Below, in pieces: positions 1 through 64,000 of a DNA stretch of 64,000 nt. The first letter of the stretch is position 1. The number at the start of each line of letters is the position of its first letter. The notes under the pieces were generated by a model. The model was not told the DNA's origin. It saw nothing but the letters and a program-made list of their open reading frames with translations, and made no database searches. Both the position numbers and the translations under genes were made by a program. The DNA comes from Candidatus Saccharimonadota bacterium (lineage in GTDB: Bacteria; Patescibacteriota; Saccharimonadia; Saccharimonadales; SZUA-47): positions 917,298-981,297 of the forward strand of contig CP065013.1 of the NCBI GenBank assembly GCA_016700315.1. The letters run 5' to 3'.

Positions 1-102
1 GATTGACCCCGCGCCAGGCGCTTCAGCCATATTGTTCAAGCTCTGTTCGACACCAGGATCATCGGTATCTTTAATAAGTTTCCCAAAATAATAAATACGC
101 AT
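1..102 (-). CDS. hypothetical protein, N-terminal fragment (gene runs off window start)
   Basis: Reverse-strand ATG at 100-102 with GGAG about 9 nt upstream. Reads MRIYYFGKLIKDTDDPGVEQ... and stays open to the window edge. No family recognised. Confidence 0.4.
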   Translation of the reverse strand, partial: MRIYYFGKLIKDTDDPGVEQSLNNMAEAPGAGSI

Positions 103-508
103 TTTTAAACTCCATTCAGATAATTTAGTAATTAGTCATAGGGAAGATTACAGAAATTCGACAGACATCTGTTTGCCTGCTCAATTTTTGCGTGGTTTAA
201 CGCTCATACCACCAACGGAGAGAGCTCTAAATCCTAAAAAGCTATAAAACCAGAAAACGTTCCTTTAGAATTTATGATTTAGATTTTACTACTTTCGGCT
301 TCAGCCGAGACGAGTAGGCGATTTTATTCGGCTACGATGCGTATTGATAGAGTTTGTTAGGAGGAATCTCGCCGAGAGCGGCCGCTGAAGCCCTAACACA
401 ACTTGCCCTAATTGTAGCACAAATGCCCAAAGCGCTATTGCTTTTTGGCGGGCAAAGAGTATATTCAAATTAGCACCAGATAAACGGTGTCTAAGGGAGG
501 AAACTATA

Positions 509-718
509 ATGGAAAACCTAAGCGCACACAAAGTAGCGATGGCCCTGATGGTGATCGGCGGACTCAACTGGCTGTTGGTTGGGCTTTCTGAAAAAGACCT
601 ACTAGTCGGTTACCTGAAACTAGACTTCGACCTTGCCAGGGTAGTCTACGTGCTTGTGGGCCTAGCAACACTCTACGTTCTTTGGGCTAAAATGGGCGGA
701 AAAAAGTCAGCTGAATAA
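509..718 (+). CDS. DUF378-family small membrane protein
   Basis: 69 aa with two hydrophobic helices. HKVAMALMVIGGLNWLLVG resembles the DUF378 signature. GGGAGG SD lies upstream of the ATG. Confidence 0.7.
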   Translation: MENLSAHKVAMALMVIGGLNWLLVGLSEKDLLVGYLKLDFDLARVVYVLVGLATLYVLWAKMGGKKSAE

Positions 719-752
719 GTTAGTATAGTAAATTCCACAACGTAGAAGGTAG

Positions 753-785
753 TGCCTCCGTTATTCGCGGAGGCATTTACATTTT
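753..785 (+). terminator. rho-independent terminator candidate after the DUF378 gene
   Basis: TGCCTCCG (753-760) pairs with CGGAGGCA (768-775) and is followed by a T-rich tract, TTTACATTTT. Confidence 0.55.
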
Positions 786-956
786 ATAGCACAACAATTT
801 TGACAAATTGAAGGCGCTTAAGCTACTCTACTAATTCGTCTCTTCAAAAATGAGGTGGAGAGCGAAAATCAGTTTATGCGAATGGGCGTTTAAAGGTGCG
901 CTTACAATGATCGCTTACTGGTTAAAATAGTAAATAAAGGTGGTGCAAAAACATAA

Positions 957-2486
<1,530 letters not shown>

Positions 2487-2612
2487 TTAGGTAAGTTTAG
2501 CACGATAACTAGACCACGCCCTCATGTGCAACTACAAAGAATTTCATTGATTTTACAGAATTGATTATGCTTAACTAGAAGCAAAAGGCAGAGTAGATTG
2601 GGTGAGTTTTAG

Positions 2613-3533
2613 ATGAAACAAATCAAGAGACATAAAAAACAGAAGATGTCGATATTTTTGGTATTTTTAGGCTTTTTAGGGCTAATACTACTGATGGCCT
2701 ACTTCCTGGCTGGTCAAGATGTGGCGCTATTACAGCCTAAAGGTTTTATATCCCACGAACAATTCAAATTGTCGATGACGGTCTTAGCAATTGTTTTAGC
2801 AATTGGGATTCCCTCTGTGGGATTGCTATATTTAATTGTCTGGCGATACCGTGATACCAACACCAAGGCCACTCGCGAAACAGAATCAGAACGCAGTGCG
2901 CTATTCCTGTTTGTGCTTTGGATGATACCAATTAGCGTCGGGGTACTTATTTCACTGATAGTTTGGGAGTCTACCCACCGCCTAGCACCACAAAAACCAA
3001 TTAGTGAGATCGAAAAACCTCTGGTGGTTAAGGTTGTTGCGATGCGTTGGAAATGGTTATTCCTTTACCCAGAGCAGCAAATCGCTTCGCTGAACTACGT
3101 TCAAATTCCCGAAAACACACCCGTTAGGTTTGAGGTAACGGCCGACGATGCGCCTATGACCTCTTTTTGGATACCGCATTTGAGCGGGCAAATATACTCA
3201 ATGACAGGACATGTTAATAGAATCAACGTAATGGGTACCGAAGTAGGTGACTATACTGGTAGCACCCCTGAGATTAATGGTGAAGGATTCGCTGGAATGA
3301 GATTTAAAACCCGTGTTAGCTCGGCGCAAGACTTTGAGGCATGGGTAATTAGTACAAAAGCTAATAACAACACCCTTTCTTTAAGTAAATATGATGAACT
3401 ACTACTGCCAACCGAAAAAACGGACAGTGTTTTTTACGCAAGCTATGATCAAAATCTCTATGATAAAATGCTTATGAAATACATGTCGATGCACGGCGAC
3501 GACAGCGAAACTAATCACGAAGGGCACCATTGA
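2613..3533 (+). CDS. cyoA: cytochrome o (bo3-type) quinol oxidase subunit II
   Basis: Two N-terminal TM helices plus a cupredoxin-fold periplasmic domain (VVAMRWKWLFLYPEQ..., VRFEVTADDAPMTSFWIPHLSGQIY). First gene of a four-gene oxidase operon. Its stop overlaps the next start. Confidence 0.85.
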   Translation: MKQIKRHKKQKMSIFLVFLGFLGLILLMAYFLAGQDVALLQPKGFISHEQFKLSMTVLAIVLAIGIPSVGLLYLIVWRYRDTNTKATRETESERSALFLFVLWMIPISVGVLISLIVWESTHRLAPQKPISEIEKPLVVKVVAMRWKWLFLYPEQQIASLNYVQIPENTPVRFEVTADDAPMTSFWIPHLSGQIYSMTGHVNRINVMGTEVGDYTGSTPEINGEGFAGMRFKTRVSSAQDFEAWVISTKANNNTLSLSKYDELLLPTEKTDSVFYASYDQNLYDKMLMKYMSMHGDDSETNHEGHH

Positions 3534-5617
3534 GAGAATTTTTAATCGGTAAGCTAGACGGCAATTCATTGCCTCACGAGTGGTTCACAATTGGTGGAAC
3601 GGCTGCCTTCGTTTTAATGATGCTATTGATTGCTGGCTATCTCACTTACAAAAAACGCTGGAAATGGCTATGGAAAGAATGGTTAACATCTGTTGATCCC
3701 AAAAAAATTGGCATAATGTATTTCATAGTCGGCGGATTTATGCTTTTGCGCGGAATCCTTGACGCACTAATGATTTGGCTGCAGCAATCTCTAGCAGCTG
3801 GTGCCTCTCATGGCTACCTATCTTCTGAACACTTTCAGGAAATATTTACGGCTCATGGCAATATCATGGTCTTTTTTGTGGCCATGGCTTTTATTTTTGG
3901 GCTGATAAACTACATAGTACCCCTCCAGATTGGCGCGCGAGATCTGGCTTCTCCATTCATGAATACATTAGGCTTTTGGCTGTTTGTCGGCGGCGTGGTG
4001 ATGGTGAATATGTTTTTCCTTTTTGGCGGACAATACGCTGCAACCGGCTGGCTGGCTGTAGCACCACTTTCCGGAAAGGAGTTTAGCCCTGGGGTCGGGG
4101 TCGATTATTGGATATGGAGTTTACAGATTTCAGGTATTGGTACGACTCTCGGCGCGATTAACTTCATAATGACAATATTAAAAATGCGTGTAAAAGGAAT
4201 GACGCTGTGGAAGATGCCGGCTTTCACCTGGGGATCTCTATGCAGCATGTTAATGGCAGCAACTATTTTTCCAATTCTTACCATGACGCTTTTTTTAGTC
4301 TTTTTTGATCGCTACTTAGGCACTCACTTTTTTACGACAACTGCCGGTGGTAACGCCATGCTATATTCAAACCTGATTTGGATGTGGGGACATCCGGAAG
4401 TCTATGTATTAATTTTGCCAGCATATGCTATTTTCTCTGAGATAGTTGCAGTATTTAGTCGCAAACCGGTGGCTAATTATAAATCAAACGTTTTTGGTCT
4501 TATTGGCGTCGCGTCGCTATCACTCGTAGTTTGGTTACATCACTTCTTCACTATGGGTTCGAGTGCCGATGTTAATGCCTTCTTCGGTATAATGACGGTT
4601 TTCGTCGCCATACCAACAACTGTTCTGGTTTTTAACTGGATAGCTACAATGTACAAGGGACGGATTAGGCTAGACACACCCATGCTCTGGTTTCTGGGTT
4701 TTGCCGGCGTCTTTGCTATCGGCGGCATAACTGGAGTCTTATTGGCTGTTCCTTCAATTGATTTCCAGCTACACAATAGCCTATTTTTGGTGGCTCATTT
4801 TCACTCGACGGTTATCGGCGGAGTAGTGTTCGGGGTATTCGCCGGTATATCATATTGGTTCCCAAAATTTACAGGATTCAGACTAAATGAGCGTTTAGGA
4901 AGATATGCCTTTTGGCTATGGATTGTTGGTTACTTTATGTCCTTTGTACCGATGTTTATTTTAGGTCTGATGGGCGCTTCAAGAAGATTAGACCATTATG
5001 ATGCTTCGACCGGCTGGCAACCATTTTTCATTGTTTCGTTGATCGGTGGCATAGTTATCACTGCTGGGGTTACCATGCAAGTAGTGCAAATTATAGCTAG
5101 TTTTATAGAGAAGAAGCGTTTGATGGATACTACAGGAGACCCTTGGGACGCCCGCACGCTAGAGTGGTCAGTAGCATCACCAGCTCCAGCCTACAACTTC
5201 GCCGCGCTTCCTGACGTAAGTGAACGCGACGGTTTCTGGGCAATGAAACAAACTGGGCTACAAAAGCCGACATACGAAGATATTCATATGCCCAAAAATA
5301 CCGCAAGCGGCATATACCTATCTATCTACGCATTCTTAACTGGTTTTGGTTTTGTGTGGGATATTAAGTGGCTGATTATCGTCGGTATTGTTGGAATGAT
5401 ATACACGTTTATCACTCGGACCTTTGATGAAGACTCGGAATACAAGATTGCAGCAAGCGATGTAGAAAAATCGGAGCAAGAACATTTTGTCAAGATGCAA
5501 GAAGTAGAGAAAAGCCGAGATCAGAGCAAGATCGGCCCTGAGTATGATATGGGCTTAAGTGACTTCATTAAGATCGTTTGGAAATGGTTGCTTGGCTTAG
5601 CGAGGCACAAAAAATGA
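3530..5617 (+). CDS. cyoB: cytochrome o quinol oxidase subunit I (heme-copper oxidase)
   Basis: 695 aa. Heme-copper oxidase motifs are present: WMWGHPEVYVLILPAYAIFSE, WLHHFFTMG, VAHFHSTVIGG. TTG start overlaps the cyoA stop. Confidence 0.95.
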   Translation: MREFLIGKLDGNSLPHEWFTIGGTAAFVLMMLLIAGYLTYKKRWKWLWKEWLTSVDPKKIGIMYFIVGGFMLLRGILDALMIWLQQSLAAGASHGYLSSEHFQEIFTAHGNIMVFFVAMAFIFGLINYIVPLQIGARDLASPFMNTLGFWLFVGGVVMVNMFFLFGGQYAATGWLAVAPLSGKEFSPGVGVDYWIWSLQISGIGTTLGAINFIMTILKMRVKGMTLWKMPAFTWGSLCSMLMAATIFPILTMTLFLVFFDRYLGTHFFTTTAGGNAMLYSNLIWMWGHPEVYVLILPAYAIFSEIVAVFSRKPVANYKSNVFGLIGVASLSLVVWLHHFFTMGSSADVNAFFGIMTVFVAIPTTVLVFNWIATMYKGRIRLDTPMLWFLGFAGVFAIGGITGVLLAVPSIDFQLHNSLFLVAHFHSTVIGGVVFGVFAGISYWFPKFTGFRLNERLGRYAFWLWIVGYFMSFVPMFILGLMGASRRLDHYDASTGWQPFFIVSLIGGIVITAGVTMQVVQIIASFIEKKRLMDTTGDPWDARTLEWSVASPAPAYNFAALPDVSERDGFWAMKQTGLQKPTYEDIHMPKNTASGIYLSIYAFLTGFGFVWDIKWLIIVGIVGMIYTFITRTFDEDSEYKIAASDVEKSEQEHFVKMQEVEKSRDQSKIGPEYDMGLSDFIKIVWKWLLGLARHKK

Positions 5618-6201
5618 ATCATGTAGAGTCGCACGAAGAAGCTTCAACCGACCGAGTGATGTTTGGCTTTTGGATCTATCTTATGACCGACCTCCTTATG
5701 TTCGCTGCGCTGTTTGCTGTTTTTGCTGTACTGCGTAACAATACGGCGGGCGAGCCCTCAGGGAAAGATATTTTTAGCCTACCGTTCGTTTTAATTGAGA
5801 CGTTGATACTTCTTACCAGCAGTTTTACCTGTGGCCTTGGCATGATTGCTGCACGAAACAAGGATAAAGCTAAAGTAATGCTTTGGTTCGGTGTAACCAT
5901 GCTACTTGGTTTAATATTCTTAACACTTGAAATTAAAGAATTTAGTACCATTCTTCACGAAGGGCATAGTTGGCGCGACAGTGCCTTTTTGTCTTCATTT
6001 TTTGTGCTTGTTGGCACTCATGGACTGCATATTACATCTGGCATACTGTGGTTGGCAGTTACTTTACGCTACATTGCACGCCAGGGCCTGAATCATCATA
6101 AGATTCGAAAGCTGGCACTCATTAGTTTATTTTGGCACTTTTTGGACATCGTTTGGATTTTTATCTTCACGGTAGTTTATTTAATGTCATTCATAAATTG
6201 A
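5614..6201 (+). CDS. cyoC: cytochrome o quinol oxidase subunit III
   Basis: COX3-like five-TM protein (FFVLVGTHGLHITSGILW, FWHFLDIVWIFIFTVVY). Start chosen at the ATG forming an ATGA overlap with the cyoB stop; the ORF-track start is 5578. Confidence 0.88.
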   Translation: MNHVESHEEASTDRVMFGFWIYLMTDLLMFAALFAVFAVLRNNTAGEPSGKDIFSLPFVLIETLILLTSSFTCGLGMIAARNKDKAKVMLWFGVTMLLGLIFLTLEIKEFSTILHEGHSWRDSAFLSSFFVLVGTHGLHITSGILWLAVTLRYIARQGLNHHKIRKLALISLFWHFLDIVWIFIFTVVYLMSFIN

Positions 6202-6210
6202 GGCTGAGGT

Positions 6211-6885
6211 ATGAGAAGTCACGAACACAAATCTTCGCACGGTAGCATAAAATCATATGTAGTTGGCTATCTTCTTTCGCTAGCATTTACATTGGTTCCT
6301 TACTATATGGTTAGGTCCGGCGGTATGACCGGCCAAAAATTATTGATTACTGTTTTGGCTTTTGCCTTCATACAAATGTTTATCCAGATATTTTTCTTTC
6401 TTCACCTTGGTCGCGGGCCAAAGCCTTTTTATAATGTTATATTTTTCACTGCTACATTCGGTATGATTTTGGTCGTGGTCTTTGGTTCGATATTCATCAT
6501 GGACAATCTTTATCGCAACATGAGTCCTGCTGAGGTGACCACAAAAATTGGCGAAAAAGAAGGTATCGCCGAAATTGCTGGCAAGAAAACAGGTGGATGC
6601 CAAGGTTTAGGCGTTAACCACAAAGCTGTAATAAAAGACGAGCTAGTCACTCCAGATCATATTCATGCGGTTTTATGCGACACGCTGACGATTACCAATC
6701 TTGACAGCATCAACCGCGAAATAACTTTCGGCGAGCACGAAAACCACGAAGCCTATGGTGGTGTATACGAGATATCACTAGCGGCTGGTAGGTCTAAAAC
6801 CATAACCCTCAACACTGCGGGGCAGTATAAGTTTCACGATCACGTAGACCCAACTGTTGGTGCGTTCTTTACTGTAGAGAAGTAA
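6211..6885 (+). CDS. cyoD: cytochrome o quinol oxidase subunit IV fused to a C-terminal soluble cupredoxin-like domain
   Basis: The N-terminal ~110 aa is a three-TM CyoD-like segment (HGSIKSYVVGYLLSLAFTLVPYY). The C-terminal ~105 aa is beta-rich with a cupredoxin-like pattern (LTITNLDSINREITFGEH...GQYKFHDHVDPTVGAFFTV). Confidence 0.75.
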   Translation: MRSHEHKSSHGSIKSYVVGYLLSLAFTLVPYYMVRSGGMTGQKLLITVLAFAFIQMFIQIFFFLHLGRGPKPFYNVIFFTATFGMILVVVFGSIFIMDNLYRNMSPAEVTTKIGEKEGIAEIAGKKTGGCQGLGVNHKAVIKDELVTPDHIHAVLCDTLTITNLDSINREITFGEHENHEAYGGVYEISLAAGRSKTITLNTAGQYKFHDHVDPTVGAFFTVEK

Positions 6886-6886
6886 C

Positions 6887-7633
6887 CTAGTCCGGCTTTC
6901 GCAGCCATTTTACCCTACTCAGAAATGGCTCAAACAAATCTTCTTCTAGCGGTATGGCGATATTTTTTAGTTCTTCGTCGGTCGGTTCTCGGTCAGCAAA
7001 CTCTACATTATCTAACTCCGAAATGACAGCTAGTGGTGTCGATTCGCTGCCTTCGCCCATCACAAACACGCCTATGCCGGCTAGCCCGCCAACAATGTCA
7101 GCCTGCGAGACCTTAAAATCACGCCCAAAAAGATCTGGTGTGCCAACATAGTTATGGAGTGGATTAAAGCCGCTAAAACCTAACGCTATACCGCTTACGC
7201 CTCGTCTCATAGTTCTACAAGTACTATCCGTAATAACAACCCCGCAGTATTTAATTCCAAAGCGATGTTTGATATAAGCTCTCACCTCTGCAGCCGTACG
7301 TTGCGAGTCTTTTGGCCAAAGTATGTAGAAACCACCAGCGTTAGACTCGTCTATACCGGCATTAGGTATTAAGGTGTTATTTTTAATTGTAAAGTTTATA
7401 CCATACTTACTATGGGCCTCTAGCTGAGTAAAATCGGCATGCTCGGCCACAAAGGCCTGTTTATCTACTATAGTATTTTTTGCCACCACCGACCCTTCAC
7501 AAATCGCAACTATTTTTGATGTAATAGCCAGCACATTACCCTCTTTAAACTCAGTCAAATATTTATCTAGGAGTTCGGTTAAAGAGATTGATCCAGTACT
7601 TACTCGCTCGGTTTTTATTGCTACCGCTTTCAT
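6887..7633 (-). CDS. CofE-like gamma-glutamyl ligase family protein (F420-0:gamma-glutamyl ligase fold)
   Basis: 248 aa. NAGIDESN motif plus VVITDS and GIALGFSG segments are typical of the CofE/FbiB N-terminal-domain family. Confidence 0.7.
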   Translation of the reverse strand: MKAVAIKTERVSTGSISLTELLDKYLTEFKEGNVLAITSKIVAICEGSVVAKNTIVDKQAFVAEHADFTQLEAHSKYGINFTIKNNTLIPNAGIDESNAGGFYILWPKDSQRTAAEVRAYIKHRFGIKYCGVVITDSTCRTMRRGVSGIALGFSGFNPLHNYVGTPDLFGRDFKVSQADIVGGLAGIGVFVMGEGSESTPLAVISELDNVEFADREPTDEELKNIAIPLEEDLFEPFLSRVKWLRKPD

Positions 7634-7701
7634 TGATTTAATTATACCTTGAATTTTAGATTTTTTAAGCGTAATCTACGCATATAAAGAGGGAGCAATA
7701 A

Positions 7702-8496
7702 GTGAAAAATGTCTTTAAACTCAGTTTCGCCAGTTTAGCTACGATTCTAATATCAAGTAGTGCTGTTTACGCTTCGGCATATCCGAAATTCGAAAACTAT
7801 ATTAATACGAGGCTGTCTTTTTGGCAAAAAATGTCCGAAATCCCAGAAGGCGACACTGCAAAATTTGATGATTTTTTGGGCAAAGATTACCCAGCTTTTT
7901 CAGGCACTATGGACGCTGCTATAGACGAACTTAGAGCTAGCTCGGTCATTTCAAACAAATTGATTGCTAACGCAATAGAAAAAGTTAAGATCAAGTTTAA
8001 TTCGTTTAAGCTCGCATACGAAACAGGTAATGTCCAGAGTCTTGGGGTGGCCTCAGATGAGCTACAAGCGGCAGTAGAGAATGAAGATAGAATCTTTGAG
8101 CAGGAATACAATAAGGCAAAATCGACTGATAGCAGGCTAATGTACATTTACGGTGGTTTAGCAGGATTTTTCTGTCTGCTTTCGGCTTACCTTTTCGCCT
8201 GGTCACGTAAACCAACACGCACAAGGACAGAAAATCCTATGCACCAAGACGCAGCTAACAAGCTGGCTCAGCAATCAAAAAATGAACTTTTTAAGTCGTC
8301 TCTGATTGCCTCCGGTGCAGCAGTCGTTACTTTAGTGTGGTACTTGAGCGTCAGAAACAATGGCGGTAGCTATATGATTTTCTGGGGACCAATGCTGTTT
8401 GGTGGCTTAGCTTTATTCTCAGGAATAATAAATTACAACAAATCTCGTCGTAATGGTACTTTAGAAAAAGCCGCTAGAAGTTCTATTCAAGGATAA
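7702..8496 (+). CDS. hypothetical secreted/membrane protein
   Basis: GTG start after GAGGGAG. Signal peptide (ATILISSSAVYASA) and three C-terminal TM segments. No family recognised. Confidence 0.55.
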   Translation: MKNVFKLSFASLATILISSSAVYASAYPKFENYINTRLSFWQKMSEIPEGDTAKFDDFLGKDYPAFSGTMDAAIDELRASSVISNKLIANAIEKVKIKFNSFKLAYETGNVQSLGVASDELQAAVENEDRIFEQEYNKAKSTDSRLMYIYGGLAGFFCLLSAYLFAWSRKPTRTRTENPMHQDAANKLAQQSKNELFKSSLIASGAAVVTLVWYLSVRNNGGSYMIFWGPMLFGGLALFSGIINYNKSRRNGTLEKAARSSIQG

Positions 8497-8497
8497 A

Positions 8498-8817
8498 TGG
8501 CAGGGGCAGTAGGAGTCGAACCCGAATAGTGCCAGTGGCACTATGAGTTCACGGGTAGATTGCTTATATGTTTAAAAGTCGTGTTTCGAATTGGTACATA
8601 CTTATCTGATTGTATGGCGCTATGGTTCGACTCTGTGATAAATCGTTCGATTGTTCGTGGCAGGGGCAGTAGGAGTCGAACCCGAATAGTGCCAGTGGCA
8701 CTATGAGTTCACGGGTAGATTGCTTATATGTTTAAAAGTCGTGTTTCGAATTGGTACATACTTATCTGATTGTATGGCGCTATGGTTCGACTCTGTGATA
8801 AATCGTTCGATTGTTCG
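8498..8817. repeat. two identical 160-bp tandem units, each starting (plus strand) with the 25-nt 3' end of tRNA-Trp
   Basis: Units 8498-8657 and 8658-8817 read identically. Each begins TGGCAGGGGCAGTAGGAGTCGAACC, the same 25 nt that begin the complement of the intact tRNA at 8818. Confidence 0.9.
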
Positions 8818-8892
8818 TGGCAGGGGCAGTAGGAGTCGAACCTACCTCTAAGGTTTTGGAGACCTTTATACTAGCCGATGTACTATGCCCCT
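8818..8892 (-). tRNA. trnW: tRNA-Trp (anticodon CCA), CCA-encoded
   Basis: The reverse complement folds as a cloverleaf. Acceptor AGGGGCA/TGCCCCT, D arm GTAC/GTAT, anticodon stem AAGGT/ACCTT with loop CTCCAAA, T arm GTAGG-TTCGACT-CCTAC, discriminator G, then CCA. Confidence 0.9.
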
Positions 8893-8966
8893 ATGGCAAT
8901 AGCAGTATTATAGATTATATCGGCTACTAGCGGAAGTCTAGTAAAATCTGTTACTATAGAAATCAA

Positions 8967-9620
8967 ATGCAGAAGTTAACGACCACCAAACCTCTGTTTA
9001 TCTTGCTTTATGGCTCGCCAGGATCCGGCAAGACAAATTTTGCACGTCAGTTATGTGAAGTTTTGCCTTGCGCACACCTACAGAGCGATCGGATTCGCGC
9101 TGAACTTTTTGAAAAGCCTAGCTTTAGTACTGATGAAAATGAGGTTGTAGATAATCTAAATGAATTCATGGCTGAGCAATTTTTACAGGCTGGCGTATCT
9201 GTAATCTTAGATGAAAATGCCGACAGAGCAGCAAAACGCATGTCGTTGCGAAACATGGCCAGAAGTAAAAAGGCTGAACCTGTACTGGTTTGGCTGCAGA
9301 CAGATTTTGAAAGTGCCTATGCTCGTTTGCAACGCCGAGATCGACGTAAAGCCGACGACAAATATGCAGCCGCCTATAGCACTGAAATGTTTAAACAAGC
9401 TATCAGCCGTATGCAAAATCCAAAAAACGAAGATTATGTAGTTATTTCTGGCAAACACACTTTTAATACTCAACGCAACACGATCGTCAGGCATTTGATT
9501 GAGAAGGGCTTGGTCGAACGGACTCAAGAGACCCCGATAACTAAGCCTGGACTAGTAAACCTAGTTCCTCAGTCTCAAGGCCGCGTTAACATGGCTCGTC
9601 GTAACGTATTAATCCGCTAA
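8967..9620 (+). CDS. P-loop kinase-like ATP-binding protein (AAA_33/zeta-toxin-like fold)
   Basis: Walker A motif LLYGSPGSGKTNFARQL near the N-terminus. 217 aa, cytoplasmic. Confidence 0.65.
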   Translation: MQKLTTTKPLFILLYGSPGSGKTNFARQLCEVLPCAHLQSDRIRAELFEKPSFSTDENEVVDNLNEFMAEQFLQAGVSVILDENADRAAKRMSLRNMARSKKAEPVLVWLQTDFESAYARLQRRDRRKADDKYAAAYSTEMFKQAISRMQNPKNEDYVVISGKHTFNTQRNTIVRHLIEKGLVERTQETPITKPGLVNLVPQSQGRVNMARRNVLIR

Positions 9621-9697
9621 TTTTCTAACCAGTAGCTTTTATTGGAAGCTATTTTGCAGAGGCGTCATAACGTAAATTAGTTGTTAAAATATAGAAA

Positions 9698-10417
9698 ATG
9701 CAGAAATTAATTGAGGTTGAGGGAATTGGCGAAGTAATACTAGCTAAGCGCAAGGGCACTAGAAATATTCGTATTAGTATCAGTGGCGACAAAGTCCGTC
9801 TTGGTATGCCTTTTGGCGTTAGCGAAGCAGCTGCGCTTCAGTTTTTAAATAGCCGCCGCCATTGGATTCTAAAACACAAAAAAGATGAGGCAAGGGTATT
9901 AAAAAGTGGCGACCAAATTGGCAAAAGCCACAAATTATTCTTTGAGCCATTTGAAGTTACCAAACCAACAGCAAGACTACACGGGCAAACTATAGTCGTA
10001 AAGTTCCCAAGAAACCTAAAATCTTATATGAATGAAGTCCAAGAAGCTGCCACCCGCGGATCAAAAAAAGCCTTACAAAAAGAAGCCGAAAAATACCTTC
10101 TACCACGACTAAAAGCATGGTCCGACAAAACCGAGCTAGACTACAAAATCGGCGATGTGAAATTCATGAAAAGTCGCTGGGGACACTGTAGTAACAGGGG
10201 AGAAATCACACTAAACTCATACCTAGTCCAATACGACTGGAAACTAATAGATTACGTGATTGTGCATGAACTAGCACACACCGCGCACCACGATCATTCT
10301 GATAAATTTTGGTCTCTTGTCGCCAAACACTGTCCACCACACAAAACTTTGCGAAAAGAACTAAAAAACAAACAAACTGCAGTCGTTGCAAATGCAACAG
10401 AAAGCCCTAAACTCTAA
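9698..10417 (+). CDS. YgjP-like (DUF45) M48-family zinc metallopeptidase
   Basis: WGHCSNRGEITLNSYLVQYDWKLIDYVIVHELAHTAHHDHSDKFW matches the YgjP/SprT-like HExxH signature. Confidence 0.85.
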   Translation: MQKLIEVEGIGEVILAKRKGTRNIRISISGDKVRLGMPFGVSEAAALQFLNSRRHWILKHKKDEARVLKSGDQIGKSHKLFFEPFEVTKPTARLHGQTIVVKFPRNLKSYMNEVQEAATRGSKKALQKEAEKYLLPRLKAWSDKTELDYKIGDVKFMKSRWGHCSNRGEITLNSYLVQYDWKLIDYVIVHELAHTAHHDHSDKFWSLVAKHCPPHKTLRKELKNKQTAVVANATESPKL

Positions 10418-10525
10418 AACATGAGCTCTAAAACTTTAAAATTTTTTAGCTTTCATTTTTAGTATTTCTTTGGACTTAGTTCTTAGAATTTAGAATTTTT
10501 TCCCGCTTGTGTTTAAATATATGTA

Positions 10526-11632
10526 ATGGCATTCACAACAAACACCGAAGACGCTACGCTAGACCAGCAGCGCCTAAAAAGCCTCGTCAACAGCATGGCA
10601 GATGGCGTTATTGCCACTGATCAAAAAGGCACTATCGTGCTCTATAACGGCGCGGCGATGAACATTCTTGATCGCAACACAGAGATCAAGGGCAGAAAAA
10701 TCGGAAACGTCATCAAAACCATCAACGGCAAACACGAAGAAGTAGATTTCCAAAAAATGGTACTGGGAACAGAAACTCAAACCGCCAGCCGTGACCTCCG
10801 AATTGTTTATGAAGATGAAAGCCAAGTAAACTTATACACCAGCATCGCACCGGTACACTTAGGCTATGGCCAGCAAGGGGATCGAGGTTTTGTAATTCTA
10901 CTCCGTGACATAACTCATGAGAAATCTCTTGAAGAAGAACGTAACGAGTTTATTAGCGTTGTTAGTCACGAGCTACGCACGCCTATCGCCGTAACAGAGG
11001 GTATGATTGGTAACGCCGAATTTTTACTCGATAAATCATCAGATATAAATCAAATTAAGTCGATGCTCAAAAGCGCCCATGAACAAGTTTTATTCTTGGC
11101 TCAGATGATTAATGACCTTTCGACTCTATCTCGCGCCGAACGAGGCAAACTTCAGGCCGATAGGGAAATAATAAACATTACAGATCTGTTAAAAGATCTT
11201 CAGAAAAACTACGAGCAAAGCGCATTTGCCAAGGGGTTAAAACTATTCACAGAAACAGCACCAGATTTAGAAGTTTTATACTCGAGTAAACTATACGTCC
11301 GCGAAGTACTACAAAACTTTATTACAAATGCCATTAAGTACACCGAGACGGGTCACGTCAGTGTTTCTGCCAGACCTTACCAAGACGGTGTAGAGTTCCG
11401 GGTAAGCGATAGTGGCATTGGCATTGGCAAAGCCGACCGCGAAAAAGTTTTTGAAAAGTTTTTTCGAGCCGACAATAGTAAAACCCGCGAACAAAGCGGC
11501 ACTGGGCTGGGACTCTACGTCACTATGAAGTTGGCTAAGATACTAGGAGCAGATATATCTTTGGAGAGCCAGCTAGGCGAGGGGAGTACGTTTACGATAC
11601 ACGTACCGAACTTGCCAGAAAGTGGCGAGTAG
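10526..11632 (+). CDS. cytoplasmic PAS-domain sensor histidine kinase (no adjacent response regulator)
   Basis: PAS-like N-terminus (MADGVIATDQKGTIVLYN), HisKA H-box VSHELRTPI, and HATPase_c N/G boxes (NAIKYT, DSGIGI, GTGLGL). Confidence 0.9.
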   Translation: MAFTTNTEDATLDQQRLKSLVNSMADGVIATDQKGTIVLYNGAAMNILDRNTEIKGRKIGNVIKTINGKHEEVDFQKMVLGTETQTASRDLRIVYEDESQVNLYTSIAPVHLGYGQQGDRGFVILLRDITHEKSLEEERNEFISVVSHELRTPIAVTEGMIGNAEFLLDKSSDINQIKSMLKSAHEQVLFLAQMINDLSTLSRAERGKLQADREIINITDLLKDLQKNYEQSAFAKGLKLFTETAPDLEVLYSSKLYVREVLQNFITNAIKYTETGHVSVSARPYQDGVEFRVSDSGIGIGKADREKVFEKFFRADNSKTREQSGTGLGLYVTMKLAKILGADISLESQLGEGSTFTIHVPNLPESGE

Positions 11633-11903
11633 TTAGTAGTTAGTAGTAAGCGTAAAATTCTAAATTCTAAGCACTAAATTCTAAAATAGACCCTAGACCC
11701 TGGGCCCTGGTCCCTAGTCGGTACGGGGGTAATACTTGCTAACTACTAACTACTAACTACCAGTCCCTAGACCCTGGACCCTGGTCCCTAGTCCCTAGTC
11801 GGTACGGGGTTAATACTTGCTAACTACTACCAACTACCAACTACTAACTACTAGCCCATAGCTCTAATCACTCTAACCTCTAACCTCTAACCTAATCAAA
11901 GCT
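11633..11903. repeat. mosaic heptamer-repeat intergenic element, copy A (forward orientation)
   Basis: Consecutive blocks of 7-bp tandem units (TTAGTAG, ATTCTAA, ACCCTAG, CTAACTA, CTCTAAC). Also the conserved core AAGCGTAAAATTCTAAATTCTAAGCACTAAATTCTAAAATAGACCC. An internal ~68-bp direct duplication is present. Confidence 0.85.
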
Positions 11904-11910
11904 TGCGGCA

Positions 11911-13404
11911 CTACTCAATCTCTGGCAATTTTGGCAGTACATGCATTATTGGCAAGCAAACGTTGCGACCCTTCCATTCGATTTGCCCAAATTCATATCG
12001 CCAGAGTGAAATCAGGCAGGTATATATGTCAACCAAAATTACCAGTGGAAAAATAACCGCCAACAAGGTTGCTACAGTTCGCCCAGTCACAACTGTGAAT
12101 AGTTTGTAAGAAATAATCGACCAGCATAATATAATGGTAATCGATAAAATTGCCCAAGACATAGGGATTGAAGAAATAAGTCCAGAGAGCAGTAGGGTAC
12201 TCGGTAAAAAGAACAGCCAGACCAAACTCATCAGATACAAAGCTACGTTCTCAGGCCTTTTTCGAAGCTGAGGATAGCGAAGACGTATACCCGTCTGATG
12301 TTGCTGCTTAGCAGTTTTATGGCTATGGGCTAGTTTTAGGTTGCGATTTGCCAAAAAATTATAAGAGTTTATAGCCGAGGCTTTACGAGCAAAAAACCGC
12401 TCAGGCATTACGCTATGAGATACGGCCTTAAAACCGCCCGCACCCAAAAAGCTTTTTTTCACCATCCAGCAAGATGAAAGTGCGGGTGGACGTTCTTTGT
12501 CCAAAAAACGGGGTAGCACAATTTCCCAGCCATAGCGAGCTGCCTGGAAGAACAGAGCTTGTTGAATGTGCCTCACTCTTCTTGGTAGCAAGCTGATCAT
12601 ATTTAACTTTTTTGAACACATGTAATTGATAAGGTCGGTTATTCCACCACTGTCAAACCTAATATCAACACCGCAAAAAAGTATATATTCACCCGTAGCT
12701 TCATCACTAAGCCGTTGATAAGCTGAATTTTTTGCCAACCAGCCATTCTCGGGTTCTTCTCCCTGAATAAAACGCACGCCTGCGTGGGCAAACTGCCTGA
12801 TTACTTCTGGGGTTTGATCGTGCGAGCAATCATCAAGCACCAAAACCTCAAGTTTAGGATAGTCGCTTTCCAGAATTGACTGGATACAGGCCGCCATGTC
12901 ATCAGTTTCGTTTCGGGCAGGTATGGCAACTGTCACTACGGGCACATCGTTGCCAGTTATGTCTACGTCTACAATCTTGGTTGGTCTAATATTATTCAAT
13001 AGGCTTTTTAGCATAAGGCATAGGCCTAGTAAACTGCTGCCTAACAGCAGCGGGACAAGAATGGTTGGCTGATTTACTACCAGATAAACAAGTAAAAACG
13101 AGATAATCTGTAGAATCGTTAGGCGCCAGCTGCTTCGACTGACTACTTTCTTTAGGTAGCCTTGGCCCATACGACCGTAACCAAAACGCATGATATTGAG
13201 CGCTCTAAAGAGGCTTACCGCAAATAGGATTGTGGTCGTCCAAGTTATATGATCAAAAAATATCCAAAAAGCACAGAACAATAAACAGAAGAGTAGGATT
13301 GAAGCCGACATTAGACGGTATATGGTTTTTTGATATTCAATTCTAGTCAGAATGAACTCCATTACAGCCTCGACGCCTAACAAAATATATACCGCTGCAA
13401 CCAT
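11911..13404 (-). CDS. polytopic membrane glycosyltransferase, family 2
   Basis: Central GT2 domain (VTVAIPARNETDDMAACIQSILESDYPKLEVLVLDDCSHDQT, ILFCGVD) flanked by multiple TM helices. 497 aa. Confidence 0.8.
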   Translation of the reverse strand: MVAAVYILLGVEAVMEFILTRIEYQKTIYRLMSASILLFCLLFCAFWIFFDHITWTTTILFAVSLFRALNIMRFGYGRMGQGYLKKVVSRSSWRLTILQIISFLLVYLVVNQPTILVPLLLGSSLLGLCLMLKSLLNNIRPTKIVDVDITGNDVPVVTVAIPARNETDDMAACIQSILESDYPKLEVLVLDDCSHDQTPEVIRQFAHAGVRFIQGEEPENGWLAKNSAYQRLSDEATGEYILFCGVDIRFDSGGITDLINYMCSKKLNMISLLPRRVRHIQQALFFQAARYGWEIVLPRFLDKERPPALSSCWMVKKSFLGAGGFKAVSHSVMPERFFARKASAINSYNFLANRNLKLAHSHKTAKQQHQTGIRLRYPQLRKRPENVALYLMSLVWLFFLPSTLLLSGLISSIPMSWAILSITIILCWSIISYKLFTVVTGRTVATLLAVIFPLVILVDIYTCLISLWRYEFGQIEWKGRNVCLPIMHVLPKLPEIE

Positions 13405-13576
13405 AAGCTCATTATAAGTGCCAGACTACTATTAAACAACGATCTTGGCAGACACTAACATCCCCTGCAACTGCTTGGGCATTTTATTCCTTGTCAGGTC
13501 AGAGCAGAATATGCTATATTGACAACTAGCAAGAAGACTATATTCAAATAGTCTTTTTTAATTCTAGGAGACATAA

Positions 13577-13981
13577 GTGGTAGAAAAGAAGAAAAAAGCT
13601 ATCAGAAAAACAGAGTCCATTCGAGAGCGCGCGGCAAAAAGTAGCCGACTGAGAGCTGGCCGAATCCGACGACTTAAGGGCGGTGCTGGACGGCTTAGGA
13701 TCCCTGTCAAACGTCTTTGGCAAGCCGGACACAAACCTTACCACGCTATTCCGCAAAAAGACAAAGGTTTTTGGGGTTTTATGACCAAAACTCGCCGTTT
13801 CACACCGATGTATCTCATCAACAGTTGGCGCGAGCTTAAACAGGTAACTTGGCCAGATCGTCGCACAACCTGGAAACTAGTACTGGCTGTATTTATCTTT
13901 GCTGTTTTCTTTGGGCTGGTCATTGCTTTAGTCGACTTTGGCCTTGATAAAATCTTTAAACAATTATTACTTCGTAAATAA
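13577..13981 (+). CDS. secE: preprotein translocase subunit SecE with basic N-terminal extension
   Basis: C-terminal SecE signature WRELKQVTWPDRRTTWKLVLAVFIFAVFFGLVIALVD. GTG start 6 nt after AGGAG. Lies directly upstream of nusG. Confidence 0.8.
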   Translation: MVEKKKKAIRKTESIRERAAKSSRLRAGRIRRLKGGAGRLRIPVKRLWQAGHKPYHAIPQKDKGFWGFMTKTRRFTPMYLINSWRELKQVTWPDRRTTWKLVLAVFIFAVFFGLVIALVDFGLDKIFKQLLLRK

Positions 13982-13994
13982 GAAAAGGTTATAT

Positions 13995-14537
13995 ATGACA
14001 AAACGATATGATACTAGCAAACAGTGGTACGCAATTCACACCTACAGCGGCTATGAAGAGAAAGTGGCTGAGTCAATACGCCAGCGCGCCGACTCACTAG
14101 ATATGAAAGATAAGATTTTTGCCGTTCTAGTGCCAAAAGAGAAGATGATCGAGATCAAGAACGGTAAGCGCAAAGTTGTCGAAAAGCGTATTTTCCAGGG
14201 CTATGTACTTGTTCAGATGAAAATGAGCGAAGATGCTTGGTATATTGTCAGAAACACACCAAGTGTTACCGGCTTTGTCGGCACAGGCACCGAGCCTAGC
14301 CCAGTAGAGCAAGATGAAATGGACAAAATTATGAAGCGCATGGGCAAAGAAGAGCCAAAACACAGGATGGATTATTCTGTTAGCGAAGTTGTAAGCATAA
14401 CTGATGGTCCATTCAAGGGCTTCGAAGGATCGATTGCCGAGGTTGACGAAGCTAAAGGCAAGCTTAAGGTACTGGTAAATATGTTTGGCCGCGAAACCCC
14501 AGTCGAGCTCGACGGCCTGCAAGTTAAGAAGGTCTAA
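13995..14537 (+). CDS. nusG: transcription termination/antitermination factor NusG
   Basis: WYAIHTYSGYEEKV (NGN domain) and a KOW motif (ITDGPFKGFEGSIAEVD). Start moved to the internal ATG at 13995 that follows the secE stop. Confidence 0.9.
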   Translation: MTKRYDTSKQWYAIHTYSGYEEKVAESIRQRADSLDMKDKIFAVLVPKEKMIEIKNGKRKVVEKRIFQGYVLVQMKMSEDAWYIVRNTPSVTGFVGTGTEPSPVEQDEMDKIMKRMGKEEPKHRMDYSVSEVVSITDGPFKGFEGSIAEVDEAKGKLKVLVNMFGRETPVELDGLQVKKV

Positions 14538-14576
14538 GATGTTTTCCGAAAAACATCTGAAAACATCATTGAAAGG

Positions 14577-14804
14577 ATGCCTTGGCAACTTGAAGAAGAT
14601 CTTGCAAGAGCTTTTTTTGCCAAAAATCCAGATAAAGTGGCGAGGATTGGACTTAGTGCAATTTCACTAGAATACACTACGAAACATGACGACAGAGCCG
14701 AAGAATACGCGGCAGTTTGGGATAGAGCTGCGGCAATGCTTAAAATGCGCGCCTTACAACCCGAACCTTTTCTTGACGACTACAGAATTCCACCACATCT
14801 ATAG
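14577..14804 (+). CDS. hypothetical 75-aa ORF between nusG and rplK (weak call)
   Basis: Open frame only. The SD-like GAAAGG abuts the ATG with poor spacing. No family recognised. Confidence 0.3.
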   Translation: MPWQLEEDLARAFFAKNPDKVARIGLSAISLEYTTKHDDRAEEYAAVWDRAAAMLKMRALQPEPFLDDYRIPPHL

Positions 14805-14899
14805 ACAACAGGGATAAAAAGTAGTAATATTATACGAAGTTACGCACATAAACTACTTGGGAGCTTCTAGCCCAAGAATCACGAAAGGTTATTAAGCTT

Positions 14900-14945
14900 A
14901 TCGTAATACCGAGAATCGGTAATCGATAATCAAAAATCGTAAATT
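14900..14945. repeat. period-7 array in the rplK 5' leader
   Basis: ATCGTAA TACCGAG AATCGGT AATCGAT AATCAAA AATCGTA AATT, ending immediately before the rplK ATG. Confidence 0.75.
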
Positions 14946-15374
14946 ATGGCAAAAGTAGTAAAAGCAAACCTCAAGATGAAACTAAAAGGCGGCCAGGCAT
15001 CGGCTGCGCCTCCAGTTGGTAGCACACTTGGTCAGTACGGCGTGAACATGATGGACTTTATCCAGCCTTTCAACGACCAAACCAAAGACATGATGGGTCA
15101 GGACGTAACAGTTCACATCCAGATTTTCGAAGACCGCACCATGGCTTGGCGCGTCGTCAGCACTCCAACTGATGTTCGTATCCTTAAAGAGCTTGGAGTT
15201 CAAAAAGGTTCGGGTGTACCCAACAAGGAAAAGGTTAGCAAGAAGCTCACTCAGGCGCAACTAACCAAAATTGCCGAAGAAAAAGCGATAGACATGAATA
15301 CCGACGACGTAGAGGCTGTCAAAAAAATGGTGGCTGGCACTGCCCGCAGCATGGGTGTAGAAGTCGAAAGCTAA
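14946..15374 (+). CDS. rplK: 50S ribosomal protein L11
   Basis: 142 aa. KLKGGQASAAPPVGSTLGQYGVNMMDF is the canonical L11 N-terminal motif. Confidence 0.95.
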   Translation: MAKVVKANLKMKLKGGQASAAPPVGSTLGQYGVNMMDFIQPFNDQTKDMMGQDVTVHIQIFEDRTMAWRVVSTPTDVRILKELGVQKGSGVPNKEKVSKKLTQAQLTKIAEEKAIDMNTDDVEAVKKMVAGTARSMGVEVES

Positions 15375-15376
15375 CC

Positions 15377-15661
15377 ATGTCTTCTAGAAGCTGGGGTCAA
15401 AGAGTTGAGCAGGGGCTTACACGCGCTAATGATTCCGAAAGAGATACTTTTATAAGAGTCTTCGGGCCACCGGATACCCGTATATCACTTCCTAGCGCTG
15501 CATTTTTTGGTAACTACCCCACAAGAGCGGACAATAGTAATCAAAATTCGCAATACACTCCCGAACAACTTAGTAGAGAGCTGAATATAGTTAACAGACT
15601 AAGACAAACGACTCCGCCAATTCTAGAACCCCCAGCTAAATCTGATTTTTCCAAAATCTAG
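15377..15661 (+). CDS. hypothetical 94-aa ORF inserted between rplK and rplA
   Basis: ATG 2 nt after the rplK stop with only a weak SD (GAAAG). No family recognised. Confidence 0.4.
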   Translation: MSSRSWGQRVEQGLTRANDSERDTFIRVFGPPDTRISLPSAAFFGNYPTRADNSNQNSQYTPEQLSRELNIVNRLRQTTPPILEPPAKSDFSKI

Positions 15662-15683
15662 TAGAGCCTTTTAGTGGAAATGA

Positions 15684-16013
15684 ATGCCCCACTGGCTTAC
15701 AATAAGCTTAATGAGTGTTGTCGAAAACTATAATGGCCAAGATGCTGGTGAGCCAGAAACTATACCAGGCATAGACGGCAAATATCTATTTACCGAGCAA
15801 CTCCGCACACTCGCTCATGCCGCAGTAGCGGCGTTCAATGAAGATAGACGAACAATGCCTAACAAATTTCTTGAATCAAACCTTCGTAGATTAGCAAATC
15901 AAACCCCTCCGAGCCATCAAGCACGATACTTTATGGATAAACTTGGACTTCCATATCTTATGGGTAAAGTCAGATACGATGACCACCACGCTAGCCGCAT
16001 GAATATCAGTTAG
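15684..16013 (+). CDS. hypothetical 109-aa ORF inserted between rplK and rplA
   Basis: Open frame with a weak SD. No family recognised. Confidence 0.4.
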   Translation: MPHWLTISLMSVVENYNGQDAGEPETIPGIDGKYLFTEQLRTLAHAAVAAFNEDRRTMPNKFLESNLRRLANQTPPSHQARYFMDKLGLPYLMGKVRYDDHHASRMNIS

Positions 16014-16034
16014 TTTGAGTTAGCGTGCGTAAAA

Positions 16035-16043
16035 TGATATAAT
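16035..16043 (+). promoter_or_regulatory. extended -10 promoter candidate (TGATATAAT) for rplA
   Basis: TG-N-TATAAT at 16035-16043, about 180 nt upstream of the rplA start. A structured leader follows it. Confidence 0.4.
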
Positions 16044-16223
16044 CTCATTATAAACAATTAATTTGTGGGAGTCTGAATCATAGTAAGGCGCCACTACCAC
16101 GAAAGGAGAGCTTCGCGGGCTCCGAAAAAGGGAAAAGAGCAGCCCGAGCAAAAAATCATATTTTTTGCTCGGCGCGTTGAGGAAAACCGATAGGTTGTCC
16201 TCAAAAGCGAAGCGAAAAAACTT

Positions 16224-17201
16224 ATGGCCGAAACAAAAGCCGATCTAATCAAACAAGCAAAAGCGCTTGGCATTGAACACGTCAACGCCAACAACACCAT
16301 GGCAGAGCTACGCGAAGAAATCGCCAAAGCAGCCCCCAAAAAACACGACAAAGAAGCATTGCCTGTGAGCGATCACAAGGCAGAGTTTGCCAAAGCTGGC
16401 AAAAGAAGCGCCAAGGCTGTAGCCGAAAAAGAAGAAGCTCTGTCAAAGACAAATGAAGATGAGTCAACCGTTTCGCCCTCTAAAACTACGATCAAACCTA
16501 CCCGCACGCGTCTAGAACGAGCTGGTAAGAAAATGAAAGAGGCTGCCAAACTTATCGACAGGTCTAAAGAATACACCCTCAAAGAAGCACTTGAACTCGC
16601 CACCAAAACTAGTACCACCAAATTCGACTCAACGCTCGAGCTGCATATACGCTTAAACGTCGACCCACGCCAAGCCGACCAGAACCTTCGAGACAATCTT
16701 ATGTTACCCGAAGGAACTGGCAAGACTGTAAGGGTGGCTGTGTTTGCCGAACCTGACGATGCCAAAGCCGCCAAAGAAGCCGGCGCCGACATTGCAGGCG
16801 ACGAGGAGCTACTGGCTCAGCTCGAAAAAGGCATAATTAACTTTGATATTTTAATCGCTACCCCTAAAGTCATGGCAAAACTTGGTAAATATGCCCGCGT
16901 TTTGGGGCCAAAAGGACTCATGCCAAACCCAAAGAGCGGCACGGTTACACCTACTCCCGCCAAAGCAGTCGCAGAGGCAAAGGCTGGTCGAGTAGAGTAC
17001 CGAGTCGACTCAACTGGCATTATCCATGTAGGAGCTGGAAAAATTAGTTTTGGGGCTGTCCGGCTCGAGAAAAACGCTGCCGCAATTTTAGCAAGCATCA
17101 AGTCTAACAAGCCATCAAGTATCAAAGGTATTTACGTTAAGAGCATATACCTGACAACCACCATGGGCCCAAGCATCAAGGTTCTAAACTCCGAGCTATA
17201 G
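16224..17201 (+). CDS. rplA: 50S ribosomal protein L1 with ~95-aa N-terminal extension
   Basis: The C-terminal ~230 aa is canonical L1 (LPEGTGKTVRVAVFA, VLGPKGLMPNPKSGTVT, GRVEYRVDSTGIIH). The N-terminus adds an HeH/Rho_N-like motif KADLIKQAKALGIEHVNANNTMAELREEI and a Lys/Glu-rich linker. Confidence 0.9.
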   Translation: MAETKADLIKQAKALGIEHVNANNTMAELREEIAKAAPKKHDKEALPVSDHKAEFAKAGKRSAKAVAEKEEALSKTNEDESTVSPSKTTIKPTRTRLERAGKKMKEAAKLIDRSKEYTLKEALELATKTSTTKFDSTLELHIRLNVDPRQADQNLRDNLMLPEGTGKTVRVAVFAEPDDAKAAKEAGADIAGDEELLAQLEKGIINFDILIATPKVMAKLGKYARVLGPKGLMPNPKSGTVTPTPAKAVAEAKAGRVEYRVDSTGIIHVGAGKISFGAVRLEKNAAAILASIKSNKPSSIKGIYVKSIYLTTTMGPSIKVLNSEL

Positions 17202-17202
17202 A

Positions 17203-17597
17203 AAAATACCGAACACTGAATACCGTATACATAGTACCTCGTACTCCGTACTGCGTACTGTTCAAATAGAGCCAAGAGCCATGATTAGGTTAGAGGTTAT
17301 AGGTTAGAGGTTAGAGTGATTAGAGCTATGGGCTAGTAGTAGTTAGTAGGTAGTAGTAGTTAGTAGGTTGTAGCTAGTAGCAAGTAGATATTACCCTACC
17401 GCGTACCCCGTACCGCGTACAGTTCAAGTAGAGCCAAGAACTAGGGTCTAGGGTCTAGGGTCTAGGGTCCAGGGTCTATTTTAGAATTTAGTGCTTAGGA
17501 TTTAGAATTTTACGCTTACTACCAACTACCAACTACTTACTACTACTCAAAGGTTCATACTTTATACATGATACTTAATACTTGATACTATCTAGTG
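17203..17597. repeat. mosaic heptamer-repeat intergenic element, copy B (reverse orientation)
   Basis: Reverse complement of the A/D module order: (AGGTTAG)n, AGTGATTAGAGCTATGGGCTAG, TAGTAGT blocks, GTACCGC blocks, CAAGAGC block, (CTAGGGT)n, then TATTTTAGAATTTAGTGCTTAGGATTTAGAATTTTACGCTT. An extra partial copy sits at the left end. Confidence 0.85.
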
Positions 17598-17600
17598 CTT

Positions 17601-17733
17601 AGACTTCAGGAATCACGCGTTTGCACCTTTTTGGCGAAAATCTCCGTTCCGCGCTCACTGTACGTTAAGTACGGCTCGGCTTTCGGTACTTGATTTTCAT
17701 CCGAAAATGCACTAAACGCGTAATTCCTGGAGT
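17601..17733. other. ~130-bp extended imperfect hairpin (ncRNA, bidirectional terminator or MITE-like element)
   Basis: CTTCAGGAATCACGCGTTTGCA pairs with TGCACTAAACGCGTAATTCCTGGAG, about 21 of 23 positions. Nested inner pairings are GGCGAAAATC/GATTTTCATCC and GTAC-GTTAA-GTAC. Confidence 0.5.
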
Positions 17734-17808
17734 TTAAGGTTTAAACGTTAACTATCTATAGATAATAAACTAACTAACGGTATCTCCTGAAATTAAGCTT
17801 ATTACCTT

Positions 17809-18080
17809 TTATCCGCCGACAATTGCACCCTCAGCAATGGTTAGGCTGGTAAGGTTCGGGTTACCATATATACTCCAAGTTTTTGCACCCTCAGCAATGG
17901 TTAGGTTGGTAAGGTTCGGGTTATCATATATACTCCAAGCTTTTGCACCCTCAGCAATGGTTAGGTTGGTAAGGTTCGGGTTATCATATATACTCCCAGC
18001 TTCTGCACCCTCAGCAATGGTTAGGTTGGTAAGGTTCGGGTTACCATATATACTCCAAGTTTTTGCACCCTCAGCAATGG
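17809..18080 (-). pseudogene. out-of-frame continuation of the LRR-repeat gene (4.5 further intact repeat units ending ...AEGAIVGG-stop)
   Basis: Translating the reverse strand in the shifted frame gives uninterrupted NPNLTNLTIAEGAKTWSIYG-type units down to the TAA at 17809-17811. The span 17809-19883 is 2075 nt, one nt short of a multiple of 3. Confidence 0.65.
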
Positions 18081-18470
18081 TTAGGTTGGTAAGGTTCGGG
18101 TTATCATATATGTCCCAGCTTCTGCACCCGCAGCAATGGTTAGGTTGGTAAGGTTCGGGTTATCATATATGTCCCCAGCTTCTGCACCCTCAGCAATGGT
18201 TAGGTTGGTAAGGTTCGGATTTTCACATATGCCCAGAGTTCTTGCACCCTCAGCAGTGGTTAGGCTGGTAAGGTTCGGGTTACCATATATACTCCAAGTT
18301 TTTGCACCCTCAGCAATGGTTAGGTTGGTAAGGTTCGGGTTATCATATATACTCCCAGCTTCTGCACCCTCAGCAATGGTTAGGCTGGTAAGGTTCGGGT
18401 TACCATATATACTCCAAGTTTTTGCACCCTCAGCAATGGTTAGGCTGGTAAGGTTCGGATATAGAAAAAT
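17815..18470. repeat. about 11 tandem 60-bp repeats encoding 20-aa LRR-like units
   Basis: The unit GCACCCTCAGCAATGGTTAGG(C/T)TGGTAAGGTTCGGGTTA(C/T)CATATATACTCC(A/C)AG(T/C)TT(T/C)T recurs with exact 60-nt phase, except for one 59-nt unit near 18112. Confidence 0.95.
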
Positions 18471-19883
18471 ATCATTTACCTCTGCTGCCGCTTCAACTGC
18501 TAGTTCTAGGTTTACGACAAAGCCTTTATCGTTATAGGTATAGTGGTAAGTATGGGTTGGACTACCTTTATCACCGTAAAGCACTAGCTCATGTCGGCCA
18601 TCAGCAAGGACTTTAATATTAGATCTGGTATCGTGATCAATCCCTGCTAGTTTACCCTGACCGTCTTTACTGACGTAGAGTGTTGGCGAGAGCATGTCGT
18701 AGTGACCTTTGTCTATTTTTGTTACTAGGCCGTTTTTGATGTGCTCATAATGACCTAGGTATACGTTGTCCTGTTCGTAGTAGTAATAGTGGATACCGCC
18801 GTCATTGTCTAATGTATAGTTGTCACCCAGTTTCGTATTTCCAAGCTTCATCAAATCATCACGCCCAACATGATGATAAAGTGCATGTCTTAGTCCGTGA
18901 GCAACAGCGTCAAGATCGTTGCTGTAAGTATTATCTGGGTTAGTGACTGTATGATTGTAGCGGTTTTTAATAGATACATGGTTGCCACTGCGGCTGATCT
19001 GTACCGACATACTGGATACTCCGTATGGGTCTTCACGGGTTGGTGCAAGCCTGATTAGATCATACCTATCAGTTTCAGGGTCGTACCTGTTTATGATACG
19101 AAGGTACTGCTTCCAGGCCTCGCTTAAGTTATCGGCAGTCAGCTCATTAGCCGGCAGAGTATCATCGGCATCGTTGTGACGCAGCCACATAATATGGTAC
19201 TGCTTTAGTCTCTCTGGTATTTCTTTAAAGGTGCAAAGCCTCTCGCCGCCTCTGTAATCACGCTCAAAGGCCGCTACTTCATCTACCAAGTTAAGCGGAC
19301 CATGAAGTTTGTAGCCTACCGACGCGGCTAGCTCGTATGGGTTCTTAGGCTCCGTCAGCCGAATCTCTCCCTGCTCATAGTAGTGTCTCTCTAAAATTGC
19401 GGCTATATAACTGTGGTTAGCTCGCAGTGTCTGTAGGGCCTGGTGGGGGTTGGGTATAATCTTCTTCAGCTGAAAAGCAAAGTCCAATTGTTCCATGTAG
19501 GGAGCTAATAACTCACGGGCACCGTTACCGGCATAGCTTCCGTCGCTATTAAGCTCGCCTTTAATAAACGAGTCGCCATACCAGTTATTTAGCCGGTTAG
19601 TGTTAGACCTTAATATCTTTTTTCTGGCTGCCTCTTCGGTGTCTAAAGTGACTGGTGTTTCTGTGTCTGATTGATGGCTTTCTGATCTGTCGGTTAGAGC
19701 AGTAGCGCCAAGCTCTCTAGAACTTAAGCACGGCGTACTCTCAGCTGTGCTTTCAAGATAAAACTGCGTACGTTTATCGCCAGCTGTACCTGGAACCATA
19801 ACGCCACTAATATCTCCAACACCTAACTCGGTTGTCGATAAGAACCCATAAATAGGTTGTTTAGTAAGTAAATCTCCGTGCAT
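18081..19883 (-). CDS. large cytoplasmic-type protein: unknown ~460-aa N-terminal domain plus C-terminal LRR-like 20-aa repeats (NPNLT(S/N)LTIAEGA...); frame ends prematurely inside the repeats
   Basis: 600-aa ORF. The repeats resemble BspA-type leucine-rich repeats. No signal peptide seen. The stop at 18081 follows a 1-nt deletion relative to neighbouring units. Confidence 0.75.
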   Translation of the reverse strand: MHGDLLTKQPIYGFLSTTELGVGDISGVMVPGTAGDKRTQFYLESTAESTPCLSSRELGATALTDRSESHQSDTETPVTLDTEEAARKKILRSNTNRLNNWYGDSFIKGELNSDGSYAGNGARELLAPYMEQLDFAFQLKKIIPNPHQALQTLRANHSYIAAILERHYYEQGEIRLTEPKNPYELAASVGYKLHGPLNLVDEVAAFERDYRGGERLCTFKEIPERLKQYHIMWLRHNDADDTLPANELTADNLSEAWKQYLRIINRYDPETDRYDLIRLAPTREDPYGVSSMSVQISRSGNHVSIKNRYNHTVTNPDNTYSNDLDAVAHGLRHALYHHVGRDDLMKLGNTKLGDNYTLDNDGGIHYYYYEQDNVYLGHYEHIKNGLVTKIDKGHYDMLSPTLYVSKDGQGKLAGIDHDTRSNIKVLADGRHELVLYGDKGSPTHTYHYTYNDKGFVVNLELAVEAAAEVNDIFLYPNLTSLTIAEGAKTWSIYGNPNLTSLTIAEGAEAGSIYDNPNLTNLTIAEGAKTWSIYGNPNLTSLTTAEGARTLGICENPNLTNLTIAEGAEAGDIYDNPNLTNLTIAAGAEAGTYMITRTLPT

Positions 19884-20182
19884 GTTGTTTTATTGTATCA
19901 TATTTTAACTATTATTCAATAGTCCGCGAGTGGCGGTCTGTGTTAGACAACTATCCTTTTCTTTTCTTAATGTCTTCCTAAATTAACATAATTTTTATAG
20001 TTTAACCCCAGCTCGACATTAGTCAGCCCAAGTAAATATTAATTTGTATCTGTAAATCTTATCGCTACGACGTATTTTACGTGTTAACCGCTACGTAAAA
20101 CACTCCGAAACTAAGTTTTTACTAGCTAAAATGTATATTTATAGGTGTTGTTATGTCGAGCTAGGGTCAGTATAGTGGAATT

Positions 20183-20671
20183 ATGGCACACATACACGAG
20201 TTAAAGGACTTCACTGTCAGCGCTTTTGTCTTGCACCCTGAAAAACCACAGTTTTTGCTACTACATCACAACAAAATTGGGAGGTGGCTACAGCCGGGCG
20301 GGCACATTGAGCTAAAAGAAAACCCTATCCAAGCTCTGAATCACGAATTATATGAAGAAACTGGCCTTAAGCCAGACCAGTGGGGTTTCGTCGGCCAACC
20401 AGACTACCCAAAAGTAGATCACGACTTAACTACCGAAGCGACCTTACCACTGCCTTTTTATCTGAGTGAACATAACTTTAGTCCTACCCACCAGCACATA
20501 GACCTAACGTACCTAGTCAAGGCAAAAACGGCTACTCTAACCAAAAATCCTGATGGTGCCAGCGCCATAGGCTGGTTCACACTCGAACAAGTAGCGGCAA
20601 AGTTAGACGATGGTAAATTGTTTAAGGCGACGTATCAAATTTGCGAGTGGATCGCCAAAAAATACTTTTAA
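20183..20671 (+). CDS. NUDIX hydrolase
   Basis: Nudix box GGHIELKENPIQALNHELYEETGL. 162 aa. Confidence 0.85.
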   Translation: MAHIHELKDFTVSAFVLHPEKPQFLLLHHNKIGRWLQPGGHIELKENPIQALNHELYEETGLKPDQWGFVGQPDYPKVDHDLTTEATLPLPFYLSEHNFSPTHQHIDLTYLVKAKTATLTKNPDGASAIGWFTLEQVAAKLDDGKLFKATYQICEWIAKKYF

Positions 20672-20754
20672 GCAATAGCGTAATAATAACAACTTTTACA
20701 AAAACACAACAAACCGCTATTCACACCAGCTCTCAATATAAGTAAACTATAGGT

Positions 20755-21528
20755 ATGTCGAGTGAGGGTAACAGTTCGTCTAGTAATGACAGCACGCAGT
20801 CTAATTTGCCACAGGCCGGTGTTTATAGCAATATTGACATCCGAAAGGCTATAGCTGATGGCCACATAATTTGCCAGCCCTATAACCCTAAACATGTAGC
20901 CCACGCAAGCCTCGACGTCACCTTAGGCTATTATTACTACCGAACCGGTCAAGAGAAGCGCGGCTTTGTCTATAATCCTTTTGACGAATCTGACGTACGC
21001 CGCTACTTCGGCGAACTACAACAAGCCGTTAGCCACCAAGATTGGTGCAACGCCAACGGCGTAAAGCCGTTAGCTAACATTCCGCTTGATCATCCCGTAA
21101 TACCACTTCGCCCTGGCGAGAGAATTCTGGCCCACACCCATGAATTTTTTGGCATCAAACCGCCTGGTGCTTACCAAGTAAAAGCTCGTTCAAGTTGGGG
21201 ACGTAACGGTGTTTCGGTTTGTTTTGATGCTGGCTGGGTCGACCCGGGTTACATCAATCGTCTTACTCTGGAGATTTATAACCTGAACGAACACGAAACT
21301 GTTCTACTACCAGTAGGTGAGAGAATAGCCCAGGCCGTTTTCTTGACAACCGGTGAAGTTGAAGGCAGTTATGGCGAAGGCCGCGACCAAGGATTCAGCG
21401 GCAAGTACCAGCAGGGAAGTGACCTCGAGGAGATCATTGCCAGCTGGACGCCAGAGCAAATGTTGCCTAGAGCCTACAAAGATCAAAGAACATTACCGGG
21501 AGTGATCGCCGGTTTAAAAGCACGATAG
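20755..21528 (+). CDS. dcd: dCTP deaminase / dUTPase-superfamily protein (Dcd-like, long form)
   Basis: IDIRKAIADGHIICQPYNPKHVAHASLDVTLG and a trimeric-dUTPase-fold C-terminus (GWVDPGYINRLTLEIYN, PVGERIAQAVF). Has a Ser-rich N-terminal tail. Confidence 0.75.
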   Translation: MSSEGNSSSSNDSTQSNLPQAGVYSNIDIRKAIADGHIICQPYNPKHVAHASLDVTLGYYYYRTGQEKRGFVYNPFDESDVRRYFGELQQAVSHQDWCNANGVKPLANIPLDHPVIPLRPGERILAHTHEFFGIKPPGAYQVKARSSWGRNGVSVCFDAGWVDPGYINRLTLEIYNLNEHETVLLPVGERIAQAVFLTTGEVEGSYGEGRDQGFSGKYQQGSDLEEIIASWTPEQMLPRAYKDQRTLPGVIAGLKAR

Positions 21529-21554
21529 TAAATGAAGAGAATGGAAGACGCAAA

Positions 21555-23918
21555 ATGAACATTAGCGAAAAAAACGGTCTGTTTTTTGTAATTGAGGGCA
21601 CCGACGGAACAGGTAAAGGAACTCAATTTGAGCTACTGACCAAACGCTTAGTTGAGGCTGGTCACAAAGTAGCAGTCTTCGATTTCCCTAGATACAGCGA
21701 GCCCAGCAGCTACTACGTCAGAGAGTATTTGAATGGCAACTATGGCACAAGCGAAGAAGTTGGGCCGTTCACAGCTTCGCTTTTTTATGCACTAGATCGT
21801 TTCGCCGCACGCGATCAGATCAAAGAAGCTCTAGCAGATGGTTATATAGTACTGTCAAATCGCTTTGTTGCCAGTAACATGGGCCATCAGGGAACTAAAT
21901 TTGACACCAGTGAAGAACGAAAAGGCTATTTTTTGTGGCTCGATAATCTGGAGTTTGGCATGCTCGGGATTCCTCGTCCTACAAAGAATTTTGTCCTGCG
22001 TGCTACGGCAGAAATTGCCCAGAAGCTTGTCGATCAAAAAGCTAAGCGAGACTACACCGACAAAAAACGCGATCTTCATGAAGCAGACTTAGAACACCTC
22101 AAAAAAGCAGTGATGGTTTATGATGAACTCTGCACTTTGATGCCGAAGGATTTCGCTCGAGTGGACTGCGTTAGAAGCGGCGAGATGATGAGTAAAGCGG
22201 CTATTCACGATATGCTGTGGAAACTGATTGAGCAGGACCTGCCTAAGGCCAAAAAGGGCCAAGGTAAGCTTATTAAGCACGAGAGTCCAAGGGGTGAAAC
22301 TTCGCCGCCGCCTCTTGATCTAACCAACGAACCACTCGTTCAGAAACAACCAAACGGGTCTTATGAGATAACGGAATCTGGCAAGCGCTTTTTGCAATCA
22401 GCCGTCACCAACGTCAGCGGTAATGTTTACGCATTTACAGATGAAATGAGCCCTATAACTATCGCTGCCGCCATGGCTAGGCTTAGCCGCCGCGGTGATG
22501 ATATGCGAGTAACACTACTTGATGAATTTGCCAGCAGCAAAGCCAACAAAGACGAGAAGCTACTGCAACGTGTGATCACGGCCTATGGCGATGATTCCGT
22601 CCAACAGTTAGTCGGCCAACACATTGTAGTCGAGAATGCTAGTAATTTGCTAACAAAGAAGCTCGAATGGGGAAGATTAGCAGCTTACTTGGAGCAATCA
22701 ACCCGCTACATTTATTACGATCAGAAGGATAGCCAGGGGAACTATAAATACTTTGTGCCAACTCACTTCAATGAAGCCGTCAAAACTCAGTATTGTAAAG
22801 TTATGGATGCTATCTTTGATGTCTACTCTAAGCTGGTGCATGATCTGACAACTTACGTCCGAAGTAATTCAAAAACTCCTCAGGATGAGCGAGACGTGGC
22901 CTGGCAGGGAGCAACTCGGGCTCAAGCTTGCGATGCTGCACGACACATGTTGCCAGTTGCCACCAAATCTACCGTCGGAATTTTTGCTAGCGGCCAGGCA
23001 CTCGAGAATATGATTATGAATCTTCTAGCCGATGAGCTGCCAGAAGCACGAGAAGTTGGACAGCAGATATTACAAGAATCACGAAAAGTAGTCAGTACTT
23101 TCTTAGAGAGAGCCGATAAGCCTGATCGTGGCGGCGCAACAATCGCCTACCGCAATATTACTAAAAAAGCGGTTGCCAATATAGCCAACCAGAATCTTCC
23201 ACAAAATCTTGCGCCTGCGGCTAAGAACCCAGTGGTCTTGACAGATGTATGGCCAAGAAACGAATTAGATTTGGTTGCTGAAATAGTCTACGAACACAGT
23301 AATTTACCGCTTCTGACCATCAGAAATGAGGTGACAAGCTGGCCCGTAGACAAAAAAATCGAAACTCTTAAAGCATACATCGGCGAACGACTAAATAGAC
23401 GACACAAGCCTGGGCGGGCATTCGAAAAAGCTCACTATAGCTGGGATCTGATCTGTGATTATGGGATTTTCCGCGACCTTCAGCGTCATCGAATGGTAGA
23501 CGATATGGAATGGCAGCAGCTGACGCCTCGCTACGGATACGAGATCCCTGAACTTGTCGAAGAAGCGGGCCTGACAGAATTATTTGAGCAAGCCTTCGCT
23601 TTAAGTTTGGCGCTGCACAGCTATCTTACAGAGAAGGGCTATAGTTTAGAATCACAATACGCCACTTTACTGGGCCACAAGATGCGCTGGAAGATGACTT
23701 ACAATGCACGCGAAGCCTACCACTTCAATGAACTTCGCACCAGCCCTCAAGGTCATCCTGGTTACCGAAAACTAGTGCTACAAATGCACGAAAAACTCTC
23801 CGAGGTACATCCAATCATTGCCGGGGGAATGAAGTTCGTCAATGTGGCAGAGGATCCCGAACTTACAAGACTCGCAGCGGAGCGAGCAACGCAATTTAAG
23901 CTAGATCAGTTAGTCTAG
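21555..23918 (+). CDS. tmk-thyX: fusion protein: thymidylate kinase (N-terminal ~215 aa) + long-form FAD-dependent thymidylate synthase ThyX (C-terminal ~530 aa)
   Basis: The N-terminus FFVIEGTDGTGKGTQFELL is the Tmk P-loop. The C-terminus carries a ThyX-type RHR motif (GIFRDLQRHRMVDDMEWQQL) and a Thy1-like upstream half (ITIAAAMARLSRRGDD). Confidence 0.75.
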   Translation: MNISEKNGLFFVIEGTDGTGKGTQFELLTKRLVEAGHKVAVFDFPRYSEPSSYYVREYLNGNYGTSEEVGPFTASLFYALDRFAARDQIKEALADGYIVLSNRFVASNMGHQGTKFDTSEERKGYFLWLDNLEFGMLGIPRPTKNFVLRATAEIAQKLVDQKAKRDYTDKKRDLHEADLEHLKKAVMVYDELCTLMPKDFARVDCVRSGEMMSKAAIHDMLWKLIEQDLPKAKKGQGKLIKHESPRGETSPPPLDLTNEPLVQKQPNGSYEITESGKRFLQSAVTNVSGNVYAFTDEMSPITIAAAMARLSRRGDDMRVTLLDEFASSKANKDEKLLQRVITAYGDDSVQQLVGQHIVVENASNLLTKKLEWGRLAAYLEQSTRYIYYDQKDSQGNYKYFVPTHFNEAVKTQYCKVMDAIFDVYSKLVHDLTTYVRSNSKTPQDERDVAWQGATRAQACDAARHMLPVATKSTVGIFASGQALENMIMNLLADELPEAREVGQQILQESRKVVSTFLERADKPDRGGATIAYRNITKKAVANIANQNLPQNLAPAAKNPVVLTDVWPRNELDLVAEIVYEHSNLPLLTIRNEVTSWPVDKKIETLKAYIGERLNRRHKPGRAFEKAHYSWDLICDYGIFRDLQRHRMVDDMEWQQLTPRYGYEIPELVEEAGLTELFEQAFALSLALHSYLTEKGYSLESQYATLLGHKMRWKMTYNAREAYHFNELRTSPQGHPGYRKLVLQMHEKLSEVHPIIAGGMKFVNVAEDPELTRLAAERATQFKLDQLV

Positions 23919-24315
23919 ATATCCTTAGAATCACAGGAGGATTCGGCACGGCCGACACTCGCGAAAGTAAGTCTTTTCTCTGTTGCTCACTCACTTGTTC
24001 GCAGTTTATAGACAGCGCAACGGCACCGAATGGTGGTTCCATGTCTGCTAATACACTGTTAAAATCTTCTATCGTAGTGACGCCGAAGACACCAAGAAAA
24101 CCTATGGTGAATAATGACGATTCATCGACTAAAAACCTCGCTCTCCTCTCCTTTTCGTCATAAGAACTAACGCCCGAAAAAAGAACATCTACAAAATCCT
24201 GTGTCAGTAAATGTTGTAAGGTAAACGAAGCTACGCGCTCACCTACAACAGCGCTATCCGTCACCTTTGACTCGCAATTTGGATCCGAGAACCTTTGTCT
24301 AGAAATATCCGACAT
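23896..24315 (-). CDS. hypothetical 139-aa protein
   Basis: ORF served by a near-consensus promoter (TTGACA-16 nt-TATAGT) ending 8 nt from its ATG. Its 3' end overlaps tmk-thyX convergently by 23 nt. No family recognised. Confidence 0.5.
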   Translation of the reverse strand: MSDISRQRFSDPNCESKVTDSAVVGERVASFTLQHLLTQDFVDVLFSGVSSYDEKERRARFLVDESSLFTIGFLGVFGVTTIEDFNSVLADMEPPFGAVALSINCEQVSEQQRKDLLSRVSAVPNPPVILRISRLTDLA

Positions 24316-24322
24316 CGACAGT

Positions 24323-24350
24323 ACTATACTCTAGTTTCTATTTTTGTCAA
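24323..24350 (-). promoter_or_regulatory. sigma70-type promoter for the 23896-24315 gene (possibly a leaderless mRNA)
   Basis: Reverse strand reads TTGACA (24345-24350), a 16-nt spacer, then TATAGT (24323-28). The -10 lies only 8 nt upstream of the ATG. Confidence 0.5.
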
Positions 24351-24352
24351 TA

Positions 24353-24381
24353 TTGACAGCCTTTGATGTCATGTTTATTCT
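24353..24381 (+). promoter_or_regulatory. sigma70-type promoter candidate driving a ~140-nt leader toward the 24638/24835 ORFs
   Basis: TTGACA (24353-58), a 17-nt spacer, then TATTCT (24376-81). The -35 is the other half of the palindrome TGTCAATATTGACA (24345-24358). Confidence 0.4.
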
Positions 24382-24503
24382 GGTTTGTATATGTTAAATA
24401 CAGCAGATTTCAGCAAGGTAAGTCTCGTGATTCTCGACGTGGCTTGTGTTGGAATTGGGTCGAAGCATAGATAAAACAACCTGCACAAGCCAAAAAACAG
24501 AAG

Positions 24504-24528
24504 CTTCGATCCAAAATCGAAGTTTTTT
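24504..24528 (+). terminator. intrinsic terminator/attenuator in the leader
   Basis: CTTCGAT (24504-10), loop CCAAA, ATCGAAG (24516-22), then TTTTTT (24523-28). Confidence 0.55.
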
Positions 24529-24637
24529 AATATTTAGGAGTTTTACAAAGTGGAATCAAAATACCCGTCACCAGCTCATTACGAACACAGAATACCGCTA
24601 AGCTACATCTTAGAGTTAGGCGCTAGCGCTACCGAAA

Positions 24638-24838
24638 ATGCGACTTATGTTTACTACGAGGATTACAGCGACTAGTATGGAATACGAAATATACGGCTTT
24701 AACCCAGAAAAAATGAGAAGACCGCAGTCCGCGCTAGAAGACGCCGAGTGGAGAATAAAAAATGGCGCAGTCGTACCAACACACTTAGTTGCTATGCTGC
24801 CAGATCTAAAATTAGTAAGAAACGAAACCGAAAAATGA
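24638..24838 (+). CDS. hypothetical small protein (66 aa; true start may be the internal ATG at 24677)
   Basis: Open frame. Its stop overlaps the next ATG as ATGA. No family recognised. Confidence 0.4.
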   Translation: MRLMFTTRITATSMEYEIYGFNPEKMRRPQSALEDAEWRIKNGAVVPTHLVAMLPDLKLVRNETEK

Positions 24839-25353
24839 AGACTAGGGGTCCAGCAATAGCGTGGGGAAGCACCCAAACTAATTATGAAATGTCCATTATA
24901 CCGTTAGCCGACAGATCTGTTAGGTTTATGTTTGTCCATTCTACAGGCTGGACTCACGCAGGGTTCACAGTTAATACTGACGTGTCGTCTAGCCCAGAGT
25001 GCGACGTACTGTCTATCCAGCTCGCTGTAGATACGAGCAAAAGAACACCATACGAAAGCGCGCAATCTATAGCGGAACAACTAAATGAAGTGAGGGCGTT
25101 GATGCTCATTGAAAAAATGCGGCATGCGCTATACGACTACCCAAACATACCCGAAAACATTCATATCCCTCTAATAGGTAATATGGGTAAGTTGGCCTTA
25201 GCCCATGCCTTAGATACTATCAACCTAACAAGCCCTCGTATTTTTGGTAAGTTTTACCCGGTCGCTACGTCGTATGCCACAAAAACAGTTCAAAGCCAAA
25301 AAGGCGCCGACGTCCATCGAAAAATCAGAGATTTATTGATGACTAGAGCATAG
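24835..25353 (+). CDS. hypothetical 172-aa protein
   Basis: Start chosen at the ATG forming an ATGA overlap with the upstream ORF; the ORF-track start is 24748. No family recognised. Confidence 0.5.
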   Translation: MKTRGPAIAWGSTQTNYEMSIIPLADRSVRFMFVHSTGWTHAGFTVNTDVSSSPECDVLSIQLAVDTSKRTPYESAQSIAEQLNEVRALMLIEKMRHALYDYPNIPENIHIPLIGNMGKLALAHALDTINLTSPRIFGKFYPVATSYATKTVQSQKGADVHRKIRDLLMTRA

Positions 25354-25588
25354 ATTTTTGTATTGTAGTTGTCGGTTAAATCTGCTATAATTCATCTGTT
25401 ACCGAAGACAGCGACGGAAGAAATTCTTGAAAAGGTCGCCGAGGCAATAAATCTTTATTGTTTTTGAGCATTAGATTGCGTCTTCGATTAAGAGGACGTT
25501 TTTTGATTCTCGGTAACAAAAGGCGAGCAACAATACAAAGGTCGAGCTGCTCAACAAAAAATAAACTAACTGAAAAGGAGAATTAGTT

Positions 25589-25665
25589 AGAGACAAGAGA
25601 TAAGAGACAAGAGATAAGAATACATTACTTCTCTTGCTCGTGACTCGCGACTCATAACTCTATTT
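25589..25665. repeat. period-7 arrays in the rplJ leader
   Basis: GAGACAA GAGATAA GAGACAA GAGATAA, followed by CTCTTGC TCGTGAC TCGCGAC TCATAAC TCTATTT. The two blocks are partly complementary. Confidence 0.75.
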
Positions 25666-25667
25666 TC

Positions 25668-26192
25668 ATGGCACTAACCAAAGTAAAAAAGAACGAAGTT
25701 GTGCAAGAAGTCTCAGACCTTCTGGCAACTTCAAAGATGACAGTGGTCAGCCAGTACCAAGGAGCCACTGTTAAATCACTACAGTCCCTCAGAAAGCATG
25801 CAAAGCAAGCTGGCACAACTGTAAAAGTTGTTAAAAACCGACTTGTAGTACAAGCCCTGAAGGCAAATGACGGCCTAAAGGACGTTTCGACAAGCGAGCT
25901 AAAAGGCATGCTGCTTTATGCCTTCAACCCGCAAGACGAAGTAGCTGCTGCTCAAGTTTTGGATAAATTTGCCAAAGACGAGCCAAGCCTCAAATTTGTC
26001 GGAGCAATTAGCGCAGACGGCAAGTTTTTGGACGCTAATGAGGTGACAACACTGGCTAAAATGCCTAGCAAAAATCAGCTTATCGCTGAAACAGTTGCTA
26101 TGCTACTAGCGCCAGTCAACGATGTTACCAACGCACTTTCTGGCAACTTGCACGGATTGCTCGACGCAGTAGCCGCCAAAGCATCGGCCTAA
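25668..26192 (+). CDS. rplJ: 50S ribosomal protein L10
   Basis: 174 aa. Typical L10 N-terminus (KKNEVVQEVSDLLATSKMTVVSQYQGATVKSLQSLRK). Lies directly upstream of rplL. Confidence 0.9.
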   Translation: MALTKVKKNEVVQEVSDLLATSKMTVVSQYQGATVKSLQSLRKHAKQAGTTVKVVKNRLVVQALKANDGLKDVSTSELKGMLLYAFNPQDEVAAAQVLDKFAKDEPSLKFVGAISADGKFLDANEVTTLAKMPSKNQLIAETVAMLLAPVNDVTNALSGNLHGLLDAVAAKASA

Positions 26193-26204
26193 AGGCCAAA
26201 AAGA

Positions 26205-26260
26205 ACGATTAACGATTAAGGATTTACTTCTTTAATCATTCATCACAAATCATTAATCGA
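26205..26260. repeat. period-7 array (CGATTAA / TCATTAA type) between rplJ and rplL
   Basis: ACGATTA ACGATTA AGGATTT ... TAATCAT TCATCAC AAATCAT TAATCG. The left and right halves are partly complementary. Confidence 0.7.
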
Positions 26261-26272
26261 AAGGGAATTCAA

Positions 26273-26653
26273 ATGTCAGATGTAAAGAAACTAGCAGAGG
26301 AACTAACCAAGCTTAGCGTTCTCGAAGTAAACGAACTAAAAAATATCCTAAAAGATGAGTACGGCATCGAGCCTGCAGCTGCTGCTGTTGCTGTTGCTGG
26401 CCCTGCCGCAGGCGGCGATGCTGCTCCAGCTGCCGAGGAAAAAGCAGAGTACGATGTAGTCCTTAAGGACGCAGGCGCACAGAAAGTTGCTGTTATCAAG
26501 GCCGTTAAAGACGTAACTGGTCTTGGTCTTGGTGAAGCCAAAGCAATTGTTGATGGCGCTCCAAAAACCGTCTTAGAAAAAGCTAAGAAAGAAGACGCTG
26601 AAGCTGCCAAGAAAGCCCTCGAAGAGGCAGGCGCTACAGTAGAGCTAGCTTAA
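26273..26653 (+). CDS. rplL: 50S ribosomal protein L7/L12
   Basis: 126 aa. An Ala-rich hinge and the C-terminal domain [40 protein letters not shown]. Confidence 0.95.
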
Positions 26654-26673
26654 TAAGTACTGTTAAAAAATTT

Positions 26674-26702
26674 AGCGGGGTAACACCCGCTTTATTTTTT
26701 TA
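26674..26702 (+). terminator. rho-independent terminator after rplL
   Basis: AGCGGG (26674-79), a 6-nt loop, CCCGCT (26686-91), then TTTATTTTTTTT. Confidence 0.8.
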
Positions 26703-26725
26703 CGAATTTGTTATAAATTAACTTT

Positions 26726-27346
26726 ATGAGTAGGTACGTTCCGCCCGATAGTTATACATATGACGGATGTGGCTTGATGTCTACATACGCCCAAAGCAGC
26801 TTGCATGCTGCATACCAGCAAGCCGAGTTGACGGTCTCAACATTGCGACTTATGCCAGCAGACGTCAGTAAATCCTGTATGTCAATTGTAGATTCTAGAC
26901 TGCCTTGTCAAAGCGAAGCGTTGCAAGCCGAATTTGACATGATTGTTGCTTACTCGGGCACTTTAGTAGTTGCTCAAATGCTACTTACTATAGGCGTAGA
27001 TGCAGAGTTCAAGAAGTCTGTGGCAAGAGATTTCATAAATGATAATCCTTACTCAGTTAAAGCAGACCCAGCTCAAAAAATCTCTACTATTTTTGATGTG
27101 ATGGCCTTGGGCATAAAAAGGCGTCCGGAAACCGTTCCGTTACTAGATTCTCTGGCAGCCAAACGTTTTCAGGAGTTCTACCCAGCCTTAACAATCAGCG
27201 ACGAACTCTGCACCCTAGCAATCAACACGGGTATTGGGGTCACCGCTTTTCGATTGACAGAGTCTTGGGAAAAAGAACGACTGTGGGCAATCTACGCCAA
27301 CGAACAAGCTATAGCTGAACAAAATTGGGAAGAACTTCTCAAGTAG
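26726..27346 (+). CDS. hypothetical 206-aa protein
   Basis: Open frame in the position where rpoB normally follows rplL. No family recognised. Confidence 0.5.
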   Translation: MSRYVPPDSYTYDGCGLMSTYAQSSLHAAYQQAELTVSTLRLMPADVSKSCMSIVDSRLPCQSEALQAEFDMIVAYSGTLVVAQMLLTIGVDAEFKKSVARDFINDNPYSVKADPAQKISTIFDVMALGIKRRPETVPLLDSLAAKRFQEFYPALTISDELCTLAINTGIGVTAFRLTESWEKERLWAIYANEQAIAEQNWEELLK

Positions 27347-27380
27347 TAGGCTTAATGTGGTAAAATGAATTTGCATAATA

Positions 27381-27475
27381 ATATCTAGAGTGCGGGAAGG
27401 GAACTGACCCTCTGATCCGCCGACAACCGAGACGATAAGTCAAACGGTGTCAAATTCAGCCGAAAGGAAAGATAT
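27381..27475 (+). promoter_or_regulatory. SAM-I (S-box) riboswitch aptamer upstream of metK
   Basis: P1 is ATATCT...AGATAT. Core reads AGAGTGCGGGAAGGGAACTGACCCTCTGATCCGCCGACAACC...ACGGTGTCAAATTCAGCC, matching the SAM-I consensus blocks AGAG-GG-GA-GGGA-CUG-CCC-UGA-CC-GCAACC...GGUGC-AA-UCC with a few substitutions. Confidence 0.75.
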
Positions 27476-27495
27476 GCATAAGATTATCGACAACT

Positions 27496-27533
27496 AAAGC
27501 TTGGCCTGTATAGCCGGGCTTTTTATATTTTTT
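27496..27533 (+). terminator. riboswitch expression-platform terminator
   Basis: AAAGCTTGGC (27496-505) pairs with GCCGGGCTTT (27513-22), including two G-U pairs. TTTTATATTTTTT follows. Confidence 0.6.
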
Positions 27534-27598
27534 GTGAAACTAGGCTTAATTTTCAATTATCAATTTACAATTTTTCAAAACAAGGAGAATAAAATTAC

Positions 27599-28570
27599 AT
27601 GTCAAACTTCAGAACAGCAGAAAGTGTTAGCCCTAAGCATCCAGATAAACTTTGTGATCAAATTAGCGATGCAGTATTGGACGCCTATCTTAGCGGAGAT
27701 CCTAATTCACGAGTAGCGATTGAAACTGTTGGAGGTCATGGCAAAGTGTTTGTTGTCGGCGAAGTCACTTCTAAAGTACACCCAGAAATAGAACCAATAG
27801 TTAAAAGAATAGCTGGCGAAGATGTCGAAGTAGAAGTTCGGCTAGTTAAGCAGAGTCCAGAAATTGCGGCAGGTGTTGACATCGGCGGAGCAGGAGATCA
27901 AGGTATTATGGTTGGCTATGCTTGCAATGAAACTCCTCAGCTTTTACCACTCGAGGTAGTTCTTTCGAGAAGTTTGAATCAATTTTTGTTTGATAAATGG
28001 CCCTACGACGGAAAAACACAAATTACACTCAAAAATAACATGATCACTAGCGTTGTTGCTAGTTTTCAAAACGCAAAAAAAACCGAGCTAGAAAACGCTG
28101 TCAAAGATTGGCTCTCGACGATAGACTCGCCTACCGAAAAGTCTGCAAATCTACACATAAACCCGGCTGGCGACTGGCACCAGGGAGGTTTTGACGCCGA
28201 TACGGGACTAACCGGGCGAAAACTAGTAGTTGACAACTACGGACCACGCATACCGATTGGCGGTGGTTGTTTTAGTGGTAAAGACCCAAGCAAAGTTGAT
28301 CGCTCTGCTGCATATATGGCACGACAAATAGCTATCGACTATCTGAAAAAAAGCGGCGCTCGTGAAGTATTTTGCCACTTAGCCTACGCGATTGGCTACG
28401 CCGAACCGCTAGAAGCCACAGTGACAATCGACGGCAAGCAAGAAGAAGTAAAAGGTTACAACCTGACACCGAAGGGTATTATTGATTACTTAGACTTAAA
28501 GCGTCCGCAGTACGAGCAAACAGCTCGTTACGGACACTTCGGTCACCCCGACTTCTCCTGGGAGTGTTAG
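27599..28570 (+). CDS. metK: S-adenosylmethionine synthetase, compact 323-aa form
   Basis: HPDKLCDQISDAVLDAYL, GAGDQGIMVGYA, DADTGLTGRKLVVDNYG and GGGCFSGKDPSKVDRSAAY are canonical MetK motifs. It is about 60-70 aa shorter than typical bacterial MetK. Confidence 0.9.
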   Translation: MSNFRTAESVSPKHPDKLCDQISDAVLDAYLSGDPNSRVAIETVGGHGKVFVVGEVTSKVHPEIEPIVKRIAGEDVEVEVRLVKQSPEIAAGVDIGGAGDQGIMVGYACNETPQLLPLEVVLSRSLNQFLFDKWPYDGKTQITLKNNMITSVVASFQNAKKTELENAVKDWLSTIDSPTEKSANLHINPAGDWHQGGFDADTGLTGRKLVVDNYGPRIPIGGGCFSGKDPSKVDRSAAYMARQIAIDYLKKSGAREVFCHLAYAIGYAEPLEATVTIDGKQEEVKGYNLTPKGIIDYLDLKRPQYEQTARYGHFGHPDFSWEC

Positions 28571-28571
28571 G

Positions 28572-29261
28572 CTACTGGCCGGCTTTACTAGTGTCGAAAT
28601 TAACACTTGGCACATAGACTTGCCAGTCGGCTAGCTGACTAGTCGACAAACTTTGAGCGTTTTTTACGGCAGTGGCTACATCATTTTTAGCAATATCTAC
28701 TTTTTGGCCGATCTCTAGCAGTTTATCGTGGCCGTTTTGGGTTAATGCTGTTTCGGCAGCGACAATCTGGGCTTCAGACAGGTTAACCTTTTCCGTCAGA
28801 CCGTAAGTTTGAATAGCCTTACGCGCAAGGACGGTGTAGGAATCGCCAGTTTGAGCCGTATAACTAAATACATCGCCGCTCGTAGTTACAGTGGCGCCGC
28901 CTACCATGCCGTTAGCTTCTTCTGCAACCTTTGTTGTAGACGGTGTACTATTACCAGCTGTCGCGGTTGTCGACGAAGAAGCGGCCGCATCGGCTGCTTG
29001 AGTAGTTGGCGCTTCGGCCGTCGGTGCAGCCTGTTGCACAGCCGAGGCATCAATACTACCCTCTGATGTAACAGTAAGACCGTCTCCCGAACCAGATTCT
29101 TTTTCTACTGTTTCAAGTTGGTTCTGGGCTGATTGATTTTTTGGCTCGGCTAACTCTTGTTTTGTTTTATGAAATACACTAGCAACAGCAATACCCAAAA
29201 GTATTGCTATTACGATACTTGTGCTACGGCGGAAATTAGAGCTTTTCATTTTACCCTCCAT
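28572..29261 (-). CDS. membrane-anchored protein with Ala/Thr/Ser-rich linker and C-terminal LysM-like domain
   Basis: N-terminal TM (IVIAILLGIAVASVF), a low-complexity linker, then YTAQTGDSYTVLARKA...IGQKVDI. Confidence 0.55.
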   Translation of the reverse strand: MEGKMKSSNFRRSTSIVIAILLGIAVASVFHKTKQELAEPKNQSAQNQLETVEKESGSGDGLTVTSEGSIDASAVQQAAPTAEAPTTQAADAAASSSTTATAGNSTPSTTKVAEEANGMVGGATVTTSGDVFSYTAQTGDSYTVLARKAIQTYGLTEKVNLSEAQIVAAETALTQNGHDKLLEIGQKVDIAKNDVATAVKNAQSLSTSQLADWQVYVPSVNFDTSKAGQ

Positions 29262-29502
29262 TTTTGTCCCACCATTTTTGATTTATAACTTTACTATAGC
29301 ATAAGCGTTAGAAAATGAAAATTTTAAGTAGCATTTAAGTTGACTTCAGGATAATTTCTAACAAGAAGACAGAGCAGGAGATACTTAATTTATCCACAGA
29401 TTCCCATGTTTTTCTTTGACTAAATTGTGGGTTCGTGCTACGTTTAGGTGGAATATTGCGAGTAAAACAAAAGGGGTTTCTAGGAAATAGGGGTAAACAA
29501 AA

Positions 29503-30012
29503 ATGGCAGATGTACCAGATAAACAGATTAAGAGGTTGAGAGCCTTAATCGGCGAAGCCGAAACAAACTTAGCGGCAGCCAAGGAATTGTTATCTTCACT
29601 TGTAGGAGATGATCCGGCAGCAACTCATGCAACAACCGAGGAAAACATCGGTAAAGTAATCGAAGGAGTTTTCGACGGGCAAAATATGGTGGGCGCAGAC
29701 GGCAAAACCTACCCAGTTCCAGCTAACTACGCCAGTAAATCAAAACTAGTTCAAGGCGACATCTTGAAGCTCACTATCGCTGATGACGGGGCCTTTATGT
29801 ACAAACAAATAGGCCCAATCCCACGTAAGCAAGTTGTAGGTGTATTAACCCAGGACCAAGGACACTATATCGTTACTGTCGGGGAAAGAGAGTTCCGAGT
29901 ACTACTAGCAAGCGTCACCTACTTCAAAGCCAAGCCTGGCGATCAGGTTAGTATTAATGTTCCCGAAGACGATAAAGACGCCGAGTGGGCAGCACTAGAA
30001 GCCGCACTCTAG
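29503..30012 (+). CDS. hypothetical 169-aa protein
   Basis: Open frame with an SD-like AGGGG upstream. N-terminal coiled-coil-like segment and a beta-rich C-terminus. No family recognised. Confidence 0.5.
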   Translation: MADVPDKQIKRLRALIGEAETNLAAAKELLSSLVGDDPAATHATTEENIGKVIEGVFDGQNMVGADGKTYPVPANYASKSKLVQGDILKLTIADDGAFMYKQIGPIPRKQVVGVLTQDQGHYIVTVGEREFRVLLASVTYFKAKPGDQVSINVPEDDKDAEWAALEAAL

Positions 30013-30024
30013 TAGAATTACTAG

Positions 30025-30909
30025 GTGACTGATATGAGTTGGCCAGTTTATCTTGTTTCTTATTACTTTTTTGCCGTAGGTCATTCAGTTTTTTCGCGTT
30101 GGTTCGCAGTTCGTACCAAGCTTTCAGCTAGGCTAGTTTCAGCAGTTTCTTATACTCTCGGAGTTCTACCTGTAGGATTGGTAATCGGGCTGTTAGCGGA
30201 CAAAAGAGTGTTTGTTTGGAATGTCGCAACTTTTTCGCTACTTTTTGTGATTGGCTTATTTATATCTGTTTTTGGTATCGCTGCCTATGATTCTAAGAAA
30301 CTGATTACTGTAACAAATTACCTAACACTGTCGCAACTTTATGTTTTGGTGGCTACGCTTCTTGGTTGGGCACTGCTAGGCGAGAAACTAACGCCCAAAC
30401 AAGTTATTGGAGGCATAATAATGCTAGTCGGTTGCTACTTAGCAATCCACTCTGCCAAGCGAAAAGCCGGCAAAGACAAGCATTCGCTACGTGGTTCAGT
30501 GCTGGCTGCAATTTCAGGTATTGCACTGGGCATTGTATTAGTGGCAGAGAAGGCGGCTTTGGGTAAGTTCAATGCGGCAGCCTACTTCATCGTCGGCTAT
30601 GGCGTTCAGGCTTTAGGCACGACAGTAGCGGCGTTACCAGAGTTTCGCCGTAAAACTGTTCATCAACTAAACCGCTTTGAGTTAACTGGTGCAGCTCTTA
30701 CTGGCTTTTTTGCTGCAATGGGCGGTTTTACTTACATCTCGGTTTTAAATAAGCTTAACAACATTGGTTTTGCTATTCTACTCACCACTTTTCAGATGCC
30801 ACTCAGTATAATTGTTAGCCACTTTTGGCTAAAAGAAAAAGATAACGGCTGGCTATTAGTTCTAGCCGCAACTCTGTCGTTTATCGGCTTACTGGTTGTT
30901 GCTTTGTAG
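30025..30909 (+). CDS. EamA/DMT-superfamily transporter
   Basis: 294 aa, about ten TM helices in two repeated halves. LLGWALLGEKLTPKQVIGGIIMLVGCYL is an EamA-type helix. Confidence 0.75.
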   Translation: MTDMSWPVYLVSYYFFAVGHSVFSRWFAVRTKLSARLVSAVSYTLGVLPVGLVIGLLADKRVFVWNVATFSLLFVIGLFISVFGIAAYDSKKLITVTNYLTLSQLYVLVATLLGWALLGEKLTPKQVIGGIIMLVGCYLAIHSAKRKAGKDKHSLRGSVLAAISGIALGIVLVAEKAALGKFNAAAYFIVGYGVQALGTTVAALPEFRRKTVHQLNRFELTGAALTGFFAAMGGFTYISVLNKLNNIGFAILLTTFQMPLSIIVSHFWLKEKDNGWLLVLAATLSFIGLLVVAL

Positions 30910-30979
30910 GCAAATGTAGCTAAAATTACGTAGCATTTATCTGTTAAAGCTGGCGACAATCAGTCATAATAAGTACTAA

Positions 30980-32521
30980 ATGAGGGATGCCTTGTACCGC
31001 CGCTGGCGGCCTAAAAAACTATCGGAAGTCGTAGGACAGGAGCATGTCGTAACGACTCTTACAAACGCACTCAAAAACGGCAATGTACGTCATGCCTACC
31101 TGTTTACTGGCCCTAGAGGTGTCGGCAAGACTACGGTGGCACGAATCCTAGCTCACGAGATAAATGAGCTTGAATACACAGATGAGTCAACGCACTTAGA
31201 TATCATAGAGATTGATGCCGCTAGTAATCGCCGTATTGATGAGATTCGAGACTTGCGCGACAAAGTTCACATTACACCAACTAGCGCAAAGTATAAAGTC
31301 TACATTATTGACGAAGTCCATATGTTGACAAGAGAGGCTTTTAACGCGCTTTTAAAAACGCTCGAAGAACCACCGGAGCACGCTATTTTTATCCTTGCCA
31401 CCACCGAGTTGCACAAAGTGCCGGCTACGATAATCAGCCGAACTCAGCGTTTTCCTTTTCGCCAAATTTCTAGCAATGACATGAAAGCTCACCTCAAAAA
31501 GATTGCAAATGCTGAAAAAATCGACATCGACGATGAAGCAATCGACAAAATTGTGACATACGGAGAAGGCAGCGCTCGTGACTCAATTAGCTTGCTAGAC
31601 CAAATCTCTTCAAGTAAGCGAAAAATCAATAAAGCCGAAGTTGAATCTAGCCTTGGGCTGCCCGCAGACGAGCAAATTAAACTAATCATCGATCACCTGC
31701 AGGCCAAAGATATTTCTGGTATAATTGCGACCATCAATCAGCTGACAATTGAGGGCGTTTCCGCCAATCAAGCAGCAACCAGCTTAGCAAAACACTTGCG
31801 AGCTATGCTTTTAGATAGTACGAATCTAAATAAACGCGCAATACTCAACTTGCTGCGCGAGCTTCTTAGCCTAAATGAGTTCGCCGATCCAATGGCTGCA
31901 CTCGAAATAGCTCTGATTGAGGCTGCCAGTCCGCCTGATAGCTCCGCACCTAACGACTATGTGCCGCCTAATCATGAAACTAGTGTAGAGCAGGATAGTT
32001 CTAAAGAAAACCAAGCTCTGACTTCAGGCAAGGACGAAGCACAGCCCGAAACCGAGACAAAACCTCAAACAGAATCTCCAAATGAAAGCAAAGCTTCTAA
32101 AGATTCTATACGAAAAGAAAAGGTTCCGCCTGAACTTCCTAGGCTTACTAACTCTGCGAAGATTGACTTTGACTGGCTAGCGGTACTGAACAGCGCAAAA
32201 ACAACCCATGGTTCGCTGTATGGTATGCTGCGCATGGCAAGCGCTCGGTTAGAAGGGGACAACCTCTATTTGAGCTTTGCGTTCCCGTTTCATGCTAAGC
32301 AAGCTGGTAATTCCAAGAACAACGCCAAACTGCTGTCGATTATCAACGACCTAGGCTACCCTGTCAGCAAAATAGAAATTGAGCCTTGTCAGCCCGAGTC
32401 CATTGATCAAAATAATTTTGAGTTAGCTGAGCCAATAAAAAATGAGGAGAGCGAAATCCAAAAAAACGACGAGATAGAAACCATAAGCAATATTTTTGGC
32501 GGAGCGGAGTTGTTAGACTAA
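30980..32521 (+). CDS. dnaX: DNA polymerase III subunit gamma/tau
   Basis: YRRWRPKKLSEVVGQEHV, GPRGVGKTT, IIDEVHMLT and SRTQRF are clamp-loader AAA+ motifs. Confidence 0.9.
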   Translation: MRDALYRRWRPKKLSEVVGQEHVVTTLTNALKNGNVRHAYLFTGPRGVGKTTVARILAHEINELEYTDESTHLDIIEIDAASNRRIDEIRDLRDKVHITPTSAKYKVYIIDEVHMLTREAFNALLKTLEEPPEHAIFILATTELHKVPATIISRTQRFPFRQISSNDMKAHLKKIANAEKIDIDDEAIDKIVTYGEGSARDSISLLDQISSSKRKINKAEVESSLGLPADEQIKLIIDHLQAKDISGIIATINQLTIEGVSANQAATSLAKHLRAMLLDSTNLNKRAILNLLRELLSLNEFADPMAALEIALIEAASPPDSSAPNDYVPPNHETSVEQDSSKENQALTSGKDEAQPETETKPQTESPNESKASKDSIRKEKVPPELPRLTNSAKIDFDWLAVLNSAKTTHGSLYGMLRMASARLEGDNLYLSFAFPFHAKQAGNSKNNAKLLSIINDLGYPVSKIEIEPCQPESIDQNNFELAEPIKNEESEIQKNDEIETISNIFGGAELLD

Positions 32522-32525
32522 GATC

Positions 32526-33887
32526 ATGGAACCAAGTTCTGCTAAAATTCCACCCCAAAGTTTAGACGCTGAAAGTTCACTTCTAGGCGCACTGATGCTC
32601 GATGCCGAAGCGATCGTTAAGATCGCTGACATTGTTAGCGCCGACGATTTTTATGAGCAACGTCACCGCTATATTTATGAAGCTGCTAAATCCCTCTACG
32701 ACAATCACCGACCGATTGATGTTCTGACACTAACTGACCAGCTGAAGGGAGCGGATATACTCGATGAGGTTGGTGGGGCTAGCTACATCACTGAATTAAC
32801 AAACTTTGTACCGACTGCGGCCCACGTCGAAGAATATGCCAACATAGTTGCCACCAAAGCCATGCGCCGCCGTTTAATCCGCGCCTCGCAAGACATTGCC
32901 GAGCTAGGCTTTAACGAACAAAAATCTTTGCAAGAATTAATCGAAACAGCAGAGCAACGACTCTTTGAAGTTAGCCAGGCCGGAACTGGTCAGGACCTAG
33001 TCAGTATTGAGGACGTTCTAGGCGATAGTTTTGAGCGACTTGACGAGCTCCACAAGGACAAGGGCAAGATTCGCGGCGTATCTACTGGCTATAGAGACCT
33101 AGACAACAAGCTCGCTGGCTTCCAAAAAAGTGACCTCATAGTTTTGGCTGCGAGACCAAGCATGGGTAAAACGGCGCTAGCTCTAAACTTTGCGCAGAAT
33201 GTGGCAATTAAGGCCAAATCAAGCGTGCTGTTTTTCTCGCTCGAAATGAGTAAAGAACAGTTGGTCGATCGTATGCTAGCCAGTGAAGCAGGAGTAGACT
33301 CGTGGAACTTGCGCACAGGCAACCTGACCGACCAAGATTTTGAGAAGATCAGCCACGCTATGGGCACCCTTGGTGAGGCGCCGATTTATATCGACGACAC
33401 ACCTGGGCTAACAGTCAGTGATTTGCGCACCAAGGCCCGTCGAGAAGCCCACAAGAGAGATGTCGGCTTAGTAATTGTCGACTACTTACAGCTGATGAGT
33501 GGCGGCTCTCGTTTTGGCGGCGACTCGAACCGCGTTCAGGAAATTTCTGAGATTTCTCGTGGCCTCAAAGGCATAGCCAGAGAGCTAAATGTGCCCGTTA
33601 TTGCACTAAGCCAATTAAGCCGCTCCGTTGAGAGCCGTCACCCACAGATACCGCAACTGGCCGACCTTCGTGAGTCGGGTTCGATTGAGCAGGATGCCGA
33701 CCTTGTAATGTTCATTTATCGTGAAGATTACTATAATCCTGATACCGAGCGAAAAGGAATTGTTGATCTATTAATTAAGAAGCATCGTAACGGTCCTGTT
33801 GGACAGATAGAACTATTCTTTGATAACGAAAAGCAGCGATTCAGAAGCCTCGATACAAGGCGCAGCGAGCCGACTTTTGATAGCTAG
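32526..33887 (+). CDS. dnaB: replicative DNA helicase DnaB
   Basis: PPQSLDAESSLLGALMLD N-terminus, Walker A ARPSMGKTALAL, and VIVDYLQLM, ALSQLSR, IKKHRNGPVG. Confidence 0.95.
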   Translation: MEPSSAKIPPQSLDAESSLLGALMLDAEAIVKIADIVSADDFYEQRHRYIYEAAKSLYDNHRPIDVLTLTDQLKGADILDEVGGASYITELTNFVPTAAHVEEYANIVATKAMRRRLIRASQDIAELGFNEQKSLQELIETAEQRLFEVSQAGTGQDLVSIEDVLGDSFERLDELHKDKGKIRGVSTGYRDLDNKLAGFQKSDLIVLAARPSMGKTALALNFAQNVAIKAKSSVLFFSLEMSKEQLVDRMLASEAGVDSWNLRTGNLTDQDFEKISHAMGTLGEAPIYIDDTPGLTVSDLRTKARREAHKRDVGLVIVDYLQLMSGGSRFGGDSNRVQEISEISRGLKGIARELNVPVIALSQLSRSVESRHPQIPQLADLRESGSIEQDADLVMFIYREDYYNPDTERKGIVDLLIKKHRNGPVGQIELFFDNEKQRFRSLDTRRSEPTFDS

Positions 33888-33888
33888 G

Positions 33889-34345
33889 GGTTAGGGCGAG
33901 TTGATAGTTTATGGTTGATGGTTTATAGAAGAGCCAGGGTTAGGTTAGAGGTTAGAGTGATTAGGGCTACGGACTAGTAGCAAGTAGCTAGCAGTTAGTA
34001 GTTAGTAAAAATTACTCCGTACCGCGTACCGTTCAAGTAGAGTCAAGAGTCAAGAGTCATGAGCCAAGAACTAGGGACTAGGGACTGGTAGTTAGTAGTT
34101 AGTAGTTAGTAGTTAGTAGTTAGTAGTTAGTAAAAATTACTCCGTACCGCGTACCACAGGGGGGCGGGGGGGGGGGAGACTGTACTGCGTACCTGTCGTC
34201 CAAATAGAGCCAAGAGTCAATAGTCACGAGCCAAGAACTAGGGTCTAGGGTCCAGGGTCTATTTTAGAATTTAGGGCTTTAGAATTTAGAATTTTACGCT
34301 TGCTACTTACTACTAACTACTAGCTACTTGCTACTAGCCCCTCAA
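33889..34345. repeat. mosaic heptamer-repeat intergenic element, copy C (reverse orientation, internally duplicated, contains a G6CG11 tract)
   Basis: Same module set as copy B. The block GTTAGTAGTTAGTAAAAATTACTCCGTACCGCGTACC occurs twice. G6-C-G11 lies at 34159-34176. It ends with the conserved TATTTTAGAATTTAG...GAATTTTACGCTTGC core. Confidence 0.85.
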
Positions 34346-34403
34346 CGCTACAAGCTAATCGCTAGCCCACCTCGCTGCTCATTCGTCATTCTGACGAATT
34401 GGG

Positions 34404-35600
34404 GTGTATACTAAAATTATGAAGGTGGATGTCGCCGATTTTGCCAAAAGGTTTGCAACCAGAAGTACCATACTGGGAATGATTGGCTTATTAGCAGTAT
34501 TCTTTCTTTATACCTATAATCTTGATGGTGTTCAGCCAAATATGTCCAGCCGTGAAGTTACGAGTATTGGTCGTTCGGTTACGAGAGAAGACATTCAGGC
34601 TAATCCTCTATACCTACCACATAGAGCAGGGTCGTATGTGTTAAATCGTTTAGGTATTCAAAAAGTCGAAGCCTACCGTGCAATTTCCGCATTTTTTGTA
34701 GTCGCAGTTATATTCCTGTTCTACCGGTTGATGCGCAAATGGCACTCTCCAAAAATTGCAGCTGTCAGCACGGCACTGCTAGCTAGTTCTAGCTGGCTAT
34801 TAGCAGTTGGACGAAACGCGACACCTACTTCGTTATTTTTGATATGGTTTGTACTGATTGAGGGTTTATTCTGGATAAGACATAGTTCTCGTCGTCGTTT
34901 GGCTATTTACCTAGCTACTCTAGTAACTTTAGTCGCGCTCTACGTCCCAGGAACCATATATTTGTTGATAATCTTCGCCATTTTATATGGAAAAAGGGCG
35001 TCAACTTTATTTAGAAAACTAGCACTAAAGCACCAACTGATCTTGATAACATTTACGGCAATCTTTGTTGGTCTGCTATCCTACGCGCTGTTTAAGAACC
35101 ATCTGATTAAGGAATGGCTGTTAATACCAGACCCGCTGACACCAAAAATCTTCATGCAAAACTTAATCGCATTACCAAGAGCGTTATTCTATGCTGCGCC
35201 GTACCGACCTGAGTTTTGGATTGCCGGCTTGCCACTACTTGATTTATTCAGTGGAACAATGCTGCTTCTAGGACTTTACGCTTACCGCTATTACCTGCGT
35301 ATGAAACGCACTCCTTTAGTCTGGATATGTCTGCTTACAATCACCTCGATAGTTGGATTCGCCGGTCTAGAGGTAGCCATAATGCTGGTTCCGTTTTTGT
35401 ACATAGTTATCGCCAATGGCATGACATTTATGCTCGGTACTTGGTTTGAAACTTTCCCGAAAAATCCAATTGCAAAGAATCTTGGTGTAGTGATTATGGC
35501 GATAGCTATTGGCTTTAGTATGTTTTACCACTTTGAACGATACTTTGTGGCTTGGCCAAAATCTCCCGCCACTAAAGAGCTTTACTCGATCAAACAATAG
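34404..35600 (+). CDS. polytopic membrane protein, possibly GT-C-type (ArnT/PMT-like) glycosyltransferase
   Basis: 398 aa with about 10 TM helices and no soluble domain. The family call rests only on general architecture. Confidence 0.45.
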   Translation: MYTKIMKVDVADFAKRFATRSTILGMIGLLAVFFLYTYNLDGVQPNMSSREVTSIGRSVTREDIQANPLYLPHRAGSYVLNRLGIQKVEAYRAISAFFVVAVIFLFYRLMRKWHSPKIAAVSTALLASSSWLLAVGRNATPTSLFLIWFVLIEGLFWIRHSSRRRLAIYLATLVTLVALYVPGTIYLLIIFAILYGKRASTLFRKLALKHQLILITFTAIFVGLLSYALFKNHLIKEWLLIPDPLTPKIFMQNLIALPRALFYAAPYRPEFWIAGLPLLDLFSGTMLLLGLYAYRYYLRMKRTPLVWICLLTITSIVGFAGLEVAIMLVPFLYIVIANGMTFMLGTWFETFPKNPIAKNLGVVIMAIAIGFSMFYHFERYFVAWPKSPATKELYSIKQ

Positions 35601-35654
35601 AGCTACAACGATCTGGGTCTATCTGTTAAAATATAAGCAAAGTAAGGAGATGAT

Positions 35655-35948
35655 ATGTCAAAATTTGATCAGGCTAAAATGTTAATGCAAGTGAAAAAAG
35701 TTCAAAAAGAATTGCAGAACGCAGTTATTCGAGTAACCGCCGGTGAGGGAGCAGTAACCGTAGAAATGACTGGCGAGATGAAGCTAAAAAAAGTCAAAAT
35801 CGATCCAGATTATGTCGACCTTGAGGACATCGGCCAGTTGGAGCGCTGGGTTGAAGAAGGCGTCAAGGAAGCAATTGCAGCCAGTCAAAAACATGCTCAA
35901 GAGAAGATGGCGCCGTTTATGGGCATGCTCGGCAATATGGGAATGTAG
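35655..35948 (+). CDS. ybaB: YbaB/EbfC-family nucleoid-associated protein
   Basis: 97 aa. MLMQVKKVQKELQNAVIRVTAGEGAVTVEMTGEMKLKKVKIDP is the typical YbaB pattern. Lies upstream of recR. Confidence 0.85.
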   Translation: MSKFDQAKMLMQVKKVQKELQNAVIRVTAGEGAVTVEMTGEMKLKKVKIDPDYVDLEDIGQLERWVEEGVKEAIAASQKHAQEKMAPFMGMLGNMGM

Positions 35949-35980
35949 AGTGGACCAGTTTTCAATTTTCAAAGAATCTT

Positions 35981-36010
35981 CTTCGTTCATCGTTCATCGT
36001 TTATCGTTAC
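35981..36010. repeat. period-7 array (CGTTCAT) between ybaB and recR
   Basis: CTTCGTTCAT CGTTCAT CGTTTAT CGTTAC. Confidence 0.8.
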
Positions 36011-36032
36011 TTACCTCTGACGGAGTCCAAAG

Positions 36033-36638
36033 TTGAGTGTTTTACCCAAGTCATTACAGGATTTGATCGAAGCTTTGGGTGCTTTGCCCGGAGTCGGCAT
36101 TCGCAGTGCGGAGCGCTACGCCTACTTTTTATTGAAGCGCGAGCCCGCAACCTCCCAGAAACTGGCTGATGCTCTCCGCACGTTACACGAAGGCATTAAG
36201 ACATGTCCTATAACCTACATGTGGATCGATAGTTCTAAAAATGTAAGCGAGCTATACGACGACAATAACCGTGACAAAACGGTTGTTGCAGTTGTGGCTG
36301 ATGCATTTGACGTGATCGCCTTAGAACGAACCGGTCTGTACCGCGGAACTTACCATGTTCTGGGAGGGCTAATATCGCCGATAGACGGCGTCGGGCCAAA
36401 TGAACTTCACATTCCCGAGCTAATTAAGCGTATCGATAAAGACAATGTGGCTGAAGTCATTTTAGCGACTAATGCTGGCGTCGAAGGTCAAACAACCGCA
36501 TTATATATTCAGCAACAGTTAAGTGACACAAAAGTAAAAATAACGCGTCTTGCACAAGGCCTGAGCGTAGGAGTCGACTTAGAATACGCCGATCAACTCT
36601 CGCTCGGCCGCGCCTTAGAAGGCCGCACCATTTTATAA
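36033..36638 (+). CDS. recR: recombination protein RecR
   Basis: LIEALGALPGVGIRSAERYAYFLL (HhH), then Toprim (VVAVVADAFDVIALERTGLYRGTYHVLGG, EVILATNAGVEGQTTALY). Confidence 0.9.
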   Translation: MSVLPKSLQDLIEALGALPGVGIRSAERYAYFLLKREPATSQKLADALRTLHEGIKTCPITYMWIDSSKNVSELYDDNNRDKTVVAVVADAFDVIALERTGLYRGTYHVLGGLISPIDGVGPNELHIPELIKRIDKDNVAEVILATNAGVEGQTTALYIQQQLSDTKVKITRLAQGLSVGVDLEYADQLSLGRALEGRTIL

Positions 36639-36667
36639 CTGTTTACTGTTTACTGTTTACTGTTTAG
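36638..36667. repeat. period-7 array (CTGTTTA x4) between recR and the DHH gene
   Basis: ACTGTTTACTGTTTACTGTTTACTGTTTAG immediately after the recR stop. Confidence 0.9.
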
Positions 36668-36675
36668 AATTAGAG

Positions 36676-37665
36676 ATGATGAATAATTACAAAAAAATTA
36701 TTAGCCTAGTCGTCAGTGCAAAAAACATCTGTATTATTCAGGCTGATAACCCCGACGGCGACAGTCTGGCTTCTAGCTTGGCTTTAGAAGCGATTTTCAG
36801 CGATCTTGGCAAGCGAGTGTCGATGGTCTGCGGTATCGACATGCCAGCCCATTTAAAATACCTAAGCGGTTGGGACAGAGTAGCAAAAGATGCTCCAAGA
36901 GAGACAGATTTGGTTGTGATCGTCGATGCCAATACCGAAACTATGTTTGAATCGCTCGACAAAAACGGCCAGATGGCCTGGCTAAAAACCAAACCAACTA
37001 TAGTTATCGACCACCATACTGAAGCGGGCGGTATAAGCTGGGCCAGCGAGACTCTTAGCGAAGAAACGGTGGCTACGGGTGCAATTATTTACCGTATTGC
37101 CAAAGAGGCCGGGTGGCCACTGCCTGTAGACGCCTGTGAGATGCTCACTGTTTCTATTCTGAGTGATTCGCTGGGGTTTACCAGTGAGGCAACTTCTGCT
37201 GATGATTTAAGGATAGTAGCTGATTTAGTCGACCGCGGAGTCGACCTAGCTAAGCTAGATACAGCTCGCCGCGAACTAAACAAACGAGAGCCTGAATTAC
37301 TGAATTATAAAGGTGAGCTGCTGCAGCGAGTCGAGTTGCACGGCGGCGGCCAGATCGCTACTATTACTATCCCTTGGCCAGAGATCGAAAAGTATAGCAG
37401 TATATATAATCCAACTATGCTGGCGATCGATGACATGCGTATGACGGTTGGTGTAAGAGTCTGCATAGGCTTCAAAACCTATCCCGACGGACGAATAACC
37501 GCCAAAATCCGATCAAACCCAGGTGGACACATTGCCGACAAACTAGCTGCCCATTTTGGAGGTGGAGGTCACCCATATGCAGCCGGTTTCAAGGTCACCG
37601 ATGGCCGTAAATTTGAAGAAATTAAGCAAGAGACAATCAGAAAGGCAGAGGAGCTACTATCATGA
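36676..37665 (+). CDS. DHH-family phosphoesterase (NrnA-like oligoribonuclease/pAp phosphatase)
   Basis: DNPDGDSLASSLAL, VIVDAN, VIDHH and the DHHA1 motif GGGGHPYAAGF. Confidence 0.85.
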   Translation: MMNNYKKIISLVVSAKNICIIQADNPDGDSLASSLALEAIFSDLGKRVSMVCGIDMPAHLKYLSGWDRVAKDAPRETDLVVIVDANTETMFESLDKNGQMAWLKTKPTIVIDHHTEAGGISWASETLSEETVATGAIIYRIAKEAGWPLPVDACEMLTVSILSDSLGFTSEATSADDLRIVADLVDRGVDLAKLDTARRELNKREPELLNYKGELLQRVELHGGGQIATITIPWPEIEKYSSIYNPTMLAIDDMRMTVGVRVCIGFKTYPDGRITAKIRSNPGGHIADKLAAHFGGGGHPYAAGFKVTDGRKFEEIKQETIRKAEELLS

Positions 37666-38282
37666 GCTTTGTAGATCTATCTGTTAAGCTTGACGAGTTT
37701 ACGCCAGTTTATCCCGGGGATCCAGAAACGTCTATTAAACCTGCCGGTGTACTTTCTAGAGACGGTTTTTGTGATCACCTAATTTCTGTTGGCACACATG
37801 TCGGGACACACATAGATGCTCCTATGCATATGTTGCAAAACGCTAAATCTATAGATTCATTTTCGCTAGACAAACTCATCGGAAAGGGTCAGGTAATTAA
37901 CATTTCAAGCTCTGACTACAGTGAGGTTTTAGCTTCAGATCTAGAGCAGGGTGGAATATTATTACTACATTCCGGCCGAATAAAAGACTACCATGATGCG
38001 ACGTACTTTACGGATTACCCGGTTATGAGTGAGCAGGTTATAGAATATATCATCAGCAAAAAACCAATGATGGTCGGCATCGATGCCTGTTCTTTCGACA
38101 AAGACGACAATTTTCCAGTTCACAAGAAACTACTTTCTAGTGAGATCCTTTTAATCGAAAACTTAGCCAACTTGGACAAACTTTTTCAAAAAGAATTTCG
38201 AGTTTATGCCATACCATTAAAGTTGACTGTAGATGCTTCGCCAGCTAGAGTTTTTGCAGAGGTTCATGATGAAGCTGTATAA
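37662..38282 (+). CDS. cyclase-family protein (kynurenine formamidase-like)
   Basis: YPGDP and the VGTHVGTHIDAPMH metal-binding motif. 206 aa. Confidence 0.8.
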   Translation: MSFVDLSVKLDEFTPVYPGDPETSIKPAGVLSRDGFCDHLISVGTHVGTHIDAPMHMLQNAKSIDSFSLDKLIGKGQVINISSSDYSEVLASDLEQGGILLLHSGRIKDYHDATYFTDYPVMSEQVIEYIISKKPMMVGIDACSFDKDDNFPVHKKLLSSEILLIENLANLDKLFQKEFRVYAIPLKLTVDASPARVFAEVHDEAV

Positions 38283-39633
38283 CACACTCACAAGAACCAT
38301 CGAAGTACTAAACCCGCTCAATAGCAATGAAGTCACAGTGTATACCTGTGGGCCTACCGTATACGGCCAACCCCACATTGGCAATTGGGTTGGTTATATC
38401 TACTGGGACGTACTACAGCGCACACTGCAAGCTGAAGGCTTAACTGTTAAGAGAGTGCAAAACTACACCGATGTTGGACACCTTGTTAGTGATGATGACA
38501 GCGGTGAAGACAAGATGGAAAAAGGTGCTCGAGCCGAAGGTATTACGGCATGGCAAGTAGCAGAGAAGTATATCGACATCGTAGAACACGAGGGCTATGA
38601 GCAACTCGAACTGATAAGACCAACTCTCATCCGTGCAACCTCGTGCATAGACGAGCAGATAGATTTCGTCAAAGAACTTGAAGCAAAAGAGTTTACTTAT
38701 ACCATAGAGAGTGAAGGAGTCTACTTTGACTCCTCCAAGCTTAAAGACTATGGTAAGCTTGCGCGGCTCGATATCAAAGGGCTCAAGCAAGGCGCCAGAG
38801 TAGAGGTAGCCGGCAAGCGTAATCCAACAGACTTTGCGTTATGGAAATTTAGCCCAAAAGATGCCAAGCGTGACATGGAGTGGGACAGCCCATGGGGCAA
38901 AGGATTCCCAGGATGGCATCTTGAATGTTCTGTAATCGCTAGAGAGAACCTGGGTGACCAGATCGATATCCACTGTGGCGGGGTTGACCACATAGCCGTG
39001 CATCATACCAACGAAATCGCTCAGACAGAAAGCGTCACAGGCAAACAATTTGCGCAGATATGGGTACACAACAACCATCTCAAAGTAGATGGCGGCAAGA
39101 TGTCCAAATCTCTTGGAAATATTTATACACTTCAAGACATTCTAGACAAAGGGTATAGTCTAGATGCTTTCAAACTCATGATTCTAGGAAAGCATTACCG
39201 AACAGAAGGCAATTTTACTTGGGAGATTCTAGAGGCCGCGCAGAACCGCCTAAATAACTGGCGGGCTATGGCTGATCGGATCTGGCAATTACCGCCTCAA
39301 AACGACGACGACAGCAACGCCGCTATTATTGAGTCACTGCAAAATGATCTAAACAGTCCTGAAGCTTTATCATTAATCGAACAAGCTTTTGATCTGTGCG
39401 AGAAAGAATCACGCGCTCCTAGTCGAGAACTAATTGAGTTGATCACAAACACACTAGGCATCAAACTACTTGGCGACGACATCAGCCCCGATCAAAAAGC
39501 CCTCATGGGGGAAAGGCAAAAAGCCCGCACATCTAGCGACTGGAGTAAGTCTGACAAAATAAGAGATAGTCTAAAAGAGCAGGGGGTTGAGCTAAATGAC
39601 ACCAAGGAAGGAACGCTGTGGTTTCGAGTATAG
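38266..39633 (+). CDS. cysS: cysteine--tRNA ligase
   Basis: MKLYNTLTR, class-I HIGH variant PHIGNWVGY, the WHLEC zinc site and KMSKS (KMSKSLGN). Start moved to the internal ATG-ATG at 38266 that overlaps the upstream gene end. Confidence 0.9.
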   Translation: MMKLYNTLTRTIEVLNPLNSNEVTVYTCGPTVYGQPHIGNWVGYIYWDVLQRTLQAEGLTVKRVQNYTDVGHLVSDDDSGEDKMEKGARAEGITAWQVAEKYIDIVEHEGYEQLELIRPTLIRATSCIDEQIDFVKELEAKEFTYTIESEGVYFDSSKLKDYGKLARLDIKGLKQGARVEVAGKRNPTDFALWKFSPKDAKRDMEWDSPWGKGFPGWHLECSVIARENLGDQIDIHCGGVDHIAVHHTNEIAQTESVTGKQFAQIWVHNNHLKVDGGKMSKSLGNIYTLQDILDKGYSLDAFKLMILGKHYRTEGNFTWEILEAAQNRLNNWRAMADRIWQLPPQNDDDSNAAIIESLQNDLNSPEALSLIEQAFDLCEKESRAPSRELIELITNTLGIKLLGDDISPDQKALMGERQKARTSSDWSKSDKIRDSLKEQGVELNDTKEGTLWFRV

Positions 39634-40589
39634 AAGAACCCCGTCAAATTAAGACAGACGAGCACACAATAAAGTCGGGCTGGTTAGAAGTCGGTCATGG
39701 CCATAAAGTGTGGTATGAGCAGTGGGGCAACAAAGATGCAAGCGTTCCAGTTCTCTATTTTCACGGAGGTCCCGGCGGCGGTTATAAGCCATCTCACAAA
39801 TACAATCTAGACCCAAAGAAACACCAGGCTATCATCTTCGACCAACGAGGTTGTGGCAATTCGCTACCTTACGGCCGCACTGATCATAATCGTACCGAAG
39901 ATCTAATTAATGATGCGCTTATGATACTCGACGAGTTGGGAGTAAAAAAAGTTCACATTCAAGGTGGCTCATGGGGTTCAACGCTAGCACTTCTTTTTGC
40001 CATAAAGCACCCAGAAAAGTGCCAGGACTTAGTTATCCGTGGAGTTTTTACGGGTACCCAATCCGAAATTAACTGGATAGATAAAGGCTTATTCATCAAC
40101 CATTATCCAGAAGTCTGGGAGCGCTTTTTGGGAACCGTACCTGCTGAAAACCGAAGCAAGCCGGCGGAATATCATTATGAGATTTTAAATGGCAGCGACC
40201 CCGAAAACTTTCAGACTTCTGCAAAAGCTTTGTCTGAGCTTGAAGGTCCGCTACTAGCCTTCGATTGGCCGGGTTTCAATGACATACAGCTAGACAATAA
40301 ACCAAATGATATGCCCGAAGAATTTGACTTTGTGCCTTACAAAATATTTGCCTGGTACCTAAGCCACTCATGTTTTTTGAGTGAGAGCTACATCTTAAAA
40401 AACGCCAGCAAAATAAACTGCCCGCTCTTCATAATACAAGGAAGATACGACATGTGCTGCCCGCCAATAACGGCATATAAGATTCACAAACTAGTAAAAA
40501 ATAGTAAGCTGTTCATGACGCTTGCTTCTCATAGTAACGACCCCGAAACTAGGTCTGTAAACCAGGCACTAATTCAAACAATCTATTGA
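39618..40589 (+). CDS. pip: prolyl aminopeptidase (proline iminopeptidase), alpha/beta hydrolase
   Basis: FHGGPGGG, FDQRGCGNS and the nucleophile elbow GGSWGSTLA. GTG start after AAGGAAGG. Confidence 0.85.
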   Translation: MVSSIEEPRQIKTDEHTIKSGWLEVGHGHKVWYEQWGNKDASVPVLYFHGGPGGGYKPSHKYNLDPKKHQAIIFDQRGCGNSLPYGRTDHNRTEDLINDALMILDELGVKKVHIQGGSWGSTLALLFAIKHPEKCQDLVIRGVFTGTQSEINWIDKGLFINHYPEVWERFLGTVPAENRSKPAEYHYEILNGSDPENFQTSAKALSELEGPLLAFDWPGFNDIQLDNKPNDMPEEFDFVPYKIFAWYLSHSCFLSESYILKNASKINCPLFIIQGRYDMCCPPITAYKIHKLVKNSKLFMTLASHSNDPETRSVNQALIQTIY

Positions 40590-41686
40590 TCTTTTTTTTC
40601 GACTATCGATGAAGCGTTATACTCGCCGTCATCTAGCCAATCTTCTAATAGAATTTTGCCACAACCAGCAAGCGGTATTGCGACCAAACCGCCCAAGATG
40701 CCGCCAAAACCAAGACCTAAAAGCGCAGCAATAAAAATAGTCAGGGGTGTTAGCTCGTTCGTTTTAGACTGTACATAAGGCTGAATCGTGGCGTTTTCAA
40801 TCTGCTGGTAGACTACATAGTAAATTAGCATAATTATGGCCAACGTCGGCGAGCTAAACAGCGAAACTAGTGTGATTACTAGGGCGTTGATGTAACTGCC
40901 AATCGTAGGGATTAATCCAAAAACAAATACAAGCGCCGCCAAAGCCAGAGCATTAACATCAGCCTTTATGACTGTGCTGGCGATCGTCAGCATAATAAAC
41001 GAGAAGAAAGCACCAAGTAGCGCGACAATAACCTGGCCGGTGACATATCCCCGAACAACGTTATACATCCGTAAAATGAGCTTTGCTAAGCGCTCACCAC
41101 GCTGTTTCGGGAACTGCGCGATAAACCATTTGAATACAGAAGGTCCTTCAACTAACATCATAAATGTTAAAATCAACACTGTAATTATGGATATAACATT
41201 ACCTAAAACCCGATTAGCGAAACTAATAGCAGTAGTACCAACGTTGGTAAAGTTGAAATTGTTTGCGAAATCTTTGGCGTAATTGTTTAGCTGATCGCCA
41301 AGATGATAGCGCCTGACCAGGTCACCAGCCCAGCCGCTTTGATCTTCTAGCCCACGGATGTGGCCTGGTACGTTTCGTAAGAATTCGACCGTCTGCGAAA
41401 TAAATGGCGGCAACACTAGTGCAAAGAAAGCCCCGAGAACTAGTAACACAATCAAGTAGGCGAGGGCGGTCGCAGCTCCACGTTTCTTAATTTTTAGGCG
41501 CTTTTTCACTAGGTTAACAAAAGGATTCAAGGCCATGGCCAAAAAAGCCGAAACAAAGATCATCGTCAGCGGATGAACTACTTGACTAATAAACTTGAAT
41601 ATAAAGAATGTGCCGATTATGAACAGCACAATCCGTACCAGTGTTTTGTTCGAGATAGTTACATGTGTCTCTTGGTAGTGCTTCAT
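40583..41686 (-). CDS. AI-2E family transporter (PerM/YdiK-like)
   Basis: 367 aa with eight TM helices. VPGHIRG and IPTIGSYI motifs, and C-terminal GGILGGLVAIPLAG, are typical of the family. Confidence 0.8.
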   Translation of the reverse strand: MKHYQETHVTISNKTLVRIVLFIIGTFFIFKFISQVVHPLTMIFVSAFLAMALNPFVNLVKKRLKIKKRGAATALAYLIVLLVLGAFFALVLPPFISQTVEFLRNVPGHIRGLEDQSGWAGDLVRRYHLGDQLNNYAKDFANNFNFTNVGTTAISFANRVLGNVISIITVLILTFMMLVEGPSVFKWFIAQFPKQRGERLAKLILRMYNVVRGYVTGQVIVALLGAFFSFIMLTIASTVIKADVNALALAALVFVFGLIPTIGSYINALVITLVSLFSSPTLAIIMLIYYVVYQQIENATIQPYVQSKTNELTPLTIFIAALLGLGFGGILGGLVAIPLAGCGKILLEDWLDDGEYNASSIVEKKDQ

Positions 41687-42849
41687 CTAGCTTTATTATG
41701 CCTTAATGATCTTTTTTGCACAAGCTGAGAATACTGTTCTATTAGCTCTTTGCCGATCACGCTCACATCGTACTGAAGAACATCTTTTTGCTGTTTATTG
41801 TGCAGTTTTTTTAATAGCTCGTGATCGCTAAGTAGGGTTTTAAGGCACTCGGCAAACTGCGTAGTATCCTTAGGATTAAAAACAACTGGTAGCTCATCAC
41901 CTAAAACAGTTTTGTAGCCGTCATTATTGCCGCCAATTACCACACTAGCGCCAGCAGCCATCGCTTCTACGAGCACAATGCCGAAGCTTTCACCTCCAGT
42001 AGAAGGGAAGGCGGCTATTTTGGCCGTAGCGAGAAAACTAGGTTTTTCGGCGTCAGATACAAACCCAAGAAATTGGATTTTGACGTCTTTGTGGATTTTG
42101 GCAATTGAGTCGGCTTGTTTTTTTAATTTTTGAAGATCAGGGCCCTTGCCGCCAATTATTAACTCTGTCTTCTTGGCCATACTTCGGTCATTATCCAAAA
42201 TCTTGGCGTAAGCTGCTATGAGATACGCCGGACCTTTGCGCTCGACTAATCTGCCTAAATAGACGATTCTAGCACGCTCCTCTTGAACTGGTTTTGGGGT
42301 TTTGTAATTTGTTAGATTTACAGCATTCGGGATGACAATTGACTTAATGCCAAAGTGCGAGCGGGCAAAAGTTTGCGCTGCACTGCTGACGCTAAAAACG
42401 CGGTCGAAACGCTTTTTTGTAGAGCCAACCAAACGGCTCAGAGCCCTGGTACCAAGTTTTTCTTTTAGCGAATACGGCAAAATATGGAACGTACCAACTA
42501 ACACCGTTTTTTGCTTCATGCTCTTTATGACCCTACCAGCCAAATATGGGCTGTAAGGCATCTGCACATGCAGAACGTCAAAATCTATTTGGCCTAGAAG
42601 CTGCTTGATGGCTTTTTTATTGGCGGGCAAGGGGATGCTCATGCGGTTTTTATTGAATCGTACACTTTTGGTTTTACTTAGGTGGTGCACCCGGGTATCA
42701 CCGCTATAGCCAGGACTGTTGCCGACTAAATAATGAACCTCGTGTCCTTGCTTGCTCATCCAACCGCCAACAGTCGTGACATAGGCCTGGACACCATCTG
42801 GCTTGTCAAGCCTATCGTCTAGCACAAAACCAATTTTCAGTTTTTTCAT
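41683..42849 (-). CDS. glycosyltransferase family 4 (GT-B, Glycos_transf_1)
   Basis: GGVQAY N-terminal motif and the C-terminal E-x7-E region FPSTGGESFGIVLVEAMAAG. Confidence 0.85.
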   Translation of the reverse strand: MKKLKIGFVLDDRLDKPDGVQAYVTTVGGWMSKQGHEVHYLVGNSPGYSGDTRVHHLSKTKSVRFNKNRMSIPLPANKKAIKQLLGQIDFDVLHVQMPYSPYLAGRVIKSMKQKTVLVGTFHILPYSLKEKLGTRALSRLVGSTKKRFDRVFSVSSAAQTFARSHFGIKSIVIPNAVNLTNYKTPKPVQEERARIVYLGRLVERKGPAYLIAAYAKILDNDRSMAKKTELIIGGKGPDLQKLKKQADSIAKIHKDVKIQFLGFVSDAEKPSFLATAKIAAFPSTGGESFGIVLVEAMAAGASVVIGGNNDGYKTVLGDELPVVFNPKDTTQFAECLKTLLSDHELLKKLHNKQQKDVLQYDVSVIGKELIEQYSQLVQKRSLRHNKAR

Positions 42850-43952
42850 CTAACCAAAGAATTAAACAGCGCTTCATATTTGTCGACGACTCGCGGCCAA
42901 TCGTACTGCTTGACTGATTGTCTAGCCCACTGCCGCCACAAATTAGCAAGGGACTTATCCTGCATTAGTAGATTGAGTCGATTGGCAACCTCAACACTGT
43001 CATACGGATCCACCAGTGACAATTGTCCTCTGCCTGACAGAACCGAAGCATAACCCTCATTGTTACCAGCGACAGTTGGCGCTCCCATTGCCATAGCCTC
43101 AACTAGAACTATGCCGAAGCTCTCACCATATAACGCTAACGACACAAATACACCGCACTTCGACATTAGCCGTCGCTTTTCGGCCGCACTCACAAAGCCA
43201 TGAAAGGTCACAGCTCCACTTAGGCCTAATTCGATAACTCTGGCCTGAAGTTTTTTCCACAAGGGACCGCCGCCAACGATATCTAGGTTAGCCTTTGGAT
43301 TAATCTGCCGTAGTACATAAAAAGCGTCTAATAACTGATAAACACCTTTACGTTTTTCTAGCCGCCCGACATATAAAACATTATTTTCGTCGCGAGCCAC
43401 TTTGAGGGGCTTATAGGTTTTTAGATCGACACCATTAGGTATAATCTGCGGACTATTCATACTGTCTTGGAGTAGCATCATGGCTGCTCTGGACACAATC
43501 GTAATCGCCGTCAACTGCTTAGTTATTGTTCTGGTATACGGCATTGCCGATGTGATCAGCGAGCGACCCATAGCGTTCTCTGGTCGCGCAGCGTGGTATG
43601 TCCCAACGACGGGGCAGGTGGCTTCGGCGATAACTTGGCGCGCCATAAAAGGCACAACCGGTTCATGTACGTGAACTAAATCAGGCTGGAAAGTCTCATA
43701 GAATTCGTCTATTGAACTGTTGTCGATTGCGGCCGAAACATCGGAGCTAGTCGAGCCGGGTGTAGGTATGCGCGCAGACTGACCAATGTAGTATATGCCT
43801 TTGTCGGCTGGGGTTTTTCGTCTTCTCGGCTTAGGTGTAACAACCACTACCTTGTGGCCCCGCTTGCGCAATTCTATAGCTTCCGCCATGACATGTTCCT
43901 GCACCCCACCGTGAATCTCTAGGTTATAAGGACAAACTATTGCTATCTTCAT
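42846..43952 (-). CDS. glycosyltransferase family 4 (GT-B, Glycos_transf_1)
   Basis: HGGVQEHV N-terminal motif and YGESFGIVLVEAMAMGAP. It is a paralogue of the downstream gene, and the two overlap by 4 nt. Confidence 0.85.
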   Translation of the reverse strand: MKIAIVCPYNLEIHGGVQEHVMAEAIELRKRGHKVVVVTPKPRRRKTPADKGIYYIGQSARIPTPGSTSSDVSAAIDNSSIDEFYETFQPDLVHVHEPVVPFMARQVIAEATCPVVGTYHAARPENAMGRSLITSAMPYTRTITKQLTAITIVSRAAMMLLQDSMNSPQIIPNGVDLKTYKPLKVARDENNVLYVGRLEKRKGVYQLLDAFYVLRQINPKANLDIVGGGPLWKKLQARVIELGLSGAVTFHGFVSAAEKRRLMSKCGVFVSLALYGESFGIVLVEAMAMGAPTVAGNNEGYASVLSGRGQLSLVDPYDSVEVANRLNLLMQDKSLANLWRQWARQSVKQYDWPRVVDKYEALFNSLVR

Positions 43953-44881
43953 TTTGGAGTCTTATTGATTTCTCTTTGAAGTATAGCAGGAATAAATTTC
44001 ATAGCCTCATCTTTAGTGGCTAGGATTGTTGGGGCATGATTGTCAGCTTCGGCGTAAGCGACCTTTACATCATCATAAATAATTTTTAGATGTTGCTCCA
44101 CCACCTTATTATCAAAATATCTATCGCCGTCGATTGCAATATGCCACACCTTTGCGCGAACTGGAGGAGCAAGCTGGTCTAAATTTAGAAACTCGCGAGC
44201 CGTGTTTAAATAAGTCCTGGCTTCATTATTACGCCAAAGCTCTACCTCTAGTTCGAGATACCTTTTCTTCTCCAACTCACTTATTCCGCTAAACTTCTGT
44301 CTGGCATTGGGAGCTTTACTGTATGCTGCTCGGATTAATGATGGATGAAGTACTACATTCTTATAGAACTTTGCTGGGTATTTCCGACCCAATAGACTGG
44401 ACATTGTTCTGTAGAAAACCATGTTTCGCTTCGACAAAATAAAATCATCTTTGTGAGAAAATCCTGCGAAACTAACTAGCATATTCACTCGATCTACTAA
44501 CTCCGGATAGCGCTGGAGCATTCTTGTAACTACCACAAAGCCGAGGGACATTCCAAGAATGGTCACTTTCTTGCGACTATATTTGAGTTTAACGAAAGCC
44601 GCCAAATAGTCGGCAAAGTTATCAATTGTCGGCTCCATGCCAATCTTATAAAACGAATCCATCCCGCCGAAACCCGGCAAATCTGGTACGGTTACTCTCC
44701 CGTATTGGTTTAGTGCCTCTGCCACGCCATACCACCGCTCGATTGACGAATGATGACCGTAAATGAACATTATTTCTCGTTTTTTATTCTTTGGAGCAGG
44801 GATCTGTAACACTCTGCCTGTTAGGCCATTGATTTCAAGGGGTTGTATGAACGGATTTTTGTTGATTATTCTTTTTGCCAT
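43949..44881 (-). CDS. alpha/beta-fold hydrolase
   Basis: HG-type oxyanion region IYGHHSS, nucleophile elbow GMSLG, and a C-terminal His (DNHAP). First gene of the four-gene reverse-strand operon. Confidence 0.65.
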   Translation of the reverse strand: MAKRIINKNPFIQPLEINGLTGRVLQIPAPKNKKREIMFIYGHHSSIERWYGVAEALNQYGRVTVPDLPGFGGMDSFYKIGMEPTIDNFADYLAAFVKLKYSRKKVTILGMSLGFVVVTRMLQRYPELVDRVNMLVSFAGFSHKDDFILSKRNMVFYRTMSSLLGRKYPAKFYKNVVLHPSLIRAAYSKAPNARQKFSGISELEKKRYLELEVELWRNNEARTYLNTAREFLNLDQLAPPVRAKVWHIAIDGDRYFDNKVVEQHLKIIYDDVKVAYAEADNHAPTILATKDEAMKFIPAILQREINKTPK

Positions 44882-45010
44882 ATAGATATAAGCTAACAGA
44901 TATAGCGCTCAGCCGCAACCAACTTAACAGAAATAGCTTGGACCCACTGTCTAGACAGTAGTTTGGATAGGCAAAATTTTAGTCTTGTTTGATGTTTATC
45001 AAAGCTACCT

Positions 45011-45826
45011 TTAGTGTCGTTGGAACCAGCCACGTTTTCGTAAGGGCTGGGTCGCCCCTTGCGCATCCATTAGTTCTGGTATTTTAGCTGCAATTTCAGG
45101 CACTAGGTTAGGCAATACTGTAGCAAGACTAACTTCACAAGCTTTTTTGAAGTCAACTCCTGCTGCTTCGGTTTTAGCTTTAGCTTCCTTAAATCTTGCT
45201 AATACATCCGGTAAGTCCACCTCTGCTCGATACCGCCAAGGAAGATTACGCTTTTTATAATTATCTAAATCTACGACTACAGATTTAACCCTTCTAGTAC
45301 GATTATAGCCGTCATCCGCAGAAATTGTAGTGAGCAGTAGTTTTGAGTTTCCTAAGCTAAAATACACAGTTGGACTACGATAGTAATGTAGTCGCAAACT
45401 ATCATTGTCGATTCGAGGATTAATCATAGCTGATTCGGTGTAGTTGCCTATACTTTCCTCATTTCTAGTCCCAAAAATTACACAGTTATGTGTACCATCA
45501 ACTGAATTACAATTAATCAATACTTTGTTTATGATTTCATTGTCTTGGCCGGAAATCCCACCAAGTGGTTTGAGCCTCCTCCCATAGTATGCCTTTAATT
45601 CGCTATCGTCAGCCATCAGCAATACATCATTGCCTAACACGACATCTTCGGCGCTTATTCGATTTCTTAGTACAGTCATTAATCTTGCATATTCAGAGTG
45701 ATTGAAATATCTGCTATGGTCGTTGGGCAATAGGACTTTATCTACCGCAAGATTATTGCCGGGATTAATGAAGGGATACTTCCTTCTTAATTCTTCATCG
45801 GCTGAATCTAGCTCTGTGATGGGCAA
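45011..45826 (-). CDS. hypothetical 271-aa protein
   Basis: Open frame starting 1 nt after the stop of the upstream ORF. No TM, signal or family motif recognised. Confidence 0.5.
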   Translation of the reverse strand: MPITELDSADEELRRKYPFINPGNNLAVDKVLLPNDHSRYFNHSEYARLMTVLRNRISAEDVVLGNDVLLMADDSELKAYYGRRLKPLGGISGQDNEIINKVLINCNSVDGTHNCVIFGTRNEESIGNYTESAMINPRIDNDSLRLHYYRSPTVYFSLGNSKLLLTTISADDGYNRTRRVKSVVVDLDNYKKRNLPWRYRAEVDLPDVLARFKEAKAKTEAAGVDFKKACEVSLATVLPNLVPEIAAKIPELMDAQGATQPLRKRGWFQRH

Positions 45827-45827
45827 A

Positions 45828-46928
45828 TTATGTCTGTCTGTCTGTCTGAAATGTATCAGTTCCTATCTGAGCCCGCGCTGCGTCGTTAAGTATATCGACA
45901 AAAGCTCTGTAGTCTTCTATCAGACCCGGTATTACCGCATCCCGCTCTGGGTGCAGGAAGTATCTTAGCCCTAGTAACCCTGCGATTCTGTGCAGGTTTT
46001 TTCGAACATTCTCGGCGTCCGGCGAACCAATAAGACCGTGATGTTCGCCTACTAAGTAGTTGATCCTAGTACTATCGTTAGGATCACCGACTATGCGAGA
46101 TAGCTCTAATGTGTCTTGGTTATCGCCTAACGCCCCGACTTGCGCGGTGCTAATAATCGCTTTTCTGGCTGGGTCAACGGTAATTTTGGTGATAATAACG
46201 TTTCCTCTTATGTCTATATGTTCTTCTTTTTCTATGCCACTTGTATTAAGTGCTAGTTTGGCTAAAACTTCTTCTACATCAGGGAACCTTGATTTATCTT
46301 TAATGTCTAAGCTTAGAGATGGATATACATCTGGTATTTCTAACACTTCGGAAAGTCTATCGGCTATCTCTTTTGACTGTCGACTGCCAGGCCCACTAAG
46401 CTGTTCTACCAACTCGCAAACTTCGCCGGTCAGAGTCAGCACCTCTTCTTGGGTCTCAGCGTCGACCCTCATAACTAGCGGCTTCTCAGTGTCAGCATCC
46501 GTGCACACCATAGTACCCACTACATCAGCGTTTAGGTAGCTACTGTCAAATAGCGCGTAGCTACAACTAGTTCCTTTTTTGTTTCTGTCGACAAAAGTAC
46601 ATATTTTTGTAGCAGCCAAACCGCTACCGTAACCAAAAACAATTCGATCTTGCTGGTCATCTAAGTTACTTTTCTCCTCCCAGAAGTAATAATCTACCCC
46701 ACGGCTATCTTTAGCAACCCACGCAACTTTTGTCATTTGAAGGTCAGGACTTGGATTATCCTGATCATAGAACCTCATAATTCTCAAGTTTTCAATATTA
46801 CTGATCAGGCCATTAGCATTATAAATTGTATTCTTTACGGGGATATTACACTGCTGTGCGGCAAAATCAATGTACATCTGTACTGCATGTGGGTCAAACT
46901 CAAAACTCATAAGTGGTAATTGTATCAA
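45828..46928 (-). CDS. hypothetical 366-aa acidic protein
   Basis: Open frame paired with 45011-45826. No family recognised. Confidence 0.5.
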   Translation of the reverse strand: MIQLPLMSFEFDPHAVQMYIDFAAQQCNIPVKNTIYNANGLISNIENLRIMRFYDQDNPSPDLQMTKVAWVAKDSRGVDYYFWEEKSNLDDQQDRIVFGYGSGLAATKICTFVDRNKKGTSCSYALFDSSYLNADVVGTMVCTDADTEKPLVMRVDAETQEEVLTLTGEVCELVEQLSGPGSRQSKEIADRLSEVLEIPDVYPSLSLDIKDKSRFPDVEEVLAKLALNTSGIEKEEHIDIRGNVIITKITVDPARKAIISTAQVGALGDNQDTLELSRIVGDPNDSTRINYLVGEHHGLIGSPDAENVRKNLHRIAGLLGLRYFLHPERDAVIPGLIEDYRAFVDILNDAARAQIGTDTFQTDRQT

Positions 46929-46970
46929 AACTATTGTATAAACTCAATAGTTGATTGGTGCTAATAGGCC

Positions 46971-47828
46971 CTACTCATAAAGTGAATCGGGGCCGACCCA
47001 AACGTATTCCCAAGGCTCAGGGTTCGGACCTTGTGCGGGTGCCCCTTCCGGGTAGCTAGGCAACCAGCCAGCTAGCTTGGCGTTGACGTAATTATCTTTC
47101 GAGAGCCATGCAAAGCAGGGAGTTCGTTCAAAAACGTCTCCAGAGTCTCCGCAGGCAATATCGACCGTGAAGCCAGTATGATGTTTGGAATAACCAGGTA
47201 TCGCGGTAACCTCCAAGAGTTTGTCGACAAGTGCATCCTGATTGCCAGCGGCAACGCTACTGGCAGTACCGCCTGCTGCCGAAAATCGCGCCATAAAAAG
47301 CTGCCTTTGATCGTCAATTGATCTAAAACCCTCGTTTAACTGCAGACTTATGCTGTCCCGGGCCGCAGCAGCTTTGAGTGCTTGCCAAGAAGTTATAGCC
47401 TTTTGCTGCAAACTGTAATTATCTACTTTGACTAAAGAAGTGTTTGGTATGGCGCGTTGCCTATAACCGCGAGCTTCAGCTAGCTGCCTAATTTTTTTGT
47501 CAGCTTCAATATTGCCAGTGATTAACGGCAGATCTTGAATCTCACTAACATTCGGGTAAGAAAAGCTGTCCAGAAAAGTTTTGATTTCTGCACCGGTGAG
47601 CTTACGCAGCTGCTTTGGTTTAGCCTGCTCTGGTTCAGCAGATGCTGCCTGTGAGCTTGCGGCTGTTGGTTGAGAGTATGTTTTCGAAGAGGTTGGTGCT
47701 TGTTTTTTGGCAAATATTAGCCACAAACTAACCAAGATCGCCATCACTCCAACCACAAAAATTATTATCTTACGCAAATTACGTTTTGGTTTACCGTCAA
47801 TTGTCTTTATTGGTTCAATAATCCGCAT
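46971..47828 (-). CDS. membrane-anchored D-alanyl-D-alanine carboxypeptidase (VanY / peptidase M15B-like)
   Basis: N-terminal TM, then LNEGFRSIDDQRQLF, PGYSKHHTGFTVDI and EPWEY. These give the H-x6-D and final His/Glu zinc-site pattern of VanY. Confidence 0.8.
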   Translation of the reverse strand: MRIIEPIKTIDGKPKRNLRKIIIFVVGVMAILVSLWLIFAKKQAPTSSKTYSQPTAASSQAASAEPEQAKPKQLRKLTGAEIKTFLDSFSYPNVSEIQDLPLITGNIEADKKIRQLAEARGYRQRAIPNTSLVKVDNYSLQQKAITSWQALKAAAARDSISLQLNEGFRSIDDQRQLFMARFSAAGGTASSVAAGNQDALVDKLLEVTAIPGYSKHHTGFTVDIACGDSGDVFERTPCFAWLSKDNYVNAKLAGWLPSYPEGAPAQGPNPEPWEYVWVGPDSLYE

Positions 47829-47964
47829 ATGCTAACCATTATAGAGACTTTTGCCAGCAAATACAGTATAATAACAGAGCAAATTTATAAATCTACAAAT
47901 TTATTCAAAAATGCTCGCAAGCAATCTAGAATTTAGCATTTGAGATTTAGAATTTAAAAAGTCA

Positions 47965-48039
47965 TGGGGCGTCGCCAAGTGGTAAGGCACCAGGTTTTGG
48001 TCCTGGCATTCAGGAGTTCGAATCTCTTCGCCCCAGCCA
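47965..48039 (+). tRNA. trnQ: tRNA-Gln (anticodon TTG), CCA-encoded
   Basis: Acceptor TGGGGCG/CGCCCCA, anticodon stem CCAGG/CCTGG with loop TTTTGGT, T arm AGGAG-TTCGAAT-CTCTT, discriminator G, then CCA. Confidence 0.9.
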
Positions 48040-48077
48040 AAAATTGATATATTAATCTAGCTAAGAGGAGAAACACA

Positions 48078-48395
48078 ATGGAAAATCGCTTATCATCTGA
48101 AAAAGTTGTCGTCTCAGCGCCAATGTCTTTTCATGGCTCGGCTGCTAGAATATGGAAAATCACAGATACAGATAATACAGTGAAAAGGTGGTTGGTATTC
48201 GTCCCGGTAGCTCTTTTGCTGATTTCTTTTGCATGGATCGTTGTTGCATCTTGGTATCTTTTTTTCGGAATCTGGCTTGTTCCCTACAGGTTGATCCGCA
48301 GAGGTGACAGAAAAAATAAAAGAGATAAACTAAGGCATCGAGAACTACTCGCGGCAATTGAGAAAAGTGGGGCGGATAAAACCTTAGGGCTCTAA
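48078..48395 (+). CDS. hypothetical small membrane protein
   Basis: 105 aa. AGAGGAG SD. Two TM helices followed by a basic tail (RRGDRKNKRDKLRHR). Confidence 0.5.
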   Translation: MENRLSSEKVVVSAPMSFHGSAARIWKITDTDNTVKRWLVFVPVALLLISFAWIVVASWYLFFGIWLVPYRLIRRGDRKNKRDKLRHRELLAAIEKSGADKTLGL

Positions 48396-48416
48396 GAAGA
48401 GGGCCCTAAGGTTTTT
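48378..48416. terminator. bidirectional intrinsic terminator between convergent genes
   Basis: AAAACCTTAGGGC (48378-90) pairs perfectly with GCCCTAAGGTTTT (48403-15), so A/T runs sit on both sides. Confidence 0.65.
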
Positions 48417-48462
48417 CGTAGAACTACCCAAAAATTCGGATAATAATTACTTATTGCTTATC

Positions 48463-48966
48463 TTATTTGTAGTAACTGCGCACTTGATAAAGAAGATAAA
48501 ATCCGATAGCTGCCCCCAATAAGGTGCCGATTATCCCCGCACCGTAACGGTAATCGCTAAAAGCGCCTAGGATTCCTGCTCCCAAGCTAACTAATTGTGA
48601 TAGAAACAATAAATTCCAACCCTTTTTCTTGCTTCTTGCTTTCAAACCAGAGAAGGCTACTACACCCAAAAGTCCAGTGACTAAAGCGACAGCCAATGTA
48701 AGATAGAAAAATAACCCTAGATTATTTGATACTGTACCCGTACCGTAAGCCCTACTAAAAGCATTACTGTAATCAATTAACCTATCTACGGCATGCGCAG
48801 TCCGCCAGAAAGACAACACAGCTAGCAAGCTCAGCACACCAAAAACAAGTGAAATCCAAGGAAACCACTCTACCAGCGTTTTTTTACCGTTTTCTGGCAT
48901 CGCCGGCAGCTTACTAAATAGTCCAGCAAGTCCGTCCTCTGCTTTTTTTAGTTGATTGTTTTCCAT
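48463..48966 (-). CDS. hypothetical membrane protein (four TM helices)
   Basis: 167 aa. GGAGG SD upstream. No family recognised. Confidence 0.55.
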   Translation of the reverse strand: MENNQLKKAEDGLAGLFSKLPAMPENGKKTLVEWFPWISLVFGVLSLLAVLSFWRTAHAVDRLIDYSNAFSRAYGTGTVSNNLGLFFYLTLAVALVTGLLGVVAFSGLKARSKKKGWNLLFLSQLVSLGAGILGAFSDYRYGAGIIGTLLGAAIGFYLLYQVRSYYK

Positions 48967-49040
48967 AATGCAATAACCTCCCTCATTTATAGCTCAAATA
49001 TAGTCTTAGTTAATGATAAATACAAGCATTTTATATCAAT

Positions 49041-49631
49041 TTATGCGGCATTAAGATGTATTAATGCAGTTCTAAGTATTGGCATTGCAATTTGTGGGTG
49101 AATAATTTCTATTGGAGTCCGGGTAATACCTCTTATGACTTCCAGATGATGCGCACGGTTATCAAGAGAGTGATTAAGCCTACGCACTTTACTCTGTTCT
49201 AGCGCATTATTGATACCCTCAACAGCCCTAATGGATACCCCCAAAGTACGAAGTAAATCTGCTTCCTTTAAAAATTCTGCCATGGTTTGAGCGTCAGGAA
49301 TCCGCGTTCCGATATACTCTTTGTGAATTAACCCATGCTGGCAATCTAGCATCCAAACTCTGTTAAAAGGGTGCTCTCTAAATTCATGGCTTAGTTCGTC
49401 TTTTTCATACAGGGTTCGTGGCCAATACAAGTGGTGTCTTGAAACGAAACAGCGCCGGTGATTCGGCGCTGTTCCTTGCATTATTAGCTCTTCGCATGAT
49501 TCTACTGGAGATGGCGGCATCACTAATCCTTTAAAATTCCTTGGATAATGGCCTCTTTTCATACATCGATCCTTTTTATTTCGATTTTTGAACCTCAACA
49601 TAAATATAGCTTTAGTTCTTAATAAGCACAA
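49041..49631 (-). CDS. hypothetical protein with HNH-nuclease-like motif (start uncertain)
   Basis: CFVSRHHLYWPR...FNRVWMLDCQHGLIH fits an HH...N...C-H-x2-IH pattern reminiscent of HNH/His-Me fingers. Motif-level evidence only. Confidence 0.45.
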   Translation of the reverse strand: MCLLRTKAIFMLRFKNRNKKDRCMKRGHYPRNFKGLVMPPSPVESCEELIMQGTAPNHRRCFVSRHHLYWPRTLYEKDELSHEFREHPFNRVWMLDCQHGLIHKEYIGTRIPDAQTMAEFLKEADLLRTLGVSIRAVEGINNALEQSKVRRLNHSLDNRAHHLEVIRGITRTPIEIIHPQIAMPILRTALIHLNAA

Positions 49632-49639
49632 GTACTTTT

Positions 49640-50650
49640 TTATACGATCAGCATAGCGTCGCCGAATGAGTAAAATCGGTATTTTTTGGCAATAGCGTGA
49701 GCATATATTCGCATTAGCTCTGCGGCAGCCTGTTTTTCGGATAAGCCTTTTTTGTCAGCTATAAACGCCGCCACCAACATGAGCAGGGAAGTTGAAGGTA
49801 AGTGAAAATTTGTAATCATTGCATCAACTCTTCTGAAATCATAACCAGCTCTTATCAAAATGTCGGTGTATCCGTAGGTTTTTTGACCGCTACGGCCAAA
49901 AATTGTTTCGAGTGTTCTCACCGTTGTGGTGCCTACAGCTGTTATGTGTTTAGCGGCGTTTATAGCTACAAGGCTACGATCACTTATTTCAAAGTACTCT
50001 TGGTGTAGCTTGCCTGTGCTAAGCTGCTTCTCTGTCAACGGCGCAAAAGTACCCAGACCAACGTGAAGTGTAATCTCCTCAATAGGGAAACTTTTGGACA
50101 GTTCGGTAAGTAACTCTTCGGTGAAGTGAAGCCCGGCAGTTGGCGCAGCTTTGCTACCGAGGGGCTTAGCGTAAACTGTCTGATATTCATCTGCTAATTT
50201 ATCATTTTGCTCAATGTATGGAGGCATCGGGACATGCTCATACTTTTGCAAGCGTCTATCATCGTGTGGGACGCTTAATCTCAAAGTTCTTAGCCCGTTT
50301 TCATCTATGGCCACAGTCGAGACAGTAAGCCAATCGGTAAGTTGTACATCTTTACCGGGTTGAAATTTTTTACCTTTTCGAACCATTGCTGTAATCGTGT
50401 TTGTGTCTAGCTTCTGCAAAACAAAAATTTCTATTCCCCCATCGAAAAGCCACCGGCAATGCTCAACTTTAGAATTATTTAGTGCAATTGTGGTTGAGGT
50501 TTTGAGATGTTTCCCAAGTACCCTAAATACCGAGTCCACGATTTTACCGGTGCTACACTCATATACTAACAGCCTAGCGGAGTCCCTGGGGCTGGCTGGT
50601 TCTTGAGCAATTAGCTCTTTGGGCAATATAAAATTGTACAGATCGTTCAC
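49640..50650 (-). CDS. queA: S-adenosylmethionine:tRNA ribosyltransferase-isomerase
   Basis: FILPKELIAQEPASPRDSARLLV, VPMPPYI, GSKAAPTAGLHFT, TLHVGLGTF, VGTTTVRTLE and ITNFHLP. Confidence 0.9.
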   Translation of the reverse strand: MNDLYNFILPKELIAQEPASPRDSARLLVYECSTGKIVDSVFRVLGKHLKTSTTIALNNSKVEHCRWLFDGGIEIFVLQKLDTNTITAMVRKGKKFQPGKDVQLTDWLTVSTVAIDENGLRTLRLSVPHDDRRLQKYEHVPMPPYIEQNDKLADEYQTVYAKPLGSKAAPTAGLHFTEELLTELSKSFPIEEITLHVGLGTFAPLTEKQLSTGKLHQEYFEISDRSLVAINAAKHITAVGTTTVRTLETIFGRSGQKTYGYTDILIRAGYDFRRVDAMITNFHLPSTSLLMLVAAFIADKKGLSEKQAAAELMRIYAHAIAKKYRFYSFGDAMLIV

Positions 50651-50682
50651 TTATACTAATTATAACTTTAAATCTTATAAAT

Positions 50683-52152
50683 ATGGTAGTTTTTGCAACT
50701 ACCTTTTGTTATAATTCGCAAATGCCAGGCGAGAATTATGAAAGTGAATGGGGACGTGTTAATTACGGCGATTGGGGCCAAGAGGCCGATGTTAGTCAGA
50801 TAGATCATCTATGTAACCTATCGGCCGAAACTCTAGACTTACACGGGCTAAAATACACCGAAACTATTGCCAAAGTCGACCTTGATGATTGTTTTGCAGT
50901 ATTTACTAGTACTGTTGGAAGTGACGGATTTTTAGAATCTATGGAGTTCACTATTCATGATGGTGAAGATACCAGCGACTATGATCCTCTGAATAACGAG
51001 GAGGCGGTAGTAATCAGAGTTATTTTTGACGGGACAGGAAAGCTGGCAAGCTTCAACCTTTTTGGTGATGAACTAGACAGTGATTCTCTCTCTTATGACA
51101 ATGCTGCTTTTGTTAAAGTGGCATTGGATAAGCTAAAGAACAGAGGAGTAGCATTAGGTTTTGTTAGTTCAGTCGAAGATATACTCAACAAATATATAGA
51201 TTTTAGACGTAACGGCTTAGCTGAAGATCAGCAAGCAAATCTGAGCCTATCAAGTATTAATGGATACTTAGATTTCACGCGGACAAATCAAGATATAGTA
51301 TTCGAGCGCCAACTATACCAACACTTACTGAAGGATGGCAGATTCCTAACCGTGCTTGGGTCTAAAAGACAGAAATATAGTGACAAGTACCAAGATTACT
51401 GTTCTTTAGCTATCTCACTCAAAGACAGTCGAAATGGTATTACGACGCACTTTAATAGAGCAGCGCTAAGCCTTGCTGCAGTCACAGAAACTATCGAAGA
51501 CACAGAGGACAGGTTCGTTGATGCGATTAGCCCGACACAAGATTACGCCGATGCCGATAGTGTCGCTAGCGTTTTGAGCTCATTGTACGATTCTAATGTT
51601 GAGGAGTATGCGTCAAACATGGAGTTAGAACTTTACCGAAACTCCGAGCTTTCTCTCGAGCAAAGTTATCAAGACTCAATCGAACTTCTCAAACAATATT
51701 TCGATGAGGGTAACCACGAAGCCCAAGCTAAAGCCCTGACTGACTTACTTAGCCTATCGATAAATACTTTCAAAGAAAAATTTGAGAAATGCTACGGCCT
51801 TATACCCAATATAGCCGACAAAATTGAAGACAATAACTTGCTCAATCTGATGTTAGACGAAGGCACAAACAGAATTTATGTAAGAACACCTCGATTTTGG
51901 ACATTGGTAAACTCAGAATTGATAGAGGCGACTCAGCACAATAAATCATCGTTATTCCCATTTGCATATCTTGGTGCCATTCCTAGATCTTTAGACGGAG
52001 ATAGTCCAATAACCGATATCTTCATTTTTGGCATTATTGCGGGGCAAGTTACAGAGCTTAACGAGGACGGACACTTAATCTCGGAAAAAAGACGTGAATT
52101 TATCTATATGCCATATAGTTTGATAAAGGATAATTTAATTCCACCAAGTTAG
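50683..52152 (+). CDS. hypothetical 489-aa acidic protein
   Basis: Long open frame directly upstream of the helicase-nuclease gene. No family recognised. Confidence 0.5.
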   Translation: MVVFATTFCYNSQMPGENYESEWGRVNYGDWGQEADVSQIDHLCNLSAETLDLHGLKYTETIAKVDLDDCFAVFTSTVGSDGFLESMEFTIHDGEDTSDYDPLNNEEAVVIRVIFDGTGKLASFNLFGDELDSDSLSYDNAAFVKVALDKLKNRGVALGFVSSVEDILNKYIDFRRNGLAEDQQANLSLSSINGYLDFTRTNQDIVFERQLYQHLLKDGRFLTVLGSKRQKYSDKYQDYCSLAISLKDSRNGITTHFNRAALSLAAVTETIEDTEDRFVDAISPTQDYADADSVASVLSSLYDSNVEEYASNMELELYRNSELSLEQSYQDSIELLKQYFDEGNHEAQAKALTDLLSLSINTFKEKFEKCYGLIPNIADKIEDNNLLNLMLDEGTNRIYVRTPRFWTLVNSELIEATQHNKSSLFPFAYLGAIPRSLDGDSPITDIFIFGIIAGQVTELNEDGHLISEKRREFIYMPYSLIKDNLIPPS

Positions 52153-52184
52153 CTATGAGTGTCGAACTTCGGTAGAATATAACC

Positions 52185-55004
52185 ATGGCTACCGAGTTAA
52201 ACAATAAGCAGAAAGAAGTGTTGGAGCACGACAAAGGCCCGATGCTTATTGTAGCAGGAGCTGGTACCGGTAAAACCACCACTGTAATAGAGAAGGTCAA
52301 ACAGCTGCTGGGATCTGGTATAAAATCAGAGTCAATACTGGCGCTTACTTTCACCGAAAAAGCAGCTCGCGAGATGCTAGACCGGCTTCTAGAAGAAACT
52401 GACAAGCTAAACCTTGAAATCCCGATGATGACGTTTAACGCTTTTGGCGAGTCGATATTGCGTGAATTCGCTAACCATATTGGTCTCGGGCGATCTTTCC
52501 GTGTTTTAGGCGAGCAAGCACAGATAGTTTTTGTCCGCGAGCGGATAGACGAATTTGGACTAGACTATTTTCTGCCGCTCGCCAACTTGCCAGATTCCGT
52601 CATCAGCGATCTGCTTGATCTGTTTAGTAGAGCCAAACAAAGCCTGGTAACACCAGAGCAGTACAAGGCTTTTGCGGATAAGATGCCGACAACCAGCGAA
52701 GCCGAACAGCTGGAAAGAAAACAACACATTGAGCTAGCGAGTGCCTACAACTCCTACGTCAGACTCTGCGCAGCCGAGAACCTGATCGACTATGATGATC
52801 AAATCTTCCTCTTAGTTCAACTGCTTCATAAACGACCCAACATCCGCCAGGTCCTCCAGAAACGATACGCCTACATCTTTGTAGACGAGTTTCAGGATAC
52901 TAACTTCATGCAGTCGTCACTAATCGACCTACTAGTTTCGGCAGAGCAAAACCTAATAGTAGTCGGTGATGATGATCAAAGTATCTACGGTTTTCGCGGT
53001 GCAGATTTAAGCAATATTTTGAGCTTCAAAGAGCGATTCAAAACTGCAAAAGAAGTCGCTCTAACAAAGAACTACCGCAGTAGTCAGCCGATACTAGATG
53101 CTGCTTACAAACTAATTCAAAACAACAACCCTCATCGGCTCGAAACAACGCTCAAGATCAACAAAAAGCTAGTCAGTGATGTAATTGGTGAAGAGCCGCA
53201 GCTTCGGCATTTCGAGCACATAGACTTTGAGATTGAGTGGTTAGCAGAAGATATCGCCAAGCGCATAAACAGCGGCCAGAAACCTGGCTCAATTGCAGTT
53301 CTTGCAAGACGGCGACAAACAGCCAAGCTTGTAGCTAGCGCCCTAACAAGGCACCAAGTTAGCCATAAGCTGGTAGGTTTTCGTGAAGATATGTATGCCC
53401 AACCAGCAGTGCGCATGCTAACTGAGCTAGCACGCACCATTGCCGAACCAAGCAACAATAATTCACTACACCACACCCTCACCAGTGCACTTTTTAGTAT
53501 TCCAAACGCCGATCTAGCCAACGAAGCCGTCAACGCACGCTATAACCACGAGCCGCTCGAAGACATTCTGCTTTCAAGCGGTAAGAAGCATGTGATCGAG
53601 CCGATTTTATTGATTCAAAAATGGCGAGAATCTGCTGCGACCAAAAGCGTCGGACAACTATTATTCCAAGCAATTGAGCAAACAGGCTTTAAAGCAGAGC
53701 TATTTAAAGCTGCCGAGCACGACGAAAATTCCGCCGATACCGTTCTGGCTCTTGGGCAGTACTTCGGCTCTCTTAAGAGCTTTGAGGCCATCGCCTCGCA
53801 ACCAACGGTCTATGAATATATGTTAAGCTTGCCAGCCTTAAAGTCTGCTGGAGACAGACTTGACGACACGCTAGATATTTCTGAAGACCAAGTAAACGTC
53901 CTAACAGTCCATAAAGCCAAAGGTCTAGAATGGGAGACGGTGTATATACCCCAATTAGTGGAAGGCAGCTTTCCGCTCAAGAAAATGGCCGAAGGTTTGC
54001 AGCTACCCGATGGGCTTTTCATGAGTCCGTACGACGAGGCCAAAGATCACTACCACGAAGAAAGACGACTCATGTATGTCGCAATGACTAGAGCCAAACA
54101 AAATCTCATCTTTAGTTATTCAGATTTTCAGGGAAGTAGTAGCAGCAAGCGTACAGCTTCACGCTTTTTGGGTGAAATATTTGAGCTTTTGCCAGAAACT
54201 ACTCCTTCGCACAACAATTCTAACGATATTGAAAATCCTGAACAACACCTATCCACAGCACTAGAAATACCGACCGAGATTTACGATGGCAAATACGTTT
54301 ACTTAAGTGTTAGTCAGGCAGCTAGCTTACTGAACTGCCCATTAGATTTTTACTACAAATTTATTCTACGAGCTCCAGAAAAACCCGAACCTCAGACCAG
54401 CTATGGTACAGCACTTCACGCTCTTATAGAGCACATGAACCGCTCGCTGATGCCGGGTGGTGAAGCCGTAAGTTTAGAATCTCTAGAACAAGAGCTGTCA
54501 CTTAACTGGGTAAAATCAGGCTACGCCAGTAAGGCACAGGAGAGACGCGCTTACAAAACGGCAAAAGCCACCCTTACGAGGCTATTCAACGCATTAGCCG
54601 AAAGGCGCACACCGACATATATCGAGGAGCCTTTTACCGTCCTACTCGAAGACGAAGGCGTAGTCTTGCGCGGACGATACGACGTTGCTTATGATGACGA
54701 AGCAGGTGTTGAGATTAGAGACTACAAATCTGGTATAGGCGTTAATAGTGAAGAAAAAGCCAAAAAGCGAGCTCAAGGCAGTGTCCAGCTTAGTATGTAT
54801 GCGCTAGCTTGGTTTGTCCAAAAAGGCCAACTGCCCGACAAGCTCAGTCTCGAGTTCATCGACACTGGGATTGAGGCGTCGGTACGCAAAACCGATAAGG
54901 GAATTGAAAGTTTGAGAAAACGCCTTGCTGACTCCGCAGAAATGGTTAAGTCCAAGCATTTTCCACTCGGCTCAAGTCGCCATGAACATTGCATACACCC
55001 GTAA
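52185..55004 (+). CDS. UvrD/PcrA-type SF1 helicase fused to a C-terminal PD-(D/E)XK (RecB-like) nuclease domain
   Basis: Walker A AGAGTGKTT, FVDEFQDTN, VGDDDQSIYGFRGA, TKNYRS, VHKAKGLEW and YVAMTRAK. The C-terminus has GRYDVAY...EIRDYKSG...QLSMYA. Confidence 0.85.
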   Translation: MATELNNKQKEVLEHDKGPMLIVAGAGTGKTTTVIEKVKQLLGSGIKSESILALTFTEKAAREMLDRLLEETDKLNLEIPMMTFNAFGESILREFANHIGLGRSFRVLGEQAQIVFVRERIDEFGLDYFLPLANLPDSVISDLLDLFSRAKQSLVTPEQYKAFADKMPTTSEAEQLERKQHIELASAYNSYVRLCAAENLIDYDDQIFLLVQLLHKRPNIRQVLQKRYAYIFVDEFQDTNFMQSSLIDLLVSAEQNLIVVGDDDQSIYGFRGADLSNILSFKERFKTAKEVALTKNYRSSQPILDAAYKLIQNNNPHRLETTLKINKKLVSDVIGEEPQLRHFEHIDFEIEWLAEDIAKRINSGQKPGSIAVLARRRQTAKLVASALTRHQVSHKLVGFREDMYAQPAVRMLTELARTIAEPSNNNSLHHTLTSALFSIPNADLANEAVNARYNHEPLEDILLSSGKKHVIEPILLIQKWRESAATKSVGQLLFQAIEQTGFKAELFKAAEHDENSADTVLALGQYFGSLKSFEAIASQPTVYEYMLSLPALKSAGDRLDDTLDISEDQVNVLTVHKAKGLEWETVYIPQLVEGSFPLKKMAEGLQLPDGLFMSPYDEAKDHYHEERRLMYVAMTRAKQNLIFSYSDFQGSSSSKRTASRFLGEIFELLPETTPSHNNSNDIENPEQHLSTALEIPTEIYDGKYVYLSVSQAASLLNCPLDFYYKFILRAPEKPEPQTSYGTALHALIEHMNRSLMPGGEAVSLESLEQELSLNWVKSGYASKAQERRAYKTAKATLTRLFNALAERRTPTYIEEPFTVLLEDEGVVLRGRYDVAYDDEAGVEIRDYKSGIGVNSEEKAKKRAQGSVQLSMYALAWFVQKGQLPDKLSLEFIDTGIEASVRKTDKGIESLRKRLADSAEMVKSKHFPLGSSRHEHCIHP

Positions 55005-55005
55005 G

Positions 55006-55310
55006 GAGATAGGGGAATAGTAGTAAGTAGTTGGTAGTTGGTAGTAAGCGTAAAATTCTAAATCCTAAGCACTAAATTCTAAATAGACCCTGGACCCAGG
55101 ACCCTAGACCCTAGACCCTAGACCCTAGCTCTTGGCTCATGACTCTTGACTCTTGGCTCTATTTGAACAGTACGCAGTACAGGGTACGCGGTACGGAGTA
55201 ATATCTACTAGCTACCAACTACTAACTACCAACAACTAGTCCGTAGTCCTAATCACTCTAACCTCTAACCTCTAACCTCTAACCTCTAACCTCTAACCTC
55301 TAACCTAATT
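55006..55310. repeat. mosaic heptamer-repeat intergenic element, copy D (forward orientation)
   Basis: Module order: TAGTAAG/TGGTAGT block, AAGCGTAAAATTCTAAATCCTAAGCACTAAATTCTAAATAG, (ACCCTAG)n, CTCTTGG/CTCTTGA block, GTACGCA/GTACGCG block, CTAACTA block, TAATCACT, then (CTCTAAC)x7. Confidence 0.9.
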
Positions 55311-55313
55311 GTC

Positions 55314-55907
55314 TTACAAGAACGCATATAGAAAAATCAGCAGCAATGAAGTTGCCAGGAGTGCCCAGCCAAAGATGTCATTGTTTTGTTCGATAGATTT
55401 TTTGAGATTGCTAGCCGCTTTTCTGCTTAGAGGCAAGTCATCGACATTTAGCCTAAGCCACGAATAATTGACAGCGATAACCCCGATATAGCAAAAAATG
55501 CAGAATACACACAGCGCACCAATCGAAAGCGCACTTTGGCTTAAGTACCAATAGCCAAATAGCAAGAAAAACACCGATAAAAACTGCATAACCAATCTAA
55601 AGTTTTTGTTAAGCTTGCCATCCGAAAACCACATGGTGAGTCCCACTCCTAACATCACACCAAAAAAGAGCAGGCACATAATCGTGTTAGAGAAACCAAA
55701 AACGGAGGATTGCCATGCATCAAAAACACTGCTGCAAGAAAAAACGCTATTGATGTTACATCGCAGTATTTGGTCTGGTTTATCTGCCCAAGAAATCCTC
55801 TCAATCAACTGTATAAATGAGGCCAGGGCGCCCAACCCAGCTCCAGCAGTTAGTATTTTCCAATATTTTTTATCTGTTCTTTTAAACAAGTCTTTAATCG
55901 ATTTCAT
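55314..55907 (-). CDS. vitamin K epoxide reductase (VKOR)-family membrane protein
   Basis: Loop cysteine pair CNINSVFSC and a CxxC in a TM helix (LCVFCIFC). About five TM helices. Confidence 0.7.
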   Translation of the reverse strand: MKSIKDLFKRTDKKYWKILTAGAGLGALASFIQLIERISWADKPDQILRCNINSVFSCSSVFDAWQSSVFGFSNTIMCLLFFGVMLGVGLTMWFSDGKLNKNFRLVMQFLSVFFLLFGYWYLSQSALSIGALCVFCIFCYIGVIAVNYSWLRLNVDDLPLSRKAASNLKKSIEQNNDIFGWALLATSLLLIFLYAFL

Positions 55908-55947
55908 ACTTCAATTATATACCTTTTGCCAATCTCCGAAAAAAAAT

Positions 55948-56289
55948 CTAGTTGCCGGATGGCATTCTACTTGAGCTAACCTGAAAGCCGACAATATCTC
56001 CGGGCGGTACACGCCTCTGCTTAAAAAATCTTTCTGCCGTATCCCCCCGGGGGAGAATTACAACAAATGTCGGGCAAGACAATACGTCTTCACTATGTCT
56101 TCCATCAACCACACCATCAAACGAAACTGGGCACTGTTCCAAATAAACATTATTGCCTAGCACAAGTCTGACCAACGCACCTCGTGAGCTATCAAACACC
56201 TCAAGACTAGAAGGGGGTTTCTCAGCACATGAGGTACTGCCCAGTAAACTTGCTGCTACTATGGCCCCGAATCTTTTATTCATAAACAT
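55948..56289 (-). CDS. hypothetical secreted protein / possible lipoprotein
   Basis: Signal peptide MNKRFGAIVAASLLGSTSC. The lipobox is non-canonical. No family recognised. Confidence 0.45.
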   Translation of the reverse strand: MFMNKRFGAIVAASLLGSTSCAEKPPSSLEVFDSSRGALVRLVLGNNVYLEQCPVSFDGVVDGRHSEDVLSCPTFVVILPRGDTAERFFKQRRVPPGDIVGFQVSSSRMPSGN

Positions 56290-56328
56290 ACTTATACTCT
56301 TAATTGTAGAGAATGCAAGAAAAACTAT

Positions 56329-57558
56329 TTATCTTTGGCCTAATTGTGCCCTCGTATCCGTCCAATCTAACCTTTGCTCAACTGCCTTTTGCAGCTCATC
56401 ATCACCGCGTTCAGTTATTTTTCGTAGGCCAGTTTTGCTTGCTATAACTTCATATCTGTATTCGGGGAAAAACTTTTTTAATTGTCGCAAGCGAGCTTGC
56501 TCTAAACAATTATCACGTAGCTTCATGGGGTTACATGTTCTAGCAAGCTCGAGCCACTTCCCAACATTTTCGTCGTATTTTATTTGCATACTCACATCGA
56601 TCGACACGCCACGATTAGTCTCAGGATCTAGCTGATCAAAAATGAAGTTGCCGGTAGAATAAAAAATTGGCTTGCCTTTGTAGACCTCGCTCTGCTGCAC
56701 CCAATGAGGCGAATTTTCGATGGCAAAATCTGCCCCGTAATCGATCAATTTATGACCAATATCTATCTGCCTTTCGTCTGCACTAGATTGGTATTCCACG
56801 CCTACTTGAGAAAAGCCCCAGACAGGCATTATTTCTGCGTATTGCTTCATGATTTCCATCTCGCCCGGGGCAGGGGCCCGCTCAAAATAATGCCAGGCAC
56901 AAAAAGCGATTGGTAGCGAAGCCACATCAGCTTTGCCGTCGGGGTAGATTAGATGAGTCTTAACCGCCAGGATGCTGCACGCATCTTCGACTACGGAAGG
57001 GTCGTAATTCCCATAAGATTGTACTCCGCCATCCTCTAGATGTTTTTGCGTCTCAGCCATACTGGTCGGCCCTAAGTCAGCAGTATGATTATTAGACAGG
57101 GCATAAATTGAAAAATACTTACTCATAGCGGTCAGGAATTCTGGGTGACAATTAAAGACTATGTTAGCAACCTCATACTGAAAGCTTTGCCGCTTGGTAG
57201 TCATCGGACATTCCAAATCAACCGCCCATTCATCATATTTTTCTGGGCTAAAGCTAGCTAGTTTTGAGAATGGCTGGTTAAAATCGCCATTGGCGTAATA
57301 AGCTGTCGCTCTAGCAATAACAACCGTACCACTGAATAAGTAACGGCCACTAATTTTGGTCGGCGTTTTCGCTGAAAAGGCATTATTGTTTAGTGACTGA
57401 TTCGGTGAAGAGGTTTTCGGTTTTGCTTTATTTTGTGAACTTAATAACAACCATGCTAGAGAAGCAACAGTAACTATCAACAGCACAATAGCCAAAGCCA
57501 AAATAATTCTTGAACTTCTGCGTCGATTGTATTTATCCAAATGCCTTTCGACTCTCAC
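56329..57558 (-). CDS. CapA-family (PGA_cap metallophosphatase-like) membrane-anchored protein
   Basis: N-terminal TM, then LSNNHTADLG, and later the ENSPHWVQ and STGNFIFDQ motifs typical of CapA. Confidence 0.75.
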   Translation of the reverse strand: MRVERHLDKYNRRRSSRIILALAIVLLIVTVASLAWLLLSSQNKAKPKTSSPNQSLNNNAFSAKTPTKISGRYLFSGTVVIARATAYYANGDFNQPFSKLASFSPEKYDEWAVDLECPMTTKRQSFQYEVANIVFNCHPEFLTAMSKYFSIYALSNNHTADLGPTSMAETQKHLEDGGVQSYGNYDPSVVEDACSILAVKTHLIYPDGKADVASLPIAFCAWHYFERAPAPGEMEIMKQYAEIMPVWGFSQVGVEYQSSADERQIDIGHKLIDYGADFAIENSPHWVQQSEVYKGKPIFYSTGNFIFDQLDPETNRGVSIDVSMQIKYDENVGKWLELARTCNPMKLRDNCLEQARLRQLKKFFPEYRYEVIASKTGLRKITERGDDELQKAVEQRLDWTDTRAQLGQR

Positions 57559-57606
57559 AAATCTGATTATTACACAGTAATCACGTTAATAAAAACAACT
57601 AATACA

Positions 57607-57631
57607 TAGGGCTAGATAGACTCTAGCCCTA
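57607..57631 (-). terminator. hairpin downstream of the aquaporin gene (terminator candidate)
   Basis: Perfect 10-bp inverted repeat TAGGGCTAGA / TCTAGCCCTA with a 5-nt loop. On the reverse strand it is followed by a partially T-rich tract. Confidence 0.45.
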
Positions 57632-57634
57632 CTC

Positions 57635-57695
57635 CTAACTACTAACTACCATCTACCATCTACCATCTACCAACTACCAACTACCAACTACCAAC
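57635..57695. repeat. period-7 array: CTAACTA x2, CTACCAT x3, CTACCAA x4
   Basis: Read directly at 57635-57695, immediately downstream of the aquaporin stop. Confidence 0.9.
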
Positions 57696-57700
57696 GCTTA

Positions 57701-58444
57701 TTATCGGCGTTTTTTGGTCTTAGCTTTTTTGGTTGTTACCTTTTTAGTTGTAACAGTGACTTTTGGAGCGTCGCCGCTAACTACACTGGCTACTTTTCGG
57801 CTTTCAGCAAGCTTCATTTCTTCCATTGGGGCAAAGAATAGCGCATACACGTTAAAACCTAGAAGACTACCAACTACAGGGGCCAAAGCGTACGTCCAAC
57901 TCCATGAATTTAGCCCAAGTGCTACAGCTGGGTTTAGTATACCACTACTGGCTGTTGAAGCCACAATTGCACCCAGCATTAACGAAGTACCGATCAAAAA
58001 TGCTTGCTTATAGCCACTTAGCTTTTGCATAACGGCCGCCGCAATTCCATGCGTAAACACGAAAGCTCCGCCCATTTCAGCAAAGAAGACGCGGCTATCA
58101 AAACCACCGCCAACATTTGCAACTGTTGAGTTACTGAAGTACTGGAACAAGACCAACGCCAACAAACCGCCAAACATTTGCGCAGCAATGTAGACCAACG
58201 CTGTGGTTGTTTCTACTTTTCTGACGGACCAAGCACCCAGCGTAACCGCCGGGTTGAAGTGGCCACCAGAAACTCTACCTAACGCCAGCACCAAAACCGC
58301 CAGTGTTAGCCCAGCCGTTGCAGCTACAAACCAAGTTGATGTTAATATTGCGCCCACCGCATTTGCCTGTGCCAGCACAAGACTAGCTAGCATTAGCGTG
58401 CCGACAAACTCGGCCATCACCATGCCTATTTTATTTCTTTGCAT
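57701..58444 (-). CDS. MIP-family channel (aquaporin/glycerol facilitator)
   Basis: Two NPA boxes (GGHFNPAVTLG and GILNPAVALG) and six TM helices. Lys-rich C-terminal tail. Confidence 0.9.
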   Translation of the reverse strand: MQRNKIGMVMAEFVGTLMLASLVLAQANAVGAILTSTWFVAATAGLTLAVLVLALGRVSGGHFNPAVTLGAWSVRKVETTTALVYIAAQMFGGLLALVLFQYFSNSTVANVGGGFDSRVFFAEMGGAFVFTHGIAAAVMQKLSGYKQAFLIGTSLMLGAIVASTASSGILNPAVALGLNSWSWTYALAPVVGSLLGFNVYALFFAPMEEMKLAESRKVASVVSGDAPKVTVTTKKVTTKKAKTKKRR

Positions 58445-58492
58445 ATCCTATAACCCTCCTAGTTATACCTTAATCGTACATTATTTGTATTA

Positions 58493-59755
58493 TTAATCAA
58501 TAGCGTTATATGAGGCATACTTTTTTAATGCCTTCGACTGGATCCCTATGCCCAAAAATAACTTAGCGATATTTTTCATGCTATTTATGTCATCAAATAG
58601 TATGGCTGCGTTCATACGACATATTCCATCATTAACAGTAAGGGCTAAAATGTGAAGAAATTCTTCACCCATCGTTTCTTTTAACATCATTAGTTTTTGT
58701 GTTAATTTTTCTGATCCTTCAGCAAAAAGCCCGTTAAACGTAGCAACATTTTTGGCGATAATACCGTTAGCTTTTAGCATCAAATATGCAGTCATTCCTG
58801 TCATCCTAAAGTTGCAGTCGATTATATATGATCTGCCTGATCTATCCACCAAAACATCGAAACATCCTACTCCATACCAACCCAACTTTGCTACCCCAGG
58901 TAAAATGATATCTTTAATACATTGTATTACCCCATCTAGATCCGATGAATCTTCATTATTGAGAATTAGCCCCCCTATAAACTCCCCTTTAGTTGTAGTT
59001 ACTTGATTACTTATTCCGATTATTTCGATTTTGCTGCTATTGTTGTAATCGATAGCGAATTGAATTCCGTAGTTTCTTACAGCATCAACATATTCCTCAA
59101 TTAGTATATTTGACGTTGAGTTTGACAATTCATTGGCTACATCTGCTAATCTTGATTTACTCTTACACAGATACACCCCGTCCCCAGCACTAGAAGAAGA
59201 CACCTTTACGACGCATGCATCAATATCATTCGGTATATTTCTTAAAAAATCTCTACCGTTTTTGTACATTGCCAATCTTTTAGTATGATACTCGCTAGGA
59301 ATAAATTCAGGAATATTTCTTTTATCATTCAGCCAATTTGTCAAAGATGGGTCTATCAAAAATAACCCTTTCATTTCGTCGTTAGTAAAGGGCTGAGCCA
59401 TCAGCAATTCTTTATTTTGTAAATTTGTTTTTAGGAATTCTTTGACCGCAGCATTCCTTTTATCCCCGAAAAGACCGACATCAATTTGAGATGGGAATAA
59501 TACTACATTTTCTGAATAAATATTTTTAGTACCAAAGATATTGTAAATTTCACTCTGACAAGCCTCATAAGCTTGTTTAAAACATAAAACTTTAACATCT
59601 TCACCCGCACAAACAAGTGCCCTTGCTGCAACTAATTCTTCTACCTCTGGAGGTACAAGATTTAAAAAATCGTCATTTTGACCACTTGGATAACCATAAT
59701 AATAATATGAATTTTTAGGTAGATATCTTGAAAGACTGATTTTCGAAGAGTTCAT
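58493..59755 (-). CDS. ATP-grasp-fold enzyme (carboxylate-amine ligase-like), in an AT-rich segment
   Basis: VVKVSSSSAGDGVYLC (P-loop-like strand), LIEEYV hinge, and GVGCFDVLVDRSGRSYIIDCNFRMTG (Mg/ATP-binding E/N loop region). Composition is visibly more AT-rich than the flanking genes. Confidence 0.65.
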   Translation of the reverse strand: MNSSKISLSRYLPKNSYYYYGYPSGQNDDFLNLVPPEVEELVAARALVCAGEDVKVLCFKQAYEACQSEIYNIFGTKNIYSENVVLFPSQIDVGLFGDKRNAAVKEFLKTNLQNKELLMAQPFTNDEMKGLFLIDPSLTNWLNDKRNIPEFIPSEYHTKRLAMYKNGRDFLRNIPNDIDACVVKVSSSSAGDGVYLCKSKSRLADVANELSNSTSNILIEEYVDAVRNYGIQFAIDYNNSSKIEIIGISNQVTTTKGEFIGGLILNNEDSSDLDGVIQCIKDIILPGVAKLGWYGVGCFDVLVDRSGRSYIIDCNFRMTGMTAYLMLKANGIIAKNVATFNGLFAEGSEKLTQKLMMLKETMGEEFLHILALTVNDGICRMNAAILFDDINSMKNIAKLFLGIGIQSKALKKYASYNAID

Positions 59756-59801
59756 TGTAATTATTCTCGATACACTAATTTAATGTGGTTATAGCATTCT
59801 G

Positions 59802-60224
59802 CTAGCGTTTGCGGCGTTTTAGGCCGGCTACTTGCAATCGGACAGCGGTGCGATCCAGCAACGCTTGTGCGTGCTCTAGGCTTAACTGATCTTTGGCGTC
59901 AGCTTTAAGTTTTAGGGCTCTGTCGTGTGCCGCTTTGGCTTCTTCTTCATTGATCTCTTCGCTATTGTCAGCTTCGTCTACTAAGACCCTTAGAGTGTTA
60001 CCGCTAACTTCCACTGCGCCACCACTAATCGCAAACTGCTCACGCATGTCGTCGCGCTCTCCAGCTGTGCGGCGCACCGAAACAATGCCGGTTTTTGCCA
60101 CACTGATAAGTGGCATGTGACCTGGCAGCACACCGATATAGCCAGCCATAGTCGGGATAGTTACTTCGTAAACATCCTCGTCAAACTGCAGGCCATCGAG
60201 TGACACTAGCTGAAACCTGATCAT
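59802..60224 (-). CDS. atpC: F-type ATP synthase subunit epsilon
   Basis: 140 aa. LVSLDGLQFDEDVYEVTIPTMAGYIGVLPGHMPLIS and a C-terminal helical hairpin. Confidence 0.9.
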   Translation of the reverse strand: MIRFQLVSLDGLQFDEDVYEVTIPTMAGYIGVLPGHMPLISVAKTGIVSVRRTAGERDDMREQFAISGGAVEVSGNTLRVLVDEADNSEEINEEEAKAAHDRALKLKADAKDQLSLEHAQALLDRTAVRLQVAGLKRRKR

Positions 60225-60439
60225 CTTTTTATCAACTCCTTAGCTTTGGCAGAAGCTCTAGCAAAAAACCCTGCGGCGCTGTCGGCGCCGATTTTTACCA
60301 GCATACCAGCCGTGGCTACTGCACCAACAGCCATCACTAAAGCGATTTTACTAACGTCAACTTCGGGTGTCTCTGGTCGCAAAACTGAGGAGTTGTCAGC
60401 TCCCATGTCAAAATCACGGATTGGTCTCGGTGCACTCAT
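60221..60439 (-). CDS. hypothetical 72-aa protein with one hydrophobic helix, inserted between atpD and atpC
   Basis: AAGGAG SD 7 nt upstream. ATGA overlaps at both ends. Hydrophobic segment IALVMAVGAVATAGMLV. Confidence 0.55.
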   Translation of the reverse strand: MSAPRPIRDFDMGADNSSVLRPETPEVDVSKIALVMAVGAVATAGMLVKIGADSAAGFFARASAKAKELIKR

Positions 60440-60708
60440 GCTTCCTCTCCTTCTGGCCGACCTGTTAGGTGGGCCGGCATATTTTGATCCAGAAAGCGTA
60501 TTTCTACTCCATCATCATCCACTTCAGCCAACGCTCCATCGCCTAGTTGCATGTAGGTCCTAAAAAGCCGCATTTGCTCTGGCGACATCTGATCATTGAG
60601 GTTTGGTTGCGGAGCATAGCCCTCGCGCATTTGGGCGATAGTGTCTGCTCCCTCGTTCGCAAACAGAAACCGGTGCGGCAAACTAAATCCTTCTAGTGAA
60701 TCGCCCAT
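60436..60708 (-). CDS. hypothetical 90-aa acidic protein inserted between atpD and atpC
   Basis: ATG 1 nt after the atpD stop, with an AAGG SD inside the atpD 3' end. Its stop overlaps the next ATG. Confidence 0.55.
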   Translation of the reverse strand: MGDSLEGFSLPHRFLFANEGADTIAQMREGYAPQPNLNDQMSPEQMRLFRTYMQLGDGALAEVDDDGVEIRFLDQNMPAHLTGRPEGEEA

Positions 60709-60709
60709 A

Positions 60710-62122
<1,413 letters not shown>

Positions 62123-62160
62123 TTATCGACTTTATGAATTACTGCTTATACAATTACTTT

Positions 62161-62412
62161 TCATACCGAATCTCTGTGACCTCTTTCTACATCTGTTAAG
62201 CCATGAATATAGCCAAGTACATAGTGAGTTAGGGGGGGCTGAATATTGCCGCGTAGCCCTTCGGCAACTGTTAATCCTTCGTGGGCGGCATCTACCACTG
62301 CTTCTACGATATATGCCAACACACCATCGGGCAGGTCAAGGTATTTAAACCTCTCAGCAATAGGTTTAGCGAGCTCTCTAGCGGTAGCCTCTCCGGGCAT
62401 CAATTCAGCCAT
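62161..62412 (-). CDS. hypothetical ~83-aa protein inserted between atpG and atpD
   Basis: ATG at 62410-62412 with a GAAGG SD 5 nt upstream; the ORF track starts at TTG 62424. No family recognised. Confidence 0.5.
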   Translation of the reverse strand: MAELMPGEATARELAKPIAERFKYLDLPDGVLAYIVEAVVDAAHEGLTVAEGLRGNIQPPLTHYVLGYIHGLTDVERGHRDSV

Positions 62413-62463
62413 TCTAACCTTCAAGCCCTTCCTTGTTTATTCCTCGCCGCTGACTCTCAGACA

Positions 62464-62727
62464 TTATTTCATAACCTCCGGTTTTGGCTTTGCGAAAGAC
62501 AACATTGCTGTGCTGGACAAAACGCTGGCTACCCTGTTCGCTGTCGGGTCATCTATTCCAGCTAGCACAGCTAGTCTGGTGGCAAACTCCTCAAGCGTTA
62601 ATAGAGTACTGCCCCGATAAATGTCGGCATTTGGCCCCCAAGCCTCCTTTTGAATAGCCCCAGTATTCTCAACACCACTGATAAAGCTATCAACCTCTTC
62701 TCGTGTTCCTAAAGGAATGCCACTCAT
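62464..62727 (-). CDS. hypothetical 87-aa protein inserted between atpG and atpD
   Basis: Strong SD AAAGGAGG 7 nt upstream of the ATG. No family recognised. Confidence 0.55.
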   Translation of the reverse strand: MSGIPLGTREEVDSFISGVENTGAIQKEAWGPNADIYRGSTLLTLEEFATRLAVLAGIDDPTANRVASVLSSTAMLSFAKPKPEVMK

Positions 62728-62739
62728 TTAAAGGCCTCC

Positions 62740-62781
62740 TTTAATCATTAATCGTTCATCATTAATCATCATCATTTCATC
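62740..62781. repeat. period-7 array (ATTAATC/GTTCATC type) in the leader of the 62464-62727 ORF
   Basis: TTTAATC ATTAATC GTTCATC ATTAATC ATCATCA TTTCATC. Confidence 0.8.
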
Positions 62782-62866
62782 GCCTCCGCGCCTCGTCCAA
62801 GCAAGCTACCAGCTTCCGACAACAAAATTAAATTTTGTGTCTGCAGCTTACCGCTGCTTCTCCTCT

Positions 62867-62894
62867 CAAAATCGCAATTCCTCTTGCGATTTTG
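62867..62894 (-). promoter_or_regulatory. perfect 11-bp-stem hairpin ~40 nt downstream of atpG (intra-operon attenuator/processing or stabiliser candidate)
   Basis: CAAAATCGCAA (62867-77), loop TTCCTC, TTGCGATTTTG (62884-94). Confidence 0.45.
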
Positions 62895-62931
62895 TTTAAC
62901 CAGTGTGGATAAAATATTGCTAATCATAGAC

Positions 62932-63804
62932 CTATGCCGCAATCGCTTCGGCGCCTCCTGTTATTTCGGCGAGTTCCTGAGTAATAGCAGACTGGCGAGC
63001 GGTGTTAAACTCTAGTGTCAGGTCGTCAATAATCTCTGTCGCGTTATCGGTAGCGTTTTTCATGCTAAGCATACGCATCGACTGTTCACTTGCAATCGAC
63101 TCTAGCAGCGCTTGCCAGATTTCCACCTCTAAAAGACGCTCCGTCACGTTGTCGAGCACCTCTTGTACGCTCGGCTCGAACGTCACATTGCTCAAACCTT
63201 GCTCGTCAGTGGCTTCTTCACGGAACTCAGCTGGCAGGATAACAGATTGTTCGGCTATCTGTGAGATATTGCTCTTGTGTTCGGTAAATAACACCACCAC
63301 TTGATCTACTTTAGCCCGCGAATACTCTTCGACAACGGTGTTAAGAATTGGACGTATGTCATTGGCGCTTGGCCGATCGCCGAATTCAGAATAAGCGGCC
63401 GTTATTTCGACGCCCTCGACGCGCCTGAGGAACTGTGCCCCCCGTTTACCTATGATAATAATCTGGCTCTTGATCGACTTCTCACGATCCGCTTTAACGT
63501 TTTTAGCTAGCAGTTTAATAATATTCGAGTTGTACGCACCGGCTAGACCGCGATCACTAGTAATAACTACATATAGCCGTGTTCGTACACTGCGCTTAGT
63601 GTAAAGTGGGTGATCAGCAATTTCTACAACGCTTGCAAGTCGCGCCAGCATAGAGTGAGCTGCCTCACGGTAGGCACGGCCCGAATGTGCGGCTTCCGTA
63701 GCCTTGCGCATCTTACTGGCAGCCACTAGCTCCATAGCTTTAGTAATCTGCTTAGTGTTTTTGACACTCGCGATACGTCTCTTAAGCTGCTGCGTACTAG
63801 CCAC
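62932..63804 (-). CDS. atpG: F-type ATP synthase subunit gamma
   Basis: 290 aa. KRRIASVKNTKQITKAMELVAASKMRKA N-terminus and C-terminal NTARQSAITQELAEITGGAEA. GTG start with a GGAG SD. Confidence 0.9.
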   Translation of the reverse strand: MASTQQLKRRIASVKNTKQITKAMELVAASKMRKATEAAHSGRAYREAAHSMLARLASVVEIADHPLYTKRSVRTRLYVVITSDRGLAGAYNSNIIKLLAKNVKADREKSIKSQIIIIGKRGAQFLRRVEGVEITAAYSEFGDRPSANDIRPILNTVVEEYSRAKVDQVVVLFTEHKSNISQIAEQSVILPAEFREEATDEQGLSNVTFEPSVQEVLDNVTERLLEVEIWQALLESIASEQSMRMLSMKNATDNATEIIDDLTLEFNTARQSAITQELAEITGGAEAIAA

Positions 63805-63820
63805 AATGAACTCCGTTCAT

Positions 63821-63850
63821 AGTAGTAAGTAGTAAGTAGTAAGTAGTAAG
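63821..63850. repeat. period-7 array (GTAGTAA x4) immediately upstream of atpG
   Basis: AGTAGTAAGTAGTAAGTAGTAAGTAGTAAG, read directly. Confidence 0.9.
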
Positions 63851-63855
63851 CATTT

Positions 63856-64000
63856 TTACTTAACCACCTTCAACGATTTAATTAGCCCGTTTAGTACCTT
63901 GCTAACTTCTACGCTGAGATCAGCAAGCTGTTTAAATAAAGCTTTGTCTACAAATTTTAGGTCACGCGCAATTAATAGTTGGTTTTGAACTTCAGTAGTC
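63856..64000 (-). CDS. four-helix-bundle protein (23S rRNA intervening-sequence-protein family), C-terminal fragment; gene runs off window end
   Basis: The reverse frame reads ...QLLIARDLKFVDKALFKQLADLSVEVSKVLNGLIKSLKVVK-stop. This matches the characteristic C-terminus of that family (IARDLGY...EEL...KMLNGLIKSL). Confidence 0.55.
   Translation of the reverse strand, partial: TTEVQNQLLIARDLKFVDKALFKQLADLSVEVSKVLNGLIKSLKVVK

Follow-up and report, generated by a model that had tools for sequence, protein, structure and literature searches.

Short heptanucleotide tandem arrays in the intergenic spacers of a Candidatus Saccharibacteria species

Heptanucleotide tandem repeats (STRRs, TAACTGA, GGGAATC) have been noted in bacteria for decades, and to our knowledge nobody has established why the unit is seven or what the arrays do. 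The STRR1, STRR2 and STRR3 units are CCCCAGT, TTGGTCA and CAACAGT; the contingency repeats of Haemophilus, Neisseria and Moraxella have units of 1–5 nt in many copies, with slippage and hypervariable counts, and belong to surface-structure genes. Heptanucleotides are the most abundant class of long simple-sequence repeat (LSSR) in many prokaryotes, and their over-representation, with the idea that it stems from polymerase slippage, has been summarised from Mrazek et al. 2007 (PMC4679880; PMC4692102). They are known upstream of start codons and inside ribosomal-protein operons; between strains they show indels of 7 nt, and relatives have spacers that are shorter and repeat-free (PMC4679880). 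TAACTGA repeats occur in two to six copies immediately before start codons, with other heptamer words mixed in in Microcystis, Gramella and Aequorivita (PMC4679880), and three STRR heptanucleotides are described in Calothrix PCC 7601 (cited in PMC4692102). These published repeats contradict the statement of an earlier, sequence-only reading of the DNA studied here that heptanucleotide phasing is not a standard bacterial feature (PMC4679880; PMC4692102), and the arrays described below belong to this known class.

The DNA analysed is a stretch of 64,000 nt (the window) from a Candidatus Saccharibacteria species. Like other prokaryotic heptanucleotide LSSR, its arrays consist of tandem 7-nt units longer than expected by chance, with heptamers as the dominant long-repeat class, a strong intergenic bias, and a patchy occurrence even among close relatives; the length changes by whole units known from such repeats are seen here in the 8-unit array and the composite elements. 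The earlier LSSR hosts have large, often GC-rich genomes (Burkholderia, Xanthomonas, cyanobacteria, actinobacteria), unlike this small-genome Candidate Phyla Radiation (CPR) bacterium, where ~13–17% of non-coding bases lie in heptamer arrays; a literature search for heptanucleotide repeats in Saccharibacteria found no report. As with the cyanobacterial STRRs, there are several heptamer words, in tandem, intergenic, at many loci and often in composite clusters, but STRRs are found in another phylum (heterocystous cyanobacteria) and their units differ. No tandem STRR2 is present in the window, and the 1-mismatch look-alikes at 34074 (CCCTAGT, to STRR1) and at 62071 and 46373 (to STRR3, as AAACAGT) are at about chance frequency by a rough estimate. 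The GGGAATC/GGGGAYT repeats of Xanthomonas and Nostoc are likewise intergenic heptamers that occupy matching gene junctions in related species and vary there in length and sequence, but they are G-quadruplex-capable, hence a preference for four units (PMC4692102), whereas the window words are A/T-rich with no G tracts, and GGGAATC and GGGGATT tandems are absent from the window. The resemblance to the TAACTGA repeats of marine Beggiatoaceae, some cyanobacteria and Bacteroidetes extends to ribosomal-protein operons, 7-nt strain indels and shorter, repeat-free spacers in relatives (PMC4679880). That system, however, has one dominant forward word that often replaces the SD and closes three frames (PMC4679880), whereas the window arrays use many words in inconsistent orientation, with no SD replacement and no three-frame closure; a search for tandem TAACTGA in the window gave only one 1-mismatch match, at 43328, outside the arrays. 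Identity with the STRR, TAACTGA or GGGAATC units was rejected, the near matches being at chance level only.

TRF analysis of the 64 kb returned 36 non-redundant period-7 arrays, 34 of them in intergenic DNA (8.47 kb), where 0.54 are expected from first-order Markov shuffles that resample the dinucleotide transitions of each spacer. Other periods were at background level, except 14, a multiple of 7. In the 40 small spacers (6449 nt), a count that leaves out the four large elements described below, there were six stringent period-7 segments against 0.05 expected, and none at any of periods 4–6 and 8–12. Exact arrays of at least three copies numbered 11 at period 7 and zero at periods 5, 6 and 8–12, and exact two-copy heptamers 29 against 3.8 expected. 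The signal is exclusive to period 7 and restricted to non-coding DNA, arrays covering 62 of 55,737 coding bases (0.1%) compared with ~17% of intergenic bases. The excess over neighbouring periods that had been proposed for spacers and 5' leaders, including those inside operons (rplJ-rplL, ybaB-recR-DHH, the atp genes), is therefore borne out as specific and huge, with nothing at 4–6 or 8–12. Its description as a pervasive, general property of non-coding DNA was overstated: just 16 of the 42 spacers of at least 25 nt carry an array and 26 (62%) do not, and the pooled lag-7 match rate in small spacers (0.293) is close to that at neighbouring lags (0.27–0.29). Global 7-nt phasing was rejected on these grounds; the signal consists of local arrays, and non-coding DNA is not generally phased. 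The arrays are identical in independent ENA, Logan, JGI and NCBI assemblies, and an assembly artefact was also rejected. The share of spacer bases in arrays is 3% in divergent (promoter) spacers, 16% in co-directional and 37% in convergent ones.

The array that gave rise to this study, CTGTTTA x4 between recR and a DHH gene in the sequence-only reading, was located at 36638–36666 with 4.1 copies. It and its neighbours are as follows.

36638..36666, + strand: ACTGTTT/CTGTTTA x4.1, perfect, 100% unit identity (the named array)
36642..36670, + strand: promoter-like site TTTACT-17 nt-TAGAAT, 9/12 consensus matches, not significant alone
35979..36008, + strand: TTCATCG/TCGTTCA x4.3, in the 84-nt ybaB-recR spacer

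The spacer between recR and the DHH/NrnA-like gene is 37 nt long, and the named array takes up 29 of these. The array begins at the final base of TAA (36636-38), the stop codon of recR, and its 3' end is separated by 9 nt from the ATG (36676) of the DHH/NrnA-like gene. The spacer with its array is identical across 10 conspecific strains, and an array was found there in no relative examined. When the array is collapsed to one unit, it aligns with a single-copy AAACTGTT(A/T)TACT / AACTGTTAGAAT box of array-free relatives; the position of the array is held by a single-copy TAAACTGTTATACT in relatives, and by AACTGTTAGAAT in L088. By alignment, then, the collapsed array recovers a promoter-like box that is present at the same site in relatives. 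TGnTAnnnT occurs in the 40 nt preceding the DHH start in 25 of 84 relatives, compared with 2 of 84 control windows. In the promoter-like site at 36642–36670, TTTACT is supplied by the array, and the conserved -10-like box, TAGAAT, precedes the ATG by 5 nt. The site is one of four matches in its region, where 2.2 are expected, and a promoter role, which may be suggested from the sequence, is kept as a lead only.

The other micro-arrays that had been cited are all present, but some are degenerate, one (10483-98) has only 2.3 copies, and another (265–295) was not called by TRF at a minimum score of 30. Together with arrays found in addition, they are listed below.

25589..25619, + strand: AGAGACA/AGAGATA x4.4 (period 14 x2.2), rplJ leader, downstream of the Rfam L10 leader (25384-25514)
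25634..25661, + strand: degenerate CTCTTGC/TCGTGAC/TCGCGAC/TCATAAC units, partly complementary to the AGAGACA array
26204..26224, + strand: AACGATT x3, rplJ-rplL spacer
26232..26258, + strand: TTAATCA-type units x3.9 (70% unit identity), rplJ-rplL spacer
14910..14939, + strand: AATCGGT/AATCGAT/AATCAAA/AATCGTA units x4.3 (73%), immediately 5' of rplK
27548..27574, + strand: AATTTTC-type units x3.9 (80%), between the SAM riboswitch and metK
10483..10498, + strand: TTAGAAT x2.3, perfect, a word common to the large composite elements
47923..47956, + strand: TTTAGAA-type units x4.9 (75%, indels), upstream of tRNA-Gln, a word common to the large elements
57637..57695: CTAACTA/CCATCTA/CCAACTA x8.4, between the MIP-channel gene and the PGA_cap gene (both - strand), words common to the large elements
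62071..62102: degenerate TGTTGAC/TGCTGAC/TGTTTAC/TTTTTAC units x4.6, atpD leader (atpD start ~62047 per gene callers, a 445-aa gene call)
62741..62776: TTAATCA/TTAATCG/TTCATCA units, atpG-atpD, adjoining an AAGGAGG SD and an 87-aa ORF on the - strand, with the units placed upstream (- strand) of the SD
63821..63850: AGTAGTA x4.3, perfect, 16 nt upstream of atpG (- strand)

The arrays at 35979-36008, 25589-25619, 26204-26224, 57637-57695 and 63821-63850 are clear, and those at 26232-26258, 14910-39, 27548-74, 47923-56 and 62741-76 are degenerate, with 70–81% unit identity. The 25634–25661 units form a periodic hairpin with the AGAGACA array (predicted fold of 25575–25690, MFE -27.7, z = -3.4 versus shuffles). 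There were no Rfam matches over the arrays at the gathering threshold; the window has two tRNAs, the L10 leader and a SAM riboswitch (27378-27478).

Conspecific strains were found by exact-protein look-ups with RplL, YbaB, RplK, MIP, AtpG and a 105-aa ORF (a look-up with the DHH protein gave no match), and the arrays were compared across 8-11 strains that are 97-99.7% identical, differing at 1-3% of positions. Copy number in the 3-4-unit arrays was constant in all of them, while nearby homopolymer runs vary. The arrays of the ybaB-recR spacer (10 strains), the rplJ leader (8 strains), the rplJ-rplL spacer and rplK are of constant length. That at 26204–26224 has one segregating site in 10 strains, the rplK array is unchanged in 8 strains despite a differing upstream small-ORF cassette, and the metK-leader array is unchanged in 10 strains, with variable homopolymer runs adjacent. 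At 62741–62776 strains differ only by an indel of 3 nt (ATC), which falls in the trinucleotide part. Longer arrays gain and lose whole 7-nt units: in strain L181 the 57637–57695 array is short by exactly two units (-14 nt). The changes observed are in unit steps, and the short arrays are fixed within the species. A 7-nt slippage register, as had been suggested, agrees with strain differences of whole units, but no slippage event was seen in any 3-4-unit array among the strains compared. For the templated-addition enzyme that the earlier reading named as another possible source, the window yielded no evidence. The variation in unit counts expected between strains is likewise found in the long arrays and composite elements but not in the named and other 3-4-unit arrays.

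Substitutions are also few. Segregating sites occupy 3 of 356 micro-array positions (0.84%) compared with 5.5% at third codon positions (Fisher p = 7e-6), and the micro-arrays are not evolving as neutral DNA; the difference from other intergenic DNA (2.15% segregating) is not significant (p = 0.11). These comparisons bear on the arrays as contingency loci, in which unit gain or loss would switch the downstream gene (phase variation). As in the Haemophilus, Neisseria and Moraxella repeats, short tandem units lie near promoters and 5' untranslated regions. The longest arrays do change unit number, and expression of Moraxella uspA2 is controlled by repeats in its 5' untranslated region (cited in PMC4679880). 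Unlike contingency repeats, however, the short arrays of the window, the named one included, are invariant in unit number across the 8-11 strains and precede housekeeping genes, namely recR and those for ribosomal proteins and ATP synthase, instead of surface or virulence genes. Phase variation was rejected at the short arrays, their unit number being invariant, and contingency switching as an account of the arrays is highly improbable.

Beyond the species, the arrays disappear. RecR scans of genome and metagenome contigs found nothing above 74% identity; the RecR neighbourhood belongs, like every close relative, to MAGs of Candidatus Saccharibacteria / Saccharimonadales. In syntenic DNA no period-7 segments were detected in 9 kb of L218 (L10 81% identical) or in 16.5 kb of L224 (L10 72% identical), and the orthologous spacers of these lineages are short or occupied by other elements. 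The rplJ-leader array is missing in both, with a single CTAAGAGACAAATAA there in L224; the rplJ-rplL spacer measures 20 nt and is array-free in L224, and in L218 it measures 125 nt and contains another element; and the rplK array is missing in L218. The persistence at orthologous sites of close relatives that the earlier reading had looked for was thus not seen, the arrays being absent from the next-closest lineages and not kept beyond the species. A few other Saccharibacteria lineages have had their own array bursts: array density is 4-6 per 10 kb in the window species, L081 and L047, and ~0-1 in most relatives. Across 160 other Saccharibacteria loci (2.06 Mb), exact arrays of at least three copies numbered 13 at period 7 and zero at 6 and 8-12, and two-copy heptamers 112 against 116 expected. 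The ancestral ybaB-recR spacer is ~9 nt (median, 157 relatives), and in L035, L071 and L081 it contains arrays of other words, of independent origin; its status as an array hot spot is unsupported, as 3-5 of 157 relatives is about the background of one array per 28 kb.

Four large composite elements are also built from heptamer-word blocks.

11628..11910: element 1, blocks of different heptamer words in fixed order; an 81-nt block is absent in two strains
17202..17600: element 2, several word blocks reverse-complement relative to elements 1 and 4
33888..34403: element 3, dnaB to the next gene; strain lengths 480–743 nt, spacer 54 nt in L224
55005..55313: element 4; indels of +7, -7, -7 and -21 nt versus strain L181

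The micro-arrays could be solo blocks of these dispersed elements, a mobile or recombining repeat family scattered into short spacers. The words at 10483, 47923 (TTTAGAA), 57637 (CTAACTA/CCAACTA) and 63821 (AGTAGTA) do form tandem blocks in the large elements, and the large elements swap sequence between copies in different strains. CTCTAAC and TGTTTAC-type words of the window recur in the composite elements of L081, a lineage as distant as the array-free L224. At 63821 the array lies on a cassette junction, adjoining a strain-variable small ORF, and strains with an identical AtpG protein have unrelated small ORFs and no array at this site. The large elements, however, are without CTGTTTA, TCGTTCA, AACGATT, TTAATCA, AATCGAT, AATTTTC and AGAGACA, the words of the named array and of most operon-internal arrays; the collapsed CTGTTTA array aligns with ancestral local sequence, and neither a transposase nor terminal repeats or target-site duplications were observed. 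A general origin from solo blocks is therefore considered unlikely.

Arrays might instead act in cis, read in 7-nt steps on RNA or ssDNA by an OB-fold protein (cold-shock protein, ribosomal protein S1); by analogy with what has been modelled for TAACTGA repeats, the effect would be on how the operon-internal downstream gene is translated or how stable its mRNA is. Both the reading and this mode of action are judged doubtful. Consistent with them are the placement of arrays in leaders or operon-internal spacers of rplK, rplJ, rplL, metK, recR, the DHH gene, atpG and atpD, the low polymorphism relative to third codon positions, an ATCR core repeated at period 7 at four loci, and sense strands that are pyrimidine-rich by inspection (CUGUUUA, UUCAUCG, UUACUAC, AAUUUUC). 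Single-word arrays tend towards less structure than shuffles, not significantly (z +0.65 to +1.0), and B. subtilis CspB is reported to bind heptamer repeats, one protein per heptamer (PMC4679880). Against this, the words vary by locus and even in direction (TTAATCA reads sense at rplL but antisense at 62741, as CTGTTTA does at 36638 and 62071, respectively), array density is highest in convergent spacers, and sister lineages are array-free despite the same genes and operon order. Constraint is not significantly above that of other intergenic DNA, and the window, a small part of the genome, has no CSP-like gene or motif. SD strength shows no difference between array-preceded genes and the rest, with mean anti-SD duplex energies of -3.75 and -3.28 kcal/mol (p = 0.74), which also led to rejection of SD replacement by arrays. 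Tandem -10 boxes were considered as well, and the 6 of 13 arrays with a 5-of-6 TATAAT match by eye do not differ significantly from a rough estimate of ~1/3.

The arrays might also act as three-frame stop barriers, in which a stop-containing unit at a period coprime with 3 closes all frames. Some units do contain TAA or TAG, and TAACTGA repeats show this property (PMC4679880), but just 1 of 13 micro-arrays closes the three sense frames, compared with 43% expected for random heptamer arrays of the same composition, and four arrays, including the named one, are without any sense-strand stop. This confirms the earlier remark that the stop-barrier idea is not universal, and contradicts the barrier outright; it was rejected, and is scarcely credible as an explanation.

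The preferred reading, given a probability of roughly 55%, is that the arrays are STRR-like heptanucleotide simple-sequence repeats that arose by local tandem amplification in a recent species-specific burst and have no dedicated function. Amplification would start when a 7-nt stretch already in a spacer, or a block from the dispersed composite elements, is duplicated head to tail, and would proceed by slipped-strand mispairing in whole 7-nt steps. Because 7 is not a multiple of 3, arrays would survive only outside genes, and they would be largely excluded from divergent promoter regions. Arrays of 3-4 units may be too short for frequent slippage and so become fixed in the species, and in those of about six or more units gain and loss would continue. 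The named array would represent three extra copies of 7 nt at the upstream edge of a conserved extended -10-type box of the DHH/NrnA-like gene, lengthening an ancestrally short recR-DHH junction to 37 nt with the -10 box intact, and the occurrence of TTTACT 17 nt upstream of TAGAAT is probably a by-chance result. Arrays would be tolerated spacer material with no single dedicated function, those fixed in leaders and promoters being held by the same purifying selection as other non-coding DNA of a compact genome. Both the slippage mechanism and the near-neutrality of the arrays are inferred, while the absence of arrays from the sister lineages is evident in their sequences.

The departure of the micro-arrays from neutral evolution counts against the preferred reading, as does the lack of slippage events seen at 3-4 units. 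Purely local seeding does not predict that related words recur at unlinked loci, as is the case for the ATCR core and for TGTTTAC, which is found twice in the window and also in L081 and L129. The sole published idea for a register of 7 invokes how long a stretch of DNA the polymerase holds. The patchy density of arrays among relatives points to some lineage-specific factor, since a universal polymerase property fails to account for it. One improbable reading is that the window species, L081 and L047 have a lineage-specific 7-nt writer, and that short arrays were later co-opted as heptamer-read leader or promoter modules. An enzyme, a changed replication or repair function, or a mobile composite element might serve as the writer, which the syntenic sisters would lack. 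Low array polymorphism would follow from such co-option, for example if the modules were read by OB-fold proteins.

The finding by itself reveals no new mechanism. It adds heptamer repeats from a streamlined Saccharibacteria genome with little non-coding DNA, in a recent burst that is shared by conspecifics and absent in the syntenic next lineages, with bursts of their own in a few unrelated lineages. It also adds short arrays that are fixed with few substitutions beside long arrays that still change by whole units. The contrast between array-rich and array-free lineages makes the cause approachable by gene-content comparison and, if a 7-nt writer exists, such a comparison would reveal what causes heptamer repeats, which has been asked ever since STRRs were reported in cyanobacteria. 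Genetic work in Saccharibacteria is now feasible (PMC10633639), so that deletion or resizing of arrays is conceivable in principle.

An excess of 7-nt periodicity over chance is found in the intergenic DNA of the window, in the form of local tandem arrays. TRF detected 36 non-redundant period-7 arrays in the 64 kb, 34 of them within the 8.47 kb outside long ORFs, compared with 0.54 in shuffles based on a first-order Markov null in which each spacer's own dinucleotide transitions were resampled; other periods gave background levels, except 14 (a multiple of 7). When the four large composite elements are set aside, 40 spacers with a total of 6449 nt are left; they contain six stringent period-7 segments (0.05 expected) and none of periods 4-6 and 8-12. 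Exact two-copy heptamers number 29 in the window (3.8 expected) and exact heptamer arrays of at least three copies number 11 (0 expected), with no excess in exact-copy counts at periods 5 and 8. Array bases make up 62 of 55,737 coding positions and about 17% of intergenic DNA. The sequence-only reading had proposed a register of specifically 7 nt, and among the periods compared the intergenic excess is indeed confined to it. Its wider claim, that such phasing is a pervasive, general property of non-coding DNA, was not confirmed, since only 16 of the 42 spacers of at least 25 nt bear an array and the pooled lag-7 match rate in small spacers is 0.293, against 0.27-0.29 at neighbouring lags. With divergent spacers nearly array-free (3% of spacer bases, compared with 16% in co-directional and 37% in convergent spacers), the signal is one of discrete local arrays rather than general phasing.

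All of the arrays listed in that reading were found in the window sequence, some of them degenerate.

Period-7 micro-arrays of the window (forward-strand coordinates)
36638-36666: named array, CTGTTTA, four mismatch-free ACTGTTT/CTGTTTA units
35979-36008: clear array
25589-25619: clear array
26204-26224: clear array
57637-57695: clear array, 8.4 units
63821-63850: clear array
26232-26258: array with 70-81% unit identity
14910-14939: array with 70-81% unit identity
27548-27574: array with 70-81% unit identity
47923-47956: array with 70-81% unit identity
62741-62776: array with 70-81% unit identity
10483-10498: perfect array, 2.3 copies only
265-295: no TRF call at a minimum score of 30

The micro-arrays fall into two classes. 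Some use words common to the four large elements, namely TTTAGAA (10483, 47923), CTAACTA/CCAACTA (57637) and AGTAGTA (63821), while the private words CTGTTTA, TCGTTCA, AACGATT, TTAATCA, AATCGAT, AATTTTC and AGAGACA have no blocks there. Several private words have a common ATCR core at period 7, at four unlinked loci (14915-14939, 26235-26259, 35989-36006 and 62744-62768), always on the + strand irrespective of gene orientation; the 7 pattern matches (0.02 expected) are a post hoc observation and are not taken as significant. Among distant relatives this core at period 7 was absent except for an ACCATCG array in locus L009. The large elements themselves (11628-11910, 17202-17600, 33888-34403 and 55005-55313, elements 1 to 4) look like copies of one composite repeat family in which blocks with different heptamer words are strung together. 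The two ends of elements 1 and 4 are AGTAGTT-AAATTCT-TAGACCC and CTACCAA-CTCTAAC; in elements 2 and 3, several of these blocks are found in reverse-complement orientation. Convergent genes flank three of the four elements.

The first base of the named array is also the final one of the recR stop codon TAA (36636-36638), and 9 nt separate the array from the start codon ATG (36676) of an NrnA-like gene of the DHH family. Gene names were taken from NCBIfam (YbaB/EbfC, RecR, CysS, DnaX, DnaB, AtpG and AtpD), the NrnA match being below cutoff. In many relatives a conserved box is found at this junction, a few nt before the start codon (TAAACTGTTATACT, TGTTATAAT; AACTGTTAGAAT in the related locus L088), and TGnTAnnnT occurs within 40 nt upstream of the DHH start in 25 of 84 loci, compared with 2 of 84 control windows. 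If the four units in the window are reduced to a single one, the result is TTATAACTGTTTAGAATTAGAG, which by eye aligns closely with TAATAACTGTTAGAATAGG of L088. From this likeness, the array looks as if the 7 nt at the upstream edge of an extended -10-type box had been copied three more times. A consensus scan picked out TTTACT-17-TAGAAT at 36642-36670 as a candidate promoter, in a region where the match count is not above chance. Alternatively, the word may have been drawn from a shared stock, as words of the TGTTTAC type are found elsewhere too, at 62071-62102 and within composite elements of the related loci L081 and L129.

All contigs found in the RecR-centred genome and metagenome scans came from Candidatus Saccharibacteria / Saccharimonadales MAGs, with RecR identities of 61-74%. 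A search with ribosomal protein L10 provided two intermediate relatives with the gene order kept, L218 (81% identical) and L224 (72% identical; on a 42.5-kb contig that equals in length the contig of L001 and overlaps its range, under a separate accession). Arrays at orthologous sites are present in conspecific strains, and no period-7 segments occur in the syntenic L218 (9 kb) and L224 (16.5 kb), so the expected conservation in close relatives stops at the species. The rplJ-rplL spacer is 80 nt with two arrays in the window, 20 nt in L224, and 125 nt in L218, which has a different structured element there. One structured element, approximately 100 nt long (GAGCAGCCCGAGCAAAAA...TTTTTGCYCGGCGCGTTGAGGAAA...CCTCAAA) is found in the rplA leader of the window (16110-16223) and in the rplJ-rplL spacer of L218 (8523-8647), and thus at different sites in the two lineages. 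The spacer downstream of dnaB measures 54 nt in L224, where the window has a composite element of 516 nt. Among 157 loci that are more distant, the median length of the ybaB-recR spacer is about 9 nt, and the recR-DHH junction, often 0-40 nt, carries no arrays.

Two other lineages approach the density of the window with largely different words, L081 and L047, each with 9 arrays (over 19 kb and 20.6 kb, respectively), and arrays with different words arose in the ybaB-recR spacer of L035, L071 and L081. Across 2.06 Mb of relatives there are 13 exact period-7 arrays of at least three copies and none at periods 6 and 8-12, with two-copy heptamers at expectation. Taken together, these data indicate that the preference for 7 is clade-wide and the dense bursts are lineage-specific. 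L081, a relative as distant as the array-free L224 (RecR 71% identical), has composite heptamer elements of its own (1970-2721, 3272-3477), and the words these have in common with the window (CTCTAAC/AACCTCT, TGTTTAC and GTACTCC-like) suggest either an old common origin, followed by loss in other lineages, or horizontal spread.

Exact-protein look-ups (RplL, YbaB, RplK, MIP channel, AtpG and a 105-aa ORF) gave 57 conspecific-strain contigs from four independent data sources, with 97-99.7% identity to the window. The anticipated copy-number differences between strains were seen in the longer arrays, in whole 7-nt steps: 57637-57695 is exactly 14 nt shorter in strain L181, and the composite element at 55005-55313 differs from that of L181 by +7, -7, -7 and -21 nt. 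The short leader and operon arrays, in contrast, keep their length. The recR-DHH spacer, named array included, is identical across 10 strains, and the arrays of the ybaB-recR and rplJ-rplL spacers and of the rplJ, rplK and metK leaders show point changes only; homopolymer runs near these arrays do vary. Within 11633-11910 an 81-nt block is missing in two strains, and the composite element that follows dnaB is between 480 and 743 nt long. The large elements differ between strains by multiples of 7 nt or by the 81-nt block, and there is sequence exchange between copies. Segregating positions in micro-arrays (3 of 356 covered, 0.84%) are fewer than at third codon positions (5.5%; Fisher p = 7e-6); the value is 1.15% at first and second codon positions and 2.15% in other intergenic DNA (difference from micro-arrays, p = 0.11). 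Constant lengths and few substitutions imply that the short arrays are fixed and do not evolve neutrally. They are not demonstrably under more constraint than the remaining non-coding DNA of this compact genome, and their A/T-rich composition may lower their mutability.

The window has further features, some of which vary among strains. At the atpA-atpG junction (63805-64000; strains L181 and L199-L208) unrelated small ORFs of 103, 110 or 136 aa, without Pfam matches, accompany an identical AtpG protein, and strain-variable small ORFs also occur at nusG-rplK (75 or 91 aa) and atpG-atpD (87+83 or 87+176 aa). Small variable cassettes within conserved operons are unusual. The approximately 0.8 kb between atpG and atpD (62114-62931) contains an 87-aa ORF (- strand) that has a strong SD, AAGGAGG, and matches no family. 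A 600-aa ORF (18081-19883, - strand; no Pfam match) overlaps at its 3' end with a 60-bp tandem repeat (17823-18458; x10.6, 91% identity), which would be translated into 20-aa repeats; the spacer around the repeat measures 879 nt in the window, compared with 628-629 nt in two strains. A perfect 160-bp direct repeat (8498-8842, x2.2) lies at tRNA-Trp (8818-8892, - strand), each copy starting with the 25-nt 3' end of that tRNA (TGGCAGGGGCAGTAGGAGTCGAACC), and the copies look like tandem att-type remnants of integrations at tRNA-Trp. At tRNA-Gln (47965-48039), DNA upstream of its 3' end (AGCCAAAAATTG) is swapped for unrelated DNA in L209, L210, L212 and L214, which looks like an integration breakpoint. 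The cumulative GC skew has its maximum near 38-40 kb, and gene orientation changes from + to - at 40589/40583, so that genes converge there; the region around 40.6 kb resembles a replication terminus. A four-gene haem-copper oxidase cluster (2613-6885; COX2, COX1, COX3 and COX4_pro domains) adjoins a UbiA prenyltransferase in this Saccharibacteria genome.

Functional readings of the arrays were also considered. The idea of a three-frame stop barrier fails, as only one array out of 13 has stops in every sense frame, compared with an expected fraction of 0.43. Replacement of the SD was likewise rejected, as anti-SD pairing energies do not differ between array-preceded and remaining genes. Predicted RNA structure in single-word arrays is, if anything, weaker than in shuffles (z +0.65 to +1.0), and no Rfam family fell on any array. 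The rplJ leader (25589-25661) departs from this: its AGAGACA/AGAGATA array is partly complementary to a CTCTTGC/TCGTGAC array, and the two are predicted to form a periodic hairpin (z = -3.4) of short helices broken every 7 nt. By inspection, the same two-array inverted layout occurs upstream of ybaB and recR in L048 and L052, and so recurs in distant lineages, at different genes. Over the three sites (window 25589-25661, L048 6117-6213 and the L052 ybaB-recR spacer), the paired words are AGAGAYA with CTCTTGN and AGGAACN with GTTCCTA.

The sequence-only reading took heptamer phasing of non-coding DNA to be no standard bacterial feature, which overlooks earlier descriptions of heptamer repeats in many prokaryotes (PMC4679880, PMC4692102). 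As cited in those two papers, Mrazek et al. (2007) found heptanucleotide repeats to outnumber every other class of long simple-sequence repeat in many prokaryotes and to be intergenic and patchily distributed, and the proposed cause is polymerase slippage over a 7-nt contact. TAACTGA repeats, in 2-6 copies directly upstream of start codons (ribosomal-protein operons included), show 7-nt indels between strains and shorter, repeat-free spacers in relatives, with S1, Csp and Csr proteins as candidate readers (PMC4679880). GGGAATC/GGGGAYT repeats are described in PMC4692102, where Calothrix heptanucleotides (STRRs) are cited. The window arrays share the defining features of heptanucleotide simple-sequence repeats, and differ from the TAACTGA, GGGAATC/GGGGAYT and STRR systems in units, orientation rule and stop/SD properties. 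A literature search for Saccharibacteria or Patescibacteria found no description of such arrays.

Overall, the observation made from the sequence stands, and of its interpretation the 7-nt register and the unit steps. The reading we favour, at slightly better than even odds (roughly 0.55), is local tandem amplification in a 7-nt register, which would have produced the arrays during a recent lineage-specific burst; the short arrays would then have become fixed, and would be maintained by the ordinary constraint that acts on leaders and promoters. With array-rich and array-free sister lineages available, comparative genomics could address both why the register is 7 and what triggered the burst.
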